Origin: an uncultured Methanomassiliicoccales archaeon
Lineage (GTDB): Archaea; Thermoplasmatota; Thermoplasmata; RBG-16-68-12; JAJISG01
Length of the DNA: 64,000 nt
Assembly (NCBI GenBank): GCA_964348155.1
Contig: CAYGBN010000002.1
Span: 3,520-67,519 of the forward strand
Reading direction: 5' to 3'
In this document: piece after piece, positions 1-64,000 of the stretch
How positions within the stretch are numbered: position 1 is the stretch's first letter
How the letters are laid out: each line of letters starts with the position of its first letter
Position numbers and translations under genes: made by a program
The notes under the pieces: model-generated
The model's database searches: none
Seen by the model: the letters and a program-made list of their open reading frames with translations, nothing else
What the model was told of the DNA's origin: nothing

Positions 1-666
1 CCGGCGGGGAACACGACCCTGGTGACGGGCACCTGCGGGACCGGGAAGACCTCCCTGAGCCTCGAGTTCATCCTTCACGGGGCGGAGGCGGGGGACGTGG
101 GCCTCTACATCTCGGCCACCGAGACCCCCGAGAAGCTCCTGGAGAGCATGATCCCCTACGACTTCTTTCACAAGAAGCTCCTGGACGAGGGGAAGGTGGA
201 GTTCATCGGGCTACCCGAGATCTACAAGGCGGCCAAGGTCGAGGGGCCGGAGATCGACGCCAAGGCGGCGGAGGCCCTTCTGAAGGCCGTGGTGGCCGCC
301 GTGAAGAAGCGGAAGGCGAAGCGCCTGGTCATCGACTCCGTCACCTCCGTGTGCGCCCGTCTCGGCACGACGGACCGCATTCGGGAGTTCATCACCGCCC
401 TGAGCCACGCCCTGGCCCAGGAGGGATGCACAGCGCTCCTGGTGTCGGAGGTGGCCGCCGGCGACGAGCGCTACTCCCCCTACGGGGTGGAGGAGGCCGT
501 GGCGGACGGGGTCATCCTCCTGGGGAACCGGGAGCGACGCGGCGACCTCCTGCGAACCCTGCAAATCGTGAAGATGCGGGGGACGTCCCACTCGCGGGCG
601 CGTTACATCCTCGACCTCACCTCCAGCGGGGTGCTGCTGGCGCCCCTCCTCAAGGGGGGCGGGTAG
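1..666 (+). CDS. KaiC-like RecA-superfamily ATPase (5' end truncated by window edge)
   Basis: Translation from nt 1 reads ...NTTLVTGTCGTGKTSLSLEF... (Walker A GTGKT), followed by a KaiC/RadA-like fold with a Walker B-like LVIDSVT. The reading frame is open to the window edge. Stop is TAG at 664-666. Confidence 0.8.
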   Translation, partial: PAGNTTLVTGTCGTGKTSLSLEFILHGAEAGDVGLYISATETPEKLLESMIPYDFFHKKLLDEGKVEFIGLPEIYKAAKVEGPEIDAKAAEALLKAVVAAVKKRKAKRLVIDSVTSVCARLGTTDRIREFITALSHALAQEGCTALLVSEVAAGDERYSPYGVEEAVADGVILLGNRERRGDLLRTLQIVKMRGTSHSRARYILDLTSSGVLLAPLLKGGG

Positions 667-667
667 G

Positions 668-1237
668 TTGGCCACCTCCCTGGAAAGCCTGGGAAGGCTG
701 CAGGAGCTCCCCCCGGGGTCCGCCGTCGCCCTGCAGACGGGGGCGGAGCACTACTTCGACGCCATCCAGGCCCTCCTGGACGCCTTCGCGCCCCAGAAGG
801 GGCTCCAGGCCGTCTACGTCACGAGCACCATCCCCTCTAAGTCCATCATCCAGGCCCTGGAGGTGCTGGAGGTGGACATGGCGAACATCTACTTCGTGGA
901 CTGCGTCAGCAGCATGATGATGGGGTTCAGCGAGAAGCACCCCCACGCGGTGTACGTGGAGAGCCCCACGATGCTGGAGAACACCCTGCTGAAGGTGGAG
1001 TTCCTCATCCGCAGGCTGGATGGCGCGGACACCGTCGTCATCGTGGACTCCATCAACTCGCTGGCCATCCACAACAGCATGAAGATCCTCTCCGAGTTCC
1101 TCCACATCCTCATCACCCACCTGCGGTCCCGCAACGCCTACACCGTCATTCTGTCGATGGAGGAGTACGCCACGGAGGAGGTGGAGAGCGTCCTCAGCCT
1201 GGTGTGCGACGAGACCGTGATTTTCAGCCTGGGTTGA
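668..1237 (+). CDS. Degenerate KaiC/RecA-like domain protein (no Walker A); possibly the second domain of the upstream KaiC-like gene
   Basis: 189-aa ORF with KaiC-domain-like layout (…AVYVTSTIPS…VVIVDSINSL…) but no P-loop. TTG start 1 nt after the upstream stop. Codon usage matches neighbouring genes. Confidence 0.55.
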   Translation: MATSLESLGRLQELPPGSAVALQTGAEHYFDAIQALLDAFAPQKGLQAVYVTSTIPSKSIIQALEVLEVDMANIYFVDCVSSMMMGFSEKHPHAVYVESPTMLENTLLKVEFLIRRLDGADTVVIVDSINSLAIHNSMKILSEFLHILITHLRSRNAYTVILSMEEYATEEVESVLSLVCDETVIFSLG

Positions 1238-1246
1238 GAACCACGG

Positions 1247-1777
1247 GTGAGAATGGCGGGAAAGCCTTTATCCCGCCCTTCGCGGGAGGTCTCCTTCGTA
1301 GGGAAACCTACAGGAGGACAGAACCTGAGAACGTATACGGCGATCCGAAGGGACCGGAAGGCCGTGTCGCCGGTGATCGCGACCATCCTTATGGTGGCGA
1401 TTACCGTCGTCCTGGCTGCCGTCCTGTACGTGATGGTATCAGGACTGGTCGGGAACCCCGGACAGACGCCGAGAGCCATCGGAGTGGCCGTTAGCAAGAC
1501 GGGCGACGGGTCCAACTGGGCCCTCACCCTCAGCGACGTACAGGTCAGCAAGGCCCCGTCGGCCATCTACCTGACCGTGTTCGCCGCCGACGGCAGCGTT
1601 TCCCTGACCCGGACCGCATTCGCGTCCCTCAGCGGCAACGAGACCTACGTGCAAGTCGGCAGCGGCAACGTCGCAGCGGGTGACAAGATTCTACTCGACG
1701 TCACCACGTACCCGGCCGGCTCCGAGTTCCAGATCTCGGACGACGACGGGATCCTAGCCCAGGGCACCCTGCAGTAG
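1247..1777 (+). CDS. Class III signal peptide protein (archaeal type IV pilin / archaellin-like)
   Basis: Contains RRDRKAVSPVIATILMVAITVVLAAVLYVMVSG, the classic archaeal prepilin/archaellin N-terminal hydrophobic domain. The true start may be internal: the 40 aa upstream of the motif look non-native. Confidence 0.65.
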   Translation: MRMAGKPLSRPSREVSFVGKPTGGQNLRTYTAIRRDRKAVSPVIATILMVAITVVLAAVLYVMVSGLVGNPGQTPRAIGVAVSKTGDGSNWALTLSDVQVSKAPSAIYLTVFAADGSVSLTRTAFASLSGNETYVQVGSGNVAAGDKILLDVTTYPAGSEFQISDDDGILAQGTLQ

Positions 1778-1787
1778 GCAGGGAGGC

Positions 1788-1850
1788 GCACCCGCCTCCC
1801 CCTTCTCCCTTTTTTTCTCTCTTCCTCTCTCTCCCCTTCCCATTCTCCGC
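1788..1850 (+). terminator. Pyrimidine-only tract with a T7 run, immediately after the pilin-like gene; candidate oligo-T archaeal terminator
   Basis: cctcccccttctccctttttttctctcttcctctctctccccttcccattctcc. About 60 nt of C/T only, including TTTTTTT, 10 nt after the stop at 1777. Confidence 0.4.
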
Positions 1851-1965
1851 GGTCCAGGCCTCGCCACGGCAAACGGAAGGGCCACTCAGATCGCCCATCA
1901 CTCATCACCATCAGCGGTGAGGATGTCATCACAGTGGCCTCACACTTATGTGAGGCCCGCCGCTT

Positions 1966-2523
1966 ATGCGTTGTGGCGACGAGGCTTTGACAATCCGGAT
2001 CGTGGCCTACCACGACGAGCGGTGCGACCCCAAGCGGTGCACATCGAAGAAGCTCGCCCGCCACGGCCTCCTGCGGCTGGTGCGTCGCCGCCGCCAGGTG
2101 CCCCGGGGGTCCATCCTCCTCCACCCGGAATCGGAGGTGGCTCTCTCCCCGGCGGACGCTCCGGCCGCGCAACGCCACGGTCTCGCTGTGCTGGACACCT
2201 CGTGGAAGACCGGGCGTTTTCCCCGGGTTTCGGGCACAAGTCACCGGGCTTTGCCCTTCCTCGTGGCGGCGAATCCCGTGAACTACGGCCGCCCGCAGGT
2301 TCTCTCCAGCGTGGAGGCCCTGGCGGCCGCCCTCGTCATCCTGGGGGAGGGGGACCAGGCCCAGGCTCTCCTGGCCAAGTTCAAGTGGGGTCCCACATTC
2401 CTGACGCTCAACGCGGAGCCCCTCCGGGCATACCGGGACGCGTCGAACAGCCGCCAGGTGGTCCTCGCCCAGGCGGACTTCACCGGAGGTCCGGGGGAAG
2501 GAGGTTCGGAATCCCGTCGGTGA
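1966..2523 (+). CDS. tsr3: Tsr3-family (DUF367) 16S/18S rRNA aminocarboxypropyltransferase
   Basis: …IRIVAYHDERCDPKRCTSKKLARHGL… matches the Tsr3 N-terminal Cys-rich signature. Start may be the TTG at 1987 (M-TIRIVAYH). Confidence 0.7.
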   Translation: MRCGDEALTIRIVAYHDERCDPKRCTSKKLARHGLLRLVRRRRQVPRGSILLHPESEVALSPADAPAAQRHGLAVLDTSWKTGRFPRVSGTSHRALPFLVAANPVNYGRPQVLSSVEALAAALVILGEGDQAQALLAKFKWGPTFLTLNAEPLRAYRDASNSRQVVLAQADFTGGPGEGGSESRR

Positions 2524-2656
2524 TCTCGTAGACCTCGTCGCAGGCAGGACAGAAGAGTTCCCCCTCCATAATCTCGTCCTCCTCCACAGCGACGCGGAGC
2601 TCCAGGTCCCCCTTGCACACGGGGCAGCAGAGGATGTCCATGAGATCCCGCTTCAT
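2480..2656 (-). CDS. Trm112-like small zinc-ribbon protein (58 aa)
   Basis: Minus-strand translation MKRDLMDILCCPVCKGDLELRVAVEEDEIMEGELFCPACDEVYEITDGIPNLLPPDLR, with the Trm112 signature (CPxC…C…C…DGIPNLL). Not in the ORF track (below 60 aa). Converges on and overlaps the tsr3 3' end by about 44 nt. Confidence 0.6.
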   Translation of the reverse strand: MKRDLMDILCCPVCKGDLELRVAVEEDEIMEGELFCPACDEVYEITDGIPNLLPPDLR

Positions 2657-2739
2657 GCGGGAGGGGACACCCGGGGGCGTCGCATAAACCCTTCGCTGGG
2701 GTCCCAGAAGCGCTGGGAAAACCGATATATAGCCGGCCC

Positions 2740-5700
2740 ATGTCGTTAGCCGAGCCAGGTGGGGGCGTGACCGACGAGGAAACCTTCCAGAAACGTCTGA
2801 ACTTCGCCCTCGTTCTGGGGGGGATCTTCGCCCTGGCCCTCTTCATCCGGTCATTCTTCGTCTACGACCTGGCCCTGCGGGACTTCCTTCTGTCGGGGGG
2901 ATCGGACGCCTTCTACTACCGCTGGACCATCGACCACATCGTCACCACGGGGACCCACCTCCTCCGTGACGGGATGCTCAACTACCCCCTGGGCATGAAC
3001 AACCCGCGTCCGCCGGTGTACGGGTGGAGCGTCTCCATCGTTGGCATGATGCTGGGCTACCTGCAAGGCTCCCTGGAGCTGGGGATCGCCCAGAGCTTCC
3101 TCTTCTCCACGGCCGTGTGGGGAGCCCTGACGATCTTTCCAACCTACTTCCTGGGGCGCGACATCTTCGGGCGGCGTGCGGGCCTGGTGGGAGCTTTCTT
3201 CCTGGCGCTGATGCCGGCCCACATCCAGCGCTCCCCCCTGAGCAACGGCGACCACGACGCCCTGGTCCTCTTCTTCGTGGTGACGGCCTTCTACTTCTTC
3301 CTCCGGGCCCTCCGGGAGCTGAGACAGGAGGAGTGGGTCACTCGATGGACGAGCCCTCGCGCCGTCGTGCGGGGACTTCGCCAGCTCCTCCTGGGGAACC
3401 GAAGGACGATCCTCTTCTCCGTCATGGCGGGGACGGCCGTGGCCGCCGTGGCCCTGACCTGGCAGGGCTGGGCCTACGTCCCCGTGGTCATCATGGCCTA
3501 CTTCATCGTTCAGCTCCTCGTCCACCAGGTCCGGAACGAGGACCCCCTGGGCGTGCTGCTGGCCTTCACCGTCACCCTGGGAACCGGGGTGCTCCTGGCG
3601 GCCCCCTACTACGTGGCCACGGGCTTCGTTCGCACCTGGTTCGACATTCCCCTGATCCTGTTCGTCGCCTCCATCGGGCTGGGGTTGCTGTTCACCGTTT
3701 TCCATCGGCTCCCGTGGGTCCTGGTCATTCCCCCGGTGCTCCTGGGGTTCACCGGCGGCCTGGCCATCGCCTCGTTCTACAGTCCGGCCGTGGCCAACGC
3801 CCTAACCTCCGGCTTCGGCTACTTCGCCCCCAACAAGGTCTTCGAGACCATCGCAGAGGCGCAGCCGCCGGAGCTCAGCCAGGCCATCCTCTCCTTCGGC
3901 GCCGTCGCCTACTACCTGGCCATCTTCGGCATCGGCTGGATGGCCATCCAGTTCGTGCGGCGGCCGCGGGCGGACTACCTGTTCGCCCTGGCCTGGAGCG
4001 CGGCCGCCATCTTCATGGCCATGTCCGCCGTCCGCTTCATCTTCAACGCCTCCCCCGCCTTCGCCCTCACCTCCGCGTGGATCACGGTCCTCCTGGTGGA
4101 GCGGCTGGGATTCGAGCAGCTTCGCCGGACGGTCACCGCCTCCGGGGGTAGCCGGCTCACGGCCCTCCGAAAGGGGGTGAAGGCCCGCCACGTGGCGGGG
4201 GCGGCCTTCGTCGCCCTCCTCCTCGTCCTCCCCAACGTGTGGTACGGCGTGGACGCCGCCATCCCCTTCGAACGGAAGGCCGAGCTGGACCAGCAGGTGT
4301 ACAACGCGATTCCCGCCCCCCTCCAGCCGGGGGGCTACCAGGAGGGGAGCCTCTTCTACTTCGGGGCCTTCGGCTACAACCTTCCCATGAAGAACACCTA
4401 CTTCCCCCAGGCGTGGGAGTGGTTCCGAACCCAGGACGCGGAGGTCTTCCCCCTCACGGACCGTCCCGCCTTCCTGAGCTGGTGGGACTACGGCTTCGAG
4501 GCCATCGAGGAAGGGCGCCACCCCACGGTGGCCGACAACTTCCAGAACGGGTTCGAGTACGCGGGCCACTTCTTGCTGGCCCAGAGCGAGAACGAGGGAA
4601 TCGCTGTCCTGAACGTCCGTCTTCTCCACGGCGACCTGGTGGAGCATGGCGGCGCCCTCGGCAGCGACGTCCAGGCGATCCTGCTGGCCCACGGCCTGGA
4701 GCCGGACCTTGTCCGCGACGTCCTGGAGCGGCCCACGATCTACATCCCCATCATCAAGGCGGATCCCGACCGCTTCGGCCAGTGGGACGCCCAGATCTCC
4801 CGCCGAAACGCCCGCGTCATCTACCTGAAGGCCCTCCTCACGGAGACCCTGGACCTGGACCTCCAGGCGGCGCTCTACCGGCAGCTGCGCATGGCCACGG
4901 GCCACAGCGTGGACTACTTCGCGGTGGACTCCCGCCTGGTGCCCTTCTCCGGCTCGAACACCGGGATCTTCTACGCCCCCGTGAAGCTGACGGACCACCG
5001 CACGGCGGAGCTGGCGGGGCTCCGGAGCGTCCCGGTGGACTTCTACCGCCTCCTGGCGGAGACCACGGACGGGCGGACGTTCGAACTCCAGGACGTGCCC
5101 CCCGCCGCCCAGATTGCCAACGTCCGCATCGTATACACGGAGATGTTCTACAACAGCATGCTCTACCGCATCTTCTTCGGGCAGAAGGGGAGCGACGTGG
5201 GGCTGGAGGACGAGGGGCTCCCCGCCATCGCGCCCCCCCTGGACGGACAGACCCCGCTCCACGGTTACATGCTGAAGCACTTCCAGCTGGCGTACCGGAC
5301 GGCGTACTACAACCCCCACCCCCCGCAGGAGGTCCTCAACTTCACGGAGGAGTGGACGGCGGTGGGCCTGTTCGAGGCCCAGGACCTCCAGGAGCAGATC
5401 GCCGCGGGGGAGGCGGTGGGGACGGTGGACGTCTCCCCGTCCGTGGCCCTCCGACAGGGCATCGTCGTGCTGCGCTTCTACGACGGGGCGATCCTTCAGG
5501 GCCGCGTCACTGCGGAGGACGGGCGTCCCCTGGAGGGCGTCCGCATCACCGTCCTGGACGAGGAAGGGATCCCCCACGACACGGAGTTCACCGACGCCCA
5601 AGGGGACTACCAGGTGCTCATGCCCTCGGGCGAGGTTCGCGTGGTGGCTTCCACGGGAGACCTTATCGGGCAGTCCCGGACGGGCAGCACTCTCCTAGGG

Positions 5701-8700
5701 GATGTGACCCTTTTCGTCCGGAAGGACCAGGCGGCCCGCGTGCCGCAGGACCGGGACGGGGACGGCCGCCTGGACTACCAGGTCCGTCAGGATTTCACGG
5801 TCCCCGCCTCCACCCTCCGCGGGGTCGTCTTCGCGGACGGAAACCGGAACGCGGGGAGGGAGGGGGGGGAGGGGGGGCGGGGGGGCCTCGGGGGGGAGGT
5901 GCGGGATGGCGACGGGAACGTCGCGGGGGCGGGGATTACGGGGGCGGACGGAGTTTACGAGATCGCGGGACTCCTTCCCGGGGACTACAGCGTCGTCCTC
6001 CTGCGGGACGACAGCCAGCTGGAGGAGGAGGACGTAACCCTCATCTTGGGCCAGGCGACGACCCACGACCTGGACCTTCCGGCCGGGCACCTCTTGGGGA
6101 CCCTGCGCGATGAGTACGGGCTCCCCGCGGTCGGGGGCGTGGTCGACATCGTGGAGGACGCCACGGGGCGACGTTGGACCGTGCCGGTGGACGAGGAGGG
6201 GGCCTTCGACGCGGCGGGGCTTGTGGAGGGCAACTACACGATACAGGGCTTTCTGGGGGCGCGGGAGTCCCTTCCCGAGCGCGTGCGGATCCCACGAGGA
6301 CTGAACGCCTCCCGGGACCTGGTTGCGAAGCCCCTTGGTGCGGTCGAGGGCCGCATCTTCGTGGCCTTCCAGCCCGCCCCCCACGCGAGCGTGTGGCTGC
6401 AGCCCCGAAAAATCCCCACGCCCGTGGCTCTCCAAGCCGACGCCGAGGGCCGATTCCAGGCGTCCCTCCCCGTTGGAACCTACGACGCCTACGCCCTCCA
6501 CTACCGGGCTGCTGAGCCCCACAGCTTCCTGGGCGTCCTCACGGTGGCGGAGGGCGCCGTTCAGACCTGGGACATCTTCCTGCAGCCCGCGGTTCACGTG
6601 TCCGGCCGGGTGACCCTGGCGGACGCCGGGGAGCCCGGCGTGTCCGTCACCTTCGCCCAGGGTGAGGCCTCCCGCACGGCCACCACGGGCGACACGGGCG
6701 ACTACGCCCTCCACCTGCCCAAGGGGCTCTACCGGGTGTGGGCCCTGCACCCCGAGGGGCAGTACGTCGCCAGCCACAGCCTCGGCGGGACCGCCCGGCT
6801 GGACCTCCGCCTGGCGGAGGCCGACTCTGCGGAGGGGCGGGTCTTCTACGACCGCAACGGCAACGGCACCTGGGACCCCGGGGAGGGAGTGGAGGGAGTG
6901 CGCCTCCAGTTCGTGGAGGAGGGCGGAGTCGCCTTCCGTCTCGACGCCGGGGCGGAGGGGACGTACATGGTGTCCCTCCTCCCCGGGACGTCGTACACGC
7001 TGAAGGTGGAGGAGGCCGGCTTCCTTCCCCTCTCCCTGGGCCCCTTCACGTCCGTCACCTTCCTCCCCCAGACCAATCTGGAGCTTCGACCGGAGCCCGT
7101 GGACGTGGACGGCACCCTGGTCCCCCTGGACGCCCTGGACCTGGAGGGGACGCCCGTCGCCTTTGCCCCCCTGGGGGACGGGGCGGAGGCAGCGGAGGCG
7201 ACGGCGGACGCGAGCGGCGCCTTCGTCGTGGACCTGCTGCCGGGGCTGTACGCCGTGGAGGTAGACGCCCCCGAGGACGGGGACGAGGCCGTCCGGATCC
7301 AGCTCCCGGAAGTGCGGACCCTGCGCATTCCCGTGGGGAAGGGGAACACGACCCTGGCCGTCGAGGTCGTGAAGCGCGTGCAGCTCAACGGCAGCCTGGA
7401 GGTGGCCGGAGGTCCAATGCAGGGGGCCCTGCTCCTCCAGGGGCCCGAGGAGCTCGAGGTGAGCGTGGACGGGAACTACACCGTCCTCCTGCGACCGGGC
7501 AACTACACCCTGTTCGGCGGCGCCTTCGCCGGCGGGTTGCCGTATGTCCTGCTGGAGCGCCTCAGCGTCACCGCCCCGACCACGTTCAACGCCTCCCTCA
7601 CGCCCGCGGCCCAGGTGGACGGCCGCGTGACCGTGGAAGGGCAGGCCCCCCCCGCGGCCATGGATCTCACCTTCCTCCGGACGGACGGCGCGAGTCTGAC
7701 CCTGCGGACGGACGCTCAGGGCGGCTACGAGGCGATCCTGGCCCCGGGCAACTACACCGTCTCCCTCGCCTGGCAGGGAGTGGACGGCGTGGACGGGCCC
7801 CTCCGGTTCGTGCGCTACAGCCTGAGCCAGGAGGTCGCCTTAGAGGCGGAAGAGGTCCGGACCCTAGACCTTCCCGTGGTCCGCACGCTCGAAAACGCCA
7901 CCCTGGAGGGGCGCGTCCTCCTGGGCGGGATGCCGGCGTCCGCCCAGGTCACCTTCGAGGCCGCCAACGCCACGGCCATGGACGCGTCCCTGGTCACCGG
8001 CGGCACCTTCACAGTCGCCCTCGCCCCCGGCCGGTACAACGTCTACGTCTTCCGGGAGACGGGGAAGACGGTCAGCCTCTCGTCGCTTCTCGTCCAGCCG
8101 GGAACGAGCAACGAGGTGACGCTCCTCCTGGAGTCGGGCTACCGCGTGGCCGGCATCGTGTCCCTCCCCGACGGGAGCCGAACGACCACGACCCTCACCT
8201 TCGCCGCGGAGGCGAGCGTGAACGTCACCACGGACGCCGCGGGGGTCTACGAGGCCTATCTCCCGGCGGGGACGTACGCTCTAGCGGCCCGGGTCCAGCG
8301 CACGGAGCGCGGCGTTCCCGTGGAGTACAGCCTGGAGGAGGAGTTCGTCCTCGTCGCGAGCACGACCCGTAACCTGCAGCTGGCGCGGCGCGACGACCCC
8401 GCCGTCACCCTGGCGTGGGACGTCCAGCAGCGGGCGACGGTGTCCGCGGGGAGCGTCGTGGACTACACCCTAACCCTCCGGAACACAGGGAACGTGGACG
8501 ACCGCTACGGGATGACGGCCTCCGTCCCGGGTTGGACCTTCGACTTCAAGCCACGTAGGGTGACCCTACCCTTCGGCCAGGACAACGAGGCCGTCGTGGA
8601 GGTGCGCATCACCACGCCTCCCGACGCTCTGGTGGAGCATCCCTCCCTGGTGGTGGAGGCCGCCTCCCTCCTGGGGACGGGGTCGCGGGACCTCCTCTCG

Positions 8701-9228
8701 GTGGACGTGGACATCCTCCAGGTTCGGCGCATCGACCTCCGTTTGGCCGCCCAACCCCCCACCCTCTCTCCCGAAGCCCTGGAGCTCCCCGTGGAGCTGG
8801 TCAATCCCGGGAACGGCCCGGACGTCTACAACGTGATCCTCACGAACCCGCAGACCCTGGAGACCCAGGGTTGGCGAGCCGAGCTCCAGGTGGACGCCGA
8901 GGGGAGGGGGACCGCCGCGGAGGGACTGGCGGTCGCGGCCAGCGAGACGCGTGTCGTCACCCTCCGGCTGGAGGTCGTGGGGGCCGTGGGGCCCACCCGG
9001 GCCCTCCTGCGGGCCTTCTCCCAGGACGACTCCAGGGTGGAGACGTTGCTGGAGGTCCCCGTGGTCTTCCCGTCCCTCTCCATCCCCGTGGAGGACGTGG
9101 TCCTGGACGGCCCCAACGTCCGTTTGGGGGCCCCTTCCTTCCCCGTGTTCCTCTACGGGTCCCTGGCCGCCGCGGCCGCCCTCGTGGCCATCCTCCTCCT
9201 CACACGCCGCCGGAGGTCGCGTCGATGA
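2740..9228 (+). CDS. aglB: AglB/STT3 oligosaccharyltransferase (N-terminal ~900 aa) fused to a ~1250-aa C-terminal array of carboxypeptidase-regulatory-like/CARDB beta-sandwich repeats, with a C-terminal TM anchor
   Basis: Multi-TM N-terminus and the WWDYG catalytic motif (FLSWWDYGFEAIEEGRHPTVADNF). About 10 repeats of the G.Y…L.PG.Y.V type follow (GDYQVLMPSGEVRV, GVYEIAGLLPGDYSVVLL, GDYALHLPKGLYRVWAL, and others). There are two CARDB-like segments (RNTGNVDDRYGM…, VNPGNGPDVYNV…). The C-terminus is …VAILLLTRRRRSRR. Confidence 0.85.
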   Translation: MSLAEPGGGVTDEETFQKRLNFALVLGGIFALALFIRSFFVYDLALRDFLLSGGSDAFYYRWTIDHIVTTGTHLLRDGMLNYPLGMNNPRPPVYGWSVSIVGMMLGYLQGSLELGIAQSFLFSTAVWGALTIFPTYFLGRDIFGRRAGLVGAFFLALMPAHIQRSPLSNGDHDALVLFFVVTAFYFFLRALRELRQEEWVTRWTSPRAVVRGLRQLLLGNRRTILFSVMAGTAVAAVALTWQGWAYVPVVIMAYFIVQLLVHQVRNEDPLGVLLAFTVTLGTGVLLAAPYYVATGFVRTWFDIPLILFVASIGLGLLFTVFHRLPWVLVIPPVLLGFTGGLAIASFYSPAVANALTSGFGYFAPNKVFETIAEAQPPELSQAILSFGAVAYYLAIFGIGWMAIQFVRRPRADYLFALAWSAAAIFMAMSAVRFIFNASPAFALTSAWITVLLVERLGFEQLRRTVTASGGSRLTALRKGVKARHVAGAAFVALLLVLPNVWYGVDAAIPFERKAELDQQVYNAIPAPLQPGGYQEGSLFYFGAFGYNLPMKNTYFPQAWEWFRTQDAEVFPLTDRPAFLSWWDYGFEAIEEGRHPTVADNFQNGFEYAGHFLLAQSENEGIAVLNVRLLHGDLVEHGGALGSDVQAILLAHGLEPDLVRDVLERPTIYIPIIKADPDRFGQWDAQISRRNARVIYLKALLTETLDLDLQAALYRQLRMATGHSVDYFAVDSRLVPFSGSNTGIFYAPVKLTDHRTAELAGLRSVPVDFYRLLAETTDGRTFELQDVPPAAQIANVRIVYTEMFYNSMLYRIFFGQKGSDVGLEDEGLPAIAPPLDGQTPLHGYMLKHFQLAYRTAYYNPHPPQEVLNFTEEWTAVGLFEAQDLQEQIAAGEAVGTVDVSPSVALRQGIVVLRFYDGAILQGRVTAEDGRPLEGVRITVLDEEGIPHDTEFTDAQGDYQVLMPSGEVRVVASTGDLIGQSRTGSTLLGDVTLFVRKDQAARVPQDRDGDGRLDYQVRQDFTVPASTLRGVVFADGNRNAGREGGEGGRGGLGGEVRDGDGNVAGAGITGADGVYEIAGLLPGDYSVVLLRDDSQLEEEDVTLILGQATTHDLDLPAGHLLGTLRDEYGLPAVGGVVDIVEDATGRRWTVPVDEEGAFDAAGLVEGNYTIQGFLGARESLPERVRIPRGLNASRDLVAKPLGAVEGRIFVAFQPAPHASVWLQPRKIPTPVALQADAEGRFQASLPVGTYDAYALHYRAAEPHSFLGVLTVAEGAVQTWDIFLQPAVHVSGRVTLADAGEPGVSVTFAQGEASRTATTGDTGDYALHLPKGLYRVWALHPEGQYVASHSLGGTARLDLRLAEADSAEGRVFYDRNGNGTWDPGEGVEGVRLQFVEEGGVAFRLDAGAEGTYMVSLLPGTSYTLKVEEAGFLPLSLGPFTSVTFLPQTNLELRPEPVDVDGTLVPLDALDLEGTPVAFAPLGDGAEAAEATADASGAFVVDLLPGLYAVEVDAPEDGDEAVRIQLPEVRTLRIPVGKGNTTLAVEVVKRVQLNGSLEVAGGPMQGALLLQGPEELEVSVDGNYTVLLRPGNYTLFGGAFAGGLPYVLLERLSVTAPTTFNASLTPAAQVDGRVTVEGQAPPAAMDLTFLRTDGASLTLRTDAQGGYEAILAPGNYTVSLAWQGVDGVDGPLRFVRYSLSQEVALEAEEVRTLDLPVVRTLENATLEGRVLLGGMPASAQVTFEAANATAMDASLVTGGTFTVALAPGRYNVYVFRETGKTVSLSSLLVQPGTSNEVTLLLESGYRVAGIVSLPDGSRTTTTLTFAAEASVNVTTDAAGVYEAYLPAGTYALAARVQRTERGVPVEYSLEEEFVLVASTTRNLQLARRDDPAVTLAWDVQQRATVSAGSVVDYTLTLRNTGNVDDRYGMTASVPGWTFDFKPRRVTLPFGQDNEAVVEVRITTPPDALVEHPSLVVEAASLLGTGSRDLLSVDVDILQVRRIDLRLAAQPPTLSPEALELPVELVNPGNGPDVYNVILTNPQTLETQGWRAELQVDAEGRGTAAEGLAVAASETRVVTLRLEVVGAVGPTRALLRAFSQDDSRVETLLEVPVVFPSLSIPVEDVVLDGPNVRLGAPSFPVFLYGSLAAAAALVAILLLTRRRRSRR

Positions 9229-9992
9229 AAGCACGCGCTCTCGTCCCGCTGCTCCTCCTTCTCCCCCTCCTCCCCTGGGGAGTGCAGGGCCAGGGGCCCG
9301 TCGCCGTCTTCATCACCGCGCCGGACGCCGCGGGGACGGGGGACACCATCGTGGTCAACGTGACGGCGGCCGGAGGGCCTGCGGAGGAGGGGGGGACCTA
9401 CGAGCTGCGGGCCTTCCTCCGGGGGCCCGGCGACCTGACGGGGGCCTCCCCGGTGGAGGAGGGCCCGCTCCAGGAGAGCTCGGAGAACAACACGTTCTCC
9501 TTCAACGTGACCATGCCCCTGGAGGAGCAGGAGGTGGAGCTCGTGGTGGTGGTCAATTCCACGAAGGATGACACGTGGGTGGAGGGCGAGGCCACGAAGC
9601 GCATCAGGGCCCTGGTCCCCCTGCGCATCTCCGCGCGGGTGGTGAACACGGGCTCCGTGGAGGTGCGGAATGTGCCCGTGTACCTCTACCTGGACGGGAC
9701 GCTGGTGGACGAGACCGCCCTCGTCGTTCTGGGACCCTCGTCGTCGGTGACGGTGAGCTTCCGCTACCTTCCTGTGAACCTCGCGCCGGGGTCCCACACC
9801 CTGGAGATCCGCGTGGACATCAACGGGGACGGCGTGGTGGACCCGGCCCTGGGAGAGGTGTTGCGGCGGGTGACCTTCGTAAGGGAGGCGGAGCCCATCA
9901 ATCCCCTGTGGATCATCCTGGGGGCGGTGGGGGCCTTCGTGGCGGCCCTCTTCGTCGGGGGCTACATCCGGCAGCGGCGGCGCGGGCGCTAG
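9225..9992 (+). CDS. Signal-peptide protein with a CARDB-like domain and a C-terminal TM/basic anchor; start overlaps the aglB stop (ATGA)
   Basis: MKARALVPLLLLLPLLPWGVQG signal peptide. CARDB-like segment RVVNTGSVEVRNVPVYLYLDGTLVDETALVVLGPSSSVTVSF. C-terminal …WIILGAVGAFVAALFVGGYIRQRRRGR. The ATG at 9225 overlaps the aglB TGA at 9226-9228. Confidence 0.55.
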   Translation: MKARALVPLLLLLPLLPWGVQGQGPVAVFITAPDAAGTGDTIVVNVTAAGGPAEEGGTYELRAFLRGPGDLTGASPVEEGPLQESSENNTFSFNVTMPLEEQEVELVVVVNSTKDDTWVEGEATKRIRALVPLRISARVVNTGSVEVRNVPVYLYLDGTLVDETALVVLGPSSSVTVSFRYLPVNLAPGSHTLEIRVDINGDGVVDPALGEVLRRVTFVREAEPINPLWIILGAVGAFVAALFVGGYIRQRRRGR

Positions 9993-10627
9993 TCCTCGCC
10001 CAGCTTCTCCAAGCGCCGCTCCAGCTCGTAGCTCCGAAGGGCCACGGCCACCTCTCCCCTGGTCTTCTCCAGGAGGCCGCGAGCGATGTCCTGCTTCCGC
10101 TTGACGGCCACCAGCGCCGTGGGGTGGTGGAAGCGCATGAGGCCGTCGTAGAGGACCTCCATCGCCTCCAAGGCCTCCATCGCCCGAGGCACCTCGCCCT
10201 CCTTCAGGCACTCCAGGGCGTGCCGTCGCAACTCCCCCACCACATCCCCCAGCCCCAGAAGGTAGGCGTTGGGGGTGACGGCTAGGTCTCGGGGGGTGGG
10301 GAGGGGGGTCCCGTGGATGAGGCTCTGGGCCACGGCCGCCTCCGTCATGTCCTGCTGGGCGTTCTCCACGAAGCCCGCGTGGTAGATGTCCGGGTGGTCC
10401 TTCAGCAGGCTCCGGAGCCTGAGGGCCTCCTCCCGGGCCTTCTCTAGGGGCCCGCCGACGTCGCCGTCGCCGTGGAGGGCCCCTAGGGCGCCCACGGACA
10501 GGCGGGCCACCGCCCGACTGGACTTCAGGGCGAGCTCCCGCACGGTGTCCTTCTCCTCCAGCACCGCCTCGACCTCGTCCAGAATCGCCTGCAGTTCCCT
10601 CCTCCGCTTCTCGTCCAGCAGGGGCAC
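9989..10627 (-). CDS. Translin/TRAX-family protein
   Basis: C-terminal half AYLLGLGDVVGELRRHALECL…LYDGLMRF…LVAVKRKQDIARGLLEKTRGEVAVALRSYE resembles the TRAX/translin conserved block (YLLGIADLTGELMR … KKL..L…L.K.E). GTG start at 10625-10627, 2 nt after the purD stop. The upstream part of the 315-aa track ORF is Arg-rich artefact overlapping purD. Confidence 0.55.
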   Translation of the reverse strand: MPLLDEKRRRELQAILDEVEAVLEEKDTVRELALKSSRAVARLSVGALGALHGDGDVGGPLEKAREEALRLRSLLKDHPDIYHAGFVENAQQDMTEAAVAQSLIHGTPLPTPRDLAVTPNAYLLGLGDVVGELRRHALECLKEGEVPRAMEALEAMEVLYDGLMRFHHPTALVAVKRKQDIARGLLEKTRGEVAVALRSYELERRLEKLGED

Positions 10628-10628
10628 G

Positions 10629-11969
10629 CTACTCCCCCCGGAGCGCCCGCATCCGCTCCACCTTCCTCTCCACCGACCACGCCTTCCCGATGTCGTGGCG
10701 CATGGTGACGCGCCCCTGCACGTGGGTGAGCCCCTTCTCGGCCAGGGCCTCTGCCTCGGGGAGGTCCTCCGCCACACCCACCACGGCCAGGGTCCGAGAC
10801 GTGGTGGTGAACAGCCCCCCGTTCCTCTCGTCGACGGCGGCGTAGTACAGGCGGGCGCCCCCCTCCCGCACCGCCGCCTCGTTGACGTGGACCTCCTGGT
10901 CCGCCAGGGACTTCGTCCCGTATCCTTCGGGGACAACGTACTTGCACACCGTGGCCCGGGGACGGAAAGCGACGCGCTCTCCCAGTCGGCCGTCCACGAT
11001 GGCCATGCACACCTCCACGAAGTCCTCCGTCAGGATGGGGAGGACGTTCATGGCCTCCGGATCGCCGAAGCGGGCGTTGAACTCCAAGACCTTGGGCCCC
11101 TCGGGGGTGAGGATGAAGCCGCCGTAGAGCACGCCCTTGTAGGGACGCCCCTCGGCGCGCAGGGCCTCCACCACGTTCCGCATGATGGCCACGGCGGCGT
11201 CGTAGTCCCTCCGGGGGAGGAAGGGAAGCAGCCCGTCGGCGGCGGAGATGGAGCCCATGCCGCCCGTGTTCGGCCCTTCGTCCCCCTCCCGGGCGCGCTT
11301 GTAGTCCTGGACGGCGGGCATGGGGGCGACGTGCTGTCCGTCGGTGAAGGCCTGCAAGGAGAACTCCTCCCCCTCCTCCCGCCGCTCAATGAGGACGCGG
11401 GCCTCGCCGCCAATGCGCTTCTCCAGAACCTCCTGGACGTACGCCAGCGCCTCCTCCCGCGTGTGGAAGTGGTCCCCCATGACCCGAACCCCCTTTCCCC
11501 CCGTGAGGCCGATGGGCTTCACGACGACGGGGGTCTCGGTCTCCTTGAGGTGCTGCTTCGCCGCCTCGATGTCGCCAAAGGCGCGGTACGCCACCTGGCC
11601 GGGGACGCCGTGATGCCGCATGAGGTCCCGGGCGAACTCCTTGGAGAGCTCGATCTGGGCCGCCTTCCGCGAGGGGCCCACGGTGGGGATCCCGGCGGCC
11701 TCCAGGCGGTCCACGAGGCCGTAGCCCAGCGGGGCCTCGGGTCCCACGACGGCCAGGTCCACGTCCATGGCCTCCCCCCACGCCACGACCTTCGCCACGT
11801 CGTTCTCATCGTGCAGGCGCACCTCCTCCGCCTCCCGCGCGATCCCCGGGTTGCGGTTCTTCATGACGGCGTAGACGCGGGCGTCGCTCCGCCGAAGGGC
11901 CTCCACGATGGCGTGCTCCCTTCCTCCCCCGCCAATGGCCAGGACCTTCAAGGGACCACGGCTCCCCAA
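10629..11969 (-). CDS. purD: Phosphoribosylamine--glycine ligase
   Basis: VLAIGGGGREHAIVEAL…ATP-grasp…FNARFGDPE… over the full length of PurD. Confidence 0.9.
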   Translation of the reverse strand: MGSRGPLKVLAIGGGGREHAIVEALRRSDARVYAVMKNRNPGIAREAEEVRLHDENDVAKVVAWGEAMDVDLAVVGPEAPLGYGLVDRLEAAGIPTVGPSRKAAQIELSKEFARDLMRHHGVPGQVAYRAFGDIEAAKQHLKETETPVVVKPIGLTGGKGVRVMGDHFHTREEALAYVQEVLEKRIGGEARVLIERREEGEEFSLQAFTDGQHVAPMPAVQDYKRAREGDEGPNTGGMGSISAADGLLPFLPRRDYDAAVAIMRNVVEALRAEGRPYKGVLYGGFILTPEGPKVLEFNARFGDPEAMNVLPILTEDFVEVCMAIVDGRLGERVAFRPRATVCKYVVPEGYGTKSLADQEVHVNEAAVREGGARLYYAAVDERNGGLFTTTSRTLAVVGVAEDLPEAEALAEKGLTHVQGRVTMRHDIGKAWSVERKVERMRALRGE

Positions 11970-11990
11970 CCCAGGGGCACGTTAAAACGT

Positions 11991-12866
11991 TTAGGGGGGG
12001 CCCTGTCCGGCGGCCACCGTGTTCTTCAGGAGCATGGCCACGGTCATGGGCCCCACGCCTCCGGGGACGGGGGTGATGGCCCCCGCCACCCGGGACACCG
12101 CGTCGAAATCCACGTCCCCCACGATGCGGTACCCCCGGGGGGCCTCCGGGTCGGGCACCCGGTTGATGCCGACGTCCACCACCACGGCTCCCGCCTGGAC
12201 CATCTCCGCCCCGACCAGCCCCGGGCGCCCCGCGGCCACCACCAGGATCTCCGCCCGTCGCGCGTGGTCCTCCAGCCGCGCCGTGTGCGAGTGGCACACC
12301 GTCACCGTGGCGTTTCCTCCCTCCGCCTTCTGCATGAGAAGCGCCGCCAGGGGCTTGCCCACCAGGCCGCTTCGCCCGACGATGACCACGTCCTTCCCTT
12401 CGGGGGGATGGCCCGAACGAAGGAGGAGCGTCTGGATGCCCAGGGGAGTCGCCGGGACGAAGGTGGGACTGCCCGCCAGCAGCCGCCCCATGCTGACCGG
12501 GTGAAAGCCGTCCACGTCCTTCGCGGGGGCCACGGCTCCCAGGGCCGCTTGCTCGGACAGGTGGGGCGGAAGGGGCCGCTGGACCAAGATGCCGTGCACG
12601 GAGGGGTCCTCGTTCAGGCCGTCGATGCGGGCCTGCAGCTCCCGCTGGGATGCATCCGCCGGCAGCCGCTCCACGCGGGATGTGATGCCCACCTCCCGGC
12701 TCGCCCTCCGCTTGGTCTCGACGTAGATCCGGGAGGCAGGGTCATCGCCCACCAGGACGGCAGCCAGTCCCAGGACCACGCCCTCCCGCCCGAGGCCCGC
12801 CACCTCCTCCTTCACCTCCTGGCGGATGCGGCGGGCTAGGGCCCTCCCGTCGATGATCTCGGCCAT
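11991..12866 (-). CDS. folD: Bifunctional methylenetetrahydrofolate dehydrogenase/cyclohydrolase
   Basis: MAEIIDGRALARRIRQEVKEEV…GLAAVLVGDDPASRIYV…KDVDGFHP…VIVGRSGLVGKPLAALL… Start assigned to the internal ATG (MAEIIDGRAL). The upstream 26 codons of the track ORF are unlikely to be translated. Confidence 0.9.
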   Translation of the reverse strand: MAEIIDGRALARRIRQEVKEEVAGLGREGVVLGLAAVLVGDDPASRIYVETKRRASREVGITSRVERLPADASQRELQARIDGLNEDPSVHGILVQRPLPPHLSEQAALGAVAPAKDVDGFHPVSMGRLLAGSPTFVPATPLGIQTLLLRSGHPPEGKDVVIVGRSGLVGKPLAALLMQKAEGGNATVTVCHSHTARLEDHARRAEILVVAAGRPGLVGAEMVQAGAVVVDVGINRVPDPEAPRGYRIVGDVDFDAVSRVAGAITPVPGGVGPMTVAMLLKNTVAAGQGPP

Positions 12867-13031
12867 GGATCTCACGACGAAACCGCGGCCTTCGGTTAAG
12901 GCTTCCCTCGACGGAGCGGAGGGAGCGGCGGAAAAAGGTGCCAAATGGGTGGGGTTTCAAGGAGGGGGGAGGTTGCCCATTTGACACCCGTCAGTATTCT
13001 ACCGGACGCCTGGATATAAAGCTTTGTCCAC

Positions 13032-14045
13032 TTGTCCGGGACGGCGTTCGACCGAGCCGGGGCGAAGGCGGTTATAGCCCGTGGCCCTTCGGCACCCCGT
13101 GCGGGATCCTGCGGAGGGTCCGGGCTGAGTCGCCTCCAAGACCTCCTTCGGGCCGGCCACTTCGTAGTCACGGCGGAGGTGAACCCCCCAGCCTCCGCGT
13201 CCCTGGCGGACCTTCGAAAGGCGACGGCGGCCATGCGGGGGACCGCGGACGCCTACAACGTGACGGACAACATCCGGGCCTACGTCCGGATGGCCAGCTG
13301 GGCGGGGGCGCTCCTCCTCCTTCGAGAGGGGATGGAGCCCATCCTGCAGATGGTGACTCGGGATCGGAACCGCATCGCCCTGCAGTCCGACCTGCTGGGG
13401 GCGGCGGCCCACGGGGTGCGCAACGTGCTGTGCCTGGGCGGGGACGACCCGAGGAGGGGAGGAGAGCCCAGCGCAAGGGCGGCGGAGGACCTTACCCCGG
13501 AGGACCTGCTGGCGGCCTTCCGTCGGCTTCGGGATGAGGGGGTGCTCCGGGGGGGCGAACGCGTGGAGACCTGGCCGGACGTCTTCCTGGGAGCCGTCTC
13601 CAATCCCTTCGGCGGGAGCTACGCCGTGGGCGCGGACATCCTGGAGCGGCGGGTGGAGGCGGGGGCAGAGTTCGTGCAGACCCAGGCGGTGTTCGACGTG
13701 GAGGGGTTGGAGGCCTACCTGCACGAGGTGCGGGCCCGAAACCTCCACCGGAGGGTGGCCCTCTTGGGCGGCGTGATCCCCTTGAAGTCGGCCAAGATGG
13801 CCCGCTTCCTTGAGGCGAGGGTGGCGGGCATCCGGATGCCCTCCCACGTGGTGGAGCGGATGGAGGGGGCGAGCGACCCGGCGGCGGAGGGGGTCCGGAT
13901 CTGCCTCGAGACCCTGGATGCGGTGCAGGGGCTGGAGGGGCTGGCGGGGGTCCACCTCATGCCCGTGGGATGGGGGGCCCAGGTCGCGGCCATCGTGGAT
14001 CGGGCGGGACTTCTTCCCCGTCCAGACCCCGTTGAAAAGGCTTAA
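13032..14045 (+). CDS. metF: 5,10-methylenetetrahydrofolate reductase (MetF-like)
   Basis: …LSRLQDLLRAGHFVVTAEVNPP… and a MetF TIM-barrel fold throughout. The track start at 13032 (TTG) gives an implausible low-complexity N-terminus. The conserved N-terminus begins at the in-frame CTG at 13125-13127, and no ATG/GTG/TTG is available (see findings). A TATA-like ATATAAAG lies at about 13012. Confidence 0.8.
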   Translation: MSGTAFDRAGAKAVIARGPSAPRAGSCGGSGLSRLQDLLRAGHFVVTAEVNPPASASLADLRKATAAMRGTADAYNVTDNIRAYVRMASWAGALLLLREGMEPILQMVTRDRNRIALQSDLLGAAAHGVRNVLCLGGDDPRRGGEPSARAAEDLTPEDLLAAFRRLRDEGVLRGGERVETWPDVFLGAVSNPFGGSYAVGADILERRVEAGAEFVQTQAVFDVEGLEAYLHEVRARNLHRRVALLGGVIPLKSAKMARFLEARVAGIRMPSHVVERMEGASDPAAEGVRICLETLDAVQGLEGLAGVHLMPVGWGAQVAAIVDRAGLLPRPDPVEKA

Positions 14046-14066
14046 CTAAGCCTTCGCCATAGGGAG

Positions 14067-15623
14067 GTGGTAATAGGCATGGTCGCTTCGCGTTGGGCCC
14101 TCCTCAGCGCCTACGACAAGGAGGGCATCGACGACCTCGCCCGGGAGCTTTTGCACTGGGACTACCGCCTCCTGGCCAGCGCGGGGACGGCCCGCCACCT
14201 GAAGGCGCAGGGCCTCGCCGTGGAGACGGTGGAGGAGCTGACGGGCTGGGGGGAGATGCTCCAGGGGAGGGTGAAGACCCTCCATCCCAAGGTCATGGCG
14301 GGGATCCTGGCCCGACGGGGCGTAGCGGACGATCGGCGGGCCGTGGAGGAGGCGGGGGCGCCCCTCATTGACGCGGTGGCCGTGAACCTCTATCCCTTCG
14401 AGGAGGCGGTCGCCCGCCGTGCCACCCCCGAGGAGGCCCTGGAGATGGTGGATGTGGGGGGGCTGACGCTGCTGCGCGCGGCGGCAAAGAACTGGCCCCA
14501 CGTCACGGTCCTCGCTCACCCCGCCCAGTACCCCTCCCTGGTGGAGGCGCTGCGCCGCGGGAAGGGGGAGATTGGGCCCGAGATGCGGCGACGCTACGCC
14601 GTTGAGGCCTTCGCCGTGACGAGCCGGTACGAGACGTCCGTCTACAACTACCTGGCCTCCTCCGCGGAGGAGGGGAGCCTGCCGCCGGAGTTGCGCCTCG
14701 CCTATCCCCAGGCGTGGAGCCTACGCTACGGGGAGAACCCCTATCAGCAGGCGGCCTTCTACCGGGACCCGCGCTACCTCGGGACCTCCGTCGCCTCCTC
14801 GGAGGAGCTCTTCCGCCGCGGGCTCTCCTTCAACAACATCCTCGACCTGGACGCGGCCCTGGAACTCGTGATGAAGTTCGACCGTCCCACCGCGGCCATC
14901 ATCAAGCACACGAACGCCTCCGGCGTGGCCAGCTCCGACGACCTGGCGGAGGCCTACCGACGCGCCCGGGCCTGCGACCCCAAGTCGGCGTACGGCTGCG
15001 TCGTGGGCTTCAACCGCGAGGTGACCCAGGATGTTGCCGAGGCCATGCGCACGCACTTCGTGGAGGCCATCATTGCCCCCGACTACGCGGAGCGGACGGT
15101 GGAGATCCTGAAGCGAAAGAAGAAGCTCCGCGCCCTGCGGACGGGGGGGCCCATCCGCTGGGAGCCCTCGCGGCAGGTCCTGGGGGTCCGTGGGGGCGTC
15201 CTGCTCCAGACACGGGAGCGGGTCGTTTTGGCGCCGGGCGACCTGAAGCCCGTCACCCGCGTGAAGCCCACCGAGGCCCAGGTGTCGTCCATGCTCTTCG
15301 CGTACCGCGTCCTGGGCCACGTGAAGTCCAACGCCATCGTCCTCGCTGCGGACGAGCGGACGGTGGGCATCGGCAGCGGGCAGATGAGTCGCGTGGACGC
15401 CGTCGTCGTGGCATGCATGAAGGCGGGAGCGGCCGCCAAGGGGAGCGTCCTGGCCAGCGACGCCTTCTTCCCCTTCCGTGACGGCGTCGACGAGGCCGCC
15501 GCAGGGGGGGTGGAGGCCATCATCCAGCCCGGCGGATCCATTCGAGACCAGCAGGTCATCGACGCCGCCGACGAGCACGGCCTGGCCATGGTCTTCACCG
15601 GCGCGCGGGTGTTCCGACACTGA
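14067..15623 (+). CDS. purH: Bifunctional AICAR transformylase / IMP cyclohydrolase
   Basis: MGS-like N-terminus (ALLSAYDKEGIDDLARELL…) plus AICARFT domain with full-length PurH similarity. Confidence 0.9.
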   Translation: MVIGMVASRWALLSAYDKEGIDDLARELLHWDYRLLASAGTARHLKAQGLAVETVEELTGWGEMLQGRVKTLHPKVMAGILARRGVADDRRAVEEAGAPLIDAVAVNLYPFEEAVARRATPEEALEMVDVGGLTLLRAAAKNWPHVTVLAHPAQYPSLVEALRRGKGEIGPEMRRRYAVEAFAVTSRYETSVYNYLASSAEEGSLPPELRLAYPQAWSLRYGENPYQQAAFYRDPRYLGTSVASSEELFRRGLSFNNILDLDAALELVMKFDRPTAAIIKHTNASGVASSDDLAEAYRRARACDPKSAYGCVVGFNREVTQDVAEAMRTHFVEAIIAPDYAERTVEILKRKKKLRALRTGGPIRWEPSRQVLGVRGGVLLQTRERVVLAPGDLKPVTRVKPTEAQVSSMLFAYRVLGHVKSNAIVLAADERTVGIGSGQMSRVDAVVVACMKAGAAAKGSVLASDAFFPFRDGVDEAAAGGVEAIIQPGGSIRDQQVIDAADEHGLAMVFTGARVFRH

Positions 15624-15632
15624 GGGGGGACG

Positions 15633-16268
15633 ATGGCGGAGTTTCGGGTCGGAATCCTGGCCTCGGGGCGGGGAACCGACTTCCAGTCCCTGGTGGATGC
15701 CGTGGAGCGTGGGGACTTGGCCGTCCGCCTGGCCATCCTCGTCTGCAACAACGAGGACGCCATGGCCATCGAGCGGGCGAAGAAGCACGGCATCCCCTGG
15801 CGCTTCATCGACCATCGGGGGAAGACCCGCCAGACGTTCGAGACGGAGGTGGCCATGACGCTGAAGGAGCACCGAGTGGACCTGGTGGTCTTCGCCGGGT
15901 TCATGCGCATCGTCACGGGCCACCTCATCAATCAGTTCCCCGACCGCATCATCAACATCCACCCCTCTCTGCTCCCCTCCTTCCCGGGGATCCACGCCCA
16001 GCGGGACGCCCTCGCCTACGGGGTGCGAGTCAGCGGCTGCACGGTGCACATCGTGGACGAGAGCGTGGATGGCGGGCCCGTGGTCTTCCAGAAGGCGGTC
16101 CCCGTCTACCCCGAAGACACCCCCGAGATCCTAGCGGACCGCATCCTGGAGGTGGAGCACCAGGTCCTGCCCTACGTCGTCCGCATGTTCGCCGAGGGGC
16201 GGGTCCATCGGACGGGGCGGACGGTGTCCATCCGCGACGAGGGGCGGGAGGGGTTCCCGCCGGTCTAG
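15633..16268 (+). CDS. purN: Phosphoribosylglycinamide formyltransferase
   Basis: RVGILASGRGTDFQSLVDAV… NIHPSLLPSFPG… typical PurN. Confidence 0.9.
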   Translation: MAEFRVGILASGRGTDFQSLVDAVERGDLAVRLAILVCNNEDAMAIERAKKHGIPWRFIDHRGKTRQTFETEVAMTLKEHRVDLVVFAGFMRIVTGHLINQFPDRIINIHPSLLPSFPGIHAQRDALAYGVRVSGCTVHIVDESVDGGPVVFQKAVPVYPEDTPEILADRILEVEHQVLPYVVRMFAEGRVHRTGRTVSIRDEGREGFPPV

Positions 16269-16290
16269 GCTCAGCGATGTCCGTGCGGCC

Positions 16291-17241
16291 CTACGTGGAG
16301 GCCGGGCCTTCCCGAGGGGAGAGTTCCAGGCCCAGCGCGTCGGCGATGCTCGTATAACGTACGCGCACCGTAACCTCGGACACCCCCGCGGCCTCGCCGA
16401 TCCGCTCCTGAGACAGCCGGTGGCCCTTCTCCAGGGAGGCCAGGTAGATGCACGCCGCCACGGTGCCCACGGGGGACTTCGTGGAGAACTCCTCCACCTT
16501 CTCGGTCTCTCGTATGAGAGCGAGGGCGCGGGCCTGAACCTTCATGGGCAGGCGGAGGCGGCTGGCGATGCGTCCCAGGTACTCCTCCGCGCGGGGAGGG
16601 GAGAGCCCAAGCTGGAGCCCTCGTGCCAGAGCCTTGTAGGAGAGGCGTACTTCGCGGCGGTCCACCCCCAAGCCGTCCGCCACCTCGTCGAGGGTCCGTG
16701 GTGCCCGGAGGACACGGCAGGCGACGTAGAGGGAGGCCGCGGCCATGCCGCGGATCGTGCGTCCCCGGACAAGGCCCTGGGCCGCCGCCCTCCGGTAGAG
16801 GAGGGCCGCCTCCCGCTTGAACTCCGGCGGGAGGCCCAGGACGGAGGCCATGCGGTCGAGCTTCATGAGGGCCTCTGCCAGGCTCTTCTCCCCCGCCCGG
16901 GAGTACCGCATCCGCTTCTGCAGTGTCCGGAGGCGGCGCATGCGGAGGCGCTCCTCCCCCTGGAGGGGCGTCCCCTGGGCGTCGCGAAGGCCCGGAGAGA
17001 TGTCCGTGGTGAGTCCCCGATCGTGGACCACGACGCTCGAGGGGGACCCCCGCTGGAGTCTGGGCCCGGTGCCGTCGTCCCGCCCCCACACGGGGGACTT
17101 GTCGATGAAGTTCTCCCGGACCACAAGGCCGCAGACACCGCAGACGATCTCCCCTCGTACCTCGTCCTTCACGAGGTAGCCGTTGCGACACTCGGGGCAG
17201 GTCTCCTCACCGGCGGCCTCCTCCTCAAGGGTTGCTTCCAT
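16291..17241 (-). CDS. tfb: Transcription initiation factor IIB (TFB)
   Basis: N-terminal Zn-ribbon CPECRNGYLV…CGVCGLVV, B-finger/linker and two cyclin-fold repeats. Full-length TFB. Confidence 0.9.
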   Translation of the reverse strand: MEATLEEEAAGEETCPECRNGYLVKDEVRGEIVCGVCGLVVRENFIDKSPVWGRDDGTGPRLQRGSPSSVVVHDRGLTTDISPGLRDAQGTPLQGEERLRMRRLRTLQKRMRYSRAGEKSLAEALMKLDRMASVLGLPPEFKREAALLYRRAAAQGLVRGRTIRGMAAASLYVACRVLRAPRTLDEVADGLGVDRREVRLSYKALARGLQLGLSPPRAEEYLGRIASRLRLPMKVQARALALIRETEKVEEFSTKSPVGTVAACIYLASLEKGHRLSQERIGEAAGVSEVTVRVRYTSIADALGLELSPREGPAST

Positions 17242-17350
17242 TCGTGATCACCCGTCGCCGCCCGCCACCAAGGCGGGCGCGCTTGGATCTACGGGCGGGG
17301 GGGAACTAAAGATGAGCTTTGAAGGTTGTAGTACCCCTTGAACAAAGCCC

Positions 17351-17647
17351 CTAGCCCCAGCTGATGTACAGGAGGACCCCGAAGGCCGCGGCCTCCACCA
17401 CGTTCAGGTAGAGCATGGGAAGGGCCGCCTCGGAGCCAATCCCGTGGGCATCCATCTGCAGGTAGGTGACGATTCCCACCACGTTCTCCACGAGGAAGAG
17501 GAGGGCGAAGAGGACGAGGCCCACGGCGAAGGGGGAGCGCAGCTGCCGCAGGTTCCGCCCGTAGATCACCAGGAGGATGCTCAGGAAGACCACGCTCACG
17601 CTCCCGACCAAGATGTCCAGAAGCCAGAGCGTTCCTACCATGGCCAC
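17351..17647 (-). CDS. Small hypothetical membrane protein (3 predicted TM helices)
   Basis: 98-aa hydrophobic ORF MAMVGTLWLLDILVGSVSVVFLSILLVIYG…, apparently co-transcribed downstream of the wHTH gene. Confidence 0.45.
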   Translation of the reverse strand: MAMVGTLWLLDILVGSVSVVFLSILLVIYGRNLRQLRSPFAVGLVLFALLFLVENVVGIVTYLQMDAHGIGSEAALPMLYLNVVEAAAFGVLLYISWG

Positions 17648-17690
17648 CCTCCGTCCACACGACGCCGCTGCATTTCAAGCACCTCCACAT

Positions 17691-17972
17691 CTACTTTTTC
17701 CCAAGACTCCCGCGAACCTCCTCGAACTCCTCCCAGAACCGGAGGATGGTGGGGCTCAGGGCGTACAGGGTGCCGTACGCCTCTTCCGACGCCATCACCA
17801 GGTCGTTCCTCCGAAGGACCTTCAGGTGGTGCCGGATGGTCTTGTAGTCCAGCCCCAATTCCCCCGCCAGCTCGTTGGCGTTCCGGGGGCGCTCCTTCAG
17901 GCGGACCAGAATGCGGGCGCGGTTCACGCCGCCACGGGTGCCCGCCACCAGGTGCCACAGGAGCTTCCGCAC
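17691..17972 (-). CDS. ArsR/SmtB-like winged-helix transcriptional regulator
   Basis: RARILVRLKERPRNANELAGELGLDYKTIRHHLKVLRRNDLV. HTH with an ArsR-like recognition helix. Confidence 0.6.
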   Translation of the reverse strand: MRKLLWHLVAGTRGGVNRARILVRLKERPRNANELAGELGLDYKTIRHHLKVLRRNDLVMASEEAYGTLYALSPTILRFWEEFEEVRGSLGKK

Positions 17973-18086
17973 GGGAACCGCCCGAGGATGGGAGGGGGGC
18001 TATATACCGCTACGGGATGGTGGAGTGTTGGACTTCCGATTGCAGGATTCAAACCGTTCTTATATCGCTGCATCCTAGAGGTAAAC

Positions 18087-18746
18087 ATGCCCCCCAAGAT
18101 TCTGCAGATCGCCACCCTCGGGGACGAGGAGGACCCCATCTACGTCGGCATCCGCGAGTACCCCGTCAGCAAGCTGGTGCTGCTCCACGAGCCGGAGGAT
18201 CGGTTTCGCGCGGCGGACATGGGGCGCAAGCTGGAGGACCTGCGCATCCCCGTGGAGCGCGTGGAGATGGCCAACCCCGCCCGGGACATGTACGAGATCG
18301 TGGCCAACATCGTCCAGCGGCAGCGGGAGAAGTACGACGACATCCTCATCAACGTCTCCAGCGGGCGAAAGCTGGTGACTTGCTCCGCCATCAGCGCCGC
18401 CTTCGTCAACGGGTTGAAGGCCTTCCACGTGGAGGAGGACACCCCCATGATGCTCCCCGTCCTGAAGTTCAGCTACAGCGAGGTCATCTCCCCCAGCAAG
18501 ATCCGGGTCCTGCGCGGGCTGGCGGATCTCGGAGGCGAGGTGGAGTCCCTCAACGAGTTCAGCCAGGCCACGGGCCTGGAGAAGTCCCTTCTCAGCTACC
18601 ACCTCCGTGGGGGGCGAGATTCCAAGGGCCTGGAGGAGCTTGGCCTCGTGGAGATCGACCGAGCGACCCAAGGGCGGCTCCTCATCCGGCTGACAGAGAT
18701 GGGGCGCCTCCTCCTCATCGGGAAGGAGGACGGGGAGGAGGCCTAG
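18087..18746 (+). CDS. CARF-like (Csa3-like) Rossmann domain plus C-terminal winged-helix regulator
   Basis: N-terminus ILQIATLGDEEDPIYVGIREYPVSKLVLLHEPE…ILINVSSGRKLVTCSAISAAF has the Csa3/CARF architecture. C-terminal wHTH LRGLADLGGEVESLNEFSQATGLEKSLLSYHL. A TATA-like TTCTTATAT lies about 25 nt upstream of the ATG at 18087. Confidence 0.5.
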   Translation: MPPKILQIATLGDEEDPIYVGIREYPVSKLVLLHEPEDRFRAADMGRKLEDLRIPVERVEMANPARDMYEIVANIVQRQREKYDDILINVSSGRKLVTCSAISAAFVNGLKAFHVEEDTPMMLPVLKFSYSEVISPSKIRVLRGLADLGGEVESLNEFSQATGLEKSLLSYHLRGGRDSKGLEELGLVEIDRATQGRLLIRLTEMGRLLLIGKEDGEEA

Positions 18747-18797
18747 GAGCGCGTCCGCTGGGCCATGGCAACTCTGGGGTAGGCCAAAGAAAAGGCG

Positions 18798-19025
18798 CTA
18801 CTCTTCCTCTTCCTCCACGACTTCCCCGAAGGCCATTCTCCGCAGGACGCGGGTGATGCGTATCTTCACCCGGTCCCCAATCTTCGTTCCCGGGACGAAG
18901 ACGACGAAGTTCTCGATGCGGGCGAGGCCGTCGCCTTCCCGACCCAGGTCCTCAATGGTGGCCTCGTAGACCTTGCCCTCCTCCACGGGGGCGGAGTAAG
19001 ATCCGGGCCCAAATCCTCGATTCAA
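18798..19025 (-). CDS. TRAM-domain small protein
   Basis: 75-aa protein with a TRAM beta-barrel (…GKVYEATIEDLGREGDGLARIENFVVFVPGTKIGDRVKIRITRV…) and an acidic tail. Confidence 0.75.
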   Translation of the reverse strand: MNRGFGPGSYSAPVEEGKVYEATIEDLGREGDGLARIENFVVFVPGTKIGDRVKIRITRVLRRMAFGEVVEEEEE

Positions 19026-19183
19026 TGCCTCAACTCCTGCGACCGCAGTCGCGCGGCGACCATTTCGGCCTCTCTATTTAAGGCCTTTGCGGTGGTTCCC
19101 CGGGGTGAAGCCAAGCGTGCCTCGTCGGGGTCGGCCGCCGCCGTGGCTGTACATTTAAATGGCATCCGTCGCTACGATGGGCG

Positions 19184-21310
19184 ATGGGCAAGGTCCTTAT
19201 CGGGGTGGCCTGGCCCTACGCCAACGCCCCCCGCCACATCGGCCACGCCGCGGGCGCCTACATCCCCGCGGACATCTTCGCCCGCTACCAGCGCATGGCG
19301 GGCAACGACGTCCTCATGGTCAGCGGCAGCGACATGCACGGGACCCCCACCACCGTACGGGCGGAGGAGGAGGGGGTTCCTCCGCAGGAGGTGGCGGAGC
19401 GGTACCACGCCATTCACGTCCAGAGCTTCGAGGACCTGGCCATCTCCTACGACCTCTACTGGAAGACCTCGGATCCCCACCACATGGCCGTGGCGCAGGA
19501 CGTCCTCCGCACCCTCCGGGAGAAGGGCCACGTGTACGAGGAGGAGATGGAGGCCTCGTGGTGTCCCCAGTGCGAGAAGTTCCGGCCCGATCGGTACGTC
19601 GAGGGGGAGTGTCCTCACTGCGGCTTCGCCAAGGCCCGAGGCGACCAGTGCGAGCAGTGCGGCCGGATGCTAGATCCCTTCGACCTGCACGATCCCCACT
19701 GCCAGGTCTGCGGGACGGGCATCGAACGAAAACGCACGCGCCACTTCTTCTTCCGTCTGAGCGGCTTCCAGGAGGCCCTGGAGGACTGGTTGAAGACAAA
19801 GGGCCACTGGCGGACGCACGTGCTCAACTTCGCCCTGGCCTGGTTGAAGGAGGGCCTGCGGGACCGTCCCGTCACCCGGGACATCGATTGGGGCATCCCC
19901 CTCCCATGGGCCGGATACGAGGACAAGCGCATCTACGTGTGGTTTGAGGCCTTCATCGGCTACCTCTCCGCGAGCATCGAGTGGGCCCGGAGGGGGGGAG
20001 AGCTGGACAGTTGGAGGGATTGGTGGTACGACCCGGAGGCACGCCACTACTACTTCGTTGGGAAGGACAACGTCGTCTTCCACACGCTCTTCTGGCCCGC
20101 CGTGCTGATGGGGTACGACGAGGAACTGGACCTGCCCTACGACGTGCCCGCCAACCAGTACATGAACTTCGGCGGGGAGAAGATGTCCGCCGGACGCGGC
20201 GTAGGCGTCTGGCTCCCCGATCTCCTGGAGGCGTACGACCCGGACGCCCTTCGCTACTACGTGGCGGCGGCCATGCCGGAGAACAAGGACACGGAGTTCA
20301 CCTTCCAAGAGCTCGCGCGGCGTGTGAACACGGAGCTGCTGGCCATCTACGGCAACTTCGTCCACCGCGTCCTCACCTTCACCCACAAGGAGTTCGAGAA
20401 AGTTCCCCCGGCCGGTTCCTTGACCCCTGAGGACGAGACGCTCCTCCGGGAGATGGAGGAGGGGTGGAGGCGGGCGGGCCAGAACCTGGCCTATTGCCAC
20501 TTCAAGGACGGGTTGCGGGAGATCATGGCCCTCGCCCGGAAGGGGAACCAGTACTTCGACGCCAGGGCCCCGTGGGACCTGGCCAAGGGAGACCGCGATG
20601 CCTTGGGCACCAGCCTGCGGGTCTCCCTGCGCCTCGTGAAGGCCCTGGCCATCCTCACGGCCCCCTACCTCCCCTTCTCCGCCGATCGGCTCTGGCGCAT
20701 GCTGGGGTACGAGGGGAGCGTCCACGCGGCCTCGTGGGAGGAGGCGCTGGAGGACCTCCCCCAAGGGCAGGCGCTGCCCGACCCGCAACCCCTTTTCGAG
20801 AAGGTCGCCGTGCCACCGGAGCGAGAGGAGGAGGCGGCCCGACTCGACGTCCGGGTTGGCCGCGTCGTGAAGGTCGAGGACCACCCGCGGGCCGACAAGC
20901 TGTACCTGGTCGACGTGGACCTGGGCACGGAGCGTCGACGTCTGGTTGCCGGACTCCGGCAGGAGTACGAGGCCGAAGAGATGGAGGGCCGGCACATCGT
21001 GGTCCTCTGCAACCTGAAGCCCGCCACCCTCCGCGGCATCACCTCCGACGGCATGCTGCTGGCGGCGGTGGACGGCGATGAGGTCTCCCTCCTCCTGGCG
21101 GGGGAGGCACCCCCGGGGACCCAGGTCCTGGGCCGCCCTGACCTGCCGCAGCTCTCCTTCGAGGAGTTTCGGGCCTTGAAGATGCTGGTCGATGAGGAGG
21201 GCCGGGTGGCCTTTGTGGGCTCGGGCGAGGGGGAGGGCGTCCTCCTGCAGGCCGGGGACCATCCCGTCACCGTCGACCGGCCCATCCGCGCCGGGGCCGA
21301 GGTGACCTAG
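19184..21310 (+). CDS. metG: Methionyl-tRNA synthetase with C-terminal EMAP/Trbp111-like tRNA-binding domain
   Basis: PYANAPRHIGHAAG (HIGH motif), Zn knuckle CPQCEKF…CPHCG, KMSAGRG (KMSKS-like). C-terminal OB-fold domain RVGRVVKVEDHPRADKLYLVDVDLG. A TATA-like CATTTAAAT lies about 30 nt upstream. Confidence 0.95.
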   Translation: MGKVLIGVAWPYANAPRHIGHAAGAYIPADIFARYQRMAGNDVLMVSGSDMHGTPTTVRAEEEGVPPQEVAERYHAIHVQSFEDLAISYDLYWKTSDPHHMAVAQDVLRTLREKGHVYEEEMEASWCPQCEKFRPDRYVEGECPHCGFAKARGDQCEQCGRMLDPFDLHDPHCQVCGTGIERKRTRHFFFRLSGFQEALEDWLKTKGHWRTHVLNFALAWLKEGLRDRPVTRDIDWGIPLPWAGYEDKRIYVWFEAFIGYLSASIEWARRGGELDSWRDWWYDPEARHYYFVGKDNVVFHTLFWPAVLMGYDEELDLPYDVPANQYMNFGGEKMSAGRGVGVWLPDLLEAYDPDALRYYVAAAMPENKDTEFTFQELARRVNTELLAIYGNFVHRVLTFTHKEFEKVPPAGSLTPEDETLLREMEEGWRRAGQNLAYCHFKDGLREIMALARKGNQYFDARAPWDLAKGDRDALGTSLRVSLRLVKALAILTAPYLPFSADRLWRMLGYEGSVHAASWEEALEDLPQGQALPDPQPLFEKVAVPPEREEEAARLDVRVGRVVKVEDHPRADKLYLVDVDLGTERRRLVAGLRQEYEAEEMEGRHIVVLCNLKPATLRGITSDGMLLAAVDGDEVSLLLAGEAPPGTQVLGRPDLPQLSFEEFRALKMLVDEEGRVAFVGSGEGEGVLLQAGDHPVTVDRPIRAGAEVT

Positions 21311-21319
21311 ACGCTCCGC

Positions 21320-21979
21320 CTGGACCTCCACACCCACAGCCGGTACTCGCCGGACAGCGTGCTGGAGGTGCGATCCATGCTGCAAGTGGCCAGGGCCCGG
21401 GGCCTCCACGGTCTGGCGGTGACGGACCACAACTCCCTGGGCGGGAGCCAGGAGGCTCTCGAGCTGGCCCGGGGTTCGGATCTCGTCGTCGTCCGCGGGA
21501 TGGAGATCTCCTCCCGGGACGGGCACATCCTGGCGTACGGGGTGGACGAGGAGGTGCCGCGGGGGCTCAACGCCGCGGAGACCGTGCAGCGGATCGAGGA
21601 TCTGGGGGGCCTCGCCGTGGCCGCCCACCCCTACCGATTCTGGTCGGGGTTGCGGGAGGAGGACGTCCGCGCCGCGCGCTTCCAGGCCGTGGAAGCCCTC
21701 AACTCCCGCTCCGTGACGCGGCACAACCGGAGGGCCGGCGCCCTGGGCCGGGAGCTGCAGCTCCCCGTTACGGGAGGCAGCGACGCCCACCGGCTCGCGG
21801 ACATCGGTCGGGCCCTCGTCACGATTCCGAAGGGTGCGGAGAGCGAGGAGGAGGTCCTGCAGGCCCTGCGGAGGGGGGAGGGGCGCCTGGCAGGTTCCAG
21901 TCGCACCTTCGGCCGCACGCTCCGTTACGTCGGGAAGTCCGTCAGCGAGTGGATCTTCAGGGGCTTCCGCAAGATCTAG
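21320..21979 (+). CDS. PHP-domain metal-dependent phosphoesterase (COG0613-like)
   Basis: LDLHTHSRYSPDSVLEV…LAVTDHN…GGSDAH: PHP motifs I-IV. The conserved N-terminal DLHTHS lies upstream of the first ATG (21359). The reading frame continues from the metG TAG stop. The only possible start before the motif is a CTG at 21320. Confidence 0.7.
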   Translation: MDLHTHSRYSPDSVLEVRSMLQVARARGLHGLAVTDHNSLGGSQEALELARGSDLVVVRGMEISSRDGHILAYGVDEEVPRGLNAAETVQRIEDLGGLAVAAHPYRFWSGLREEDVRAARFQAVEALNSRSVTRHNRRAGALGRELQLPVTGGSDAHRLADIGRALVTIPKGAESEEEVLQALRRGEGRLAGSSRTFGRTLRYVGKSVSEWIFRGFRKI

Positions 21980-21985
21980 GGGGGG

Positions 21986-22771
21986 CTACCCCACGCAGCA
22001 CCGCGGGCTCTCCCAGTAGTCCAGTCCCAGCTGGATGAGGGTCTCGTCGGTGGAGGTGATGGCGTACGTGGCCCCCTTCGGGGTCTCGTTGACGGTGATG
22101 ATCTGCTGCCCATCCACCACCAGAATCATGCAGGTGCACACGATGGCCCGCACCTCCGCCAGGCGGCCAAGCTCCTTCCCCAAGTCCAGGTCGGGAAGGG
22201 CGAGGCCGATCCTGACGCCCCTGCGGGCCGCCTTCGTCAGGCCCTCCTCCAGCTGCCGGAAGAACGCCTCCTCGGACGACAGCAGGATGACCTCTCGACG
22301 CGCGGAGCTCACCATGGCCGAAGCCCGAGACAGTACGTTGGACCATCCCTTCACCACGTACGCGAGGTCCATGGCGGGCGACTCGGCCCCCGCGTGGACG
22401 CCGTCCAAGAGGGAGGTCACACGGGTGACGTGGTCCCGCTCTCGCTCGTACTTCGCCCGAAGCATCTCCTGAAGCCGCGCCTCGACCTCGGCGGGGGAGA
22501 CGGTGCGGTACATCCGGGGCTTTCCCTCCTGGACCTCCACAAGGCCCATCTCCGCAAGTTCGCGCAGGGCGTAGTAGATCTTGGAGTCGGGGATGCCGGT
22601 GGCCAAGATGAGGTCGCCCGCTGTGGCCTCCGTCACGCGGGCCAGCGTGAAGAGGGTGAGGGACGCATGACCCCCCAGGCCCAGCTCCCGCAGCATGGCG
22701 ACGAGGTCGCCCCTGGCGTCCTTGGCGGCCTCCTCGAGGAGGCGATTCGCGCGGGCGGTGACTTCTGACAT
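21986..22771 (-). CDS. trmB: TrmB-family transcriptional regulator
   Basis: N-terminal wHTH (MLRELGLGGHASLTLFTLARVTEATAGDLILATGIPDSKIYYALRELAEMGLV) plus C-terminal TrmB effector domain. Confidence 0.75.
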   Translation of the reverse strand: MSEVTARANRLLEEAAKDARGDLVAMLRELGLGGHASLTLFTLARVTEATAGDLILATGIPDSKIYYALRELAEMGLVEVQEGKPRMYRTVSPAEVEARLQEMLRAKYERERDHVTRVTSLLDGVHAGAESPAMDLAYVVKGWSNVLSRASAMVSSARREVILLSSEEAFFRQLEEGLTKAARRGVRIGLALPDLDLGKELGRLAEVRAIVCTCMILVVDGQQIITVNETPKGATYAITSTDETLIQLGLDYWESPRCCVG

Positions 22772-22837
22772 CTACTCAGCAAAGGGAAGGGAGGTTACTT
22801 AATGTTTACTACTATTGAGTAGTAGTAGGTAGAAATC
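22772..22837. promoter_or_regulatory. AT-rich divergent promoter region (trmB vs methyltransferase gene) with a 7-bp inverted repeat CTACTCA…TGAGTAG and TAGTAG direct repeats
   Basis: ctactcagcaaagggaagggaggttacttaatgtttactactattgagtagtagtaggtag. TATA-like TTAATGTTT sits about 30 nt upstream of the 22838 start. Confidence 0.35.
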
Positions 22838-23551
22838 ATGACAACCCAAGAACGTCGGGCTCGCGTTCGAAGGCACTACGAGGAGGTCTCCCGGTCCGAA
22901 ACCTCCCCATCCGCATGCTGCGATGCCGACTACTCGGAGGCTGAGCTGGCGGCGGTGCCCCCGGCCTCCGTCCTTGGCCAGGGCAGCGGAAACCCCGTGC
23001 GTCACGCCAACCCGCAGGAGGGGGAGGTCGTGGTGGACCTCGGAAGCGGGGCCGGGATCGACGTCTTCCTCGCCGCGTCGCGGGTGGGTCGCGGGGGGCG
23101 GTCCATCGGCGTCGACATGACCGAGGGGATGGTGGAGAGGGGGCGGGCGATCGCGAAACAGTCGGGCGCCGAGAATGTGGAGTTCCGCCAGGCCTACATT
23201 GAGGAGCTGCCCCTGGAGGACGCCACGGCGGACGTCGTCGTGAGCAACTGCGTAATCAACCTCAGCCCCGATAAGGCGACCGTCTTCCGCGAGGCGTATC
23301 GGATCCTGAAGCCCGGTGGGCGGCTCGTGATCTCTGACATCGTGCAGGAGCGCCCTCTAGACCTGGAAGCGGGCTGCGACTGTGTCTCCACGGCCATGCT
23401 TCGGGCGGACTACTTCGAGACCATCGGGGATGCCGGGTTCACACAGCTGGAGGTCCTGGAGGACCGGCCGTGGGTTCAGGGCGCCCAGGGCGTGGAAGCG
23501 TCGGCGATTACCCTGCGGGCGTACAAGGCCCAGCATGAGGTGGAGGCCTGA
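22838..23551 (+). CDS. SAM-dependent methyltransferase, ArsM/AS3MT-like (arsenite methyltransferase family)
   Basis: …SPSACCDADYSE… (Cys pair), VVDLGSGAGIDVF (motif I), VVSNCVINLSPDK, ILKPGGRLVISD. Class I methyltransferase fold of the ArsM type. Confidence 0.7.
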   Translation: MTTQERRARVRRHYEEVSRSETSPSACCDADYSEAELAAVPPASVLGQGSGNPVRHANPQEGEVVVDLGSGAGIDVFLAASRVGRGGRSIGVDMTEGMVERGRAIAKQSGAENVEFRQAYIEELPLEDATADVVVSNCVINLSPDKATVFREAYRILKPGGRLVISDIVQERPLDLEAGCDCVSTAMLRADYFETIGDAGFTQLEVLEDRPWVQGAQGVEASAITLRAYKAQHEVEA

Positions 23552-23643
23552 GGCACGGACCTGCGGGGCGGACGGACCCCATGTGAAGCCCATTCCCGCG
23601 GGTTGCCTCTGCTCCACCTGAGCCGGCACGGGTCACAGGGGGC

Positions 23644-24003
23644 CTAGAGGGCCTCCTCGAGGGCGGCGTGGTAGCGGCGCAACGTCTCTTTCAGCCGGCG
23701 CACCCGGACCTCGTTGGCCACACGCAGCACAAAGATGGCCTTGGGCCCATCGGGGATCACCACCATCTTGGAACGATCCAGGTTCACCACCACGCTGGAG
23801 AGGTTCTCGTCCAGCTCGGAGGTGGCGGTGTCCGCCGCCCCCAGGAGGACGGCGAACATGCTGGAGTAGGTCTCCGGGTGGACGCTGGAGGGGAGCTTGC
23901 CGGCGATGAACATCCCGGAGCGAGAGACCAGGATGGCCTCGCCGATCCCCTCGAGGGCCTCGATCTTCTGGAGGACCTTCTCAATCTTGGGGATGTCGGC
24001 CAT
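23644..24003 (-). CDS. Roadblock/LC7 (MglB-like) domain protein
   Basis: 119 aa. …GIGEAILVSRSGMFIAGKLP… is the typical Roadblock fold signature. Confidence 0.75.
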   Translation of the reverse strand: MADIPKIEKVLQKIEALEGIGEAILVSRSGMFIAGKLPSSVHPETYSSMFAVLLGAADTATSELDENLSSVVVNLDRSKMVVIPDGPKAIFVLRVANEVRVRRLKETLRRYHAALEEAL

Positions 24004-24070
24004 GGAACCGCCCGCTCCTCCCGGGACCTTCCCGTGTATGGAGGGGGCGCTATAACCTTTTGTCCCGGCT

Positions 24071-24487
24071 TCAGCCGCTGGCCTGCCGGACGGCCTTCAG
24101 CAGCTTCACCACCGCCTCCACCGCCTCCCGGGCCTTCTCCACCCGCGCCATGGCCTGAAGCTTCGACTCCCCATGGCCAGAGATGCCCAGCCCGATGGGC
24201 TTCTCGTACTCCAGCGCCAGGTCCATGATCTTCCGGGCGGCGTGCTGCATGACGACCTCATCGTGGGCCGTCTCCCCCTGGATGACGGCTCCCAGCGCCA
24301 CCACGGCGTCGATGTCCTTTCGCTGGACGAGCGTCTTCAGGACCAGAGGCATGTCGTACACCCCGGGGACCTTCACGACCTCCTTCACCGTCAGCCCCAG
24401 GAAGGCGGCCTGATCCCGGGCCCGCTCCAGCATGACGGTCGTCACGTCCGCGTTGAACTCGCTTACCACGATTCCCAGGTTGGGCAT
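24071..24487 (-). CDS. ribH: 6,7-dimethyl-8-ribityllumazine synthase
   Basis: MPNLGIVVSEFNADVT…VPGVYDMPLV…GAVIQGETAHDEVV. Lumazine synthase fold. Confidence 0.85.
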   Translation of the reverse strand: MPNLGIVVSEFNADVTTVMLERARDQAAFLGLTVKEVVKVPGVYDMPLVLKTLVQRKDIDAVVALGAVIQGETAHDEVVMQHAARKIMDLALEYEKPIGLGISGHGESKLQAMARVEKAREAVEAVVKLLKAVRQASG

Positions 24488-24495
24488 GGCATCAC

Positions 24496-24972
24496 CTAGT
24501 GCTTCGAGGCCCGAAGGGGCCCCGCGTCCTCAAACCCCTCCCGCTGGCCCGTGCCGGCGTCTCGCCGCAGCACCTCCGGCCGGAAGAGGAGATTGTAGGC
24601 GTTCCGGGCGTGCTCCCGGGACCGGCGATCCGCCAGCCAGGAGAGCTCCGCCTCGTCTTCCGCCTCGTCCTCGTAGACGAAGACCCCCAAGATGGGGGCC
24701 CCCGTCAGCACCTGCACCTGCTGCATCCCCAGGTCCGCCACCAGGGCGCTCTGCTTGTCCACGGGGAGGGGGCCCGGCATCCCCGTGGCCAGGACGATGT
24801 CGCACCCCTCCTGGATGAGAGCCTTGCACGCCACGGCCAGGTCCTTGATGCCGGGGACCGTCCTCCGCAAGATGCGGAAGCCCGTGCCCAGGGCGTGGAG
24901 CTCCTCGTCCACCGCGCCCCCCATGTCGTAGCGGGCGAAGGTCGTGTCCACAATGCCGATGGTGCGCACCCT
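24496..24972 (-). CDS. ribC: Archaeal-type riboflavin synthase
   Basis: …VRTIGIVDTTFARYDMGGAVDEELHALG…DIVLATGMPGP… is the archaeal RibC (lumazine-synthase-like) family. Start assigned to an internal GTG. The Arg/Gly-rich N-terminal extension of the track ORF is rejected. Confidence 0.7.
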   Translation of the reverse strand, partial: RVRTIGIVDTTFARYDMGGAVDEELHALGTGFRILRRTVPGIKDLAVACKALIQEGCDIVLATGMPGPLPVDKQSALVADLGMQQVQVLTGAPILGVFVYEDEAEDEAELSWLADRRSREHARNAYNLLFRPEVLRRDAGTGQREGFEDAGPLRASKH

Positions 24973-25445
24973 TACTCCTCCGGAGGCCGGCCCTCGATGC
25001 GCTCCAGGTTCTTCTGCAGTGACCAGAGGCTCAGCACCTTGTTGATGATCTTCGTCGTTCCGTCCAGGTCGCCGTGCAGGCGCTCCAGCCGCACGACCTC
25101 CGCCGGAACCCCGCGGCGTCGGCACTCCGCCTCCACGTCCGCGGCGTCGAAGGTCTGATCCCAGCCCAGGGCGATGACGTCGGGCCGCACCTCCTCCACC
25201 GTCCGGTAGATGTCCCCCTCGTGGCCGAGGAGGGCGCGGTCCACGGGCTTCAGGGCGGCCACCAGCTCCCGCCGCATCTCCTCCGGGGTCACGGGCTCGT
25301 GCTTCATCCGGCGCACCGTCGCGTCCCGGGCCACCACAACCACGAGTTCATCCCCCAACTTCTTCGCCTGTCGCAGATAGTGGAGATGGCCTAGGTGGAG
25401 GATGTCAAAGACGCCGGTAGCCATGACCCGGACCATCGTCGCCAC
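24972..25445 (-). CDS. ribL: Archaeal FAD synthetase (CTP-dependent, cytidylyltransferase fold)
   Basis: VMATGVFDILHLGHLHYLRQAKKLGDELVVVVARD. The HxGH nucleotidyltransferase motif matches the RibL family. Confidence 0.8.
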   Translation of the reverse strand: MATMVRVMATGVFDILHLGHLHYLRQAKKLGDELVVVVARDATVRRMKHEPVTPEEMRRELVAALKPVDRALLGHEGDIYRTVEEVRPDVIALGWDQTFDAADVEAECRRRGVPAEVVRLERLHGDLDGTTKIINKVLSLWSLQKNLERIEGRPPEE

Positions 25446-26122
25446 GCCCGGAGGACCTCCTCCCCCTCAACGAACGGAAGAGCACGGTCTCTCGCATAGT
25501 TCTTTGCCTCCGCCTTGGAGAGGGCGTCGCCCCCGTCCCCCATCATCTCGCAGAGCGCCACGCTGGGCACGACGCCCGCCAGGAGGGCCAGGCCCGTGGC
25601 CAGCTCCGTGTGGCCGCGCCGTCCCTCCAGCAGGGGCTCCTCCGCGATGAGGAGGGGCACGTGGCCGGGGGAGCGGAACTCCGTCGCAAAGGCCTGTCGG
25701 GCCCATCCGTCCCCCCGCGCCAGGGCCTCCCGCGTGACCCGCGCCAGGGCGACGATGGTGCGCGCCCGATCCCGGTCCGTGACCCCCGTGTACGTCTCCC
25801 GGTGGTTCACGGAGATGCTGAAGGCCGATCGGGCGTCGTAGGGGAGGCGCTCCTCCAAGAGCTCCCCCAGGAGGGGGTAGTGGGGAGCGAGCCTCTCCAG
25901 CGCCTCCTCCATGCGGGGCAGCCCCAGGGTGGCGGCCACGCGGTGGGGGAGGGTAACGCAGATGAGGCCCCCTGCCTCCCGACGCAGGATGCGCACAACG
26001 GAGGGGGTCACTGCCGCCGAAGCGACGACCAGATCCGTCTCCTCCTCCCGTCCGTCCGCGTCGTACACGAGGACGGGGCTCCCCGCCCGGAGGGCCCCCA
26101 GGGCCTCCTCCCAGGCTTCCAT
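25391..26122 (-). CDS. ribB: 3,4-dihydroxy-2-butanone 4-phosphate synthase
   Basis: MEAWEEALGALRAGSPVLVYDADGREEETDLVVASAAVT…CVTLP…RETYTGVTDRDRA. DHBP synthase. The C-terminal ~18 codons overlap the ribL start, so the true stop may lie earlier. Confidence 0.8.
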   Translation of the reverse strand: MEAWEEALGALRAGSPVLVYDADGREEETDLVVASAAVTPSVVRILRREAGGLICVTLPHRVAATLGLPRMEEALERLAPHYPLLGELLEERLPYDARSAFSISVNHRETYTGVTDRDRARTIVALARVTREALARGDGWARQAFATEFRSPGHVPLLIAEEPLLEGRRGHTELATGLALLAGVVPSVALCEMMGDGGDALSKAEAKNYARDRALPFVEGEEVLRAWRRWSGSWLPASLTSST

Positions 26123-26226
26123 GGTGGATTCCACCGGCCCTCCATTAATAATCTTTTTGTAAATACCAATATTATGGTTTCGTACAGGCGCAACGCTTCT
26201 ACCCCCTCGTCGCATCTCCCTGGAGC

Positions 26227-27267
26227 GTGCTGGACGACCCTGAACGGCGCAGGGCCGTGGATCCCCAGGGGACGCTGGGCATTGTGGCGTCCCTCCCCGA
26301 GCAGCTGGAGGAGGGGCTCCGCCTCGGCCGCGCCCTGAAGGTCCGGGCACCGGCGGACGGGGGCCTCGTGGTCGTGGGCATGGGGGGCTCCGCCATCGCC
26401 GGCGACCTGGCGGGCGCCGTGGCTCGACGGGAGGGCTACCCCCTGCGGGTCGTCCGGGACGTTCGGCTCCCTCCCTCCCTCGGCGGAAACGCGCTCCACG
26501 TCTTCATCAGCTACTCCGGGAACACGTGGGAGACGCTGGCCTGCTACCGGGAGGCCCTCCGCCGCGGCCTGCCCTCCCTCACGATCAGCGCCGGTGGCGA
26601 GCTCCAGGAGACGTCCGCCGCCAGTGGCACGCCCCACCTAAGGATCCCCTCGGGCCTCCCCCCGCGGGGGGCCCTGGGGTATCTGTTGGCCCCCCTCCTG
26701 GCCCTCCTGGAGGACCCCCTGCCAAAGCTTAGGGAAGCGGTCCCCACGGGCATCGAATTCCTGGCGGGGCTGCGGGCGCGGTGGGCCCCCACCGTCCCCA
26801 CGGTGGAGAACGAGGCCAAGGCCCTGGCCCTGGCGTTGCGCGGGAAGGTGCCCGTTGTCTACGCCCCGCCCTCCTTCCAGGGGGTGGCCCGTCGGTGGAG
26901 GACGGAGCTGAACGAAATGGCCAAGGTCCTGGCGTGGAGCGGCGTCCTGCCGGAGATGGATCACAACGAGCTCGTGGGGTGGATGGAGGATCCTGAGGCC
27001 TCCCGCTTCGCCCCTGTCTTCCTGGTGGCGCTGGAGGACCCGCGCCTCGACGCGCAGGTGGCGGTGACCCTGGAGATGCTGGAGGAAAGGGTCCCCGTCC
27101 AGGTGGTGCGGCCCAGCGACCCCGCCTTCCTCCACCAGCTGCTGGAGCTGGTGCACCTTGGGGACATGGTCAGTGTCTACCTCGCCATCGCTCGCGGCGT
27201 GGACCCGTACCCTGTTGCGGCCATCGCCCGCTTGAAGGAGGAGGTGCGGAACCGGCAGGAGGAGTAG
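26227..27267 (+). CDS. Bifunctional phosphoglucose/phosphomannose isomerase (SIS-domain, archaeal PGI/PMI)
   Basis: …LVVVGMGGSAIAGDLAG…FISYSGNTWET… SIS domains. GTG start. The AT-rich divergent promoter region 26123-26226 is shared with ribB. Confidence 0.8.
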   Translation: MLDDPERRRAVDPQGTLGIVASLPEQLEEGLRLGRALKVRAPADGGLVVVGMGGSAIAGDLAGAVARREGYPLRVVRDVRLPPSLGGNALHVFISYSGNTWETLACYREALRRGLPSLTISAGGELQETSAASGTPHLRIPSGLPPRGALGYLLAPLLALLEDPLPKLREAVPTGIEFLAGLRARWAPTVPTVENEAKALALALRGKVPVVYAPPSFQGVARRWRTELNEMAKVLAWSGVLPEMDHNELVGWMEDPEASRFAPVFLVALEDPRLDAQVAVTLEMLEERVPVQVVRPSDPAFLHQLLELVHLGDMVSVYLAIARGVDPYPVAAIARLKEEVRNRQEE

Positions 27268-27375
27268 CGCCGAGGGGGAGATTTGAACTCCCGAGGCGGT
27301 TGCCCGCCACGAGCTGCCGAGGAGCCCCTGGGGCTCTCTCCAGGCTCGCGCCCTACCGGACTAGGCGACCTCGGC
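27268..27375 (-). tRNA. tRNA-Ser (anticodon GGA), class II with long variable arm, interrupted by a ~22-nt intron in the anticodon loop
   Basis: Minus strand: GCCGAGG-TC-GCC-TAGTCCGGTAG-GGC-G-CGAGC-CTGGAG[AGAGCCCCAGGGGCTCCTCGGC]A-GCTCG-TGGCGGGCAACCGCCTC-GGGAG-TTCAAAT-CTCCC-CCTCGGC-G. Acceptor 7 bp. T-arm GGGAG/TTCAAAT/CTCCC. Variable arm GGCGG/CCGCC. Anticodon stem CGAGC/GCTCG forms only after removing the structured insert. TATA-like TTTATG lies about 27 nt upstream of the 5' end. Confidence 0.8.
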
Positions 27376-27430
27376 CTGCGCACCAACGGTGCCCGGCGCC
27401 ATAAAGGTACTGCGGCGCCTCCGCCCTCGC

Positions 27431-28384
27431 TTACTTCCAGACGCGGGGATAGGTCCCCGGCTTCATGAGGACGCGCGATGGGTTGGCGGCGATGCCGCGG
27501 CCCGCGGAGACCATCCGCTCGGAGCCCATGGCGGCGACCCCTACGGCCACGGCCTCGCCCTGACGGGTGAGGATCCGGACGACCGTGCCCTCCACGATGC
27601 CCCGATCCACTCGCAACAGGCCCGGCGCCGCCAGGGGTGCGCCGTGGCAGAGGGCGTCCACGGCCGTGTCCTTCACCACGACCTGCGGCAGGTGGGTGAG
27701 CATGTGCTCCACGGGATGGAGGAGCGTCGGGAGCTCCCCCTTCCCCTCCTCCCGCCATCGGACCAGGGCGTCCCGCAGGTGAACGAGGGGAACCGCCTGG
27801 TCCTCGGCGAGGTCCGCCGTCCGCGTCCTCCGCAGGTCTTGGAGGTGGGCTCCCACGCCCAGCGCCTCCCCCACGTCCACGCAGAGGGTGCGCACGTACG
27901 TGCCCGCCTCGCACCGCGCGCGGAAGAGGTGGTCTCGCCCCCGCCGTTCCAGGATCTCCAGCGCGTGGACTCGCCGCACGCGGAGCTCCCGCTTCACGGC
28001 GGCCCGGACCGGCGGCGTCTGGTAGATCTCCCCCACGAACTCCCGCAGGACGTCCCGCACGCTCTCCTCGGGCACGTCCTGGTGGAGCCGAAGGACGCCC
28101 ACGTACTCCTTGTCCCCTGCGTGGAGGGCGTCCACCGCCCGAACGGCCTCGTTGAGGGCCACAGGAAGGACGCCCGTGACCCGGGGATCGAGGGTCCCGC
28201 CGTGGGCCGTCTTCCCCACGTCCAGCATGTCCCGCACCCAAGCGGAGACCTGGTGGGACGTGGGGCCCTGGGGCTTGTCCACCACCACCACGCCTGCCCG
28301 GAGGATTTCCTCCACGGTTCGCTCCTGGGGGGGCTTCCCGTAGCGGGTGGGGCTCAGGTCCTCCACGCGCTCGAGGGCGCTCAC
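27431..28384 (-). CDS. cbf5: tRNA/rRNA pseudouridine synthase Cbf5 (TruB family with PUA domain)
   Basis: …VVVVDKPQGPTSHQVSAWVRDML…GHGGTLDPRVTGVL… (TruB catalytic Asp) with a C-terminal PUA domain. Confidence 0.9.
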   Translation of the reverse strand: MSALERVEDLSPTRYGKPPQERTVEEILRAGVVVVDKPQGPTSHQVSAWVRDMLDVGKTAHGGTLDPRVTGVLPVALNEAVRAVDALHAGDKEYVGVLRLHQDVPEESVRDVLREFVGEIYQTPPVRAAVKRELRVRRVHALEILERRGRDHLFRARCEAGTYVRTLCVDVGEALGVGAHLQDLRRTRTADLAEDQAVPLVHLRDALVRWREEGKGELPTLLHPVEHMLTHLPQVVVKDTAVDALCHGAPLAAPGLLRVDRGIVEGTVVRILTRQGEAVAVGVAAMGSERMVSAGRGIAANPSRVLMKPGTYPRVWK

Positions 28385-28926
28385 AGGCCCGTCTCCTGGA
28401 GGAGGAGGTCCACCACCTCCGCGGGGGTCCGGTCCGAGGTGTCCAGCACCACGTCGTAGATGCTGCGGTCCGCCAGGTCGATGCCGTAGATCTCCCGGTA
28501 CCGGCGGGCCTCCAGGGACTCCCTCTCCTGCACCTCCCGGGAGGCCACCTCCTCCGCCTTGGACTCACGGCCGGAGATCCGCTTCACGCGGACCTTCAGG
28601 GGGGCGTCCAGCCACACCTTGATGGCGGGCACGTCCTCGCGCGCCAGCATGTGGGCCGGGAGGCGACCCTCCACGACCAGGTCCTCCCCCCGGGCGGCCC
28701 GGGCCCTCACCTGGGCCACCACCTCCTCGTCCAGGGTTCGGTCGATGGCGTGGTCTTCCGCGGCCAGCTGGCCAAAGGCCTCGAGGCTCAGCCCCCGCTC
28801 CCGGGCCATCCTCCGGAAGCGTCGGCCAGCGGACACCAGAGCAAAGCCGCAACGCTTGGCGAGGAGCTCCGCCACCGTGGTCTTGCCGCTGCCCGGGGGG
28901 CCGGCGATGGCGACGACCGTGGCCAT
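28381..28926 (-). CDS. cmk: Archaeal cytidylate kinase
   Basis: MATVVAIAGPPGSGKTTVAELLAKRCGFALVSAG… P-loop. 181 aa. The rest of the 420-aa track ORF upstream is alt-frame artefact. Confidence 0.85.
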   Translation of the reverse strand: MATVVAIAGPPGSGKTTVAELLAKRCGFALVSAGRRFRRMARERGLSLEAFGQLAAEDHAIDRTLDEEVVAQVRARAARGEDLVVEGRLPAHMLAREDVPAIKVWLDAPLKVRVKRISGRESKAEEVASREVQERESLEARRYREIYGIDLADRSIYDVVLDTSDRTPAEVVDLLLQETGL

Positions 28927-28934
28927 GGCGGCGG

Positions 28935-29582
28935 CTAGCCCTCCCCCATCTCTTGGAGGCGCCGGCGGAAGCTGAAGAACTTCAGAACCCGCGGGAGGAC
29001 GAGGCTCAGGGGGAGGGTGATGAGGAAGTAGAGGAGGGTCCAGTGGGGGAACACGGTGGCCCCCCGGATGTCGGCGCTGAAGGACCAGGGGACGGCCACC
29101 GTGGGGGGCACGGTGGCGCCGTACACGAAGATGCTGAGCCAGGAGAAGACGGCGATGAAGAGGAACATCGTGACCACCGTGGGCCGCATCTGAGCCATCT
29201 GGACGGGCATGAACTCCCGCATGACCTCCATGCGGGTCTCCTGGAGCTTCTTCACCTTGGCCATGTTGCGGTTGGACATGGCCTCCCGGACCTCCTTCCC
29301 CAGGGCCCGGTTGACCTCCGTCATGCGCCCCATGGTGATCCAGTCCACCATGAAGTGGCGGAGGAGAATGGAGATGATGAGGGGGATGGCCCCCGCCAGG
29401 AGGATCGTGGCCACGGGGAAGTTGCCCCCGAACCCGATGGCGGGCTCCAGCAGGAAGCCGATGGCGCTTCCCAGGGCGATCCGGATGTTGGGGATGAAGA
29501 GGATGATCATGCCCATGAACAGGACCAGGAGCATCATGGTCGACTGGGAGGCTTGGGGGGGCCTTGCAGGGGGTTCTGCCAT
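28935..29582 (-). CDS. DUF106 membrane protein (archaeal YidC/Oxa1/EMC3-like insertase homologue)
   Basis: 3 TM helices with a coiled, basic cytosolic loop (…RALGKEVREAMSNRNMAKVKKLQETRMEVMREF…). Typical of the DUF106/Mj0480 family. Confidence 0.7.
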   Translation of the reverse strand: MAEPPARPPQASQSTMMLLVLFMGMIILFIPNIRIALGSAIGFLLEPAIGFGGNFPVATILLAGAIPLIISILLRHFMVDWITMGRMTEVNRALGKEVREAMSNRNMAKVKKLQETRMEVMREFMPVQMAQMRPTVVTMFLFIAVFSWLSIFVYGATVPPTVAVPWSFSADIRGATVFPHWTLLYFLITLPLSLVLPRVLKFFSFRRRLQEMGEG

Positions 29583-29611
29583 CCGATCTCCTCCTCGTTC
29601 TCCTCCGATGC

Positions 29612-29976
29612 CTACCCGGCCCCCGTGACCCCGGAACCGCCAAGGGCCTGGGAGATCTGCTGCTGCATGCGCTCGTACCGCTCGGCCATGGTCTTCTCCT
29701 GCTTCTCCAGGGTCTTCACCCGGATGGCGAGGGTCTCCTTCTGGTCCTCCAGCTCCTTCTTGACCTCCGCCCGGTCCTCGGCGCGGAGGAGGAGGCTGCC
29801 AACGCTCTTGTAGATGGGGACGCCCTCGCCCGCCTTCTCCAGCTCCTCCAGGGTGACCTCCACCTCCTTCAACCGCGTCTCCAGCTGGACGCGCTGGGCC
29901 GTCACCACCTGCATCTGCTGCTGCAACTGGCGGAACTGGTTGATCTGGTTCTGCAGCTGGGGGGAGATCTCCCTCA
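29612..29976 (-). CDS. pfdB: Prefoldin beta subunit
   Basis: Coiled-coil protein …ISPQLQNQINQFRQLQQQMQVVTAQRVQLETRLKEVEVTLEELEK…IYKSVGSLLLRAED…. GTG start overlapping the pcc1 stop (GTGA). Confidence 0.75.
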
Positions 29977-30204
29977 CGTCGCCTCCTCCACCATCTCCAA
30001 GGCGGTGGCCGTCCACCGAAGGTAGGAGTTCAGGGCCGCGCGCAGGGCGGGAGTGTCCTGGGCGGAGATCTCCAGACGGAACACGTGCTCCGCCGCCTCC
30101 AGGGTCACGCGGGTCCGAGGCGTGGGGCGAGCGACCTCCGGCTGGAGGGCGGCCAGAAGCTTGTCTGCCTGGGCCGTCTGCACCCGTATCGTCGCCGTCC
30201 GCAC
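29974..30204 (-). CDS. pcc1: KEOPS complex subunit Pcc1
   Basis: 76 aa. …ALRAALNSYLRWTATALEMVEE is the Pcc1 family C-terminal signature. Lies in the conserved superoperon position. Confidence 0.6.
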   Translation of the reverse strand: MRTATIRVQTAQADKLLAALQPEVARPTPRTRVTLEAAEHVFRLEISAQDTPALRAALNSYLRWTATALEMVEEAT

Positions 30205-30205
30205 G

Positions 30206-30346
30206 CTACCGCACCTTCGAGATCTTCTTGACGTTCGGTCGCTCCTTGTAGAACACCTTGGAGCCGCAGTGCTCGCACTGGATGCCCACCGTGTTGATGT
30301 TGGCCCGGACGGGCTCCTTGCACACCGCGCACTTGTACACCGTCAC
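30206..30346 (-). CDS. rpoP: DNA-directed RNA polymerase subunit P (RpoP / Rpb12 / RPC10)
   Basis: VTVYKCAVCKEPVRANINTVGIQCEHCGSKVFYKERPNVKKI. Zn-ribbon, 46 aa. GTG start overlapping the L37Ae stop. Confidence 0.75.
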   Translation of the reverse strand: MTVYKCAVCKEPVRANINTVGIQCEHCGSKVFYKERPNVKKISKVR

Positions 30347-30636
30347 TCCTCCACGCCTTCGGGTACCTCCACCTCTTCTCCCGTCTTCCGGGCCACCTGC
30401 CGGGCGACGGAGGTCGTGACCACGGGGCGGTAGGCCCCGCCGGCGAAGGTGTACTCGCACCGACGGCAACGCCAGATGCCCGAGGCCACCCGCTTCACGG
30501 AGGCGTGGTTGCAGCGAGGGCAGACGTGCCAGCGGGACTTGGTCTCTACGATCTCCCGGACCCGCCGGCGCACGCGAACGCCGTAGCGCGGGCCCAGGGG
30601 CCCCGCGGCCCCGGTCTTCCTCGTCTTGCGAGCCAC
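30343..30636 (-). CDS. rpl37ae: 50S ribosomal protein L37Ae
   Basis: …RYGVRVRRRVREIVETKSRWHVCPRCNHASVKRVASGIWRCRRCEYTFAGGAYRP… GTG start. Confidence 0.9.
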   Translation of the reverse strand: MARKTRKTGAAGPLGPRYGVRVRRRVREIVETKSRWHVCPRCNHASVKRVASGIWRCRRCEYTFAGGAYRPVVTTSVARQVARKTGEEVEVPEGVEE

Positions 30637-30641
30637 CCTCC

Positions 30642-31421
30642 CTACGCCTCCAGAATGGTCTTTCGCACCCCCTTCCCGACTTGCTGGGAGAGGGCGATGA
30701 CCCGATGCACCTCGTCCACGGTGAAGCTGCCGTTTAAGCCTTTCTGCATGGCGCGCACGTCGCCGTTCTCGTCCGTGGTCACCGTCAACCGGGCGTCTGC
30801 GATGCGCTCCTCATCCAGAGAGGGATCGACGAAGAGAACGTCCTCGATCTTGGCCGTGGTGACGGAGACCGGGTGGTGGTGGACCTCCAGGGGGACGTCC
30901 TTCCCCTCCCCCAGCTTCGACTCCATGGGAACCACGGTGTTCGTCAGGGCGGCCAAGGCGGCGTAATTGCAGGCGTCGAAGAGGTTCCCGTCGTAGTCCA
31001 GCACGTGGAGGTCCAGGAAGAGAAGCCACACCTTCTCCCCCGCCTCGATGCCCAGGGCGTCGAAGTCCACCGTTTTCGTCTCGCGGATGCCGCGATCCAC
31101 CACCCGGGCCAGCTCCACGGCCGCAGGCTTGGGGGGCCCCGCCTCAAACTCGGGGCTGGCCATGGGAATGAGCTCCGCGTTCGTGATTAGCACGCCGCTC
31201 TCGGGGCGGTCGGAGTAGGGCTGGCCCACCTCCATCTTCACCCCCACCAGGACGTCGGTGTTTCCCAACCACACGCGGGCGCTCCCCTCGGCGGAGGCCA
31301 CGAAGCCCTTCTGCACGCGCAGCGGGCGGTGCTCCTCCAGGCCGCGACCGTCCACCCTCTTTCCGGCGGCGGCAAGCTTCTGGATGTGCGTTCGGGTCAG
31401 CTGATGCACGACGCTGGACAT
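30642..31421 (-). CDS. rrp42: Exosome complex component Rrp42 (RNase PH-like, inactive subunit)
   Basis: Full-length RNase PH fold. Lies in the Rrp41-adjacent position. Confidence 0.9.
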   Translation of the reverse strand: MSSVVHQLTRTHIQKLAAAGKRVDGRGLEEHRPLRVQKGFVASAEGSARVWLGNTDVLVGVKMEVGQPYSDRPESGVLITNAELIPMASPEFEAGPPKPAAVELARVVDRGIRETKTVDFDALGIEAGEKVWLLFLDLHVLDYDGNLFDACNYAALAALTNTVVPMESKLGEGKDVPLEVHHHPVSVTTAKIEDVLFVDPSLDEERIADARLTVTTDENGDVRAMQKGLNGSFTVDEVHRVIALSQQVGKGVRKTILEA

Positions 31422-31422
31422 C

Positions 31423-32190
31423 TCAGGCCTCCTCCTGGATGGGCTCCTCCTCCATCTCCTCGGCGTCTACGGCGTAGCGGCTCTTCAGGGCCTCCTTCTG
31501 CATCTCGTAGATCTGCTTGCAGGCGTCGACGCCCATCTTGAACCCTTTCTCGAACTCCTTCACCGTCAGGTGGCCGTCCATCTGCAGCAGGACGACCTCC
31601 TCCGTGCGGGGGATGATGGCCATGGGCACGTCGGCCTCGCCGTAGTTGTCCTCCTCCTTGCCGAGGTCCAGCACGACGCTCCCGCCGATCTTCCCGAAGG
31701 CGCAGGAAGCCACCAGGTCCCGCATGGGGATGCCCGCGTCCGCCAGCGCAACGGTCGCCGCCGTGAGCCCCGCACACCGGGTGCCGGCATCCGCCTGGAG
31801 AATCTCAATGAAGACGTCGATGCTGGCGCGGGGGAACTGCTCCACGAAGACCACGGAGGTGAACGCCTCCGAAATGACCTTGGAGATCTCCGTGGAGCGG
31901 CGGTCCGGTCCTGGTCGCTTTCGTTCCCCCACGGAGAACGAGGCCATGTTGTACCGGCACCGCACCAAGGCCCGGGCCGGGTCCTGCAGGTGGCGGGGGT
32001 GGCACTCCCGGGGGCCGTAGACGGCGGCCATGACCCGGTTGTTCCCCCACTCCAGGTAGGCCGATCCGTCGGCCCGCTTCAATACGTTCGCTTCCAGCTT
32101 GATGGGGCGGAGCTCGTTGGCTTTCCGCCCGTCCAATCGCTTTCCCTTTGAGTCTATGAGCTTTGGCTTCTCCTCTGCCACAACAATCAC
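31423..32190 (-). CDS. rrp41: Exosome complex exonuclease Rrp41
   Basis: [45 protein letters not shown]… RNase PH catalytic subunit. Confidence 0.9.
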
Positions 32191-32196
32191 CGCCAG

Positions 32197-32877
32197 CTAG
32201 TCGCGCTTGCCGTACACACCTTCCAAGTGGGACCGCACGGCCTCCGTCAGGCCTATCGCTTGGGCCTGCTCCTCGATCATGTGAACGGCGGCGATGGCGT
32301 TCACGATGTCATCGACCTCGCCATCGATCCAAATCCGACCGTTCTGGCCCACGAACATCCGGGTGCCGGTGTAGTTCTTAATCAGGTTGATCATGCTTCC
32401 CTTCCGCCCGATGATGCGGGGCACTTTCGCGTGGGAGACCTCCACGATCTGACCTCCCGTCAGCTTCCGGGAGGTGTGGTTCTTCATGGTCAGGCTGACG
32501 CGTCGGGTCTCATCCACGCTCTGGACCTTCGCCAGGATGGCGTCCTCCACGTCCAGGTAGCGGGCCGTGTCGCCGTACTCCACCCGCCACGGGACCTCGT
32601 TGACGTGGAGGGGGGCGGGGTACGGAGAGTTCAGGTCCACCAGCCAGAAGGAGGACCCCACGTCCACAATCTTGCCGACGATGGCGTCGCCCGGGTGGGG
32701 GATGTAGACCCCGCTGAGGGGGATTACGTCCACGTGTCCCGACCGCTCGGAGCGGATTCCCAACTGGGAGGCGTAGATGTGGCCCCCCTCGCTGAAGGTC
32801 CCGGAGCCCGGCTTCAGGCCCTTGCCGTCGAGCACGTCCCCTGGGACGACAACCTCGCGCTTGATGGAAGGACTCAT
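32197..32877 (-). CDS. rrp4: Exosome complex RNA-binding protein Rrp4 (S1 + KH)
   Basis: N-terminal domain, S1 (…DAIVGKIVDVGSSFWLVDLNSP…) and KH (…GRKGSMINLIKNYTGTRMFVGQNGRIWI…). Confidence 0.9.
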   Translation of the reverse strand: MSPSIKREVVVPGDVLDGKGLKPGSGTFSEGGHIYASQLGIRSERSGHVDVIPLSGVYIPHPGDAIVGKIVDVGSSFWLVDLNSPYPAPLHVNEVPWRVEYGDTARYLDVEDAILAKVQSVDETRRVSLTMKNHTSRKLTGGQIVEVSHAKVPRIIGRKGSMINLIKNYTGTRMFVGQNGRIWIDGEVDDIVNAIAAVHMIEEQAQAIGLTEAVRSHLEGVYGKRD

Positions 32878-32913
32878 AACGGTACCACGTTTCGCGAAGA
32901 TAGAGAGGGGGCT

Positions 32914-33636
32914 TTACTTAAGAATTGTCGTCTCGGCGTTTCCCTGGGTCCGCTCGTTCAGGCGATCCAGAAACTCCCCCTGGAGGCCCGCGGGGAGCTC
33001 CACCACGCCTATCCAGGAGCCGTCGGGCTGCCACTCCTCCTGGAGGAGGGTGCCGTAGGAGCGGATCTCCCCGTAGGCCCGTCCGGCGTCGGAGGGGAGG
33101 AGCTTCACGGCAATCTTCGTCCGCTCGATGCTGAGGGGAAGCAGCGGGCGGAGGGCGTCCAGGATGGGCCCCACCTGCTCCTCGACGGACTTGAAGGGGT
33201 CCACGTGGACCTTCGCCTCCTGGAGGGCCGTCTCCAGCCGCCGGGGAGGGTGGGGGGTCCCCGTCTGGGGGTTGACGGCGTTGGCGGCGATGTAGGAGAT
33301 GATGCGCTTCCGCTTGTGCTCCAGGAGGGCCCGGCGCTGCTCCGTGGTGAGGTGAATCTCCCCCTTCTTGATGATGCGTTTGGCCACCTGGAGGGCGTCC
33401 TCGGTGCCAAAGAGCTCCTTCATCTTCTCCTCCGATGCCCGCAGGCCCTTCTTCACGTCCTTGAAGACCGTGTCGATGGCCAGGCTCTCCACGAGGTCCA
33501 CATCCTCCCCGGCGCGGATCCTCTCCACGGCCTCGGGCTGCACCAGGACCTCGAAGGTCTCGCCGCCCCGCACGAGGCGGGCCGTTACCATCTCGTCAAA
33601 AATCTCCCCGTGACCGGTGCGAAGCTCCTTGGGCAT
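32914..33636 (-). CDS. Ribosome maturation protein SBDS (Sdo1)
   Basis: MPKELRTGHGEIFDEMVTARLVRGGETFEVLV… FYSH domain plus the C-terminal domains. ATG at 33634-33636. Upstream track-ORF codons are artefact. Confidence 0.85.
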   Translation of the reverse strand: MPKELRTGHGEIFDEMVTARLVRGGETFEVLVQPEAVERIRAGEDVDLVESLAIDTVFKDVKKGLRASEEKMKELFGTEDALQVAKRIIKKGEIHLTTEQRRALLEHKRKRIISYIAANAVNPQTGTPHPPRRLETALQEAKVHVDPFKSVEEQVGPILDALRPLLPLSIERTKIAVKLLPSDAGRAYGEIRSYGTLLQEEWQPDGSWIGVVELPAGLQGEFLDRLNERTQGNAETTILK

Positions 33637-33644
33637 GGCCGAAC

Positions 33645-34364
33645 CTAGGTCTCCTGGAGGCGGCGCAGGTAGGCGCCCACCTCGTCCAAGGTGAGCATGC
33701 GGAACCGCTCCCCCTCCTCCATGACGCCGACCTCCACGGCGTCGGGCTTCAGATCCTCGTCCGCGGCGCTCTGGAGGGCCTCCAGGCCGAGGACAACAGC
33801 GGCATCCCGGTCCATCTCTTCCTGGTACTTCTCCTCGAAGACCTCGCGAACGGCGTTGCTCCCGGAGCCGATGCTCCCCGCCTTGTAGGAGACGAGGGCC
33901 CCGCTGGGGTCCGTCTCGTAGAGGTGGATGCCCTGGTCGTCCACGCCTCCGATGAGGAGGGCGGTGCCGAAGGGGCGGACGCCCCCGTACTGGGTGTAGT
34001 TCTGCTTGTAGTCGCACACCCGCTTCACGAGCATGTCCACGGAGATGGGCTCCTTATAGGTGACCTTGTTGATCTGGGCAGCCACTCGGGCGTAGTCCAC
34101 CAGGACCCGAGCGTCCGCCACCAGGCCGGAGGTGGCGCAGCCGATGTGCTGGTCGATCTGGAAGATCTTCTCGATGGAGGAGGGCTCCATGAGGCGGGTG
34201 CTGACGCCCTTCCCCGCCAGGAGCACAACGCCATCCTTGAACTTGAGTCCCGCGGTGGTCGCGCCCCGGGTTACCGCCACCCGGGCGTACTCGACTTGGA
34301 AGAGGCGACCGTCGGGGGAGAAGACGGTGATGGCGCGGTCGTATGCCATTTGGCCTGGTTGCAC
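33645..34364 (-). CDS. psmA: Proteasome alpha subunit
   Basis: MQPGQMAYDRAITVFSPDGRLFQVEYA… Full-length PsmA. TATA-like GTTTATAG lies about 40 nt upstream. Confidence 0.95.
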   Translation of the reverse strand: MQPGQMAYDRAITVFSPDGRLFQVEYARVAVTRGATTAGLKFKDGVVLLAGKGVSTRLMEPSSIEKIFQIDQHIGCATSGLVADARVLVDYARVAAQINKVTYKEPISVDMLVKRVCDYKQNYTQYGGVRPFGTALLIGGVDDQGIHLYETDPSGALVSYKAGSIGSGSNAVREVFEEKYQEEMDRDAAVVLGLEALQSAADEDLKPDAVEVGVMEEGERFRMLTLDEVGAYLRRLQET

Positions 34365-34455
34365 AAACTCACCTGGAGGCGACTAAAGGCCTCGAATCTA
34401 TAAACCTTCTCCCGTGGCTGGAACGGGCTGATAACCACCCTCTGGCGGACCCTCA

Positions 34456-34770
34456 TCAACCCTGGGATGGGTCCATGTACTTCCGCCGCGCCCGGCGGAT
34501 GGTCCCGGAGGTTCCCAGGGTGCGGACGCGCACGGGGGCGCCACCCACCCGGCGGATGCCCTGCAGCATGCGAATGGCCTCCTCCTTCGCCGTGTGGGGG
34601 CAGCGCACGATGCCCTGCCCCCCCTCCAGGGCGACGAGCCAGGGGCGGGAGGCCTCGGGCAGGCCGAGGGAGGCTTCCCGAAGGGCCTGGAGGAAAGCGG
34701 CCCGCTCCACCTCCCCTCCTTCCACCCGGAAGGCGACGTAGCGATGCCGGCCCGTCCGATCCTTCACCAC
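34456..34770 (-). CDS. RNase P protein component Pop5 (Rnp2)
   Basis: …KDRTGRHRYVAFRVEGGEVER… resembles the Pop5 N-terminus (RYIAFEI…). Located immediately upstream of psmA, as in the conserved archaeal superoperon. Confidence 0.55.
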   Translation of the reverse strand: MVKDRTGRHRYVAFRVEGGEVERAAFLQALREASLGLPEASRPWLVALEGGQGIVRCPHTAKEEAIRMLQGIRRVGGAPVRVRTLGTSGTIRRARRKYMDPSQG

Positions 34771-34798
34771 CGTGGGGATCCCTGGGTCCCAAAGGGGC

Positions 34799-35908
34799 TC
34801 AGCTGATAAGGTCTAGCTCCCCCTCCACCACGTAGGCGGTCTCCTTTCCCAGGAGGTTCTCTCCGTGGACCCCCGTCAGCACGACCAGAACCTGGACCTC
34901 CTCGTGGAGGTCGGGGTCCACGGAGCAACCCCAGATGAGTCGGGCCATGGGGTTGATGGTGTCCCCCACAAGCTCCGCCGCCAACTCCGCCTCCGAAACG
35001 GTGAGGTCGGCGCCCCCGACGACGCGAATCAGGGCTCCGCCCACCTGGCTCAGGTCCACCGCCCCGAGGAGCGGCGACTCCAGGGCCTCCGCCACGGCCA
35101 CCTCGATGCGGTCCCGCTCCCGGGATCCCTCGCCCAGGCCGATCATGGCCGTTCCTCCCTCCTCGATGATCGTCAGGAGGTCGCTGAAGTCGATGTTCAC
35201 CAGGCCGGGTCGGGTGACGATCTCCGTCATCCCCTTGATGCTCTGGGTCAGAATCTCGTCCGCCACCTTGAAGGCGTGGTCCAGCGGAAGGTCCGGGACG
35301 AGCTCCAGGAGCTTGTCGTTCGCGATGACGGCGGTGGTGTCGCAGTAGCGACGGAGCTTCGCCAGGCCGCCCTCGGCGTTCTCCCGTCGCATCCCTCCCT
35401 CCGCCGTGAAGGGCATCGTGATGACCCCCATGACCAGGGCGCCCGTGTCCTTGGCCAGGCGGGCCACCATGGGGGCGACGCCGGTCCCGGTGCCTCCGCC
35501 GAGACCCGCCGTAACGAAGACCACGTTGGCCCCCTGAAGCAGGGCCCGGAGCTCCCCCTGAGACTCCGTGGCCGCCCTCTCGCCCACCTCCGGCAGGGCC
35601 CCCGCCCCCAGGCCGCGGGTGACCCGCTTCCCCAGGAGGACCTTCTTGGGGGACCGGATGTGGAGGAGGTGCTTGGCGTCGGTGTTGATGGCCACGAGCT
35701 GCGCTCCCAGGACCCCCGTCTCCGTTAGCCGGCTGATGGTGTTGGACCCTCCCCCGCCGCATCCCACGATCTTGATGCTCACGTCCAGGGCGTTCACGAT
35801 GCGCCGGAGCTCCGCATCCTCCTCCGGCGACTCGTACGCGGGGACCTCCGCCTCCCCGGCGGGGGCCGAACGAATTCGCTCAATGGCCTGGTTGACAATG
35901 GACCGCAT
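34799..35908 (-). CDS. ftsZ: Cell division GTPase FtsZ
   Basis: [17 protein letters not shown]…[22 protein letters not shown] (tubulin signature GGGTGTG) plus the C-terminal domain. Start assigned to the internal ATG ([12 protein letters not shown]). Confidence 0.9.
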
Positions 35909-35984
35909 GCCGCATCCCATCCCTTGGGTGGCCGGCATCCCCTCCAGGCTATTTAAGCCTGACCCGCAGGCCCGGGCCAACGGC

Positions 35985-36746
35985 CTAGGTCTCCGCCGCG
36001 TGGACCACCAGGCCCCCCGTCCGGATCTCCATGGGCACGATGTACTCCAGGTGGGGGGACCCCTTGTACTTCTCGATGGAGATGAAGCGCTTGATGCCGT
36101 CCTCCTGGCGGAAGCGGTGCAGCCGGACCTCCCCCCGGGCCAGGAAGGTCTCCAGGTTGGATCCCGTGTTGTCCGGGGTCTCCACCGTCATGAGGGCCGT
36201 CTTCCCCGCCTCCGTGAGGAAGCGGATGAAGGATTGCGTGCTGAGGTTCTCCTCGAAGTCCCGCATGCAGAACATGCGCAGGGCCGTCAGGCTGTCGATG
36301 ACCACCCGGGCGTACTTCTTCCGGGTGAAGAGGTTCTTCAGCGCCTGCTGGAGAGAGTGGACCGTGACCTCCCGGGACTCCCCCTCGGGCGTCTTGCGGA
36401 TCTTGAAGGGGATGGTCTTCATGGGGACGGCGCCGATCTCCGAGGAGATCTCCAGGATGGGCTTGGGCTCGAACCGGCGGATGTCGGAATTGGCGTCCAG
36501 GATGTCCACGTCCCCCACCTTCCACTCGTGGGACTCCATGTTGTACCGGATCTCGTTGGGGGGCTCCTCCAGGGCGACGAAGAGGACCTGCTCCCCCGTC
36601 TTCATCCCCTCCAGGAGGAACTGCGTGCAGAGGGTCGTCTTCCCGCTCCCGGGAGGGCCGGCGACGATGTAGGGGCGGCCGGGGATGAGGCCGCCGTCCA
36701 GCATGACGTCCAGCCCCTCCACGCCGGTCCGGATCTTCTCCACCAT
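35985..36746 (-). CDS. KaiC-like single-domain RecA-superfamily ATPase
   Basis: [40 protein letters not shown]…VVIDSLTAL… Walker A and B. 253 aa. Confidence 0.8.
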   Translation of the reverse strand: MVEKIRTGVEGLDVMLDGGLIPGRPYIVAGPPGSGKTTLCTQFLLEGMKTGEQVLFVALEEPPNEIRYNMESHEWKVGDVDILDANSDIRRFEPKPILEISSEIGAVPMKTIPFKIRKTPEGESREVTVHSLQQALKNLFTRKKYARVVIDSLTALRMFCMRDFEENLSTQSFIRFLTEAGKTALMTVETPDNTGSNLETFLARGEVRLHRFRQEDGIKRFISIEKYKGSPHLEYIVPMEIRTGGLVVHAAET

Positions 36747-36749
36747 GGG

Positions 36750-37805
36750 CTAGCCCCCCGCGGTCACGGGCACCGAGGCGCGCTCCTTCCGTCTTCGCAG
36801 GGCCTTCAGCAGGGGCACGCACTGCCGCAGGACGTCGTCGTGGCGTCCCAACTGGAGGTGGACCATGACCCGGTAGATGCGGGGCTTCAGATCCTGGATG
36901 CTCACCCCCTTGGCCTCCAGGTCCTCCCAGAGGAGGATGATCTCCTCCAGGACCTCGAAGGCCTCGTCGGCCATGATGTCGTGGACGAAGCGCTTCAGCA
37001 CCCCGTCCGTGCGCTTCCCGTGGAGGGCGACCTCCCCGCCGCCCTGGACGAAGAGGCCCTCCTTGCCGATGACCATGGGCCGGTAGTGCTCGTCGAAGGG
37101 GGAGCCTCGCATCTTCTCGATGGAGATGGCCCGCCGGACGGCGTTGGACTCGAACCACTTCTGGATGCGGATTTCCCCGCGGGCCAGCAGAAACTCCGTA
37201 AGGAGCTCGCCGGGCTCGGGGATCTCCGCGACGATGAGGCTGGTGGCCTCGAGCTCTGCGAGGAACCGCATGAAGGACTGGATGAGGATGCGCCGGTCCT
37301 CTCCCTTCATGCCGAACATCTTCAGGCTGGTCATGGAGTCGATGACGACCCGGGTGTAGCGCTTCCCCGTGGCCTTGAAATGGGCCTGGAACTCCTGCTT
37401 GAGCATCTTCTGGACGGAGTGGATGGAAACCTCCATGCTGCGCATCTTCTGGCTCTTCCGCATCTCGTTGACCTGCTCCATGTCCCGGATGTCCAGGGTC
37501 GTCCCCACGTCGATGATGGACTTGCTCTTGCTGTGGGGCCGGATGTCCGGGGTGGCGTCCAGGATGCGGAGGCGGTCCAGGTTCCAGCCGAAGTGGGCCA
37601 GGTTGTCCTTGATCTCGTTGGGGGGCTCGTCCACGGCCACGAGGATGACGCTCTCCCCGTTCTGGATCCCCGCCAGGAGGAACTGCACCCCGAGGATGCT
37701 CTTCCCGCTCCCCGGAGGGCCGGAGACGATGTAGGGGCGACCCGGGATGAGGCCGCCGTCGAGCATCTCGTCCAATCCCTCCACGCCCGTGGAGATCCGA
37801 TTCAT
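36750..37805 (-). CDS. KaiC-like ATPase with ~140-aa C-terminal helical extension
   Basis: [46 protein letters not shown]…VVIDSMTSL… plus an unassigned C-terminal domain. Start chosen at the internal ATG ([12 protein letters not shown]). An alternative upstream start lies at 37925. A 3-nt gap separates it from the downstream KaiC-like gene. Confidence 0.75.
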
Positions 37806-38092
37806 GGTCCGCAGCCCGGGCCTCCCCTCGGCCGCGAGAGTGATAAGCCTATCCGTACGATTCTTACAGGCGATAAGGTGGCTGCCGGGGGATAGCGGGG
37901 CCTGGACGCTCCGTCCGAGGCTCACGGCACGTGCCGCCCTCGGACCTTTGAACCAGGGATCTCCGGGTTATGAGCCCGGCGGGATTTTAGGCGCTGTTCA
38001 CCGGAAAGGACCGGGATCCAGGGTTTCCTAGCTACCCCACCCCGCTTCCCCTCTCCCACCGACGCGGGGAATATTAAGGTATCGGGGCCACC

Positions 38093-38428
38093 CTATGACA
38101 GCAGCTTCCGGAAGCGGAGGGTGTCCTCGAGGGACGCCTTCACCCTGAGCTTTCCCGTGGCCAGAGCCTTGAAGGGGGCGATCTCCCGGGCGATGACGCC
38201 CCGGAGAACCTCCTCGTCGGCGGTGATGGTCAGATCGGCGTCGCCCTGCGCCTGGCCCTCCTCCAAGTCCACGATCTGGCCCTCCTCCAGCCGCATGTTA
38301 TACGTGGCCCTGTCCGTCACCACCTGAATGCGCTTCACCATGCCCGCCAGCTCCTCTTGCATGCGAGGGTTCGTTCGGGCCCGCTCGTTGAAGCGCCGGA
38401 TGAGGTCCTCCAGAAGGTCGCGCACGCT
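38093..38428 (-). CDS. SCP2 (sterol carrier protein 2-like) domain protein
   Basis: …NPRMQEELAGMVKRIQVVTDRATYNMRLEEGQIVDLEEG…KALATGKLRVKASLEDTLRFRKL. SCP2 fold. Start assigned to an internal GTG. The rest of the track ORF is artefact overlapping rnhB. Confidence 0.6.
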   Translation of the reverse strand, partial: SVRDLLEDLIRRFNERARTNPRMQEELAGMVKRIQVVTDRATYNMRLEEGQIVDLEEGQAQGDADLTITADEEVLRGVIAREIAPFKALATGKLRVKASLEDTLRFRKLLS

Positions 38429-39071
38429 ACCACTCCGTGAGCTTTCGCAGCTTGGCCCGGGCCAGCAGGCGCTGGGAGGTTCTCCACGCCCGCCGGGCGT
38501 GGGGGGGCACGTCCCCTTGCTCCCGCACCCATGCCCGCAGGAAGGCCACGGTCTGGGGGTCGTGGGCGTAGCCGCTCCCCACGGGCTGCCCAAGCTCCGC
38601 ACCGATGCGCTCCATCTCCTCGTCCCGCCGAACCTTCGCCACGATGGAGGCGGCAGAGACCACCGGGTGCCGTTCGTCCGCCCCATGCTCCGACCGCAGC
38701 GGGAGGTCGTAGCCCACGCCCCGGAGGATCTGGCGTCGAAATCGGGCCTCGGAGGTGTCGCAGCAATCCACCACGACCTCGTCAGGGGCCAGGGCCCGAA
38801 TGACGTCCGCGAAGAGGGTCGCCTCCAAGAGGTTGAGGGAGGTCGCGTCCATCCCTCGGTCCAACTCCGCCGCGGAGACCACGCGAACCTGGCACTCCGC
38901 CACCGCCTGGACCTCCTGGGCCAGGCCTCGTCTTCGCTGGGGAGTCAACCGCTTGGAGTCCCGAACGCCCAGAGACCGCAGGGAGCCGGGGTCCGTGGTC
39001 AGGACTCCCGCCACGACCAAGGGCCCCAGGACGGGGCCGCGTCCCGCCTCGTCGACGCCCAGAACCCTCAG
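38427..39071 (-). CDS. rnhB: Ribonuclease HII
   Basis: …LRVLGVDEAGRGPVLGPLVVAGVL…DSKRLTP…VDCCDTSEARF…SAASIVAKVRRD. RNase HII catalytic residues are present. The N-terminus begins at an in-frame CTG (39069-39071) that overlaps the upstream gene's TGA (CTGA). No ATG/GTG/TTG is available. Confidence 0.8.
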   Translation of the reverse strand: MRVLGVDEAGRGPVLGPLVVAGVLTTDPGSLRSLGVRDSKRLTPQRRRGLAQEVQAVAECQVRVVSAAELDRGMDATSLNLLEATLFADVIRALAPDEVVVDCCDTSEARFRRQILRGVGYDLPLRSEHGADERHPVVSAASIVAKVRRDEEMERIGAELGQPVGSGYAHDPQTVAFLRAWVREQGDVPPHARRAWRTSQRLLARAKLRKLTEW

Positions 39072-40339
39072 GGGGCCACCTCCCGACGCAGGCCCTCCAC
39101 ATCCTCCCGCAGGGCCGCGACGTCGACTCCGGTGAGTGCGCCGTTCTCCACCACGATCCGCCCCTCCACGACGACGTCCCTCACCTGACCTCCCTCCGCC
39201 AGATACACCAGGTAGGATAAGACCTCCGACGGATCGCGGGGGGGCCGCCGGCCCCGGAGATCGAGGACGACCACATCGGCGACGGTGCCCGCCTGGAGGG
39301 ATCCCCCCTCCAACCCCAGGACCTTCGCCCCGCCCCGGGTGCAGAGGTCCAGCACGAGGGAAGCCGTGGCGGCCCCCGGGTCCCACCGCGCGGCCTTGTG
39401 CTGGCCTGCGCAACCCCGCATGTGCTGGAAGAGGTCCAGGGTGCCGACCTGGGCGGGGGAGGCCGTGCCCAGGGCGACGGAGACGCCCTCCGCCCGCACC
39501 TCCGGCAGGGCCAGGCTGCCTCCCGTTCCACCCATGGCGTCGGCCAGGGGGCAGTGGACGACCTGCGCCCCGGATCGGCCGAGGGCGCGAATCTCGTTCA
39601 AGGTGAGCCAGACGGCGTGAAGGGCCAGGAGACGGGGGGAAAGGAGGCCGCGGGCCTCCAGCCAGGCTCCGGGCCGGTCGCCCGTGGCACGCTGGAAGCG
39701 GTAGACCTCGCGGCGGGTGCGGGCCAGGGGCAGGCACCATCGCAGGCCCCGATCCTCCGCGAAGGCCGCCACCTCCTCCAAGAGGGCAGGGTCCTCCGGG
39801 TTCGCGACCCCCACCGAGGGTTCCACACGGTCCCACGCCTGTACGCGGGCAAGCCCCTTGGCGCACCCCTCCAGCTCTTCGGGGGAGGCCACCTCCCAGC
39901 AGGGGAAGCCTCGGCTCCCCACCTGCGTCACGGCGCGGGCCAGCTCCTCCGCCCCTGGGAAGAGGTCGAGAAAGGACGTCGTTCCCCCAAGGAGCATCTC
40001 CGCAGCGGCCGCGGCCGCGGCGAGCTCCACGTCCCGACGGGTGAGGTTCTCCCGCAGAAGGCGGCGGCGCTCGCGCAGGTCCTCCGGAGGAAGGTCGCGG
40101 GGCGGGCCCAGCAGGAGGTCGACGGCCCGCGTGTAGGCGTTGACGAGCCCCGGGAGCACGAGGCATCCCGCGGCGTCCAGGACGTGGTCCGCGCCCTGGT
40201 CCGCGCCCCGTTCGGGTCCGGCGACCTCCGCCACGCGCCCGCCCTCCACGTAGAGGTTGCCCTCCACCACCCGGCGGCCGTCGTCCTGGGTGACCAGAAG
40301 GCCCCCCTTCACCAGGAGGGACACGCCCGGAGCCATCCC
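39068..40339 (-). CDS. Amidohydrolase-family deaminase/chlorohydrolase (MtaD/SsnA/TrzA-like)
   Basis: MAPGVSLLVKGGLLVT…VLPGLVNAYTR (metal-binding)…HAVWL…HCPLADAM. Amidohydrolase_1 fold. Confidence 0.7.
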   Translation of the reverse strand, partial: GMAPGVSLLVKGGLLVTQDDGRRVVEGNLYVEGGRVAEVAGPERGADQGADHVLDAAGCLVLPGLVNAYTRAVDLLLGPPRDLPPEDLRERRRLLRENLTRRDVELAAAAAAAEMLLGGTTSFLDLFPGAEELARAVTQVGSRGFPCWEVASPEELEGCAKGLARVQAWDRVEPSVGVANPEDPALLEEVAAFAEDRGLRWCLPLARTRREVYRFQRATGDRPGAWLEARGLLSPRLLALHAVWLTLNEIRALGRSGAQVVHCPLADAMGGTGGSLALPEVRAEGVSVALGTASPAQVGTLDLFQHMRGCAGQHKAARWDPGAATASLVLDLCTRGGAKVLGLEGGSLQAGTVADVVVLDLRGRRPPRDPSEVLSYLVYLAEGGQVRDVVVEGRIVVENGALTGVDVAALREDVEGLRREVAP

Positions 40340-40393
40340 CGCCTCTCTATTTGAAGGCCGGGCCCGGGCAAGGTTTAACTCCGCCGGCCTTTG

Positions 40394-41327
40394 GGTGCGC
40401 GTGGACTTTCTCCGGGAGGTGCGCGCCCTCCTGCGGCAGGTCCCGCGGGGACGCGTGACGAGCTTCAAGGCCGTGGCCGAAGCGCTGGGAGATGTCCGGG
40501 CCGCGAAGGCGGTCCGACAGGTCCTCCGCGAGGCGCGTCCCGAGGGGTGGCACCGCGTCGTGCGGGCCGACGGCGGCCTCTCCTTCCCGGAGGCCCGCGC
40601 GCCCCTCCAGGAGGAGGGGGTGCCCGTGACCGACGGGCGGGTGGAGGGCTTCACGGCACGGAAGCTAGACGCCCTCGCCTCCACGCACCCCCTCCGGGCC
40701 CTCCGGGAGGAGCAGCGCAACCTGGCTCGTCGCGTCCGCCTGGAGGACGCCCCCGAGGAGGGGGGAACGGTGGCGGGGTTCGACGTCGCCTACGAGGGGG
40801 AGCGGGCCTACGCTGCGGCGGTTGTCGTGGCCCCGGACAGCCTGGAGGTGCTTCAGCAAGTCGCCCTCACCACCCCGGTCACCTTCCCCTACGTGCCCAC
40901 ATACCTGGCCCATCGCGAGTGGGGGCCCCTCGCCCGCTGCTACGAGCGCCTTGAGGATCCCCTGGCCCTCCTCCTGGTTGACGGCAACGGAATCCTCCAT
41001 CCGGCGCGCTTCGGCATCGCCTGTCTCGTGGGCGTCCGCACGGGACGTCCCACCGTGGGGGTGGCCAAGAGCCTCCTCCTGGGGGAGGTGGCAGGGGCTC
41101 CGGGGCCCGGGGAGGCGGCGGAGGTGCGGCACCAAGAGGACATCCTGGGCTACGCCTTTCGGCCGGCCGAGGGAAAGCCCATCTACATCTCCCCCGGCCA
41201 CCGCATTAGCCTGGCCACGGCTCTGGAGCGCGTCCGAGGGCTCTGTCGCCAGCGCATCCCGGAGCCCCTCCGCCTGGCCCACCGCGCCTGCAGCCAGCTG
41301 CGCCGCGAGGGGGCGCAGGGGTCTTAA
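40394..41327 (+). CDS. nfi: Alkyltransferase-like (MGMT DNA-binding domain with Trp in place of the active-site Cys) fused to endonuclease V
   Basis: N-terminus …VTSFKAVAEALGDVRAAKAVRQVLREARPEGWHRVVRADGGLSF is MGMT-fold, with WHRVV where Ogt has PCHRVV. C-terminus GFDVAYEGERAYAAAVV…PYVPTYLAHREWGP…LLVDGNGILHPARFGIACLVGV…PTVGVAKS is EndoV (catalytic D/E/D/H/K present). GTG start at about 40394-40400. Confidence 0.75.
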
Positions 41328-41350
41328 GGGCGCTGGCTCCATGGCCCTCC

Positions 41351-42283
41351 GTGCGCTTCCTGGTCTTTGGGGCCGGGGCCCTGGGGAGCCTCTTGGGCGG
41401 CCTCCTCTCCCGGAGGCACGAGGTGGTGCTCGTCGCCCGGGGGCCTCACGCAGAGGCCGTTCGTCGACGAGGGCTCCGCATCTCGGGGAAGACCGAAACG
41501 GTGGCCCGTCCGCGGGCCGTCTACACCGTGGAAGGAGAGGAGCCGCCGGACGTGGTCGTTCTGGCCGTCAAGGCCTACGACACCGCTGAGGCCGTGGAGG
41601 CGCTGCGCCCGTACTGGGACACCTCCGCCTTCCTCTCCCTCCAGAACGGGCTGGGGAACGAGGACCTCTTGGCGGAGAGGACGGAGCGGGTTCTGGGAGG
41701 CGTCACGAGCCAGGGCGTCACGTTCGTCAGGCCGGGGGAGATCTTCCACGCGGGGGTGGGGGCCACCGTCATCGGCCCGTACCGAGACGCCGCCGCGTCG
41801 GACGCCCCCGCCGTCGTCCAGGCGTTCCAGGAGAGCGACCTTCCCTGCCGCCTGGCAGAGGACATCCGGACGGAGCTGTGGCGCAAAGCCCTGGTGAACG
41901 CCTCCATCAACCCCCTCACGGCCCTCCTTCGGGTGCGCAACGGGGAGGTGGCCCGGAGCGAGGCCCTCCGGGGGATCGTGAAGGAGGTGGTGGACGAAGG
42001 CGTGCGGACGGCCGGCGCCCACGGCGTCCGCCTGGAGGTGGGGGAGGTGTTGGCGCAGGTGTGGAAGACCGCGAAGGCCACGGCGGAGAACCGCTCCAGC
42101 ATGCTCCAGGACTTGGAAGCAGGCCGGCGGACGGAGATCGCGGCCATCAACGGCGCGCTGGTGGAACGTGGAAGCCGCGTGGGCATCCCGTGCCCGGCCA
42201 ACGCGACCCTCATGCGCCTCGTCCAAGCCGCGGAAGCGGCGGGGCGGGAGGCCCTCCTACGGGCCCGCGAGGCTCCTCCCTGA
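41351..42283 (+). CDS. panE: 2-dehydropantoate 2-reductase (ketopantoate reductase, ApbA/PanE)
   Basis: MRFLVFGAGALGSLLGGLL (Rossmann)…C-terminal ApbA domain …TELWRKALVNASINPLTALL…. Confidence 0.8.
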   Translation: MRFLVFGAGALGSLLGGLLSRRHEVVLVARGPHAEAVRRRGLRISGKTETVARPRAVYTVEGEEPPDVVVLAVKAYDTAEAVEALRPYWDTSAFLSLQNGLGNEDLLAERTERVLGGVTSQGVTFVRPGEIFHAGVGATVIGPYRDAAASDAPAVVQAFQESDLPCRLAEDIRTELWRKALVNASINPLTALLRVRNGEVARSEALRGIVKEVVDEGVRTAGAHGVRLEVGEVLAQVWKTAKATAENRSSMLQDLEAGRRTEIAAINGALVERGSRVGIPCPANATLMRLVQAAEAAGREALLRAREAPP

Positions 42284-42285
42284 CA

Positions 42286-42342
42286 AAGCATTTATAAGCG
42301 CCCTTTAAATACTGGTGAACCAGCGGGAAGCTCTTTTTCCGC
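42286..42342 (+). promoter_or_regulatory. tbp promoter: two TATA-like boxes (TTTATAA, CTTTAAATA) 30-55 nt upstream of the GTG start
   Basis: caaagcatttataagcgccctttaaatactggtgaaccagcggg… directly upstream of 42343. Confidence 0.5.
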
Positions 42343-42906
42343 GTGGGAGGAAGTGCGTTGGCAAAGATTAAAATCGAAAACGTCGTGGCATCGACCTCCT
42401 TGGGGGGGGAGCTGGACCTCCAGGCCATCGCCCTGGCCCTGGGCGGGGCGGAGTACGAGCCGGAGCAGTTCCCCGGTCTCATCTACCGATTGAAGGAGCC
42501 CAAGACGGCGACCCTCCTCTTCCGCAGCGGCAAGGTCGTGTGTACCGGCGCCAAGAGCCTGGAAGACGTCCGGACGGCGATCCGGACGGTGGCGGGCCAG
42601 ATTGAGGCCGCCGGCATCGACATCGACAAGGACCCCGAGATCGAGGTTCAGAACATCGTGGCCTCGTCGGACCTGGGGCAGGAGATCAACCTCAACGCCA
42701 TCGCCATCAGCCTGGGGCTGGAGCGGGTGGAGTACGAGCCGGAGCAATTTCCCGGCCTCGTGTATCGTCTGGACGACCCGAAGGTCGTGGTCCTCCTGTT
42801 CGGCAGCGGGAAGCTGGTCTGCACCGGCGCCCGGAAGCCGAACGACGTGGAGCGCGCCGTGGAGCGCATCACGGAGGAGCTCCAGGCGGCAGGCCTTCTG
42901 CGTTAG
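42343..42906 (+). CDS. tbp: TATA-box binding protein
   Basis: Two direct repeats: …IENVVASTSLGGELDLQAIA…QFPGLIYRL… and …VQNIVASSDLGQEINLNAIA…QFPGLVYRL…. Full-length TBP. Confidence 0.95.
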   Translation: MGGSALAKIKIENVVASTSLGGELDLQAIALALGGAEYEPEQFPGLIYRLKEPKTATLLFRSGKVVCTGAKSLEDVRTAIRTVAGQIEAAGIDIDKDPEIEVQNIVASSDLGQEINLNAIAISLGLERVEYEPEQFPGLVYRLDDPKVVVLLFGSGKLVCTGARKPNDVERAVERITEELQAAGLLR

Positions 42907-42921
42907 GCCCCTTGAGGACGC

Positions 42922-43770
42922 GTGGCGACGTCAGGGGACCTCCTCCAGGGCATCCCCGTCACGGACGATCACGTCCACTTCCGACCCGGAGGGCGGATGG
43001 AGGCTGCCCTGCGGGGCTTCCGCCGTCATGGGGGCCGTCGCATCCTCTTGGTCCACGCGCCTTACGAGGAGTGGCCCGTCGTCCGCGTGGACTTCGAGAA
43101 GGCCTACGGGGTGACGCTGGGCCTAGCGCGGAGCGCGCGCCACCTGGGCGTGGAGGTCCAGGTGGCCCTCGGCCCCCACCCCGTGGAGCTTCTGGCCCTG
43201 GAAAAGGCCCGAGGACTTCCCGCGGCCGTGGAGGCGATGAGATCCGGGATGGAGGCTGCCGTCGCCCACGTGGAGGAGGGGGAGGCCGTGGCCTTGGGGG
43301 AGATCGGCCGTCCCCACTTCCCGGTGGGCGAGGTCCAGTGGGAGGCCTCCAACGACCTCATGGCCTACGGGATGGAGCTCGCTCGGCAGGTCGGGTGTCC
43401 CGTGATCCTCCACACCGAGGAGGCCACGCCGGAGGTGTACCAGGACCTGGCGGCCCGGGCGGCGAAGGTCGGGCTGCCCCCGGAGCGGGTGGTGAAGCAC
43501 CACGCCGGCCCCCAGGTGCGTCCCGAGGAGACCCATGGCCTCTTCCCCTCCGTGGTGGCCAAGCGGCGCCACCTCGAGGAGGCGGCCAGCAAGGGGCTCC
43601 GCTTCCTCATGGAGACGGACTACCTCGACGACCCCCAGCGTCCGGGGGCCGTCCTGGGACTCAACACCGTGCCGCGGCGATGCGCGCGCCTGCTGCAGGA
43701 CGGCGTCCTCACCCGCGAGGGGCTCTTTCGCATCCACGAAGAGAACGTCCGTCGCGTCTACGGGGTGTAG
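42922..43770 (+). CDS. TIM-barrel metal-dependent hydrolase, TatD-related (COG1099-like)
   Basis: …PVTDDHVHFRPGG…LGEIGRPHFPV…PVILHTEEA… Metal-binding His/Glu pattern of TatD-like hydrolases. Confidence 0.55.
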   Translation: MATSGDLLQGIPVTDDHVHFRPGGRMEAALRGFRRHGGRRILLVHAPYEEWPVVRVDFEKAYGVTLGLARSARHLGVEVQVALGPHPVELLALEKARGLPAAVEAMRSGMEAAVAHVEEGEAVALGEIGRPHFPVGEVQWEASNDLMAYGMELARQVGCPVILHTEEATPEVYQDLAARAAKVGLPPERVVKHHAGPQVRPEETHGLFPSVVAKRRHLEEAASKGLRFLMETDYLDDPQRPGAVLGLNTVPRRCARLLQDGVLTREGLFRIHEENVRRVYGV

Positions 43771-43771
43771 C

Positions 43772-44047
43772 CTACCGCCGGACGACGAAGCCCTCAAAGG
43801 CCCCTCTCGGCTCCTCCCACGCCACCTTCGTCTCCGTCACCCTGGCGCGAGGCTGGTCGTGCTGGCACCACGCGATGAGGGCCTCCACTCGCTCTCGGGA
43901 CCCCTCCATGACGGCCTCAACGGAGCCGTCGGGAAGGTTGCGCACCCATCCCTCCACGCCCAGCTCCCGGGCCTTCCGCCGGGCGTTGTCCCGGAAGAAG
44001 ACGCCTTGGACCCGTCCGAAGAAGAGCACGTGGGCCCGGGCCTCCAT
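43772..44047 (-). CDS. acyP: Acylphosphatase
   Basis: [43 protein letters not shown]… Acylphosphatase signatures. Confidence 0.85.
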
Positions 44048-44137
44048 GGAGGGGCATGCGGGGGGCGGCTTATGATGCCTTCGTGCAGTACCCTCTTATA
44101 GGCAGCCCTCCTTGAAAGGCCCTCCCGACGTGATGGA

Positions 44138-45289
44138 ATGGCGCAGGCCACGCTCCTGGACCTCCGGGTGAAGGACCTCATGTCCAGGAATCCCATGACG
44201 TCGTCCCCCGACGAGGAGGTCTCCAAGGTTCTCGGGATGATGCGACAGCACGACATCCACGAGGTGCCCGTGGTTCGGGGGGAGACCTTTCTGGGCATGG
44301 TCTCGTACGCCACCGTCCTCCAGCGTCGCAACCTCCCCATGACGACGCGGATCGAGAGCCTGCTCGTCCGCCCCCCCGCCATCCACGAGGAGGACGTCCT
44401 GCCCCCGGTGGCGGAGATCCTCATGTCCTCGGGGTTCCGGGCCCTCCCCGTGCTCGAGGGGGAGCGCCTGGTGGGGCTGGTCTCGCGCACCGACCTCGCC
44501 CGGGCCATCGCCGAGGCGCCGGACCTCGCGGACCTGCCCATCCCGCGGGTCATGACGCCGGATCCCCACGTGGTCCAGGAGGAGGAGACGGTGCGCAGGG
44601 CGCGGGATCTGATGCGGGAGCTGGACGAGCGGGCCCTGCCCGTGGTGGACGCCAAGGGGAAGGTGACGGGTGTCGTGGGGCTCAAGGACCTCGTGGAGGT
44701 GTTCGCGCGGCCGCGAGAGAGGGCGACCCGCGGGGACGTGGGCGGTGAGCGGACGCCGGTGGACGTGGAGGTCAAGGGGGTCATGAGCACGCCGCCGGTG
44801 ACCGTGGGGGTGGAGCAGAGCGCCGCCGAGGCCGCCCGCCTCATGGACGAATTCGGGATCTCCAGCGTCGTGGTCGTGGACGGGGGCCGCCCCATCGGCA
44901 TCGTCACCCAGGTCGACCTCTTGGAGCAGCTCGCCTCCCTCCAGACCCGGGAGGAGGCCTTCGTCCAGATCAGCGGCCTGGACAACGAGGACTGGTGGAC
45001 GTACGAGATTCTCTACGCCGCCATCGGACGGGGGCTGCGCCGCATCGCCAACATCGTCCACCCCCGGATCCTCAACGTGCACGTGGTCACCCACCGGACC
45101 GGCGGGGACACGAACAAGTACTCCATCCGGGCCCGCCTGACGACGACGGACGGGCTCTACGTCGCCCGCGACTACGACTGGGACCCCTGGATGGCCATGC
45201 AAAAGGTCATGGAGCAGTTCGAGCGGCGGATCAAGAAGGAGAAGGAGCAGAGCGTGGACCGCCGCAAGCGGCCGCGGCGGCCGGGCTAG
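44138..45289 (+). CDS. CBS-domain protein (two CBS pairs) with a C-terminal uncharacterised domain
   Basis: Four CBS repeats (…VKDLMSRNPMTSSPD…, …VAEILMSSGFRALPVLEG…, …IPRVMTPDPHVVQEE…, …VKGVMSTPPVTVGVEQS…) and a C-terminal ~120-aa domain with a basic tail. Confidence 0.7.
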   Translation: MAQATLLDLRVKDLMSRNPMTSSPDEEVSKVLGMMRQHDIHEVPVVRGETFLGMVSYATVLQRRNLPMTTRIESLLVRPPAIHEEDVLPPVAEILMSSGFRALPVLEGERLVGLVSRTDLARAIAEAPDLADLPIPRVMTPDPHVVQEEETVRRARDLMRELDERALPVVDAKGKVTGVVGLKDLVEVFARPRERATRGDVGGERTPVDVEVKGVMSTPPVTVGVEQSAAEAARLMDEFGISSVVVVDGGRPIGIVTQVDLLEQLASLQTREEAFVQISGLDNEDWWTYEILYAAIGRGLRRIANIVHPRILNVHVVTHRTGGDTNKYSIRARLTTTDGLYVARDYDWDPWMAMQKVMEQFERRIKKEKEQSVDRRKRPRRPG

Positions 45290-45290
45290 C

Positions 45291-45968
45291 TCAGATCTGG
45301 CGGAACTCCCGGGTCAGAAGGGCCCGCTGCCGCTCCACCAGGCTGAGCAGGTCGATGGGAAGGAGGAGCTTCCCCCCGTGGGAGGGCATGGCGTCCTTCA
45401 GGTCCTGGAGGAGCTTCATAACCTCCGTGAAGCTGTTCTGCACGAAGAGGTATTCCACCCCATCCAGGAGGATCACGCCCTTCTCCTCGGCGTCCTCCGT
45501 CAGGAAGCGCTCCACGTGTTGGGAGAGATCCTCCAACGTGGCGAGGGCGCCCTCCTCCGCGGTGTGGCCGTTGGCCAGCCAGTAAAGGTCCGCCCCCTCC
45601 AGGTCCCAGCTCTCTTGGAGCTTCGCAGGGAAGGTGCGGCTAATGCAGAGACCCCGGTGGCCCTCCTTCAACTCCCGACGAAAGACCTTCAGCGCCTTCT
45701 GCTGCCCCTGGCTCACCATGTACGCCTCTACCCCCTCCAGCTCCGGGTGGCGCTCCACCTTCGGGGCCTCGGAGCGCAGCTCGCCCCAGAAGCGGCTCCG
45801 GCTGCGCTTCAGGTGCCGCACGGCCATGTAGAGGCCCACGAGGGTCGTCATGAAGAGGACCAGGAACATGGTGACGGCCCGCTCGGGGGACTGCATGACC
45901 GAGTCTGTGGGCAGCTCCGCAAGGGGGAGGAGACCTGCGAGTGGCAGGATGACAGGGCGCCTCGTCAT
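45291..45968 (-). CDS. DUF835-like protein with N-terminal membrane anchor
   Basis: N-terminal TM (AVTMFLVLFMTTLVGLYMAV). Soluble domain …GLCISRTFPAKL…VILLDGVEYLFVQNSFTEVMKLL… resembles DUF835. Confidence 0.45.
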   Translation of the reverse strand: MTRRPVILPLAGLLPLAELPTDSVMQSPERAVTMFLVLFMTTLVGLYMAVRHLKRSRSRFWGELRSEAPKVERHPELEGVEAYMVSQGQQKALKVFRRELKEGHRGLCISRTFPAKLQESWDLEGADLYWLANGHTAEEGALATLEDLSQHVERFLTEDAEEKGVILLDGVEYLFVQNSFTEVMKLLQDLKDAMPSHGGKLLLPIDLLSLVERQRALLTREFRQI

Positions 45969-46113
45969 CGACTGGACGTTCCAGGGGGTGCTGGCCTTAA
46001 ATGGATGCTGGGGCCATTTTCGCGTTTGATTCCCGGACGCGATAAGCGGACGCGGGCCGAGAGGTTACCGCGCAGGGTTTATCCGTCCCCGGCCCTTGCC
46101 CTCGACGACCTCG

Positions 46114-46233
46114 ATGCCCAAGTGCTACGAGTGCGGCACCAACGTCCGGGAGCCCGTGGACTTCTACTATTGCCCCACGTGCGGCGACTCCCTCTGCCCG
46201 ACCTGCCGGCGGGACCACACCCACTCCGACTAG
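46114..46233 (+). CDS. Small zinc-ribbon protein (39 aa)
   Basis: MPKCYECGTNVREPVDFYYCPTCGDSLCPTCRRDHTHSD. Two CxxC pairs. TATA-like GTTTATCC lies about 38 nt upstream. Not in the ORF track (below 60 aa). Confidence 0.35.
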   Translation: MPKCYECGTNVREPVDFYYCPTCGDSLCPTCRRDHTHSD

Positions 46234-47318
46234 ATCTCCAGCAGTTCCCTCGTAGCGGGGGTGAGGACCTCCACCCCTTCCGCCGTCACCAGGACGTCGT
46301 CCTCAATGCGGACGCCCCCGTATCCCGGGAGGTAGACCCCGGGCTCCACCGTGAGGGCCATGCCCTCCTCCAGGGGGAGGCTCACGGACGCCCGCATGGC
46401 CACCCCGTCGTGGACCGCCAGGCCGATGCTGTGGCCCAGGCCGTGGGTGAAGCGGTCCTTGAACTCCGTGGCGTCGATCACCCGCTGGGCCGCCAGATGG
46501 ACCTCCCGGCCGTCCACCCCCGGCTTCATGGCGGCGAGGGCGGCCTGCTGGGCGTCCAAGACGACCTCGTGGATCCTCCGCTGCTTGCGACCCGCGCGAC
46601 CCACCACCACCGTCCGGGTCACGTCCGAGGCATATCCCCGGTACAAGGCGCCGAAGTCCATGAGGAGGAAGTCCCCGTCCTGCACGCGGCGATCCGCCGT
46701 CTCGTAGTGCGGCAGGGCGGAGTTGGGCCCAGAGGCGACGATGGAGCGGAAGGAGGGACCCGAGGCGCCCTTCTGCTGCATGAGGTAGCTCAGCTCGGCG
46801 GCGATCTCCGACTCGGACCGGCCCACCTGGATGTAGGGGAGGAGCTCCTCCCAGGCCTCCACGGCGATGGCGCAGGCCCGTCGGAGGGTCTCCACCTCCT
46901 TCGCGTCCTTCACCTGCCGCGCCTGCACGACGGCCTCGGAGACGTCGACGATCTCCGCCTCGGGGCACGCGGCCCGGAGGTCCTGGAAGCCGGCGTAGGT
47001 GAGCTCCCGGCCGTTGATGCCCAGGCTCAGGACGCTGTCGAGGTGCGCCTGGAGGGCTGCCTGCCTCTCCTCCTTCGTGGCGAAGACCTCCACGGGGTTG
47101 CCGAAGGCCTGGGCGATGTCCGCCTCCAGGCGTGAGGTGAGGACGTGGCACCCTCCGTCGGGTCGCAGCAGGGCCGCGCAGCCTTCGAACAGCCCCCCAT
47201 GGATCCCCGTGGCGTAGAAGAACGTGTGATCCAGGTGGGGCTCCGTCCCGTTGAGGAGGGCGATGGCATCGGGGGCCTCCTCCAGGAAGCGAAAGATGCG
47301 CCGGACCCGGGCCTCCAT
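46230..47318 (-). CDS. M24-family Xaa-Pro aminopeptidase/dipeptidase
   Basis: …HYETADRRVQDGDFLLMDFGALYRGYASDVTRT…HGLGHSIGLAVHD…VEPGVY…IEDDVLV. Pita-bread fold with metal ligands. Start assigned to the internal ATG (MEARVRRIF). Confidence 0.85.
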   Translation of the reverse strand: MEARVRRIFRFLEEAPDAIALLNGTEPHLDHTFFYATGIHGGLFEGCAALLRPDGGCHVLTSRLEADIAQAFGNPVEVFATKEERQAALQAHLDSVLSLGINGRELTYAGFQDLRAACPEAEIVDVSEAVVQARQVKDAKEVETLRRACAIAVEAWEELLPYIQVGRSESEIAAELSYLMQQKGASGPSFRSIVASGPNSALPHYETADRRVQDGDFLLMDFGALYRGYASDVTRTVVVGRAGRKQRRIHEVVLDAQQAALAAMKPGVDGREVHLAAQRVIDATEFKDRFTHGLGHSIGLAVHDGVAMRASVSLPLEEGMALTVEPGVYLPGYGGVRIEDDVLVTAEGVEVLTPATRELLEI

Positions 47319-47372
47319 GGGCCGACGTAGGCGAGGGGTAAGGATAAAGGTTGGGAGCCCCTGGTCCACGAG

Positions 47373-47714
47373 ATGCCCCGCCGACGGAGGGGGCTGGAGA
47401 GGCGGATCGCCCGGGAGCGCATGGAGCTCCTCTTCGAGCTTGCGGAGGAGGAAGGGTTGCGCGGGCGGAAGGCCCGGGCCGACCGGTACGCCCGGCGGGC
47501 CCGACGCATCGGGATGCGGTACAACGTTCCCCTCCCCAAGCCCCTTCGGCTCCGCCTCTGTCGCCGCTGCGGGAGCCACCTCCTTCCCGGGGAGACGGCG
47601 ACCGTCCGCCTGCGGCCATCCCGGGTGGTGGTCACGTGCCAGGCGTGCGGAACGGTGTACCGCCACCCGTTCCTGCGGGAGGCCAAGGCGCGCCGGGCGT
47701 CTAGTACGCCGTAG
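47373..47714 (+). CDS. RNase P protein component Rpp21 (Rnp4)
   Basis: …RIARERMELLFELAEEE…RYARRARRIGMRYNVPLPK…LCRRCGSHLLPGETATVRL…VVVTCQACG. Rpp21 Zn-ribbon family. Confidence 0.8.
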   Translation: MPRRRRGLERRIARERMELLFELAEEEGLRGRKARADRYARRARRIGMRYNVPLPKPLRLRLCRRCGSHLLPGETATVRLRPSRVVVTCQACGTVYRHPFLREAKARRASSTP

Positions 47715-48537
47715 TCATGTCGATCTTTCCCTTCTTCCTGGCTAGATGCTCGGCCAGGTGGAAGACCCCCAGGGAGAGGAGGAAGAAGACGGCCGTCGAT
47801 CCCGCGAGGATGAGAAAGATGACCGCGTCGGGCATGGACAGGAGATAGGGGTCGCCGAAGGTCAGCGGGGGCAGCACGGCGCGGCGCAGGCCCTCGAACC
47901 AGTACGTGAGGGGGATGTAGCGGCCGAAGGTCTGCGCCCAGGACGGGAGGATTGACAGCGGGAAGATCACGCCGGAGAAGATGTAGAAGACGCCGGCCAC
48001 CCCCTCGCTGATCCCCATGCCGTGCCGGGCGGTGAAGAAGGTGATGCCGGCGATGGAGATGCCAATGGCCACCGTGACCAGGGCCCCCAGGAGGAGAATG
48101 CCCAGGAAGAAAGGCATCTTCCCGAGGGTGAGTCCCAGCGTCACCCCCGGGATGACGAAGTGGCCGAAGAGGAGGACGATGGCCACCCCGAACCCCGCCA
48201 CCATCATCTGCGTGGCCCCCCGGCCGGCGACGTAGGCGTAGTAGCTGATGGGGGAGATGTAGACGTAAGTGATCGTGCGGAACCACTCCCGATCCCCTTG
48301 AATGACCTCCAAGAGCCCCCAGAAGGCCTGGAAGACGAACATGTAGAAGGCCGCTCCCACGTAGATGAAGGAGAGCATCTCGGGCTGAGAGGCGCCCCCG
48401 GCCAAGGCGGCCACGAAGAAGACGAAGACCAGGATGAGGCTGCCGGAGATGGGCTTGATGACGGAGTAGATCACGAAGAGCCAGGGCTCCGTCCAGTTGG
48501 AGCTGTACTGCCAGCCCAACCACGCTCCCGTCTTCAC
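47701..48537 (-). CDS. ABC-2 family transporter permease
   Basis: 6-TM ABC-2 permease (…LFVIYSVIKPISGSLILVFVFFVAALAGG…). Start assigned to an in-frame GTG after the upstream permease's stop. Confidence 0.7.
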   Translation of the reverse strand: MKTGAWLGWQYSSNWTEPWLFVIYSVIKPISGSLILVFVFFVAALAGGASQPEMLSFIYVGAAFYMFVFQAFWGLLEVIQGDREWFRTITYVYISPISYYAYVAGRGATQMMVAGFGVAIVLLFGHFVIPGVTLGLTLGKMPFFLGILLLGALVTVAIGISIAGITFFTARHGMGISEGVAGVFYIFSGVIFPLSILPSWAQTFGRYIPLTYWFEGLRRAVLPPLTFGDPYLLSMPDAVIFLILAGSTAVFFLLSLGVFHLAEHLARKKGKIDMTTAY

Positions 48538-48554
48538 GGCCCTCCAGTGCTGGT

Positions 48555-49386
48555 CTATTGATGGCGTAGGGTCAACCTCCCTTGCTCCTTGCCCAGCCGC
48601 TCCAGATAGGCCAGGGAGGCCCTCGCCAGGAGCAGAAAGATGGGCGTCAAGATGAGGAGGATGAGGAATTCCACGCCCGCCGGGAGGAGGGCGAACTCCA
48701 AGAGGTCGGGGAAGAGGAGCTGGCGAATGGCGTCCAGGCCCAGGGTCATGGGGATGATCGAGGCGCCCGCAGCCACCCAGAAGCCCCCGGGCCCCAGGGC
48801 TTGGACGAAGATGCGAATGGGGAAGAACAGGCCGGAGGCCAGGAAGACGGGCTCCTGCATGAGGGCGGCGGCGTTCCATGCCTCCCGGCCGTACAGCAGA
48901 TAGACGGAAGCGAACAGCATCCCCAGGCCGTACAGCGCGACCAGCGTCACGAGGAAGATGGCCGTCAGCAAGAGGGGATCCAGCACCACCAGGTTGACCC
49001 GGAAGATCACGATGCCGATGACGAGGGTGGCGGCCGCCCGCGTGGAGGTCATCACGGCTCCCCCAACCGCCATGCCTCCCAGGAGGGCCATGCGCGACAT
49101 GGGGGCCATCATGTACAGGCTGAGGTTGCCGATCTGCTTCTCCCAGTAGAGCTGGGCCGCCATGCTCCAGAGGACGTTCATCCAGAACGCCACCATGGTG
49201 CCCCCGAGGATGACGAAGCCGGCGAACATCCCCACCCCTAGGGATTCGTAAATCAGGACGTACGCGGAGACGGTGAGGAGGGGGAGCACCGTCTCGAAGA
49301 AGATCCAGCTGGGCTCCCGCTGGGCCCCGATGACACGGGGGTACGCCCGGCCGACCAGGGCCTTCAGGTTCAGCCTCGCGTTCACC
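48555..49386 (-). CDS. ABC-2 family transporter permease
   Basis: 6-TM permease (…SWIFFETVLPLLTVSAYVLIYESLG…). GTG start overlapping the ATPase stop (GTGA). Confidence 0.7.
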
Positions 49387-49387
49387 C

Positions 49388-50392
49388 TCACTCCAACCCC
49401 CTCCCCACCAGGCTGATGAAGACCTCCTCCAGGGTGGGCTCCGCCTTTCGGAGGGAGTGGACCCTCCCGCCCTGGCGGATGATCTCCGACATGATGTCGG
49501 CAATGGGGGCGTCGTCCTCCAGGATGAAGGTCACTGTCATCTGCCCCATCGAGGCATCCCCCGCGACGGCGAAGTTCTTCACGCCCCCGATTCGGCGGAA
49601 GACCTCGGTCTCCTTCAACGGATCCGTCTCCACCTTCAGGGTCACGTCTTGCTTGACCATCCGCTTCAGCCGGTCGGGGGTGTCGCAGGCCAGGATGCGG
49701 CCGTGGTCGATGATGGCGATGCGGTCGCAGAGCTCGTCCGCCTCCGCCATGTAGTGGGTCGTCAGCAGGACCGTCCGCCCGGTGTCGTCCTGAATCCACT
49801 CCTGCACGAAGCGTCGAATGGAGCGGGCCGCCTGGACGTCCAGGCCCAGGGTGGGCTCGTCGAGAAACACGATGCTGGGCTTCGTGATGAAGCCCCGGAT
49901 CATGTTCATCTTCTGGCGCTCCCCCGTGGAGAGGGTTCGGACCTTGGCGTTCACGCGGTCCGTCAGGTCGAACTCCCCCGCCAGACGGTCGATCTCCTCG
50001 TTCACCCAGCGGGAGGGCATGCCGTAGAACTGGGAGAACATCCAGATGTTCTCCCGGGCCGTGAGAAGGCCGTAGCCCGTGGTCTCCCCTCCAGACACCA
50101 TGTTGATGCGCTGGCGGATGGGGAAGGGATCCTTCGAGACGTCAAACCCTGCGACGAAGGCCTGGCCCGACGTAGGCAGGAGGAGGGTCGACAGGATCTT
50201 CAGGAGGGTGGTCTTCCCGGCGCCGTTGGGCCCCAAGAGGCCGAAGAGCTCACCCTCGGCGATGCGCAGGTCGACCTTGTCCAAGGCCACGACCTCCTTC
50301 TCCCCGTCTTCCTGGGATCGCTTCCGCTGGCGGCGGCGTCTCCGGCGGCCGAAGACCCTTGTCAGCTCCTCGGTGACGACGGCGTCTTGCAT
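49388..50392 (-). CDS. ABC transporter ATP-binding protein (ABC-2/DrrA-like)
   Basis: GLLGPNGAGKTTLLKIL (Walker A), LSTGERQKMNMIRGF (signature), IVFLDEPTLGLD (Walker B). Confidence 0.9.
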   Translation of the reverse strand: MQDAVVTEELTRVFGRRRRRRQRKRSQEDGEKEVVALDKVDLRIAEGELFGLLGPNGAGKTTLLKILSTLLLPTSGQAFVAGFDVSKDPFPIRQRINMVSGGETTGYGLLTARENIWMFSQFYGMPSRWVNEEIDRLAGEFDLTDRVNAKVRTLSTGERQKMNMIRGFITKPSIVFLDEPTLGLDVQAARSIRRFVQEWIQDDTGRTVLLTTHYMAEADELCDRIAIIDHGRILACDTPDRLKRMVKQDVTLKVETDPLKETEVFRRIGGVKNFAVAGDASMGQMTVTFILEDDAPIADIMSEIIRQGGRVHSLRKAEPTLEEVFISLVGRGLE

Positions 50393-50428
50393 GGACTCGC
50401 CCAGAACACCCGGGGGTCAGGCGGGACC

Positions 50429-50620
50429 TCACGTCTCTTGCGCCTTCTTCAACCGGGTGACGTACCCTGCGATTCGGTTGCGCATCTTGGCGGTGGTTAC
50501 GTCCGTCAACTCCCCCACGCGCTCCTTGTTGTGCTGGAAGTCCTCGTTGAACTGCTCCGGATAGAGCCTCGTGAGCTCCAGCGCGACGCGCTTGATGTAC
50601 GTGGGTCGGATGCTGCCCAT
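50429..50620 (-). CDS. rps17e: 30S ribosomal protein S17e
   Basis: MGSIRPTYIKRVALELTRLYPEQFNEDFQHNKERVGELTDV…. 63 aa. TATA-like CCTTTATC lies about 40 nt upstream. The N-terminal extension of the track ORF is artefact. Confidence 0.85.
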   Translation of the reverse strand: MGSIRPTYIKRVALELTRLYPEQFNEDFQHNKERVGELTDVTTAKMRNRIAGYVTRLKKAQET

Positions 50621-50819
50621 GGGGTGCTCTCCGTGGATGGGAGACGTACGCTCACGCCACCCCACGTGATAAAGGTTACTGGCCCTCGGCCGATTCCGTC
50701 CACGTAGGATGAAAGGGGCACCCGTTTTCGGGGAACAACCCTCGACTTTTCCGCGTCTTTTTCCTTCTGGACAACCAGTCCGCAACGCTTAAGTAACCCT
50801 CTCGTTTGACCTAGCGAAG

Positions 50820-51002
50820 GTGCAGCCATTGAGCGTGGAGGAGTCCCTATGCAACGTGGAGTTTCTTAAGAGCTCCAACACCTACGTTGCGAGGGTCCAG
50901 AGCGAGTTGGGCGGCCTCCGCGAGTACCGCAGCTCCACCTTCGAGGAGGTCCTGGAACAGGTCATCATCGACCTGCAGGAGGAGTTCGAGAGCACCTCCT
51001 GA
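50820..51002 (+). CDS. Small acidic hypothetical protein (60 aa)
   Basis: MQPLSVEESLCNVEFLKSSNTYVARVQSELGGLREYRSSTFEEVLEQVIIDLQEEFESTS. Native-like composition and high GC3. TATA-like CTTAAGTAA lies about 25 nt upstream of the GTG start, suggesting a leaderless transcript. No recognisable family. Confidence 0.35.
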   Translation: MQPLSVEESLCNVEFLKSSNTYVARVQSELGGLREYRSSTFEEVLEQVIIDLQEEFESTS

Positions 51003-51785
51003 TCACTCGCCTCGAAAGGCGGGCTTCCGCTTCTCGGTGAAGGCCTTCAACCCCTCGACCTTGTCCTCCGTGGAGAAGATCAGGCTGAAGGCCTCCCGTT
51101 CGTAGGAGAGGCCGGAGGAGAGGCCCACCTCCTGCGACTGCTGGACGGCGCTCTTCGCCATCTTCAGGGCCAAGGGTCCGCGCTCCAGCATGCGGCGGGC
51201 CAGCCGCCGGGCCTCCTCCATCAGCTCCCCGTGGGGTACGACCCGGTTCACCAGACCAATGCGGGCCGCCTCCTCGGCGTCCACCGGATCCCCCGTGAAG
51301 ATGAGCTCCGACGCCCTCCCCCGCCCCACCAGGCGGGTGAGGCGCTGCGTCCCGCCGAACCCCGGGAAGATGCCCAGGCCGACCTCCGGGAGGCCCAGCG
51401 TTGCCCGGTCGGAGGCCAGCCGCAGGTCGCAGGCCAGGGCGAGCTCGCACCCGCCCCCCAGGGCGTAGCCGTTGACGGCGGCGACGACGGGCTTCTCCAT
51501 CCGCTCCAGGAGGCGTGTGATCTCGTGCCCCAAGGCAGCAAACCTTCGGGTCTCCAGGGGCCTCATGGGGAGCATCTCCCGGATGTCCGCCCCCGCCACG
51601 AAGGCCTTGTCCCCCGCTCCCGTCAGGATGACGGCTCGGACGTCCTCCCGCCCCTCGACCTCCCGGAGGACGTCCCGCAGCTCCCGCAGGACCTCCAGGT
51701 TCAGGGCGTTCAGCGCCTCCGGCCGGTTTACCGTCACCTCGGCGAGGCCGTCCTCCACCTGGAGGCGCACGTGCCCCGCCGGCAT
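51003..51785 (-). CDS. Enoyl-CoA hydratase (crotonase family)
   Basis: …VAAVNGYALGGGCELALACDLRLAS…GLPEVGLGIFPGFGGTQRL…. Crotonase fold. Confidence 0.85.
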   Translation of the reverse strand: MPAGHVRLQVEDGLAEVTVNRPEALNALNLEVLRELRDVLREVEGREDVRAVILTGAGDKAFVAGADIREMLPMRPLETRRFAALGHEITRLLERMEKPVVAAVNGYALGGGCELALACDLRLASDRATLGLPEVGLGIFPGFGGTQRLTRLVGRGRASELIFTGDPVDAEEAARIGLVNRVVPHGELMEEARRLARRMLERGPLALKMAKSAVQQSQEVGLSSGLSYEREAFSLIFSTEDKVEGLKAFTEKRKPAFRGE

Positions 51786-52655
51786 CTACCCGCCTCGGTA
51801 GTCGTACACTCCGCGGCCCGCCTTGCGGCCCACGCGGCCCGCCCGGACGTACTGCCGCAGGAGGGGGGAGGGGCGGAACCGGGGATCCCCGGTCTCCCGG
51901 TGCAGCACCTCCATGACCGCCAGGCCGACGTCCAGGCCCGTGAAGTCCGCGAGCTCGAAGGGACCCATGGGCATGTTCGTCCCCAGCTTCATGGCCTTGT
52001 CGATGTCCTCCGGCGTGGCCACCCCCTCTTGGAGGAGGTTGAAGGCCTCGTTCATCATGGGCACCAGGAGCCGGTTCACCACGAAACCGGCGGACTCCAC
52101 TACCTCCACGGGCTCCTTTCCCAGCCGTTCGCTGAGGGCCCGTCCCAGGGCCATGGTCTCGTCGGAGGTCTCGGAGCCCCGGATGAGCTCGACGAGCCTC
52201 ATGACGGGGGCGGGGTTGAAGAAGTGCATCCCCAGGAACCGATCCGGTCGGGCGGTGACGGCGGCCATCTCCGTCACGCTGAGGGACGAGGTGTTGGAGG
52301 CGAAGACCACCTCCGGGCGGCAGGCCGCGTCGACGGCCCCGTAGACCTCCTTCTTCACCGCCATGTCCTCGAAGACGGCCTCGATGACAAAGTCAGCGTC
52401 CTTCGCCGTCGCCTTTAGGTCCGTGGAACCCTGAATGCGGTCGAGGATCTCCTCCACCTCCTCCTGGGCCATCTTCCCCTTGGCGACGCGCTTCTCCAGG
52501 GGCGTCCGAATCCTGCCGAAGCCTCCCTCCACGAACTCGTCCGTCAGGTCCATCATGGTGACCCGGAAGCCCGCCTGGCTGCAGGTCTGGGCGATGCCCG
52601 CACCCATGGTTCCGGCCCCCAGGACGGCGATCCGCTTGATGTCCTCGACCTTCAT
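51786..52655 (-). CDS. 3-hydroxyacyl-CoA (3-hydroxybutyryl-CoA) dehydrogenase
   Basis: MKVEDIKRIAVLGAGTMGAGIAQ (Rossmann) plus C-terminal 3HCDH domain. A 1-nt gap to the crotonase gene suggests an operon. Confidence 0.85.
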   Translation of the reverse strand: MKVEDIKRIAVLGAGTMGAGIAQTCSQAGFRVTMMDLTDEFVEGGFGRIRTPLEKRVAKGKMAQEEVEEILDRIQGSTDLKATAKDADFVIEAVFEDMAVKKEVYGAVDAACRPEVVFASNTSSLSVTEMAAVTARPDRFLGMHFFNPAPVMRLVELIRGSETSDETMALGRALSERLGKEPVEVVESAGFVVNRLLVPMMNEAFNLLQEGVATPEDIDKAMKLGTNMPMGPFELADFTGLDVGLAVMEVLHRETGDPRFRPSPLLRQYVRAGRVGRKAGRGVYDYRGG

Positions 52656-52768
52656 GTTCCTCCCTGCTGAAGCCAACCGCCGGGCCGTATAACTAGCTTT
52701 GTCACGGGCGCTGGCGAGGCTGCAATCCCAGAAGAACGCAGCGCCCTGCTGTTGCGCGGGTACGCCCG

Positions 52769-53471
52769 TCAGCCCCGCCCATAGAGACCGTATCCGACGA
52801 CCAGCGCCCAGATGGGGGGAAGGATCGCGATGGGGGCAAAGCCAACAGCCAGCACCAATGCGGCCGATGACGGGCCAAGGCCGATTGTGGCCGCAGCTAC
52901 GGATGACGCCAAGACGCCCGCCAGCCCCACGATGCCCCCTACCACGCTTAGGTAGGCCGTCCCGCGCCCGAAGATGCCCTTGCGCATGACCAGACCCGCG
53001 ACCAGCATGTGAAGAAAGAGGAGGGAGAAGCGTACGAAGAAGGCGGAGCCTAGCGTGCCACGAACAAGGTCGGTCGCCGTCACATAGGCGGCTTGCTGTG
53101 CCTCACTCGTCGCGGCCATGTAGCCATCACTAAGCACGACCTCAGACAGGACCAGGGGGGAGATCCAGGTGACCTGTATGGCGGCGAGGAGGCCGACCGT
53201 GACTGCCATGAGCATGTAGGTCTTGTTGACCTCCCGCATGGCCACGTAGAGCGCCAGCACGCCTGGCATCAGCAAGAGGAATCCCAGCAGCAACACCCCG
53301 TGGATCTGGAAGAGCAGTCTCCGTTCCGCTATGATCTGCAGGCCCTCCTCGGGACCGGCCGCCCCCCCGACGAGGTAAAACAAGGGGAAGTCCAGGACGT
53401 GGATTGCTGCCATGACCACAAGGGACAAGCCGCCCGCCTTGTAGAGGCCCTTCCAGGCTGGATCCACATCC
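52769..53471 (-). CDS. Hypothetical polytopic membrane protein
   Basis: About 6 predicted TM helices. No recognisable family. Confidence 0.4.
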
Positions 53472-53600
53472 ATGGCTAGGCCCGGCACCCCAATGCGCGT
53501 CCCCACAAGAAGCTATGGAGAGAGGGTGCCGAGGTATGATGCCGTGGCCCGCCGGACCTACAGGACCACGGTGCGGAGGTGCGGGGGTCTTCTCGGTCCC

Positions 53601-54560
53601 CTAACTCTCTCGGATCGCCGGCGGAAGGATACAGGCCTCGGGGTCCGCCCCCGGCCGCATCCGGACGAAGGCGGGCGCCCGCAGCTTCAGGTCCGGCGTG
53701 AACTGGAGGTACTTCACGCGGCACACGAGCCGGGGCTCCAGCCACGCCTTGACCCCCGGCATGACCTCCGGGGTGTCGGGGAAGGGGCACGGGCCCTCAA
53801 GGGGGCGGGTCCGATCCACAATCTCCGCCATCAAGGCCTCGTCGAAGCCGGTCCCCACGCTCCCCACGAACCGCAGCGCGGGGCCGTCGTACACCCCCAG
53901 GATGAGAGAGCCGAAGTAGGGCTCCCGCCACCCCTTGCCCACCGTGAGCCCGCAGACTACGCAGTCCAAGGGCTTGTAGGTCTTGATCTTCAGCCAGAAA
54001 TCCACCCGCTTCCCGGGGAGGTAGGGCGTGCCCCGTCGCTTCGCCATGATGCCCTCCAGCCCCCGCTCCTCCGCCACCTGGAAGAGGGCGCGGCCGTCCC
54101 CGCGCACCGCCTCGCTCAGGTAGACGTTGTCCTGCGGCTCCACCACCTCTTGGAGCAACGCCTGGCGCTCCTCCAGGGGGCGCTTCAGCAGGCTGCGGTC
54201 GTTCCAGTGCAGGAGGTCGAACACGACGTAGGTGGCCGGGAACTGCTTCGCCAGGAGGCCCGCCTTGAACTCATCCAGGGCGTGCTCGCGCTGCTGGAGC
54301 TTGACGAAGTCCGGCCGGCCCTCGTGCATGACCACGATCTCCCCGTCCAGGATCGCCTGCCCCTTCACCACGGGCCGGATCTCGGGGTACCGGTAGGCAA
54401 TCTGGTTGAGCCGCCGGTTCTGGAAGCGGCACTCCTCGTCCACGAAGGCGACGGTCCGCGTGCCGTCCCACTTCACCTCGAAGGACCACGCCTCCCCGTC
54501 GAAGGGGTCGTCCCGGGACCGGGCGAGCATGGGGTGGATGGGACCACGGGGCAGGGGCAT
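53601..54560 (-). CDS. ATP-dependent DNA ligase, LigD ligase-domain type (NHEJ-associated)
   Basis: …GEAWSFEVKWDGTRTVAFVDE… (KxDG adenylation motif), …EGIMAKR…, …DFWLKIK…. 319 aa, with no N-terminal DNA-binding domain. Its ATG overlaps the Ku stop. Confidence 0.8.
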   Translation of the reverse strand: MPLPRGPIHPMLARSRDDPFDGEAWSFEVKWDGTRTVAFVDEECRFQNRRLNQIAYRYPEIRPVVKGQAILDGEIVVMHEGRPDFVKLQQREHALDEFKAGLLAKQFPATYVVFDLLHWNDRSLLKRPLEERQALLQEVVEPQDNVYLSEAVRGDGRALFQVAEERGLEGIMAKRRGTPYLPGKRVDFWLKIKTYKPLDCVVCGLTVGKGWREPYFGSLILGVYDGPALRFVGSVGTGFDEALMAEIVDRTRPLEGPCPFPDTPEVMPGVKAWLEPRLVCRVKYLQFTPDLKLRAPAFVRMRPGADPEACILPPAIRES

Positions 54561-54561
54561 G

Positions 54562-55365
54562 TCACGAGGGCTTCGTCACGGCCTCCAGACTGGCCTTCAG
54601 CGCGGTCATGAGGTCCTCCGGCGACTCCCGCTCCGCCGCCGTCGGCACCTCCACCTCCTTCCCCTCCACCTTGGCCTCGATGAGCTGCAGGAGGGCCTCC
54701 CGGTAGCGGTCCTGGAACTGGCCTATGTCGAAGGGGATCGTCTGCGCCTTCACGAGGTCCACGGCCAGGTCCAGCTCCGGCTCCGAGACCTCCACCGGCT
54801 TCTCCAGGGGGACGTCCGGCGGCTGACGGACCTCGTCCTCGTAGTAGAGGGTCGAGAGCACCAGAACGCCCTCCCGGGGCCGGACGGTGACGACCTGCTC
54901 CTTCTTCCAGATGGAGGCCTGGGCCACGGCGACCTTGTTCGTCAGCTCCAGGGCCTGGCGAAGGAGCTCGAATGCCTTCACCGCCGACTCGGCGGGCGCC
55001 AGGTAGTAGCTTGAGTCGTGGAGGAGGGGGTCCACCTCCTCCCGCTCCACGAAGCCCACCACCTCCAGGGCCTTGCTGCTCTCCAGGGGCACCCTCTCGA
55101 AGTCCTCCTCCGTCAGGACGACGTACTTGCCCTTCGTGTACTCGTACCCCTTCCGGATCTCCTGGTAGGGGACCTGCTCCTCACAGGTCGGGCAGTAGTA
55201 GGGGCGCTTCAGGGGGGTGCCGCACTCCGCGTGGAGGCTCCGGAAGGCCACGTCCCGCCGTTGGGTGGCGGTGAAGAGCTTGACCGGGATGTTGACCAGG
55301 CCGAAGGTGACGGCCCCCGACCAGATGGCCCGCGGCATCATGGGAGGCTGTCCAAAGATGGCCTG
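54562..55365 (-). CDS. ku: Ku protein (bacterial/archaeal-type NHEJ end-binding protein)
   Basis: MPRAIWSGAVTFGLVNIPVKLFTATQRRDVAFRSLH… Canonical prokaryotic Ku N-terminus and core. Start assigned to the internal ATG. The upstream part of the track ORF is artefact. Confidence 0.85.
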   Translation of the reverse strand, partial: QAIFGQPPMMPRAIWSGAVTFGLVNIPVKLFTATQRRDVAFRSLHAECGTPLKRPYYCPTCEEQVPYQEIRKGYEYTKGKYVVLTEEDFERVPLESSKALEVVGFVEREEVDPLLHDSSYYLAPAESAVKAFELLRQALELTNKVAVAQASIWKKEQVVTVRPREGVLVLSTLYYEDEVRQPPDVPLEKPVEVSEPELDLAVDLVKAQTIPFDIGQFQDRYREALLQLIEAKVEGKEVEVPTAAERESPEDLMTALKASLEAVTKPS

Positions 55366-55427
55366 GGTTAAAGGCGTTGCCCCGCACGACGGCGGATAAG
55401 TGAGAATGGAAGCCTCATGGTATAAGT

Positions 55428-55443
55428 AGGGGGCTCCTCTGAA
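55428..55443. promoter_or_regulatory. Perfect 16-bp palindrome CCTCTGAATTCAGAGG between a TATA-like GGTATAAG box and the start codon of the PKD-repeat protein gene
   Basis: …catggtataagtagggggctcctctgaattcagaggcATG. The palindrome overlaps the expected transcription start and may be an operator or a 5' hairpin. Confidence 0.3.
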
Positions 55444-55452
55444 TTCAGAGGC

Positions 55453-58400
55453 ATGCGGGAGGCGAGGACTGGAACGAGGCTTACGCCGCTGCATGTGGCG
55501 GCCCTGATGGGCGTCACCCTCAGCCTGTTGGGGGCCACGGCGGCGGTCATGAACGCGGGGCCCGTGGGGGTCCTGGAAAACGGCGAGGCCCCCCTGGAGG
55601 CCGTGGCGGGTCCCGACGTCACCGTGGAGATGGGGGAGGAAGTACCCTTCGATGCCACGGGCTCCACGGGCGGGGAGGACCTCCTGTACCTCTGGTTCTT
55701 CGGGGACGGGGAGGCGGAGCTGGAGGGCCTGCCCTCCTACAGCACGGAGCCCGTGACCGCCTTCACCTACACGAAGGAGGGCGTGTATGAGGCCCTCCTC
55801 CTGGTGGTGGGGGAGGACGGGGCCTCGGACTGGGACACCCGGGTGATCACCGTGCGCAACGTCCTGCCCACCCCCCACATCGCCGCGGACGGGGAGGCCA
55901 CGGACGAGATCCTGGAAGTCCAGGAGGACCAGGTGGTCACCTTCAGCGGTGCCGCCAGCGAGGACACGGAGCCCCTAACGTACCGCTGGACCTTCGGAGA
56001 CGGCGAGACGACGGAGGGCGTGGAGGTGGAACACGCCTACGCCCAGGAGGGCGCCTATGTGGCCCGGCTGGAAGTCGAGGACGCCCAAGGGGCCCGGAAC
56101 CGCGCTCCCCTCGTCGTCCTGGTGGGCAACGTCGCCCCCACGGCGGTGGCGAGCTTCCCCGCGGAGGCGGGGGAGGACGAGTCGGTGGTCTTCGACGCCT
56201 CCGGCACCACGGACACCCCGTCGGACGTGGAGCACCTCACTTACATCTGGGAGCTTGGCGGGGTCCGTAAGGTCGGGCCCGTCGTTGAGCACGCGTTCGG
56301 CCTGGGGGGGACGCACGCCGTCCTCCTGGTGGTGGTCGATGACAACGGCGCCGCATCCCTTGTGGAGGGGAGCATCGAAATCCTGAACGCGGCGCCGACG
56401 GCCGCGATGGCGCAGGTCCTGGTGGCGGAGGAGGGGTCCACGACCTTCTTCGACGCGTCCGACTCCGGGGACACCCCCTCCGACACGCCCCTCCTCCAGT
56501 TCGCGTGGGACTTCGACGGGGACGGGACACCGGAGACGCAGGGTGCCAACGCCCCTCACGTGTTCCCCGACGACAGCCCCCATCCGGTGGAGCTGACAGT
56601 GATGGACGACGACGGGTCGACGGCCGCCCTCCTGCAGGAGGTGGAGATTCTGAACGTCGCCCCTCACGCCGGGATCGTCGACGTCGCCCGCGTGGTCACG
56701 GTGAACCTCACGGTGGCGGGGACCCCGGGCCACCGGGTGGAGATCGTTCTCTTCCAGGACGGGGAGGTCATCGCCTCAGGGCTTGCGATCCGGGAGCCGG
56801 GAGACCCCAAGGCCCAGAGCATCGTGTTCGAGGACCTGGACTTCCCGCTCGGCCACGGGTACGCGGCCCTTGTATCGTACCTCCCCCTTGAGGACGAGGA
56901 GGGCGCGAACCCCGCGCGGCTCAACCTCAGCTTTGGGGATGGCTCCTACGTCCGCCTCCACCACACCTTCAACGTGCAGCATGAGGACACCCATACGTGG
57001 GAGCTGGACCTGGATCCCCATCTCACCAGAGTTCGGCTGCTCGGCACGGTGTACGACCCGGGGGCGGACGACCTGGTCTTGCGGTGGGGCTTCGGCGACG
57101 GCACGGCGATGGAGGTCGGCCATGCCGCGGCGGGTCTCCCCACCCGTTGGGTGAGCGAGGTCTACCACACCTTCCCCCTGGGTGACTTCTCCGTGGAGTT
57201 CCGGGCAACCGACGACGACGGGGGCACGGGAGCGGACGAGATGCCCGTCCACGCCGGGGAGGACGCCTTCGTCGTGGGCAACCTGCGGCCCCGCCTCTTC
57301 CTCGCCGACCTCATGGAGGTCCAGGAGGACCAGGAGGTCCTCTTCGTGGCCGACGCCCTGGACGCCGACGGCGAGGTGGGGAGCTTCCGCTGGGACTTCC
57401 GCGACGGGGAGGTTGCCGAGACGGAGGAGGCGTTCCACGCCTTCACCCAGGCAGGGACGTACCACGTCCTCCTCACGGTGACGGACGACGAGGGAGAGGC
57501 GACCGTGGACTCCATAGAGGTGCGGGTCTCCAACCCCGCTCCCGAGCCGGCCATCGCAACGGAAGGGACGGCCGTGGAGGATGCGGTGCTGGAGTTCAGC
57601 GCCGTTGGCACCGAGGACAACCCGTCGGACCTGGCGTCGCTTCGCTATTACTGGACGTTCGGAGACGGGTCCGTCGCTCCCGGTCCCGAGGTGACGCATC
57701 GCTACGCGAGGGCGGGTCCGTACACTGTCACGCTGTACGTGCAGGACGACAACGGCGCCTCGGCGGAGGCTTCCGTGGACGTCGTCGTGGAGAACCTCCC
57801 ACCCGTTGCAGGTCTCGAGGGGCCCGTTGAGATCTTGGTCGAGGATCCTGCCCTCTTTGTCAGCACCTCTTCGGATACGCCGACGGACGCAGCGTTCCTT
57901 GAGCTGCTCTGGGCGCTCCCCGATGAGGGGGAGGGGGAGGGCTCTCGACTCCTGCACACGTTCTTCGAACCCGGCGTCTTTGATGTGGAGCTCACGGCCA
58001 CGGACGACAACGACGAGGTCGACGGTGCCACCGTGGAGGTGGAGGTCCTGAATCGCGCCCCCGTGGCGCACATCCCCTTCAGCACTCTCCACGTCTACGC
58101 TCACGGCGGCACGGTGAGCTTGCGCGGGTTCGGCTTCGACACCCTCCTCGACGAGGCGTCCCTCGTCTTCGGCTGGGACCTCGGCGACGACACCCTGGTG
58201 GAGGGAGCAGAGGTGACCCATACCTACGCGGCCTCCGGCGTGTACGAGATCGCCTTTGGGGTCATGGACGCGCACGGCGCGTTGGGCCTGGATCATGCCG
58301 AGATCTTGGTCGTCCTCGATGCGGACGGCGACGGCCTCCCGGACCTCTACGAGACGGCGGTCCTGGGAACGGATCCGACCAACCCCGACACGGACGGGGA

Positions 58401-58467
58401 CGGCGTCTGGGACTCGGTGGAGATACTCCTGCTGGAGACCCACCCCCTCGTGCCTCCGGAGGGGTAG
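55453..58467 (+). CDS. Secreted/surface PKD-repeat protein (~8 PKD domains) with C-terminal thrombospondin type 3-like Ca-binding repeats
   Basis: N-terminal TM/signal (LTPLHVAALMGVTLSLLGATAAV). Repeated WxFGDG PKD signatures (YRWTFGDGETTEG, FAWDFDGDGTPE, LRWGFGDGTAME, FRWDFRDGEVAE, YYWTFGDGSVAP, FGWDLGDDTLVE). C-terminal DADGDGLPDLYE…DPTNPDTDGDGVWD. Confidence 0.8.
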   Translation: MREARTGTRLTPLHVAALMGVTLSLLGATAAVMNAGPVGVLENGEAPLEAVAGPDVTVEMGEEVPFDATGSTGGEDLLYLWFFGDGEAELEGLPSYSTEPVTAFTYTKEGVYEALLLVVGEDGASDWDTRVITVRNVLPTPHIAADGEATDEILEVQEDQVVTFSGAASEDTEPLTYRWTFGDGETTEGVEVEHAYAQEGAYVARLEVEDAQGARNRAPLVVLVGNVAPTAVASFPAEAGEDESVVFDASGTTDTPSDVEHLTYIWELGGVRKVGPVVEHAFGLGGTHAVLLVVVDDNGAASLVEGSIEILNAAPTAAMAQVLVAEEGSTTFFDASDSGDTPSDTPLLQFAWDFDGDGTPETQGANAPHVFPDDSPHPVELTVMDDDGSTAALLQEVEILNVAPHAGIVDVARVVTVNLTVAGTPGHRVEIVLFQDGEVIASGLAIREPGDPKAQSIVFEDLDFPLGHGYAALVSYLPLEDEEGANPARLNLSFGDGSYVRLHHTFNVQHEDTHTWELDLDPHLTRVRLLGTVYDPGADDLVLRWGFGDGTAMEVGHAAAGLPTRWVSEVYHTFPLGDFSVEFRATDDDGGTGADEMPVHAGEDAFVVGNLRPRLFLADLMEVQEDQEVLFVADALDADGEVGSFRWDFRDGEVAETEEAFHAFTQAGTYHVLLTVTDDEGEATVDSIEVRVSNPAPEPAIATEGTAVEDAVLEFSAVGTEDNPSDLASLRYYWTFGDGSVAPGPEVTHRYARAGPYTVTLYVQDDNGASAEASVDVVVENLPPVAGLEGPVEILVEDPALFVSTSSDTPTDAAFLELLWALPDEGEGEGSRLLHTFFEPGVFDVELTATDDNDEVDGATVEVEVLNRAPVAHIPFSTLHVYAHGGTVSLRGFGFDTLLDEASLVFGWDLGDDTLVEGAEVTHTYAASGVYEIAFGVMDAHGALGLDHAEILVVLDADGDGLPDLYETAVLGTDPTNPDTDGDGVWDSVEILLLETHPLVPPEG

Positions 58468-58479
58468 GGGCTTTGGAGG

Positions 58480-60069
58480 CTAAGGGCGCAGGCGCCCCTT
58501 ACGCGTGAACTGCCGGTCGTAGAGGTCCTTGAGCCTGTCCAGGGTGTCCACGTCCTCCGGCGTCCGGTCCTCCCGCACCCCGGTGATGCGGGCGAAGCGG
58601 AGGGCGAAGCCCGAGTCGTAGTGAGGGCTTCGCTGGATCTCGTTGTACGCCACCTCCACCACGACCTCGGGCCGTACGCGGACGACGTAGGGATCTTCCC
58701 GCACCTTCAGCCTCAGGAGCGCCTCCGTCATCTCGCGAAACTCCGCGTCCGTCAGCCCCTTGAACGTCTTCCCGATCATGTGGAAGGCCCCCGCCTCGTC
58801 TCGCACCCCCAGGTGGTAGTTGCTGAGCCACTCCTTCCGCCGGCCGTGACCCCATTCGGCCGCCAGGATGACCACGTCCAGCGTCTCGGCCCGCTTCACC
58901 TTCAGCCACCTCTTCCCCCGCTTCCCGGGCGTGTAGGGGCTGGCGGGGTCCTTGGCCATGAGGCCCTCGTGGCCCGCTTCCAGGGCCTTCTGCATGAACG
59001 CCTTCGCGGTGGTCGCCGTGGGCTCCGTGAGCCGCGGGACCAGCAGCTTCTTGGGGACGGCCTCCTCCAGGGCCCTCCAACGCTCCCGGTGCGGGCGGTC
59101 GATGAGGAGCGTCCCCTCGATCACCAGCGCGTCGAAGAGGTACAGCTCCAACGGGATGCGGCGCCGCAGGGCCTCGATGTCGTGGACCCGTCGGAACCGC
59201 CGCATGAGGTCCTGGAAGGGCAGCGGACGTCCTCGCTTGTCCACGGCCACCACCTCCCCCTCCACCAGCAGGTCCCCCCCGCGGAAGGCGGCCGCCCACT
59301 CCACCACCTCGGGGAGGCTCTCCGTCACCTCCGTCAGCCGCCGGGTGAAGACCTTGACTCGACCCGCCTTCCGGTGGATCTGGATGCGCGCTCCGTCCAG
59401 CTTGTACTCAAGGACGGTCCCCTCCCCATGCTCCTGGAAGACCGCCTCCAAGTCGTCCGCCATCTCCGCCATCATGGGCTTGATGGGGGTGAAGAGCCGC
59501 AGCCGCTGTGCCTCCAGCCCCTTTGCCCCCTTTGTCAGCGCCACCCGGGCGGTCTCCCCGAGGTCGCCCAGGAGCATGTTCGCCCGCCGCACCGCGTCCA
59601 GCTCTGCCCCCGAGGCGTCGGCTAGGGCCTCCAGGAAAACCCCCTCGTTCACCCCGATGCGCATCTCGCCGCCGATGGCCCGGAGGAGAAGGTCCCTCTC
59701 TCCCTCGGAGGCCCGGGCGAACAGGGACTGCAGGAGGCGCCGCTTCTTCCGCACGGAGTCCCGGCCCGTGGCGGCGGCGATGGCCCCGAAGGTCTGGCGG
59801 ACCTTGGGGATCGTGAGCTCCTCGGGGACGAGGGTGGCCTGGCGGAAGGAGCGCAGGGCCTGGCTCACGGTGGCCCACCCCACGTTCAGCGCCTGGGCCT
59901 CGGACTTCGGCAGGACGCGGCCCGTAAGCAGAAGGACGGCGGGCGCGACCTCCGCCGGCGGCAGGCCCTCAAGGAACGCCGCCAGCAGCGCCCGCTTCTT
60001 CAGGCGACTTCGGGTGCCCTTCAGCTCCCGGGAGAGATCCACCAGCGCCCGCAACGGCGTCCCGCTCAC
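58480..60069 (-). CDS. lig: ATP-dependent DNA ligase (replicative, Lig1-type with N-terminal DNA-binding domain)
   Basis: DBD plus adenylation domain (…VLEYKLDGARIQIH… KxDG motif) plus OB domain (…EGLMAKDPASPYTPGKRGKRWLKVK…). Confidence 0.9.
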   Translation of the reverse strand: MSGTPLRALVDLSRELKGTRSRLKKRALLAAFLEGLPPAEVAPAVLLLTGRVLPKSEAQALNVGWATVSQALRSFRQATLVPEELTIPKVRQTFGAIAAATGRDSVRKKRRLLQSLFARASEGERDLLLRAIGGEMRIGVNEGVFLEALADASGAELDAVRRANMLLGDLGETARVALTKGAKGLEAQRLRLFTPIKPMMAEMADDLEAVFQEHGEGTVLEYKLDGARIQIHRKAGRVKVFTRRLTEVTESLPEVVEWAAAFRGGDLLVEGEVVAVDKRGRPLPFQDLMRRFRRVHDIEALRRRIPLELYLFDALVIEGTLLIDRPHRERWRALEEAVPKKLLVPRLTEPTATTAKAFMQKALEAGHEGLMAKDPASPYTPGKRGKRWLKVKRAETLDVVILAAEWGHGRRKEWLSNYHLGVRDEAGAFHMIGKTFKGLTDAEFREMTEALLRLKVREDPYVVRVRPEVVVEVAYNEIQRSPHYDSGFALRFARITGVREDRTPEDVDTLDRLKDLYDRQFTRKGRLRP

Positions 60070-60158
60070 GGTGTCCCATGGTCCGGGCCCGATAATCTAG
60101 CTTTCGTCCGCGCCCTGGAAGCCGGTTCGCAAAGCTTAAGCCCGCCACCCGGCATGGC

Positions 60159-61247
60159 ATGCCAGGGGTCACGGTGGCCCAGGAACTCCTCCAAATCCTC
60201 GACAAGGAAGGCGGCCTCGTCGGAGAGGACCCCGACCTGGGAGACGGGGACTACCTGCGCATGTACCGCCACATGCTCCTCATCCGCCTCCTGGACGAGC
60301 GGATGATGGGGCTCCAGCGCCAGGGGCGGTTGGGCTTCTACGGGGCCGCCACGGGGGAGGAGGCCGCCGTCGTGGGCTCGGCCTACCCGTTGGAGCGGCA
60401 GGACTGGATCTACCCCGCCCTCCGCCAGGGCGGCGCCGCCCTCCTCCGGGGGTACCCCCTGGTGAAGTACATCGCCCAGCTTCTGGGGAGCGAGGAGGAT
60501 ACGCTGAAGGGGCACATGCAGCCCTGCCACTACGCCTCCCGGGACGTGAACCACGTCTCCTGGTCCAGCTGCGTGGGGACTCAGCTTCCCCACGCCGTGG
60601 GCACCGCCATGGCCGTCCAGCACCTGGGCGACCCGGCGGTGGTCCTGGCGTACCTGGGGGACGGCGGGACCTCCACCGCCGACTTCCACGTGGCCCTGAA
60701 CTTCGCCGGGGTCTACAAGCCCCCCGTCGTCTTCCTCTGCCAGAACAACCAGTGGTCCATCTCCGTTCCCCTGGCCTGGCAGACCGCCTCCGAGGGACTG
60801 GCCATCAAGGCCAAGGCCTACGGCCTGCCGGGGGTACGCGTGGACGGGAACGACGTCCTCGCCATGTACACCGCCACGCGGGACGCCGTGGCCGCGGCGC
60901 GGCGGGGGGAGGGCCCCGCCTTCATCGAAGCGGTCACCTACCGCATGGGGGCCCACGCCACGGCGGACGACCCCTCCCGCTACCGCCCGGAGGAGGAGTT
61001 GCAGGCGTGGAGAACGCGGGACCCCATCGCCCGGTTCCGGGCGTACCTCCGGCGGCGGCGCGTCCTGGACGAGGTGAAGGACGAGAAGATCGAGGAGGAG
61101 CTCGCGGGCGAGATCACTCAGGCCCTCGCTTTCGCGGAGAAGGCGGGCCCCCCGCCCTGGGAGAGCCTGCTGGAGGACGTTTACGCCGAGGAGCCCCCCC
61201 ACCTGGCCGAGCAGCGCGCCTGGCTCGCGGAGTTCGTGGAGAAGTGA
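60159..61247 (+). CDS. 2-oxoacid dehydrogenase E1 component alpha subunit (TPP-dependent; PDH/BCKDH E1-alpha)
   Basis: …YRHMLLIRLLDERMMGLQRQGRLGFY…GDGGTSTADFHVALNFAG… (TPP-binding GDG…N) …YRMGAHATADDPSRYR. Confidence 0.85.
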   Translation: MPGVTVAQELLQILDKEGGLVGEDPDLGDGDYLRMYRHMLLIRLLDERMMGLQRQGRLGFYGAATGEEAAVVGSAYPLERQDWIYPALRQGGAALLRGYPLVKYIAQLLGSEEDTLKGHMQPCHYASRDVNHVSWSSCVGTQLPHAVGTAMAVQHLGDPAVVLAYLGDGGTSTADFHVALNFAGVYKPPVVFLCQNNQWSISVPLAWQTASEGLAIKAKAYGLPGVRVDGNDVLAMYTATRDAVAAARRGEGPAFIEAVTYRMGAHATADDPSRYRPEEELQAWRTRDPIARFRAYLRRRRVLDEVKDEKIEEELAGEITQALAFAEKAGPPPWESLLEDVYAEEPPHLAEQRAWLAEFVEK

Positions 61248-61287
61248 GGGGGCCAAAGGCTTATGGAAGCCCCTCCTTGCCCGTGCC

Positions 61288-62274
61288 ATGGGTGACCTGA
61301 CCTTCGGGGCCATGATCCCCCAGGGCTGGATCCACGACCTCCCGAAGGACGCCCGGCCGGAGGAGATGTACGACCTCATGGTGGAGACCGCCCGCGCGCT
61401 GGAGCGGGGGGGGTTCGCCTCGGGCTGGTTCTACGATCACCTCCACCCGGTCCCCCGGCCCAGCCCCTTCCCCGTCTTCGAGTGCTGGACCATGACCGCC
61501 GCCATCGCCGCCGTGACCTCCCGCCTCCGGGTGGGGCAGATGGTGACCTGCAACTCCTACCGCAACCCCGCCCTGCTGGCGAAGATGGCCGCCTCCGTGG
61601 ACGCCCTTTCCAGGGGACGTCTGGAGTTCGGCCTCGGGGCGGGGTGGTACGAGCATGAGTACAACGGGTACGGGTACAACTTCCCCAGCGACGCCACCCG
61701 CATCCGGATGATGGACGAGGCCATGGAGATCATCATCAAGCTGTGGCGGGAGGAGCTCGTTACGTTCCAGGGCCGGTACTACGACCTCAAGGGGGCCTAC
61801 TGCAGCCCCAAGCCCGTCCAGGAGCCCCACCCTCCGGTGACCATCGGGGGCGGAGGCGAGCGATTCACCCTACGGGCCGCCGCCAAGTGGGCCGATCGCT
61901 CCAACTTCTTCGGGGAGCCGGCGGCCTTCGCCCGGAAGTCGCGCATTCTGGACGGGCACTGCGAGGCGGTAGGTCGCGACCCCAGGGAGATCGAGCGCAG
62001 CTACAACGAGGTCGTGGTCACGGGGGAGGATCAGGAGGCGGCGGAGGCCAGGGCACGCCCCCACGCCCGGGTGCTGGGGCGGACCCTGGCGGACTACGCG
62101 GAACGCAACCTCGTTGCGGACTACGACGACGTGGCCCACTACTTCAAGACGTACGTGGACGTGGGCGTGACGTACTTCGTCGTGTACTTGCCGGGCGCCT
62201 ACGACATCGAGCCCGTGGAGACCTTCGCCCGGGAGGTCGTCCCCCGCATCCACGAGCTGGTGCGGGAGGCGTGA
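61288..62274 (+). CDS. LLM-class (luciferase-like) flavin/F420-dependent oxidoreductase
   Basis: …MIPQGWIHDLP…FASGWFYDHL…VTCNSYRNPALLAKMAASVDALSRGRLEFGLGAGW… TIM-barrel LLM family. Confidence 0.75.
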   Translation: MGDLTFGAMIPQGWIHDLPKDARPEEMYDLMVETARALERGGFASGWFYDHLHPVPRPSPFPVFECWTMTAAIAAVTSRLRVGQMVTCNSYRNPALLAKMAASVDALSRGRLEFGLGAGWYEHEYNGYGYNFPSDATRIRMMDEAMEIIIKLWREELVTFQGRYYDLKGAYCSPKPVQEPHPPVTIGGGGERFTLRAAAKWADRSNFFGEPAAFARKSRILDGHCEAVGRDPREIERSYNEVVVTGEDQEAAEARARPHARVLGRTLADYAERNLVADYDDVAHYFKTYVDVGVTYFVVYLPGAYDIEPVETFAREVVPRIHELVREA

Positions 62275-62275
62275 G

Positions 62276-62986
62276 GTGAGCATGGGGCTCCCCCGATCCC
62301 CTCGGTGGATCACCTTCGACGTCTTCGGCACCCTCTTTCGAGTGGAGGAGATTGCCCATCCGGACCTGATGGAGGAGATCATCCAGCGGACGGGGCTCAC
62401 CATGGGCGTGGAGGAGCTGGGCCAGCGCTGGTGGGACGCGAGCTACCGAGTGGCCCACGAGTCCTTCGTCACCGTCCGCGAGGCGACACGGCGGGCCCTC
62501 GGCCTGCTGTTCGAAGAGGTGGAGGCCCGGGAGGATCCGGGGCCCTTCGCCGACCGGCTCCTCGCGCGATGGGGCACGACGAATCCCTACGACGAGGTGC
62601 CCGAGGTGCTGCGCCGCCTCGAGGGGTTCCGCCTGGGCATTGTGTCCAACATCGACGATGAGCTGCTGGAGACCCTTCTGCATCGCTCCGGCCTGGCCGC
62701 CGCCTTCGCCCTGCGGGTGACCTCCGAGGCCTCCCGCGCTTACAAGCCGGAGGCGAAGATCTTCCGGGACGCCGTCAAGGCGGCGGAATGTCCGCCGGAG
62801 GAGGTCCTGCACCTGGGGGACACCCCCGTGGATGACGTCCTGGGCCCGAAGCGCGTGGGCATGATGGCGGGGTGGATCAATCGTCGTGGGGAAGCAATGC
62901 GCGGCCGCATCCCGGCCCCAGACCTCGTGGCCGCCGACCTGCGGGAGGCCGCGGACCTCATCCTCCGGCGCGCGCCAGGGTCGTGA
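62276..62986 (+). CDS. HAD-superfamily hydrolase (haloacid dehalogenase-like, subfamily IA)
   Basis: ITFDVFGTLF (motif I DxxGT), …GIVSNID… (motif II), …KPEAKIF… (motif III), …HLGDTPVDD… (motif IV). Confidence 0.75.
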   Translation: MSMGLPRSPRWITFDVFGTLFRVEEIAHPDLMEEIIQRTGLTMGVEELGQRWWDASYRVAHESFVTVREATRRALGLLFEEVEAREDPGPFADRLLARWGTTNPYDEVPEVLRRLEGFRLGIVSNIDDELLETLLHRSGLAAAFALRVTSEASRAYKPEAKIFRDAVKAAECPPEEVLHLGDTPVDDVLGPKRVGMMAGWINRRGEAMRGRIPAPDLVAADLREAADLILRRAPGS

Positions 62987-64000
62987 CTCTCTCCGCCAGG
63001 GCGTCCCCCACCTGGCTTCCCTTCGCCTTCCCGCCCAGGTCCCGGGGGAACACCTTCCCCTCTTGCAGGATGCCCTCCACGGCGGCCTCCACCGTCCGGG
63101 ACGCCTCCAGGAGGCTCGTCTCCCCCCTCCGGTCGCCCAGCCACTCCAGCATCATGGAAGCGGCCAGCACGGCGGCCATGGGGTTGGCCACGTCCTTCCC
63201 CTCGTGCTTCGGGGCGCTCCCGTGGATGGGCTCGAACATGGCGTGGCGGTCCCCCACGTTTCCCCCTGCGGCCAGGCCCATGCCACCCTGGAGAACGGAG
63301 GCCAGGTCCGTGGCGATGTCGCCGAAGACGTTGCTCGTCACCGCCACATCGTACCCCTCCGGGGCGCGAATCATCCACTGCATGAAGGCGTCCACGAAGG
63401 CGTAGTCCCGCTCCACCCCGGGATGCTCCTCCGCCACCTCGTCGTAGATGCGTCGAAACATGCGGCAGCCATCCAGGACGTTCGACTTGTCCACGCACGT
63501 GACCCGCCGGACGCCGTCCGAAGGCGCCCCCTCCCGCTTCTCGCAGAGGGCGAAGGCGAAGCGGATGACGCGCTCGGCCCCCCTCCGCGTGGTGATCCGG
63601 TTGTCCACGGCGAGCTCCTCCAGGCCGCCCCGCCGCAGGATGCCTCGGACGGGGGCGTAGAGGTCCTCCGTGTTCTCCCGGATGATCACGAAGTCCACCT
63701 TCCCCGGCTCCCACACCTGCTTGAAGGTGTCGTGGATCTTGTGGCGGACGTTCGGGTAGAGCTTCGTGGGGCGGACGTTGGCGTAGAGGTCCAGGCCGAA
63801 GCGGAGGCCGAACACAACCCCTGCGCCGGCTAGATTCCCGTCGGGCAGCGTGGCGCCCGGGTACCCCACGGCCCCCAGAAGGATGGCGTCCGCCTGCCGA
63901 CACGACTCAAAGGCGCCGTCCGGCCACTCCTCCCCCGTCTCCAGGTAGTGCTGTCCGCCGCAGGGATAAGGGACGAGGTCGAACTCCAGGCCGTATGCCT
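62958..64000 (-). CDS. Isocitrate/3-isopropylmalate dehydrogenase-family enzyme (N-terminus beyond window edge)
   Basis: …LRFGLDLYANVRP…IRENTEDLYA…NVFGDIATDLASVLQGGMGLAAGGNVGD… IDH/IMDH signature. The frame is open upstream of the ATG at 63869 through to the window end, so the gene is truncated by the window. Confidence 0.85.
   Translation of the reverse strand, partial: AYGLEFDLVPYPCGGQHYLETGEEWPDGAFESCRQADAILLGAVGYPGATLPDGNLAGAGVVFGLRFGLDLYANVRPTKLYPNVRHKIHDTFKQVWEPGKVDFVIIRENTEDLYAPVRGILRRGGLEELAVDNRITTRRGAERVIRFAFALCEKREGAPSDGVRRVTCVDKSNVLDGCRMFRRIYDEVAEEHPGVERDYAFVDAFMQWMIRAPEGYDVAVTSNVFGDIATDLASVLQGGMGLAAGGNVGDRHAMFEPIHGSAPKHEGKDVANPMAAVLAASMMLEWLGDRRGETSLLEASRTVEAAVEGILQEGKVFPRDLGGKAKGSQVGDALAERVTTLARAGG

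Follow-up and report, generated by a model that had tools for sequence, protein, structure and literature searches.

Eukaryotes are well known to initiate at CUG, whereas bacteria do so rarely; the codon is included among the starts of genetic code table 11 and is seldom found among annotated bacterial genes. Where measured, CUG is a poor initiator, at 1–2% of AUG in Escherichia coli (bioRxiv 10.1101/063800), and archaeal aIF1 is reported to discriminate in vitro against at least one non-AUG codon, AUU (PMC4705826); both observations speak against CUG as a start. Evolutionary switches to CUG amount to about 3e-5 per AUG start (PMC5622118). Among archaea, a CTG start is suspected for the haloarchaeal gene HVO_1510 (PMC8305020), CTG-initiated small proteins have been found by mass spectrometry in haloarchaea (PMC12482152), and ribosome profiling of Haloferax volcanii yielded about 30% near-cognate alternative initiation sites (PMC7261190). 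A related body of work concerns NTGA overlaps, at which termination-reinitiation coupling has been established by experiment in E. coli and in the archaeon H. volcanii (Huber et al. 2019, PMC6728339); the coupling of overlapping genes has been reviewed (PMC12548453).

In the 64-kb stretch of DNA analysed here (the window), from a very GC-rich uncultured archaeon, a CTG that overlaps the stop codon of an amidohydrolase gene is very probably the start of rnhB, which encodes the DNA-repair enzyme RNase HII. Like the bacterial CUG starts, it is a first-position near-cognate of AUG placed behind a Shine-Dalgarno (SD) sequence and presumably read by the initiator tRNA. Unlike them, it belongs to an archaeal host with eukaryotic-type aIF1/aIF2, is conserved in three diverged genomes, turns up again on a second branch, and has other non-canonical starts beside it within the same 64 kb. 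With the NTGA pairs of H. volcanii and E. coli the junction shares co-directional genes, two nucleotides common to stop and start and an SD within the upstream gene, and its GTGA form occurs in two relatives. The N of the described pairs yields a canonical start (ATG, GTG or TTG), whereas at rnhB it is a C; any coupling here is putative, and CTG also occurs without the four-nucleotide overlap (at metF, and at rnhB in one relative). Archaeal CUG initiation has so far comprised a few unresolved cases. The haloarchaeal examples, isolated or unresolved, are likewise archaeal genes with an inferred CTG or near-cognate start; rnhB differs in that it encodes a housekeeping enzyme whose N-terminus is defined by solved structures, and the comparison of orthologues makes it a clean comparative case.

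The amidohydrolase–rnhB junction and the RNase HII N-terminus

A sequence-only reading of the window had proposed that RNase HII begins at this CTG and that the codon shares two nucleotides with the amidohydrolase stop, and both proposals are borne out. Read on the minus strand, the amidohydrolase closes with ...RREVAP and TGA (39070-39068), and the rnhB frame, -1 relative to it, runs from CTG (39071-39069) into RVLGVDEAGRGP; its first codons (CTG AGG GTT CTG GGC GTC GAC GAG GCG GGA CGC GGC CCC) translate as L R V L G V D E A G R G P. The two co-directional genes are joined by the four-nucleotide stop/start overlap CTGA (39071-39068) with the SD lying intragenically, and the C of the CTG is the third base of the final amidohydrolase codon, CCC (Pro). 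The SCP2-domain gene starts one nucleotide beyond the rnhB TAG and is the third gene of an amidohydrolase-rnhB-SCP2 unit that is conserved by synteny in relatives (Table 1).

Table 1. Coordinates of the genes and signals discussed in the text, numbered along the window
Feature	Position	Strand	Remarks
rnhB initiation codon (proposed), codon 1	CTG 39069..39071	(-)	Aligned with Met1 of solved archaeal RNase HII structures
Amidohydrolase stop	TGA 39068..39070	(-)	2 nt in common with rnhB CTG (CTGA)
rnhB CDS	38427..39071	(-)	214 codons + TAG; archaeal-type RNase HII
SD of rnhB, GGGAGGTG	39077..39084	(-)	5 nt upstream of CTG; within amidohydrolase C-terminus (RREV)
TRZ/ATZ-type metal-dependent amidohydrolase, cistron upstream of rnhB	39068..40336	(-)	ATG 40336
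SCP2-domain protein, cistron downstream of rnhB	38093..38425	(-)	GTG 38425
metF (MTHFR)	13125..14045	(+)	Best start CTG 13125-13127; not in an overlap
PHP / CehA-McbA metallohydrolase	21311..21979	(+)	No canonical start before codon 23
Type IV pilin, tentative	1325..1777	(+)	Plausible start CTG 1325-1327 (window sequence alone)

Canonical alternatives are absent from the relevant part of the frame: no in-frame ATG, GTG or TTG occurs for rnhB between GTG 39386 and codon 18. That GTG, the closest canonical codon upstream, is 105 codons away and lies within the amidohydrolase, and the closest ones downstream (TTG, codon 18; GTG, codon 20) both come after the catalytic DEAGRG motif with its Asp7/Glu8.

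The translated product is an archaeal-type RNase HII, matching TIGR00729 over essentially its full length with 194.2 bits (cutoff 123.3; residues 3-203 to profile positions 1-206 of 207) and PF01351 with 148.6 bits (residues 4-198 to positions 1-198 of 199). Its residue 2 pairs with residue 2 of the solved structures (PDB 1IO2, 2DFE and 1UAX), which places the CTG at Met1 of the Thermococcus kodakarensis and Pyrococcus horikoshii enzymes. Residues D7, E8, D102, H129 and D132 align with D7, E8, D105, H132 and D135 of Tk-RNase HII, for which the catalytic role of the DEDD(+H) residues is established, and they do not vary across 20 clade members. Relative to the archaeal-type enzymes of T. kodakarensis (1IO2) and P. 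horikoshii (1UAX), the N-terminal position and the catalytic residues are thus retained, and the start codon is the sole difference here. In a scan of genome contigs with the single protein, the RNase HII genes that came back were all distant ones, from haloarchaea, Bathyarchaeia and bacteria; a scan of metagenome contigs with the clade alignment, which serves as a background census only, gave generic-motif matches, with relatives at no more than 49% identity among the matches listed.

The Shine-Dalgarno sequence and the choice among nearby codons

The SD of rnhB is a 7-mer located at the modal spacing of the canonical starts in the window, and its duplex energy of -14.8 kcal/mol is the third strongest among 39 starts tested; the window carries no 16S rRNA gene, so an assumed anti-SD sequence underlies the duplex energies. 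No tRNA and no Rfam family was found within the 64 kb. GGAGGTG at the rnhB spacing precedes 3 of 956 internal CTG codons. The SD motif was rejected as a stand-alone predictor of starts, GGAGG being present 5-9 nt before 5.6% of internal CTGs. In the sister genomes L001 (90% identity) and L002 (82%) the SD is unchanged. Across relatives, the SD is stronger where rnhB begins with CTG (-14.8 to -15.6 kcal/mol, and -11.1) than where it begins with TTG (-10.6), ATG (-9.2 and -7.6) or GTG (-7.2).

Initiation at another nearby non-canonical codon, such as the CTG of codon 4 (39062) or the AGG and GTT of codons 2-3, is improbable. At codon 4 the window and L001 have CTG and L002 has GTG, and the first three residues of the protein fall outside the Pfam profile, as would suit a later start. 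Against this, the Leu of codon 4 is conserved throughout the relatives, even where codon 1 is ATG, homologues and solved RNase HII structures begin at codon 1, and the SD would lie 14 nt from codon 4, away from the modal spacing.

The rnhB start in relatives

The sequence-only reading had asked whether ATG or GTG replaces CTG at the identical overlap position in related genomes, and had named a different conserved upstream start, or a frameshift or sequencing error, as what would count against it. Relatives do carry ATG, GTG and also TTG at the identical codon, and the CTG occupies the position of the orthologues' Met1; no conserved upstream start was seen. Both sister genomes have CTG and the CTGA overlap. 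Codon 1 is GTG in L009/L010, with a GTGA overlap identical in position, ATG in L003 and L008, and TTG in L005. L007, on a separate GC-rich branch, again has CTG at codon 1, here with a 20-nt overlap in a different frame.

Substitution patterns indicate that rnhB is under purifying selection in the CTG genomes, with a dN/dS of 0.11-0.22 at a dS of about 0.5 among the window, L001 and L002. Substitutions follow the phase of the amidohydrolase up to the CTG and that of rnhB from there on: selection in the rnhB frame is seen downstream of the codon and not upstream, and the first 60 nt (codons 1-20) contain 4, 0 and 11 variable columns at codon positions 1, 2 and 3. Codons 2-6 differ by synonymous or conservative changes only. 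In the sisters themselves, the GTG of codon 4 in L002 and the GTG of codon 6 in L001 could act as starts instead, which speaks against the CTG. Judged by these comparisons, CTG has been kept over about 0.5 synonymous substitutions per site, arose twice, and interchanges with ATG, GTG and TTG at codon 1.

The same data bear on whether rnhB is decaying, or is translated solely from TTG 18, GTG 20 or GTG 57 into an N-terminally truncated product. Database gene calls do pick such starts (P0121, 195 aa; P0005, 158 aa), and rnhB is dispensable in some archaea. Products begun at codons 18, 20 or 57 would, however, lack the catalytic Asp7/Glu8, and decay is at odds with the low dN/dS over that divergence, with change in codons 1-20 that is mostly at third and never at second positions, and with the conservative nature of the differences in codons 2-6. 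We regard this explanation as very unlikely; the truncated calls arise because Prodigal, which permits only ATG, GTG and TTG starts, ignores CTG (PMC2848648).

Slightly less likely still is that rnhB is made as a C-terminal fusion to the amidohydrolase, through a -1 frameshift or transcriptional slippage on the C-run: at GCC CCC UGA, tRNA-Pro would re-pair and the CUG would then be read as Leu. Five consecutive Cs stand directly before the amidohydrolase stop in the window and four in L002, and slow decoding of the stop in the A site could promote slippage. L001, however, reads GCG CCC TGA with only three Cs, so that re-pairing by tRNA-Pro would be mismatched; the junction has no X XXY YYZ heptamer, and the consensus fold of the downstream structure is without covariation support (term +0.67). 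The amidohydrolases of L007, L005, L003 and L008 stop 20 nt further on, in a different frame, so that another kind of shift would be needed there, and yet L007 has CTG. Relatives evidently initiate at codon 1 with ATG, GTG or TTG, and none of the 120 RNase HII homologues listed (158-239 aa) is of fusion length. An error of sequencing, assembly or consensus that turned GTG, ATG or TTG into CTG would take one wrong base in a metagenome-assembled genome; the chance that this explains the codon is negligible, because independent assemblies from separate samples (L001, SRR20218960; L002, SRR17165172) carry CTG and CTGA despite many differing synonymous sites around them, as L007 carries CTG at codon 1; they rule out a frameshift error likewise.

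Taking together the lack of a canonical alternative, the Met1 alignment, the conservation, the purifying selection and the strong SD, CTG is very probably the start codon of rnhB; at the level of sequence comparison, the position of the start, its conservation, the absence of a canonical alternative and the continued selection on the gene are established. These homology and comparative data, rather than the motif, give the CTG its significance. The sequence-only reading had leaned on the junction context, citing other XTGA overlaps; the conclusion it drew is supported, and its reasoning is right only in part. The junctions it cited all exist (ATGA at 9225; GTGA at 29977, 30346 and 49391), the last a few bases from the position of about 49386 given for it, and one more, GTGA 28384, brings the canonical XTGA overlaps in the window to five. 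Among the predicted genes in the window, 26 end in TGA, and in 10 of these a C stands before the stop, because GC3-rich codons of the CCC type predominate, and the CTGA tetranucleotide is for this reason within chance. The junction architecture is thus weak evidence for the rnhB start. Nor is the four-nucleotide overlap required for CTG, since L007, with its 20-nt overlap, and metF, a first cistron, use the codon as well.

Proposed mechanism and other non-canonical starts

It is likely, in our judgement, that rnhB is translated as an internal cistron of the amidohydrolase-rnhB-SCP2 transcription unit from the CUG at 39071-39069, by strong SD placement and probably with help from the overlapping UGA. 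The SD duplex GGGAGGUG, with its 5-nt spacer, would put the small ribosomal subunit on the weak CUG, which would presumably be decoded as Met through the initiator tRNA, and ribosomes ending on the amidohydrolase UGA would probably assist by termination-reinitiation or by unfolding local structure. We infer the relative shares of SD and coupling, and a low yield of translation. The CTG most likely derives from ATG, GTG or TTG by one first-base change in a lineage under strong GC pressure, with tolerance ever since. Its C is a four-fold degenerate site of the amidohydrolase, so a synonymous change, to the CCG that makes up 27% of Pro codons, could yield GTG; none has been fixed, which fits either tolerance or selected low expression and is no proof of function.

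Two other genes in the window have non-canonical starts, each with an SD upstream. metF is a first cistron with its own promoter (SD GGAGGG at 13113-13118, TATA box at about 13013-13021), and in the sister L103 this codon is GTG, while SD and promoter are unchanged; the metF database call (P0124, 100% identical, 270 aa) is truncated. The PHP metallohydrolase had been taken as a companion CTG case and turns out to differ: Met1 of its homologues falls on ACG 21311-21313, immediately past the metG TAG, and the CTG at 21320-21322 is only codon 4. L106 and L107 share the junction TAG-ACG-CTC-CGC-CTG without change, so that the start is conserved across three genomes, and the database call (P0244, 100% identical, 200 aa) has lost the DLHTHS motif. 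Read-through of the metG TAG, or its decoding as pyrrolysine, is unlikely to reflect a property of the whole genome, since TAG is used more often than any other stop (40 of 72).

Together, rnhB, metF and the PHP hydrolase suggest, from sequence, that start-codon stringency can relax in GC-rich archaeal lineages. The rnhB CTG is a well-supported new case of a rare start, with a hint of lineage-wide relaxed start choice. More tentatively, and with more doubt than confidence on our part, CUG and possibly ACG may be regular SD-dependent starts in this very GC-rich Thermoplasmata clade, in about 4-8% of its genes (3 of the roughly 41 for which a sister genome allowed comparison, or 3-4 of the 72 predicted in the window), through a lineage-wide relaxation of discrimination that might involve altered aIF1, initiator tRNA or tRNA modification. 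If so, standard gene callers would make systematic errors in such metagenome-assembled genomes, shortening some proteins or overlooking them. The deposited calls already truncate all three proteins, because the callers permit only ATG, GTG and TTG; RNase HII loses its catalytic residues and the PHP enzyme its metal-binding HxH, and errors of this kind distort functional and completeness inferences.

CTG starts were rejected for a methyltransferase at 22946 (real start ATG 22838), for a KaiC gene at 37814 (ATG 37805) and for PGI (GTG 26227). The tentative type IV pilin has AGGAGG 7 nt before its CTG and a 13-residue class III leader.

The rnhB reading frame and its junction

The window has a G+C content of 68.5%, and its proteins find their matches among uncultured Thermoplasmata. 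The RNase HII gene rnhB (38427–39071, minus strand) follows an amidohydrolase gene and precedes an SCP2-domain gene. A sequence-only reading had placed its start at a CTG within a CTGA start/stop overlap with the amidohydrolase gene, and the minus-strand sequence is exactly as described. Upstream in the rnhB frame, the first ATG, GTG or TTG to be met is GTG 39386, 105 codons up and deep within the amidohydrolase gene; downstream, canonical codons first occur at codon 18 (TTG) and codon 20 (GTG).

Features at the rnhB junction and at other genes of the window (SD, Shine-Dalgarno)
Feature	Position	Strand	Description
Amidohydrolase (TRZ/ATZ-type)		−	Pfam Amidohydro_1; C-terminus ...RREVAP, ending cgg gag gtg gcc ccc TGA
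SD GGGAGGTG	39084–39077	−	5 nt ahead of rnhB CTG
rnhB CTG	39071–39069	−	one base before amidohydrolase TGA; frame L-RVLGVDEAGRGP..., 214 codons to TAG 38429–38427
Consensus fold	39068–39085	−	window with L001/L002; SD (CGGGAGG) pairs with CCCCTG holding the start codon
metF CTG	13125	+	GGAGGG 7 nt before, TATA box ~105 nt before; MTHFR profile begins 2 codons later
metF stretch from promoter box GGATATAAAG to CTG	13013–13127	+	box conserved; counterpart L103 1385–1503
PHP hydrolase Met1 (ACG)	21311	+	directly after metG TAG, same frame; CTG is codon 4
PHP junction TAG-ACG-CTC-CGC-CTG	21308–21322	+	15 nt, identical in L106 202–216 and L107 1994–2008
Type IV pilin	1325–1777	+	CTG 1325, AGGAGG 7 nt upstream
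MGMT-like/EndoV gene	40401–41327	+	divergent neighbour; DNA_binding_1 (MGMT-like) domain fused to endonuclease V

rnhB encodes a full-length RNase HII of the archaeal type. It matches TIGR00729 with 194 bits (cutoff 123), with profile position 1 on residue 3, while position 1 of PF01351 falls on residue 4. In alignments with the solved RNase HII structures of T. kodakarensis (1IO2, 2DFE) and P. horikoshii (1UAX), its residue 2 pairs with their residue 2, which puts the CTG at the Met1 position. The catalytic residues D7, E8, D102, H129 and D132 (D7, E8, D105, H132 and D135 in the T. kodakarensis enzyme) are present and invariant across 20 clade members. Every canonical downstream start would remove D7 and E8; the database protein calls P0005 (158 aa, 99% identical, from codon 57) and P0121 (195 aa, from codon 20) are made at such starts and thus delete both residues. 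Prodigal never considers CTG as a start (PMC2848648). Initiation at codon 4 is possible, and is disfavored by the SD spacing and by the N-termini of homologues.

The XTGA junctions cited elsewhere in the window were all recovered (ATGA 9225; GTGA 29977, 30346 and 49391), together with one more, GTGA 28384. These had been taken to support the CTG; the overlap is real, but the CTGA tetranucleotide is by itself unremarkable, since C precedes TGA in 10 of the window's 26 TGA stops. The C of the rnhB CTG is the third base of an upstream proline codon, CCC. As CCG makes up 27% of proline codons in the window, and at this junction would turn the rnhB start into GTG, a canonical start is always one synonymous step off; despite this, it is unfixed in three lineages (the window and the sister genomes L001 and L002).

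Codon 1 in related genomes

Gene order is kept in all relatives fetched, with ApbA and EndoV on one strand and amidohydrolase-rnhB-SCP2-KaiC-KaiC-FtsZ on the other. The junction comparison called for by the sequence-only reading revealed GTG, within GTGA, at the identical overlap position in L009/L010.

rnhB codon 1, junction and SD duplex energy in the window and related loci
Locus	Identity to window	Codon 1	Junction	SD duplex (kcal/mol)
Window		CTG	CTGA, upstream ...REVAP-stop	−14.8 to −15.6 (window, L001, L002)
L001	90%	CTG	CTGA, upstream ...REVAP-stop	as window row
L002	82%	CTG	CTGA, upstream ...REVFP-stop	as window row
L003/L004	74%	ATG	20-nt overlap, other frame	−9.2 (L003)
L005/L006	74%	TTG	20-nt overlap, other frame	−10.6 (L005)
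L008	72%	ATG	20-nt overlap, other frame	−7.6
L007	69%	CTG	20-nt overlap, other frame	−11.1
L009/L010	64%	GTG	GTGA, overlap as in window	−7.2 (L009)

L007 has no canonical codon between its CTG and Asp7. Because a neighbor-joining tree groups L007 with its sister L005, which bears TTG, outside the clade of the window, L001 and L002, the CTG start apparently had two origins. In GC content the CTG loci rank with the highest (locus GC 0.70–0.75, rnhB GC3 0.87–0.98) and ATG and GTG loci lie at GC 0.59–0.63; the TTG locus (GC 0.705, GC3 0.92) overlaps the CTG range.

Among the three CTG genomes, rnhB dN/dS is 0.11–0.22 at dS ~0.5, and the variable alignment columns switch phase across the junction: upstream, the amidohydrolase third codon position holds 40 of 76, and downstream the rnhB third position holds 40 of 65. 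In the first 60 nt past the CTG, variable columns number 4, 0 and 11 at codon positions 1, 2 and 3, and changes in codons 2–6 are only synonymous or conservative (V/I, L/V). Together, the dN/dS, phase flip and conservative early codons indicate that translation of rnhB begins at this CTG or very close to it, and did so while codon 1 was CTG.

A −1 frameshift on the C-run, fusing amidohydrolase and rnhB, is argued against by several observations: the run is unconserved (5, 3 and 4 C in the window, L001 and L002), the junction contains no slippery heptamer, its consensus fold lacks covariation support, the L007 junction differs in geometry, and none of the 120 homologues listed is of fusion length. 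A pseudogene or truncated product is contradicted by the dN/dS and the phase of variable columns, and sequencing error is excluded by independent assemblies carrying the same CTG.

Ribosome binding and initiation

If GAUCACCUCCU is taken as the archaeal anti-SD, the rnhB SD duplex (−14.8 kcal/mol) is third strongest among the 39 window starts tested. GGAGGTG stands at comparable spacing before only 3 of 956 internal CTG codons; the shorter GGAGG precedes 5.6% of them. Across relatives, a set of few and phylogenetically dependent loci, SD strength is inverse to start-codon quality, in agreement with the tighter SD conservation reported for weaker start codons (PMC5622118).

The best-supported reading is that the SD directs CUG initiation, probably assisted by the overlap with the amidohydrolase stop. 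Termination-reinitiation has been shown at NTGA junctions in Haloferax volcanii, with a variable contribution of the intragenic SD (PMC6728339), and such coupling has been reviewed (PMC12548453); rnhB shares the NTGA junction and intragenic SD, and may be coupled in a like manner. CTG use does not need this 4-nt overlap: L007 and metF both do without it. Since initiation from CUG in E. coli reaches 1–2% of the AUG level (bioRxiv 10.1101/063800), rnhB yield would probably be low unless this lineage discriminates less. The small SD/CCCCTG hairpin of the consensus fold has one pair broken in L002 and shows covariation at none; there is only a hint that ribosomes finishing the amidohydrolase would open it.

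Non-canonical starts elsewhere

CTG is listed in code table 11 as a start, but is rare. AUG to CUG switches amounted to ~3e-5 across 36 genome triplets of prokaryotes (PMC5622118), and for archaea the accepted set of starts is limited to AUG, GUG and UUG (PMC4705826). Ribosome profiling of H. volcanii turned up near-cognate sites, which were then set aside (PMC7261190), and isolated CTG suspicions exist (PMC8305020, PMC12482152). As these cases are isolated, and our literature search on non-canonical starts in Thermoplasmata found none, the rnhB CTG would be a new, comparatively well supported case of a known rare phenomenon. Lineage-wide relaxation of start selection in the GC-rich clade would be more novel than rnhB alone, and strikes us as rather doubtful.

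metF (MTHFR) is a first cistron, so that no coupling is involved and its CTG is used outside any stop/start overlap. In the 90%-lineage sister L103, metF keeps this SD and promoter and reads GTG at the very same codon; in a third lineage (L104/L105) the codon is CTG, with a TTG six codons upstream. The call P0124, 100% identical to window MetF, is truncated to 270 aa. Homologues of the PHP (CehA-McbA) hydrolase are 222 aa long and begin MLRLDLHTHS; the SD GAGGTGA ends 5 nt ahead of the ACG, and the next canonical start, codon 23, would drop the HxH motif. Its start is either the ACG or the CTG codon, a MetRS-PHP fusion by TAG read-through being less likely. Some 38 other genes share canonical starts with sister-lineage loci, and the remainder offer canonical start candidates where coding begins.

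The type IV pilin plausibly starts at CTG 1325, in which case its leader (MRTYTAIRRDRKA|VSPVI) has 13 residues and is typical of class III; starting instead at ATG 1253, the sole canonical option, would lengthen the leader to 37 residues and place the start ahead of a TATA-like CCTTTATCC. P0005, P0124 and P0244 (200 aa), 99–100% identical to window RNase HII, MetF and PHP, are all truncated, the RNase HII and PHP calls losing catalytic or metal-binding residues; sister-genome calls P0001, P0002, P0033, P0245 and P0246 show the same truncation. A distant RNase HII locus (L066 2438–2524, GC 0.53, metagenome Ga0209061) may be another non-canonical rnhB start: its 22 open codons before DEAGRG hold no ATG, GTG or TTG, and a CTG lies 10 codons upstream; its relative L055 (2450–2524) has GTG 6 codons upstream.

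TAG is reassigned in some Thermoplasmata relatives (Methanomassiliicoccales). Stop usage in the 72 predicted window genes (40 TAG, 26 TGA, 6 TAA) makes TAG the commonest stop and gives no sign of its reassignment in this lineage. The DNA_binding_1-EndoV fusion recurs in L002, L005 and L008, and EndoV stands alone in L003 and L009.

Follow-up and report, generated by a model that had tools for sequence, protein, structure and literature searches.

The gene at 40395–41327 on the plus strand of the DNA analysed here, a stretch of 64,000 nucleotides referred to as the window, encodes a fusion protein. Its N-terminal domain belongs to the alkyltransferase (AGT) family and carries Trp in place of the alkyl-acceptor Cys, and its C-terminal domain is an endonuclease V (EndoV) with an apparently competent active site. 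We consider it probable that the protein is an active EndoV with a catalytically dead AGT-fold domain, which arose in place from an AGT-EndoV ancestor and has been kept as a DNA-binding or sensing accessory. In this study, we observed the identity of the two domains, the substitutions in the N-domain, the intact catalytic residues of EndoV, conservation throughout the clade, orthology based on synteny, and purifying selection.

In the ORF list of the window, a single open frame spans 40257–41327 (plus strand). In the database, the gene is called from GTG 40395 to the stop codon TAA at 41325–41327, giving a 310-aa protein that exactly matches the database protein P0001. An earlier reading of the same DNA, made from the sequence alone (the sequence-only reading), had delimited the feature as 40394–41327; the end was correct, but the start lies one base off the codon boundary. 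An alternative start at GTG 40401 (plus strand) gives a protein of 308 aa beginning with MDFLREV, which fits the N-termini of the homologues (MDF/MRF) better. The upstream amidohydrolase gene on the minus strand starts at about 40336, leaving an intergenic gap of only about 60 nt. Within this gap, TTTAAC at 40374–40379 (plus strand), read from the sequence, may be an archaeal element resembling a TATA box. It lies 27 nt upstream of GTG 40401, and this placement could imply a leaderless mRNA and a true start at 40401 (308 aa) rather than at 40395. A scan for sigma-70 promoters and intrinsic terminators, which is not applicable to archaea, found nothing. In the numbering of the 310-aa protein, the N-terminal AGT/ATL-fold domain (ATL, alkyltransferase-like) extends from aa 4 to about aa 90 (40404–40664, plus strand) and contains the helix-turn-helix, GWHRVV, and the family signature ALGD. 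A linker with the family-conserved motif PL..LR.EQ (40665–40718, plus strand; helix at aa 99–111) leads into the EndoV domain at aa 109–297 (40719–41285, plus strand).

As for the window as a whole (1–64000), its G+C content of 68.5% results in long spurious ORFs in every frame; for example, those at 39068–40720 and 38427–40166 on the minus strand overlap real genes. ARAGORN found no tRNA gene across the whole 64 kb. The ORF at 2644–9225 on the plus strand (2193 aa) begins with an STT3/AglB-type oligosaccharyltransferase N-terminus, followed by many CarboxypepD_reg/transthyretin-like repeats.

The identity of both domains was confirmed by profile searches. Pfam assigned aa 4–69 to DNA_binding_1 (PF01035), the DNA-binding and active-site domain of MGMT/AGT, with an E-value of 2.1e-12, above the cut-off, and aa 109–297 to Endonuclease_5 (PF04493) with an E-value of 8.2e-55; an NCBIfam search agreed with both assignments. 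The N-domain has the fold of the AGT C-terminal domain with its helix-turn-helix, and this C-domain is the only part of AGT present, with the acceptor Cys replaced by Trp within xWHRV as in ATLs. The motif PEGWHRVV occupies aa 49–56 of the fusion protein, and Trp52 (TGG codon at 40548–40550, plus strand) takes the place of the Cys that accepts alkyl groups in PCHRV; the residue is Trp in 28/28 members of the clade to which the protein belongs. When the N-domain was aligned with solved structures using HMMER, W52 coincided with Trp56 of Schizosaccharomyces pombe Atl1, with the Trp of Vibrio parahaemolyticus ATL (vpAtl), and with the active-site Cys (PCHRVV) of the C-terminal domain of Escherichia coli Ada (Ada-C). 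The nucleophilic Cys of the (I/V)PCHR(V/I) motif is absent from the protein, where the context reads EGWHRVV. A displaced active-site Cys elsewhere in the N-domain was also considered and rejected, as the alignments to Atl1, vpAtl, and Ada were unambiguous. Thus, the claim of the sequence-only reading that an AGT-family domain with a Cys-to-Trp substitution is fused to EndoV was borne out by the Pfam domains and by these alignments, including the alignment check of the active-site substitution that it had proposed. Judging from these residues, the N-domain is presumably incapable of alkyl transfer. A profile search of all six frames found no second AGT-like domain in the 64-kb window, and a canonical AGT compensating for the loss within the window was rejected accordingly.

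We then considered how this protein relates to other fusions. A search of 5.8 billion proteins gave 592 matches; in the best 120 of the 592, nearly all of the proteins contained both domains, and their sources were metagenome-assembled genomes (MAGs) of Thermoplasmata/Thermoplasmatota. Among the GTDB species-representative genomes, more than 593 fusion loci were found, mostly in Thermoplasmatota and in a few bacterial MAGs. The window protein has the features of this family, namely an N-terminal PF01035 domain, a C-terminal PF04493 domain, the ALGD signature, and the PL..LR.EQ linker; G32 and Q107 are invariant in the family, and conservation reaches at least 90% at A30, L31, D33, L100, L103, and R104. 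When the N-domains of the 120 homologues were aligned with human MGMT, Atl1, Ada-C, and vpAtl, they fell into three classes. The Cys class has Tyr, Arg, and Asn at the positions of human Tyr114, Arg128, and Asn137, respectively, together with Pro-Cys-(His/Tyr/Phe) and a full loop of the GxLGGF type; it thus holds every canonical AGT residue and represents the Ferroplasma AGTendoV type. The Ala/Gly class has Cys at the Tyr114 position and the motif G(A/G)HRVV, keeps Arg128, and has lost Asn137 and the active-site loop. The Trp class, to which the window protein belongs, has the motif GW(H/Y)R(V/A)V and has lost the Asn; its other residues are described below. In the Ala/Gly class, the Cys of PCHRV is gone and a nearly invariant Cys (motif vATCG) sits where the base-flipping Tyr would be, with the arginine finger kept; examples include the proteins P0039, P0041, P0046, and P0051 and the loci L012, L030, L039, L049, and L055.

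The TGG codon itself was found to be reliable. Both a metagenome contig at NCBI (GCA_012974985.1) and a Logan assembly of ERR2564002 encode an identical 310-aa protein, and Trp occupies the acceptor column throughout the 28 closest aligned homologues, which share 52–73% identity and come from many samples. A single base change would be enough to turn TGC or TGT into TGG by a sequencing or assembly error, in which case the protein would be an ordinary AGT-EndoV. However, this error is excluded by the identical protein in the two assemblies and the Trp of all 28 homologues, and the changes at the Tyr, Arg, Asn, and Pro positions and in the loop co-vary with Trp. Hence, we see practically no chance that the codon is an artefact, the possibility that the sequence-only reading had named as a way in which it could fail.

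The remaining lesion-binding residues of the N-domain are less ATL-like. The base-flipping apparatus, which consists of the helix-turn-helix with an arginine finger and a tyrosine, is conserved between AGTs and ATLs (PMC10779285). The window protein has Phe24 (TTC codon at 40464–40466, plus strand) where the base-flipping Tyr would stand (human Y114, Atl1 Y25); 27/28 members of the Trp clade have Phe there, whereas all of the standalone ATLs recovered have Tyr. Phe at this position has been described in some active AGTs (PMC10779285), and therefore a change from Tyr to Phe does not disqualify the domain by itself. In place of the arginine finger (human R128, Atl1 R39), the window protein has Lys38 (AAG codon at 40506–40508, plus strand). 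Across the Trp clade, the finger column is unconserved (K, V, R, P, M, I, and E; mostly Val or Lys), and approximately half of the clade has Val, Met, Pro, or Ile; the closest relative (P0002) has Arg, and the window protein keeps a basic residue. Neither the Asn hinge (human N137) nor the full active-site loop (human G156–G160) of AGTs is present: Ala aligns at the N137 column, and the loop between DG and L..EG is about 6–7 residues shorter than that of the Cys-class fusions, human MGMT, or Atl1. The shortened loop has no conserved Arg, whereas its counterpart in Atl1 carries the base-contacting R69. On the other hand, Trp52, His53, Arg54, Glu74, and the Pro two residues before Gly51-Trp52, which aligns with P50 of Atl1, are conserved. 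As a control, we used standalone PF01035 proteins of about 100 aa and a few fragments, collected with the profile of the Trp-clade N-domain; in this set, both Tyr and Arg were kept in 46/46 ATLs with PW[WH]R and in 63/63 PCH proteins.

We therefore did not call the N-domain an ATL, because the conserved finger and part of the pocket have been lost; from its sequence, it is better described as a Cys-less, ATL-resembling pseudo-alkyltransferase domain. The sequence-only reading had taken GWHRVV as the hallmark of ATLs. Trp is indeed at the ATL position, but the equation with functional ATLs does not hold with Phe, Lys, no Asn hinge, and a short loop. Owing to these four features, binding of O6-alkylguanine by the domain should not be taken for granted; a reduced form of lesion binding is possible.

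In contrast to the N-domain, the EndoV domain is intact in its catalytic residues. The PF04493 profile was covered over 2–198 of its 198 positions with a score of 186 bits against a cut-off of 23.4. The NCBIfam EndoV equivalogs, with their strict thresholds, were not reached (156 against 230), as would be anticipated for a fused form that has diverged. The RNase H-like EndoV fold is present, and a one-to-one match was obtained on alignment with the Thermotoga maritima structure 2w35, in which D130 (40782–40784), E175 (40917–40919), D196 (40980–40982), K225 (41067–41069), and H269 (41199–41201), all on the plus strand, correspond to D43, E89, D110, K139, and H214, respectively. The wedge motif PYVP at aa 165–168 (40887–40898, plus strand) aligns with PYIP of T. 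maritima. Across 112 homologues, these catalytic and metal-binding residues and the wedge are either invariant or show at least 90% conservation. An AlphaFold2 model of the fusion protein was very confident (pLDDT 96.6, pTM 0.91). The intact catalytic residues suggest that the domain is active, and they agree with the proposal of the sequence-only reading that the N-domain is joined to a seemingly incision-competent EndoV.

The origin of the Trp form was examined using the EndoV domain alone. In a neighbor-joining (NJ) tree of this domain, the Trp proteins were monophyletic (28/28) and lay together with the Ala/Gly proteins inside a Cys-less clade of 56 members, while 51 of the 56 members of the opposite clade had Cys. 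In the window, the gene order over 38093–43770 is SCP2, RNase HII, and amidohydrolase on the minus strand, followed by the fusion, ApbA/PanE (ketopantoate reductase), TBP, and a TatD-like hydrolase on the plus strand. Among the species-representative genomes, this order is kept in 5/5 of the Trp-type loci of the lineage and in most Ala/Gly-type loci, and is not conserved in Cys-type loci. The EndoV-only tree and the shared synteny therefore indicate that the Cys-less forms are vertically inherited orthologues in which the substitutions arose in place. In addition, HHalign comparison of the Trp-class N-domain gave the highest score with the fused Ala/Gly class (168), followed by standalone single-domain AGTs (159), the fused Cys class (149), and standalone ATLs (148); as the differences between these scores are small, they agree only weakly with an in-place origin. 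A bacterial ATL recently swapped into the fusion was also considered and is not supported: the EndoV-only tree is congruent with the state of the Cys position, the synteny is common to the Trp and Ala/Gly forms, and the HHalign score is highest for the fused Ala/Gly class, if by a small difference. Three enzymes acting on nucleic acids (RNase HII, EndoV, and TatD) are encoded within 6 kb at this locus.

The same fusion was found in a few bacterial MAGs, assigned to Planctomycetaceae, Fraserbacteria, Acetothermia, Bipolaricaulota, and an unclassified uncultured bacterium (L067). These loci (L065, L066, L067, L073, L074, and L076) mostly have Cys (PCYKVV, PCHRVV, or CCCHRVV), with one PVHRVV, and their occurrence suggests horizontal transfer or mis-binning. 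Another fusion, at 6001–6906 of locus L070 in a MAG labelled Nitrososphaerota, has GGPWHRFV, with Phe in the Tyr position and Lys in the Arg position. Because the synteny of the Trp clade is absent there, its change from Cys to Trp is apparently independent of that clade.

The N-domain is not decaying but is under purifying selection. Mean pairwise identity within the Trp clade was 0.56 for the N-domain and 0.63 for EndoV, and 16 columns of the N-domain were invariant in 17 Trp-clade sequences. For six orthologues, dN/dS calculated by the Nei-Gojobori method was 0.12–0.55 for the N-domain and 0.14–0.34 for EndoV, although synonymous sites were saturated in most pairs (dS about 1–2) and only one pair, L004/L005, is really informative. 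In this least saturated pair, dN/dS was 0.12 for the N-domain and 0.19 for EndoV.

In the reading that we consider probable, the AGT-EndoV fusion, which is widespread in Thermoplasmatota, would be ancestral there. One vertically inherited lineage would have exchanged the acceptor Cys for Ala or Gly, and the acceptor position would have become an invariant Trp in the sub-clade including this organism. Alongside Trp, the Tyr would have changed to Phe, the arginine finger would have become dispensable, the Asn hinge would have disappeared, and the active-site loop would have been shortened. The present fusion is presumed to act as an EndoV, with the PYVP wedge recognising deaminated purines and the nick placed one nucleotide 3' of the lesion. 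The N-domain, which is packed confidently against EndoV in the model, may bind the minor groove non-specifically through its conserved helix-turn-helix (GD.RAA.xV) and may thereby contribute to the affinity, positioning, or stability of EndoV. Such an accessory DNA-binding role is the most likely one for the domain, which would not be a canonical flip-and-hold sensor of O6-alkylguanine.

A true ATL-EndoV coupling, in which the Trp domain recognises O6-alkylguanine without transfer and its own EndoV nicks nearby to start an excision pathway, seems rather unlikely to us. This idea has already been voiced in a review (PMC10779285). Trp is placed exactly at the ATL position, the solved structure closest to the N-domain is vpAtl, and the His, the Arg, the Glu, and the Pro resembling P50 of Atl1 are conserved, all of which would be expected of such a coupling, as would the purifying selection on the N-domain; the confident, rigid two-domain model is also compatible with cooperation between the domains. 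However, every standalone ATL recovered keeps the Tyr and the Arg, whereas here the Tyr is replaced by Phe, roughly half of the Trp-clade members have Val, Met, Pro, or Ile at the finger and the window protein has Lys, the Asn hinge is lost, and the pocket loop bearing R69 in Atl1 is shortened without a conserved Arg. Furthermore, EndoV has no known incision activity at O6-alkylguanine. It is very doubtful, in our view, that the Trp domain is a genuine, streamlined sensor of O6-alkylguanine or another adduct detectable from the minor groove, positioning its own EndoV to nick beside a lesion that EndoV alone would ignore. If true, these archaea would have a one-protein route of 'alternative excision repair' for alkylation damage, and the series from Cys through Ala/Gly to Trp in one orthologous gene would record a suicide transferase becoming a nuclease-targeting module.

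The N-domain might also be a structural relic, that is, a dead domain held off DNA and retained for the folding or stability of EndoV through constructive neutral evolution. The tight and confident packing of the two domains in the model (pTM 0.91) would suit such a relic, as would the loss of several features contacting DNA or the lesion while fold-determining residues stayed conserved, and EndoV motif IV has diverged throughout the family (ACxVG against ASHxG). We nevertheless regard it as quite unlikely, since conservation persists in the recognition-helix motif GD.RAA.xV and at many basic residues, and since in the closest pair the dN/dS of the N-domain is no higher than the EndoV value, which is more than a mere scaffold would lead one to expect, although still compatible with one.

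The window protein is a clean and well-supported example of the Cys-less AGT/ATL-EndoV form. Together with its relatives, it shows that the acceptor Cys was lost within a lineage of orthologous genes with shared synteny, that the dead domain remains under selection, and that the Trp form has also given up the arginine finger and a portion of the lesion pocket. Practical consequences are modest. Annotation pipelines label the family inconsistently as endonuclease V, MGMT, or Atl1, the public labels being 'endonuclease V', 'MGMT family protein', 'methylated-DNA--protein-cysteine methyltransferase', and 'alkylated DNA nucleotide flippase Atl1'.

The combination of an ATL domain with EndoV had been taken by the sequence-only reading as not previously described. 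However, ATL-EndoV fusions in archaea are already mentioned in a 2023 review that cites Tubbs 2009 (Nature 459:808), and the same review relays the speculation, linking lesion recognition to incision, that EndoV could play an XPG-like incision role and that scanning might be accelerated by the additional contacts with DNA (PMC10779285). The archaeal ATL-EndoV of Tubbs 2009, compared here by its description in that review, represents the same concept as the window protein, a Cys-less domain with EndoV as the incision partner. Our literature search found no biochemical study of a Cys-less fusion.

Compared with the canonical EndoV proteins E. coli Nfi and T. maritima TM1865, the window protein has an extra N-terminal domain, HPAR instead of HPRR/K in motif III, and ACLVG instead of ASHxG in motif IV, the ACxVG change being common to the whole fusion family. 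The Cys-bearing form has been characterised as AGTendoV of Ferroplasma acidarmanus (Kanugula et al. 2005, PNAS 102:3617, as relayed in PMC10779285 and PMC3489907). This protein is also of the Thermoplasmatota lineage and has the same architecture as the window protein, an AGT C-terminal-type domain without the AGT N-domain followed by EndoV; it has a reactive Cys and performs alkyl transfer, whereas the window protein has Trp. The comparison was made through Cys-class homologues rather than the Ferroplasma sequence itself; these are homologous to the window protein over its whole length (36–44% identity) and have ALGD and PL..LR.EQ in common with it, but the window protein lacks their Asn hinge, the Pro before the Cys, the conserved arginine finger, and part of the loop. 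The window domain shares with the standalone ATLs (S. pombe Atl1, E. coli YbaZ/eAtl, vpAtl, and Thermus thermophilus TTHA1564) a single AGT C-domain fold, Trp (or Ala) for Cys within xWHRV, and the His, Arg, and Glu that once belonged to the catalytic network. In contrast, the standalone ATLs keep the Tyr, the arginine finger, and a full-length pocket loop, where the window domain has Phe, Lys, and a shortened loop, and the window domain has Gly instead of Pro before the Trp. Finally, whereas standalone ATLs recruit NER, the window domain is covalently fused to a nuclease.

Follow-up and report, generated by a model that had tools for sequence, protein, structure and literature searches.

A conserved two-gene Ku-ligase operon, probably a minimal NHEJ system, in an uncultured clade of high-GC Thermoplasmata

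The 64-kb stretch of DNA analysed here (the window) comes from the chromosome of a high-GC Thermoplasmata archaeon, in a region of housekeeping genes, and it carries two adjacent minus-strand genes of interest. The first (54562..55341, with its ATG at 55341 and a TGA stop at 54564-54562) encodes a Ku protein of 259 aa, and the second (53601..54560) encodes a stand-alone NHEJ-type ATP-dependent DNA ligase of 319 aa that consists of nucleotidyltransferase and OB domains only. A preliminary description of this DNA had delimited the ligase frame exactly and had started Ku at 55365, which is a CAG codon inside a longer stop-to-stop open reading frame; the true ATG lies 24 nt downstream. Its assignment of the DNA to an archaeon is supported by the genes for r-protein S17e, Rpp21, Cbf5 and an MGMT-EndoV fusion in the window, and by relatives labelled Thermoplasmata or Methanomassiliicoccales.

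The identity of the Ku protein is well established. It matches the Pfam Ku family (PF02735) with an E value of 1.8e-51 and the NCBIfam model TIGR02772 (Ku_bact) with 292.7 bits against a cut-off of 150, over model positions 1-259 of 259, and thus lies above the curated cut-off for membership. The beta-barrel core, whose absence the preliminary description had named as the finding that would speak against a Ku, is complete. The nearest solved structures are those of Bacillus subtilis Ku (9vnq, E 2.6e-56) and Mycobacterium tuberculosis (Mtb) Ku (8v53, E 1e-45), and by homology to these solved rings the protein is predicted to form a homodimeric ring that binds DNA ends. It also keeps the minimal C-terminal motif, defined as D-L-hydrophobic-x-x-L-x-x-S-hydrophobic, in the form DLMTALKASL, which aligns with DLLAKLEASV of Mtb Ku; the role reported for this motif is ligase stimulation (PMC9638933). 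Only 7 residues follow it, and the extended basic C-terminal arm is missing. This is a feature of the whole clade, in which Ku ends 3-7 residues past the motif, whereas the nearest bacterial Ku proteins carry K/R-rich tails of 19-35 residues. In M. tuberculosis, the extended tail of Ku engages the POL domain, and the core plus minimal C-terminus is enough to stimulate the isolated ligase domain (PMC9638933). The short tail, viewed in the light of this tail-POL contact, fits a Ku adapted to a partner without a polymerase.

The ligase contains DNA_ligase_A_M (1.7e-33) and DNA_ligase_A_C (3.2e-20) and no other relevant Pfam match. Therefore, it is a homologue of the LigD ligase domain rather than a LigD, and it is not a multidomain LigD in the sense of Sharda et al. 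The NCBIfam model TIGR02779 (NHEJ_ligase_lig) likewise bears out the earlier reading of a ligase-only LigD homologue, with 238.4 bits against a cut-off of 227.75, a narrow margin of ~10 bits, while the score for the Lig1 model dnl1 is 119 against a cut-off of 218. In its fold and motifs the protein resembles bacterial LigD, the best structural relative being the Mtb LigD ligase domain (1VS0, E 2e-37), but it lacks the fused Pol (PF21686) and PE (PF13298) domains of the bacterial enzyme. Motifs I, III, IIIa, IV, V and VI are all present (KWDG at aa 30-33, LDGE, VVFD, EGIMAK, WLKIK and LRAPAFVRMR), and their key residues are invariant among the 120 members of an archaeal ligase-only clade. Lys30 of motif I, encoded at 54471..54473 (minus strand), aligns with the KWDG of Mtb LigD, is invariant in 120/120 sequences of this clade and is the predicted AMP-accepting lysine.

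The two genes meet in the junction TGAcATG (54558..54564, minus strand), in which the Ku stop is followed by one spacer base (54561) and the ligase ATG (54560-54558). This stop-1 nt-ATG spacing is identical in 11/11 close relatives. In other archaeal lineages the genes either overlap by 4 nt (locus L084) or are separated by spacers of 1-6 nt, and the pair of Ku followed by a ligase-only gene is tightly linked in five further archaeal genomic contexts. The genes had earlier been called translationally coupled; the tight adjacency implied by that term stands, with a 1-nt spacer rather than an overlap, and the junction probably does couple translation of Ku and ligase. Upstream of Ku, 27-34 nt before the ATG, lies a conserved TATA-box-like element, CCTTTAAC (55367..55374, minus strand), and 10 aligned Ku upstream regions are best conserved at the block CCTTT(A/T)AC. 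By its conservation and spacing, on which both the promoter and the leaderless transcript rest, CCTTTAAC may be an archaeal promoter whose transcript has no leader or a very short one, and Ku and ligase are probably co-transcribed from it as a leaderless mRNA. The Ku-ligase operon is thus real, and it is probably functional.

Overall, we favour the view, at a probability of about three in four, that this chromosomal two-gene operon is a minimal archaeal NHEJ system that is vertically inherited in an uncultured clade of high-GC Thermoplasmata. The mechanism proposed for it is modelled on the bacterial and Methanocella systems. A Ku homodimer would thread onto both ends of a double-strand break and bridge them, and its core and minimal C-terminal motif would then recruit and stimulate the stand-alone ligase, which would be adenylated at Lys30 and seal each strand. 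The likely role in vivo would be break repair when a sister copy is unavailable. Since the operon contains neither a polymerase nor a phosphoesterase, it would directly join compatible or blunt ends only, or would borrow end processing encoded elsewhere, for which stand-alone Pol and PE proteins, the replicative primase PriSL or a repair polymerase are candidates. The Pol domain ordinarily supplies the 3'-ribonucleotide that LigD-type ligases prefer, and end joining with truly no polymerase may therefore be inefficient.

The local absence of Pol and PE genes, already remarked on in the preliminary description for the immediate surroundings of the pair, extends throughout the window. Neither tblastn with seven full-length bacterial LigDs nor hmmsearch and phmmer on six-frame open reading frames detected a Pol or PE domain in its 64 kb (best E > 2), and none was found within ±10 kb of the pair at 18 archaeal loci; across window and loci, nothing scored below E = 0.2. 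The profile searches were run with hmmsearch --max and used bacterial Pol and PE profiles and one for archaeal Pol made from 120 sequences resembling the M. paludicola (Mpa) Pol, and phmmer was run with the Mpa PE. The idea of Pol or PE genes hidden nearby was therefore dropped.

It is possible, if doubtful, that stand-alone Pol and PE proteins encoded elsewhere in the genome complete a four-activity NHEJ like that of Methanocella paludicola, in which case the module would not be minimal at the cellular level. The AP-NHEJ of M. paludicola is summarised in the literature as comprising Ku, Lig, Pol and PE (Bartlett et al., 2013, via PMC7719229, PMC8708640, PMC4797286). The Thermoplasmata system resembles it in being archaeal, in using stand-alone single-domain proteins, and in having a Ku of homodimer type and a ligase of ~320-335 aa with NTase and OB domains. 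The M. paludicola components are themselves split: its ligase gene belongs to a PE-Lig-Pol operon from which Ku is separated by more than 10 kb. Stand-alone archaeal PE proteins are documented (PMC3082917), and metagenomes abound in PolDom proteins that stand alone, with 8000 candidates. However, in the Thermoplasmata it is Ku and ligase that form the operon, and neither Pol nor PE was found in the window or, for six independent archaeal contexts, in the 10 kb to either side of the pair. The Ku also lacks the POL-binding extended tail, and identity between the ligase and the characterised, Pol-linked Methanocella enzyme is only 36%, which places the two ligases in different sub-lineages. With the M. 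paludicola Pol as query, none of the labelled matches among the best 120 of 8000 candidates, all of them at least 59% identical to that Pol, came from Thermoplasmata, which is weak evidence against a complete set.

As in the bacterial two-component NHEJ of M. tuberculosis, B. subtilis and Pseudomonas aeruginosa, the Thermoplasmata operon links the genes and combines a Ku core with the minimal C-terminal motif; it differs in the missing basic arm of Ku and in its archaeal promoter context. A Ku gene also stands beside a ligase-only gene of ~327 aa in split loci of Actinobacteria (Actinomadura/Nonomuraea, L013-L047), and thus ligase-only partners of Ku are not unusual. However, those Ku and ligase genes are divergent, whereas the Thermoplasmata pair is co-directional and coupled; the actinobacterial ligases are only 36-40% identical to the Thermoplasmata ligase, and these genomes are known from the literature to carry Pol genes elsewhere. 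Among archaea, a pair of Ku and ATP-dependent ligase was reportedly noted in Archaeoglobus by Aravind and Koonin in 2001. Archaeoglobus is listed with Ku and LIG (PMC7719229); it too is archaeal and combines Ku with a LigD-type ligase domain, although it belongs to a different phylum-level lineage. The 'core' NHEJ of Streptomyces, which belongs with the actinobacterial split loci, combines a stand-alone ligase with polymerases (PMC5124664).

We regard it as improbable that the pair does not act on double-strand breaks at all, the ligase being instead a LigC-like back-up enzyme for nicks or base-excision repair and Ku mainly an AP/dRP lyase or an end protector. What lends this idea some substance is that bacterial Ku is reported to have AP-lyase activity (PMC4245934), that a second, three-domain ligase is present and presumably serves replication, and that the isolated Mtb ligase domain on its own seals nicks and not double-strand breaks (PMC9638933), a result that also counts against our proposal. 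However, the ligase passes the NHEJ model and, with 172.8 against a cut-off of 296, fails the LigC model (PRK08224), and the strict linkage of Ku and ligase in an operon in all archaeal contexts sampled suggests that the two act together at DNA ends.

The preliminary description had considered the pair likely to have been acquired horizontally, and a recent acquisition from bacteria has some plausibility: prokaryotic NHEJ genes move between domains (PMC7719229), the Nitrososphaerales, another soil archaeal clade, reportedly gained NHEJ from bacteria (PMC7554672), and the closest solved structures are bacterial. The genomic evidence makes such an event very unlikely, and it does not favour a lineage-specific acquisition either. 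The block Lig1–Ku–ligase–HBD–crotonase–S17e–ABC is common to at least 10 species-level Thermoplasmata MAGs, with the pair in the same block in 11/11 close relatives, and the identities of Ku and ligase among relatives (63-81%) equal those of the neighbouring housekeeping genes (63-83%). In composition the pair is typical of its host or better, with a GC content of 0.677/0.693 against 0.680±0.024, GC3 of 0.96/0.95 and codon log-likelihood z = +1.6/+1.3, so that no composition z-score exceeds ±1.7 and the deviations are towards good adaptation. Thus, none of the marks of a recently transferred island is seen, whether atypical composition, patchy presence among close relatives or, among the neighbours examined, mobility genes at the borders, and the conserved promoter element is archaeal in style.

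Phylogeny points in the same direction. In neighbour-joining trees of top-match samples, Ku nests in an archaeal-type clade of 75 cluster representatives (bootstrap 197/200), and the best 120 ligase matches, all ligase-only, form one clade apart from bacterial LigD ligase domains; the labelled members of both clades are all archaeal, most members carrying no taxonomic label. The best bacterial Ku proteins are at most about 53% identical to the archaeal protein, and bacterial ligase domains 31-40%. Recent horizontal transfer is thus rejected on composition, synteny and bootstrapped phylogeny. Synteny, composition and clade membership largely fit what had earlier been set against acquisition, namely vertical inheritance of both genes within a large archaeal clade where NHEJ is frequent. 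The Ku-ligase operon is old and has been passed down vertically in an archaeal clade of considerable size; it is not a recent bacterial import. Considering in addition the matched divergence and the five other contexts, any inter-domain transfer must have been ancient; one at the base of the clade is possible.

Cargo of a mobile element or virus, such as a Ku that circularises genomes in the manner of Gam or Corndog, or a function directed against phages, has a negligible probability, for although Ku is known in phages and plasmids (PMC11936186) and mycobacterial NHEJ is reported to be linked to antiphage defence (PMC12848934), the locus has no PADLOC defence-system match, its flanks are the conserved housekeeping genes S17e, HBD, crotonase and Lig1, no integrase, phage or other mobility gene or flanking tRNA was seen among the neighbours examined, and its composition is host-typical. 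The locus thus lies outside defence islands and mobile elements. Searches of the window for Rfam families and tRNAs found none.

Reviews credit just a handful of archaea with Ku and name Methanocella alone as having a complete NHEJ complex (PMC8708640, PMC7719229), and in the survey of Sharda et al. 10/243 archaea have Ku, always together with a LIG domain (PMC7719229). A stable, vertically inherited Ku-ligase operon in an uncultured Thermoplasmata clade adds modestly to the range of archaea in which end joining is known. It reveals no new mechanism and no new protein family, and the tail-less Ku and the ligase without Pol and PE are a naturally minimal pair with which to ask how small a functional NHEJ machine can be. 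A further suggestion, which we put forward tentatively and consider unlikely to hold in full, is that the pair represents a large, undescribed archaeal-specific lineage of Ku followed by a ligase-only gene, with genuinely polymerase-independent two-component end joining, a Ku without the POL-binding arm and a ligase sub-family distinct from the Pol-linked Methanocella ligase. This lineage would comprise at least 75 Ku and at least 120 ligase cluster representatives, from several Thermoplasmata sub-lineages and from MAGs labelled Methanocellales and Halobacteria. If the suggestion were true, NHEJ would be common, and not 'extremely rare', in some major soil and sediment groups of archaea, and the lineage could be the source, not the recipient, of the Ku of Firmicutes type.

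A Lig1-type ATP-dependent DNA ligase of 529 aa (58480..60069, minus strand) has the A_N, A_M and A_C domains, and among solved structures it comes closest to archaeal Lig1 enzymes (E about 1e-113), in agreement with the earlier assignment; it is presumably the replicative ligase. The proximity of Lig1 to Ku is conserved in the closest clade alone, where the insert that separates the two genes varies; they adjoin directly only in locus L003, and the other archaeal contexts lack this proximity. The idea that Lig1 is functionally tied to the Ku operon was therefore dropped, and Lig1 is a syntenic neighbour, outside the operon, by inheritance. The slot between Lig1 and Ku is filled here by a lineage-specific 1004-aa protein with 8 PKD repeats, whose gene runs divergently from Ku (55453..58467, plus strand), and in relatives by a multi-pass membrane transporter-like protein, or is empty. 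Judged by eye from its sequence, the slot protein of the relatives looks MATE-like.

On the other side of the pair, between the ligase and the HBD gene, lies a gene for a 245-aa DUF4386-like membrane protein (52769..53506, minus strand), a Pfam match below cut-off. It is found only in this genome, being missing from the syntenic block of L001-L011, and among the 43 window genes scored it ranks last both in GC3 (0.80) and in codon log-likelihood (-1.21). Farther away, an AT-skew spike at 48-49 kb in the window was considered as a special feature and is explained by two hydrophobic minus-strand membrane-protein open reading frames upstream of an ABC ATPase; judged from their translations, these two look ABC-2-type.

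The anatomical reading supported at this locus is a minimal operon, in which Ku is followed by a ligase-only protein. Both genes lie on the minus strand: Ku (54562-55341, 259 aa; Pfam Ku, 1.8e-51) is upstream of an NHEJ-type ligase (53601-54560, 319 aa; Pfam DNA_ligase_A_M, 1.7e-33, and DNA_ligase_A_C, 3.2e-20), and one base separates the Ku TGA (54564-54562) from the ligase ATG (54560-54558). The match of Ku to TIGR02772 (Ku_bact) spans the model end to end at 292.7 bits (cut-off, 150), and its conserved core is complete. The ligase passes TIGR02779, the NCBIfam equivalog-domain model for NHEJ ligases (238.4 bits; cut-off, 227.75), and stays below cut-off on the LigC and Lig1 models. These scores and the one-base junction bear out the pair proposed in the preliminary description, whose span of 53601-55365 holds at the ligase end only: position 55365 is rejected as the Ku start, being a CAG within a long stop-to-stop ORF, and an ATG at 55341, 24 nt further in, is the first start codon with which the model agrees. 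A 100%-identical 259-aa protein is recorded for an NCBI assembly.

The adjacent absence of the LigD polymerase (Pol; LigD_Prim-Pol, PF21686) and phosphoesterase (PE; LigD_N, PF13298) domains, also claimed earlier, stands, both in the window and at 18 archaeal loci. Six-frame ORFs of all of these were searched by tblastn with seven full-length bacterial LigDs of verified domain content, by hmmsearch --max with profiles of the bacterial Pol and PE domains, and with an archaeal Pol profile built from 120 Methanocella-like proteins, together with phmmer using the Methanocella PE; the only matches were the two ligase genes, all else having E values of at least 0.2. When the Pol of Methanocella paludicola was searched against the database, no Thermoplasmata label occurred among the best 120 matches listed. 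The Ku and ligase-only pair recurs, co-directional throughout, in five further archaeal genomic contexts, with neither LigD_Prim-Pol nor LigD_N within ±10 kb of it; the junction is a spacer of 4 nt (L081-83), 6 nt (L085/86), 1 nt (L088, an 826-kb contig) or 5 nt (L089), or a 4-nt overlap (L084, a Methanocellales MAG).

The ligase carries motif I (KWDG, with Lys30 encoded at 54471-54473), motifs III, IIIa, IV and V, and OB motif VI; residues 20-309 align with the ligase domain of M. tuberculosis (Mtb) LigD (1VS0), and the key residues are invariant in 120/120 clade members sampled. The alignment of Ku covers residues 5-226 against the B. subtilis Ku structure and residues 2-255 against Mtb Ku, and Ku keeps the minimal C-terminal motif DLMTALKASL, from which only 7 residues lead to the C-terminus. 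Beyond this motif, the tail measures 3-7 residues in 73 archaeal-type sequences and 19-35 K/R-rich residues in 37 full-length bacterial-type neighbours. In Mtb, the extended Ku tail touches the POL domain and hinders the isolated ligase domain, which the Ku core plus minimal C-terminus stimulates (PMC9638933). Given this behaviour, the combination of a tail-less Ku with a Pol-less ligase would be internally coherent. Ku also shows a C-x12-C-x2-C pattern at residues about 36-52 (55200-55250, minus strand; HAECGTPLKRPYYCPTCEE), possibly a metal site; its CxxC part is common to B. subtilis and Mtb Ku, and the last Cys is replaced in one close relative (L005). Upstream of Ku, the best-conserved block among ten aligned relatives is CCTTT(A/T)AC (55367-55374), 27-34 nt before the ATG, a position that would fit an archaeal TATA box and hence a leaderless transcript.

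The preliminary description had suggested horizontal acquisition, to be checked by phylogeny, with a possible bacterial donor in view, and by comparison of GC and codon usage with the flanks. At any recent timescale, such an import is rejected by synteny, flank-like divergence and composition. The block Lig1-[variable slot]-Ku-ligase-3-hydroxyacyl-CoA dehydrogenase-enoyl-CoA hydratase-S17e-ABC ATPase is collinear with the window in eleven loci of species-level Thermoplasmata relatives (L001-L011), across which identity to the window is 70-81% for Ku, 63-81% for the ligase and 63-83% for the flanking genes. GC is 0.677 in Ku and 0.693 in the ligase against a background of 0.680±0.024, GC3 is 0.96 and 0.95, and the codon-usage log-likelihood z of +1.6 and +1.3 puts both genes on the well-adapted side of 43 background genes, so that neither is atypical.

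In a tree of 144 Ku sequences (the best 120 database matches plus labelled bacterial loci) built by neighbour-joining, the window's Ku falls in a clade of 17 cluster representatives (bootstrap 199/200), itself part of a broader archaeal-type clade that takes in 75 representatives among the sampled best matches (197/200). Most members of the latter have no taxonomic label; those that are labelled are all archaeal, namely Thermoplasmata, 'Euryarchaeota RBG_16_67_27', Methanobacteriota, and Halobacteria and Methanocellales MAGs. The closest bacterial sequences, namely proteins labelled Firmicutes or Gemmatimonadales and unlabelled ones of 270-285 aa, share 44-53% identity. The best 120 ligase matches are all ligase-only (305-333 aa) and form a single clade apart from bacterial LigD ligase domains, which are 31-40% identical to the window ligase. 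The trees show both genes to be part of a sizeable archaeal lineage. They are distance trees from top-match samples, on which an ancient transfer between domains may have run either way; transfers of NHEJ in both directions have been proposed (PMC7719229).

The genuine novelties of the locus are two neighbours. A DUF4386-like membrane protein gene (52769-53506, minus strand), between the ligase and dehydrogenase genes, is missing from 11/11 syntenic relatives and ranks last among the 43 scored window genes in both GC3 (0.80) and codon fit, which makes it a stronger candidate for a recent arrival than the Ku-ligase pair. Between Lig1 and Ku lies the variable slot, filled here by a PKD-repeat gene (55453-58467, plus strand; 1004 aa, 8 repeats). 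In most relatives the slot holds a multi-pass membrane-transporter-like gene (L002, 7879-9336; L005, 8519-9952), which reads as MATE-like; in L003 it is empty (9931-10001), and 69 bp separate Lig1 from Ku, both on one strand.

The pair most likely serves to mend double-strand breaks in the chromosome by Ku-dependent end joining, in which case end processing would be either not needed or provided in trans. The only characterised archaeal NHEJ system, that of M. paludicola, has the converse arrangement: a tightly packed PE-Lig-Pol operon (AP011532 locus, 8402-10888; Lig/Pol overlap, 4 nt) with no Ku within 10 kb; the ligase of this system and that of the window share only 36% identity. Because the LigD of conventional bacterial NHEJ is multidomain, the window ligase does not, strictly speaking, qualify as a LigD. 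A ligase-only gene also stands beside Ku in Actinobacteria: in many Streptosporangiales (L013-L047; Actinomadura, Spirillospora, Nonomuraea), one of about 327 aa adjoins Ku divergently (ligase around 8900-9900, Ku at 10001). In place of such a gene, loci from Chloroflexia, Eisenbacteria and Saprospiraceae have 780-955-aa multidomain LigDs, in PE-Lig-Pol or Pol-PE-Lig order. Sharda et al. found a LIG domain accompanying Ku in 10/10 Ku-positive archaea surveyed (PMC7719229), and NHEJ is reported at clade level for the Nitrososphaerales, a soil archaeal group (PMC7554672). The present operons are therefore evidence for a fairly large clade of a kind of system already known. They involve no new protein family or mechanism, but they extend the known distribution of archaeal NHEJ and point to a system minimal by nature that merits biochemical study.

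The separate Lig1-type ligase (58480-60069, minus strand) was correctly recognised: it has A_N, A_M and A_C domains, and its closest solved structures are the Lig1 enzymes of Thermococcus, Pyrococcus and Archaeoglobus (E about 1e-113). It is short (529 aa), and its alignment to these structures begins at query residue 67 and chain residue 93-105, which implies a trimmed N-terminal DNA-binding domain. Its best NCBIfam model is the actinobacterial LigB-type PRK03180 (538 bits, under the cut-off of 641), ahead of the haloarchaeal LigA model (411 bits).

The operon's neighbours are ordinary metabolic and informational genes, and among genomes the nearest relatives are MAGs with Thermoplasmata or Methanomassiliicoccales labels. 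Window GC is about 68%, and archaeal markers include two identified from the sequence, S17e (50429-50620) and the RNase P subunit Rpp21 (47373-47714), as well as Cbf5 with DKCLD, TruB and PUA domains, and an STT3/AglB oligosaccharyltransferase. No tRNAs, Rfam families or PADLOC defence systems were found in the window. The region 38000-40300 (both strands; 73% GC) has long ORFs overlapping in several frames, and no Pfam family matches the ORF at 39221-40354, so that gene calls there are tentative. A giant 2194-aa protein (2644-9228, plus strand) joins an STT3/AglB N-terminus to many CarboxypepD_reg, SdrD_B and transthyretin-like repeats. A further DNA-repair gene (40254-41327, plus strand), also an archaeal marker, fuses an O6-methylguanine-DNA methyltransferase (MGMT) DNA-binding domain to endonuclease V; this fusion, described as a bifunctional repair protein in Ferroplasma/Thermoplasma-type archaea, is characteristic of Thermoplasmatales-type archaea and agrees with the taxonomy.
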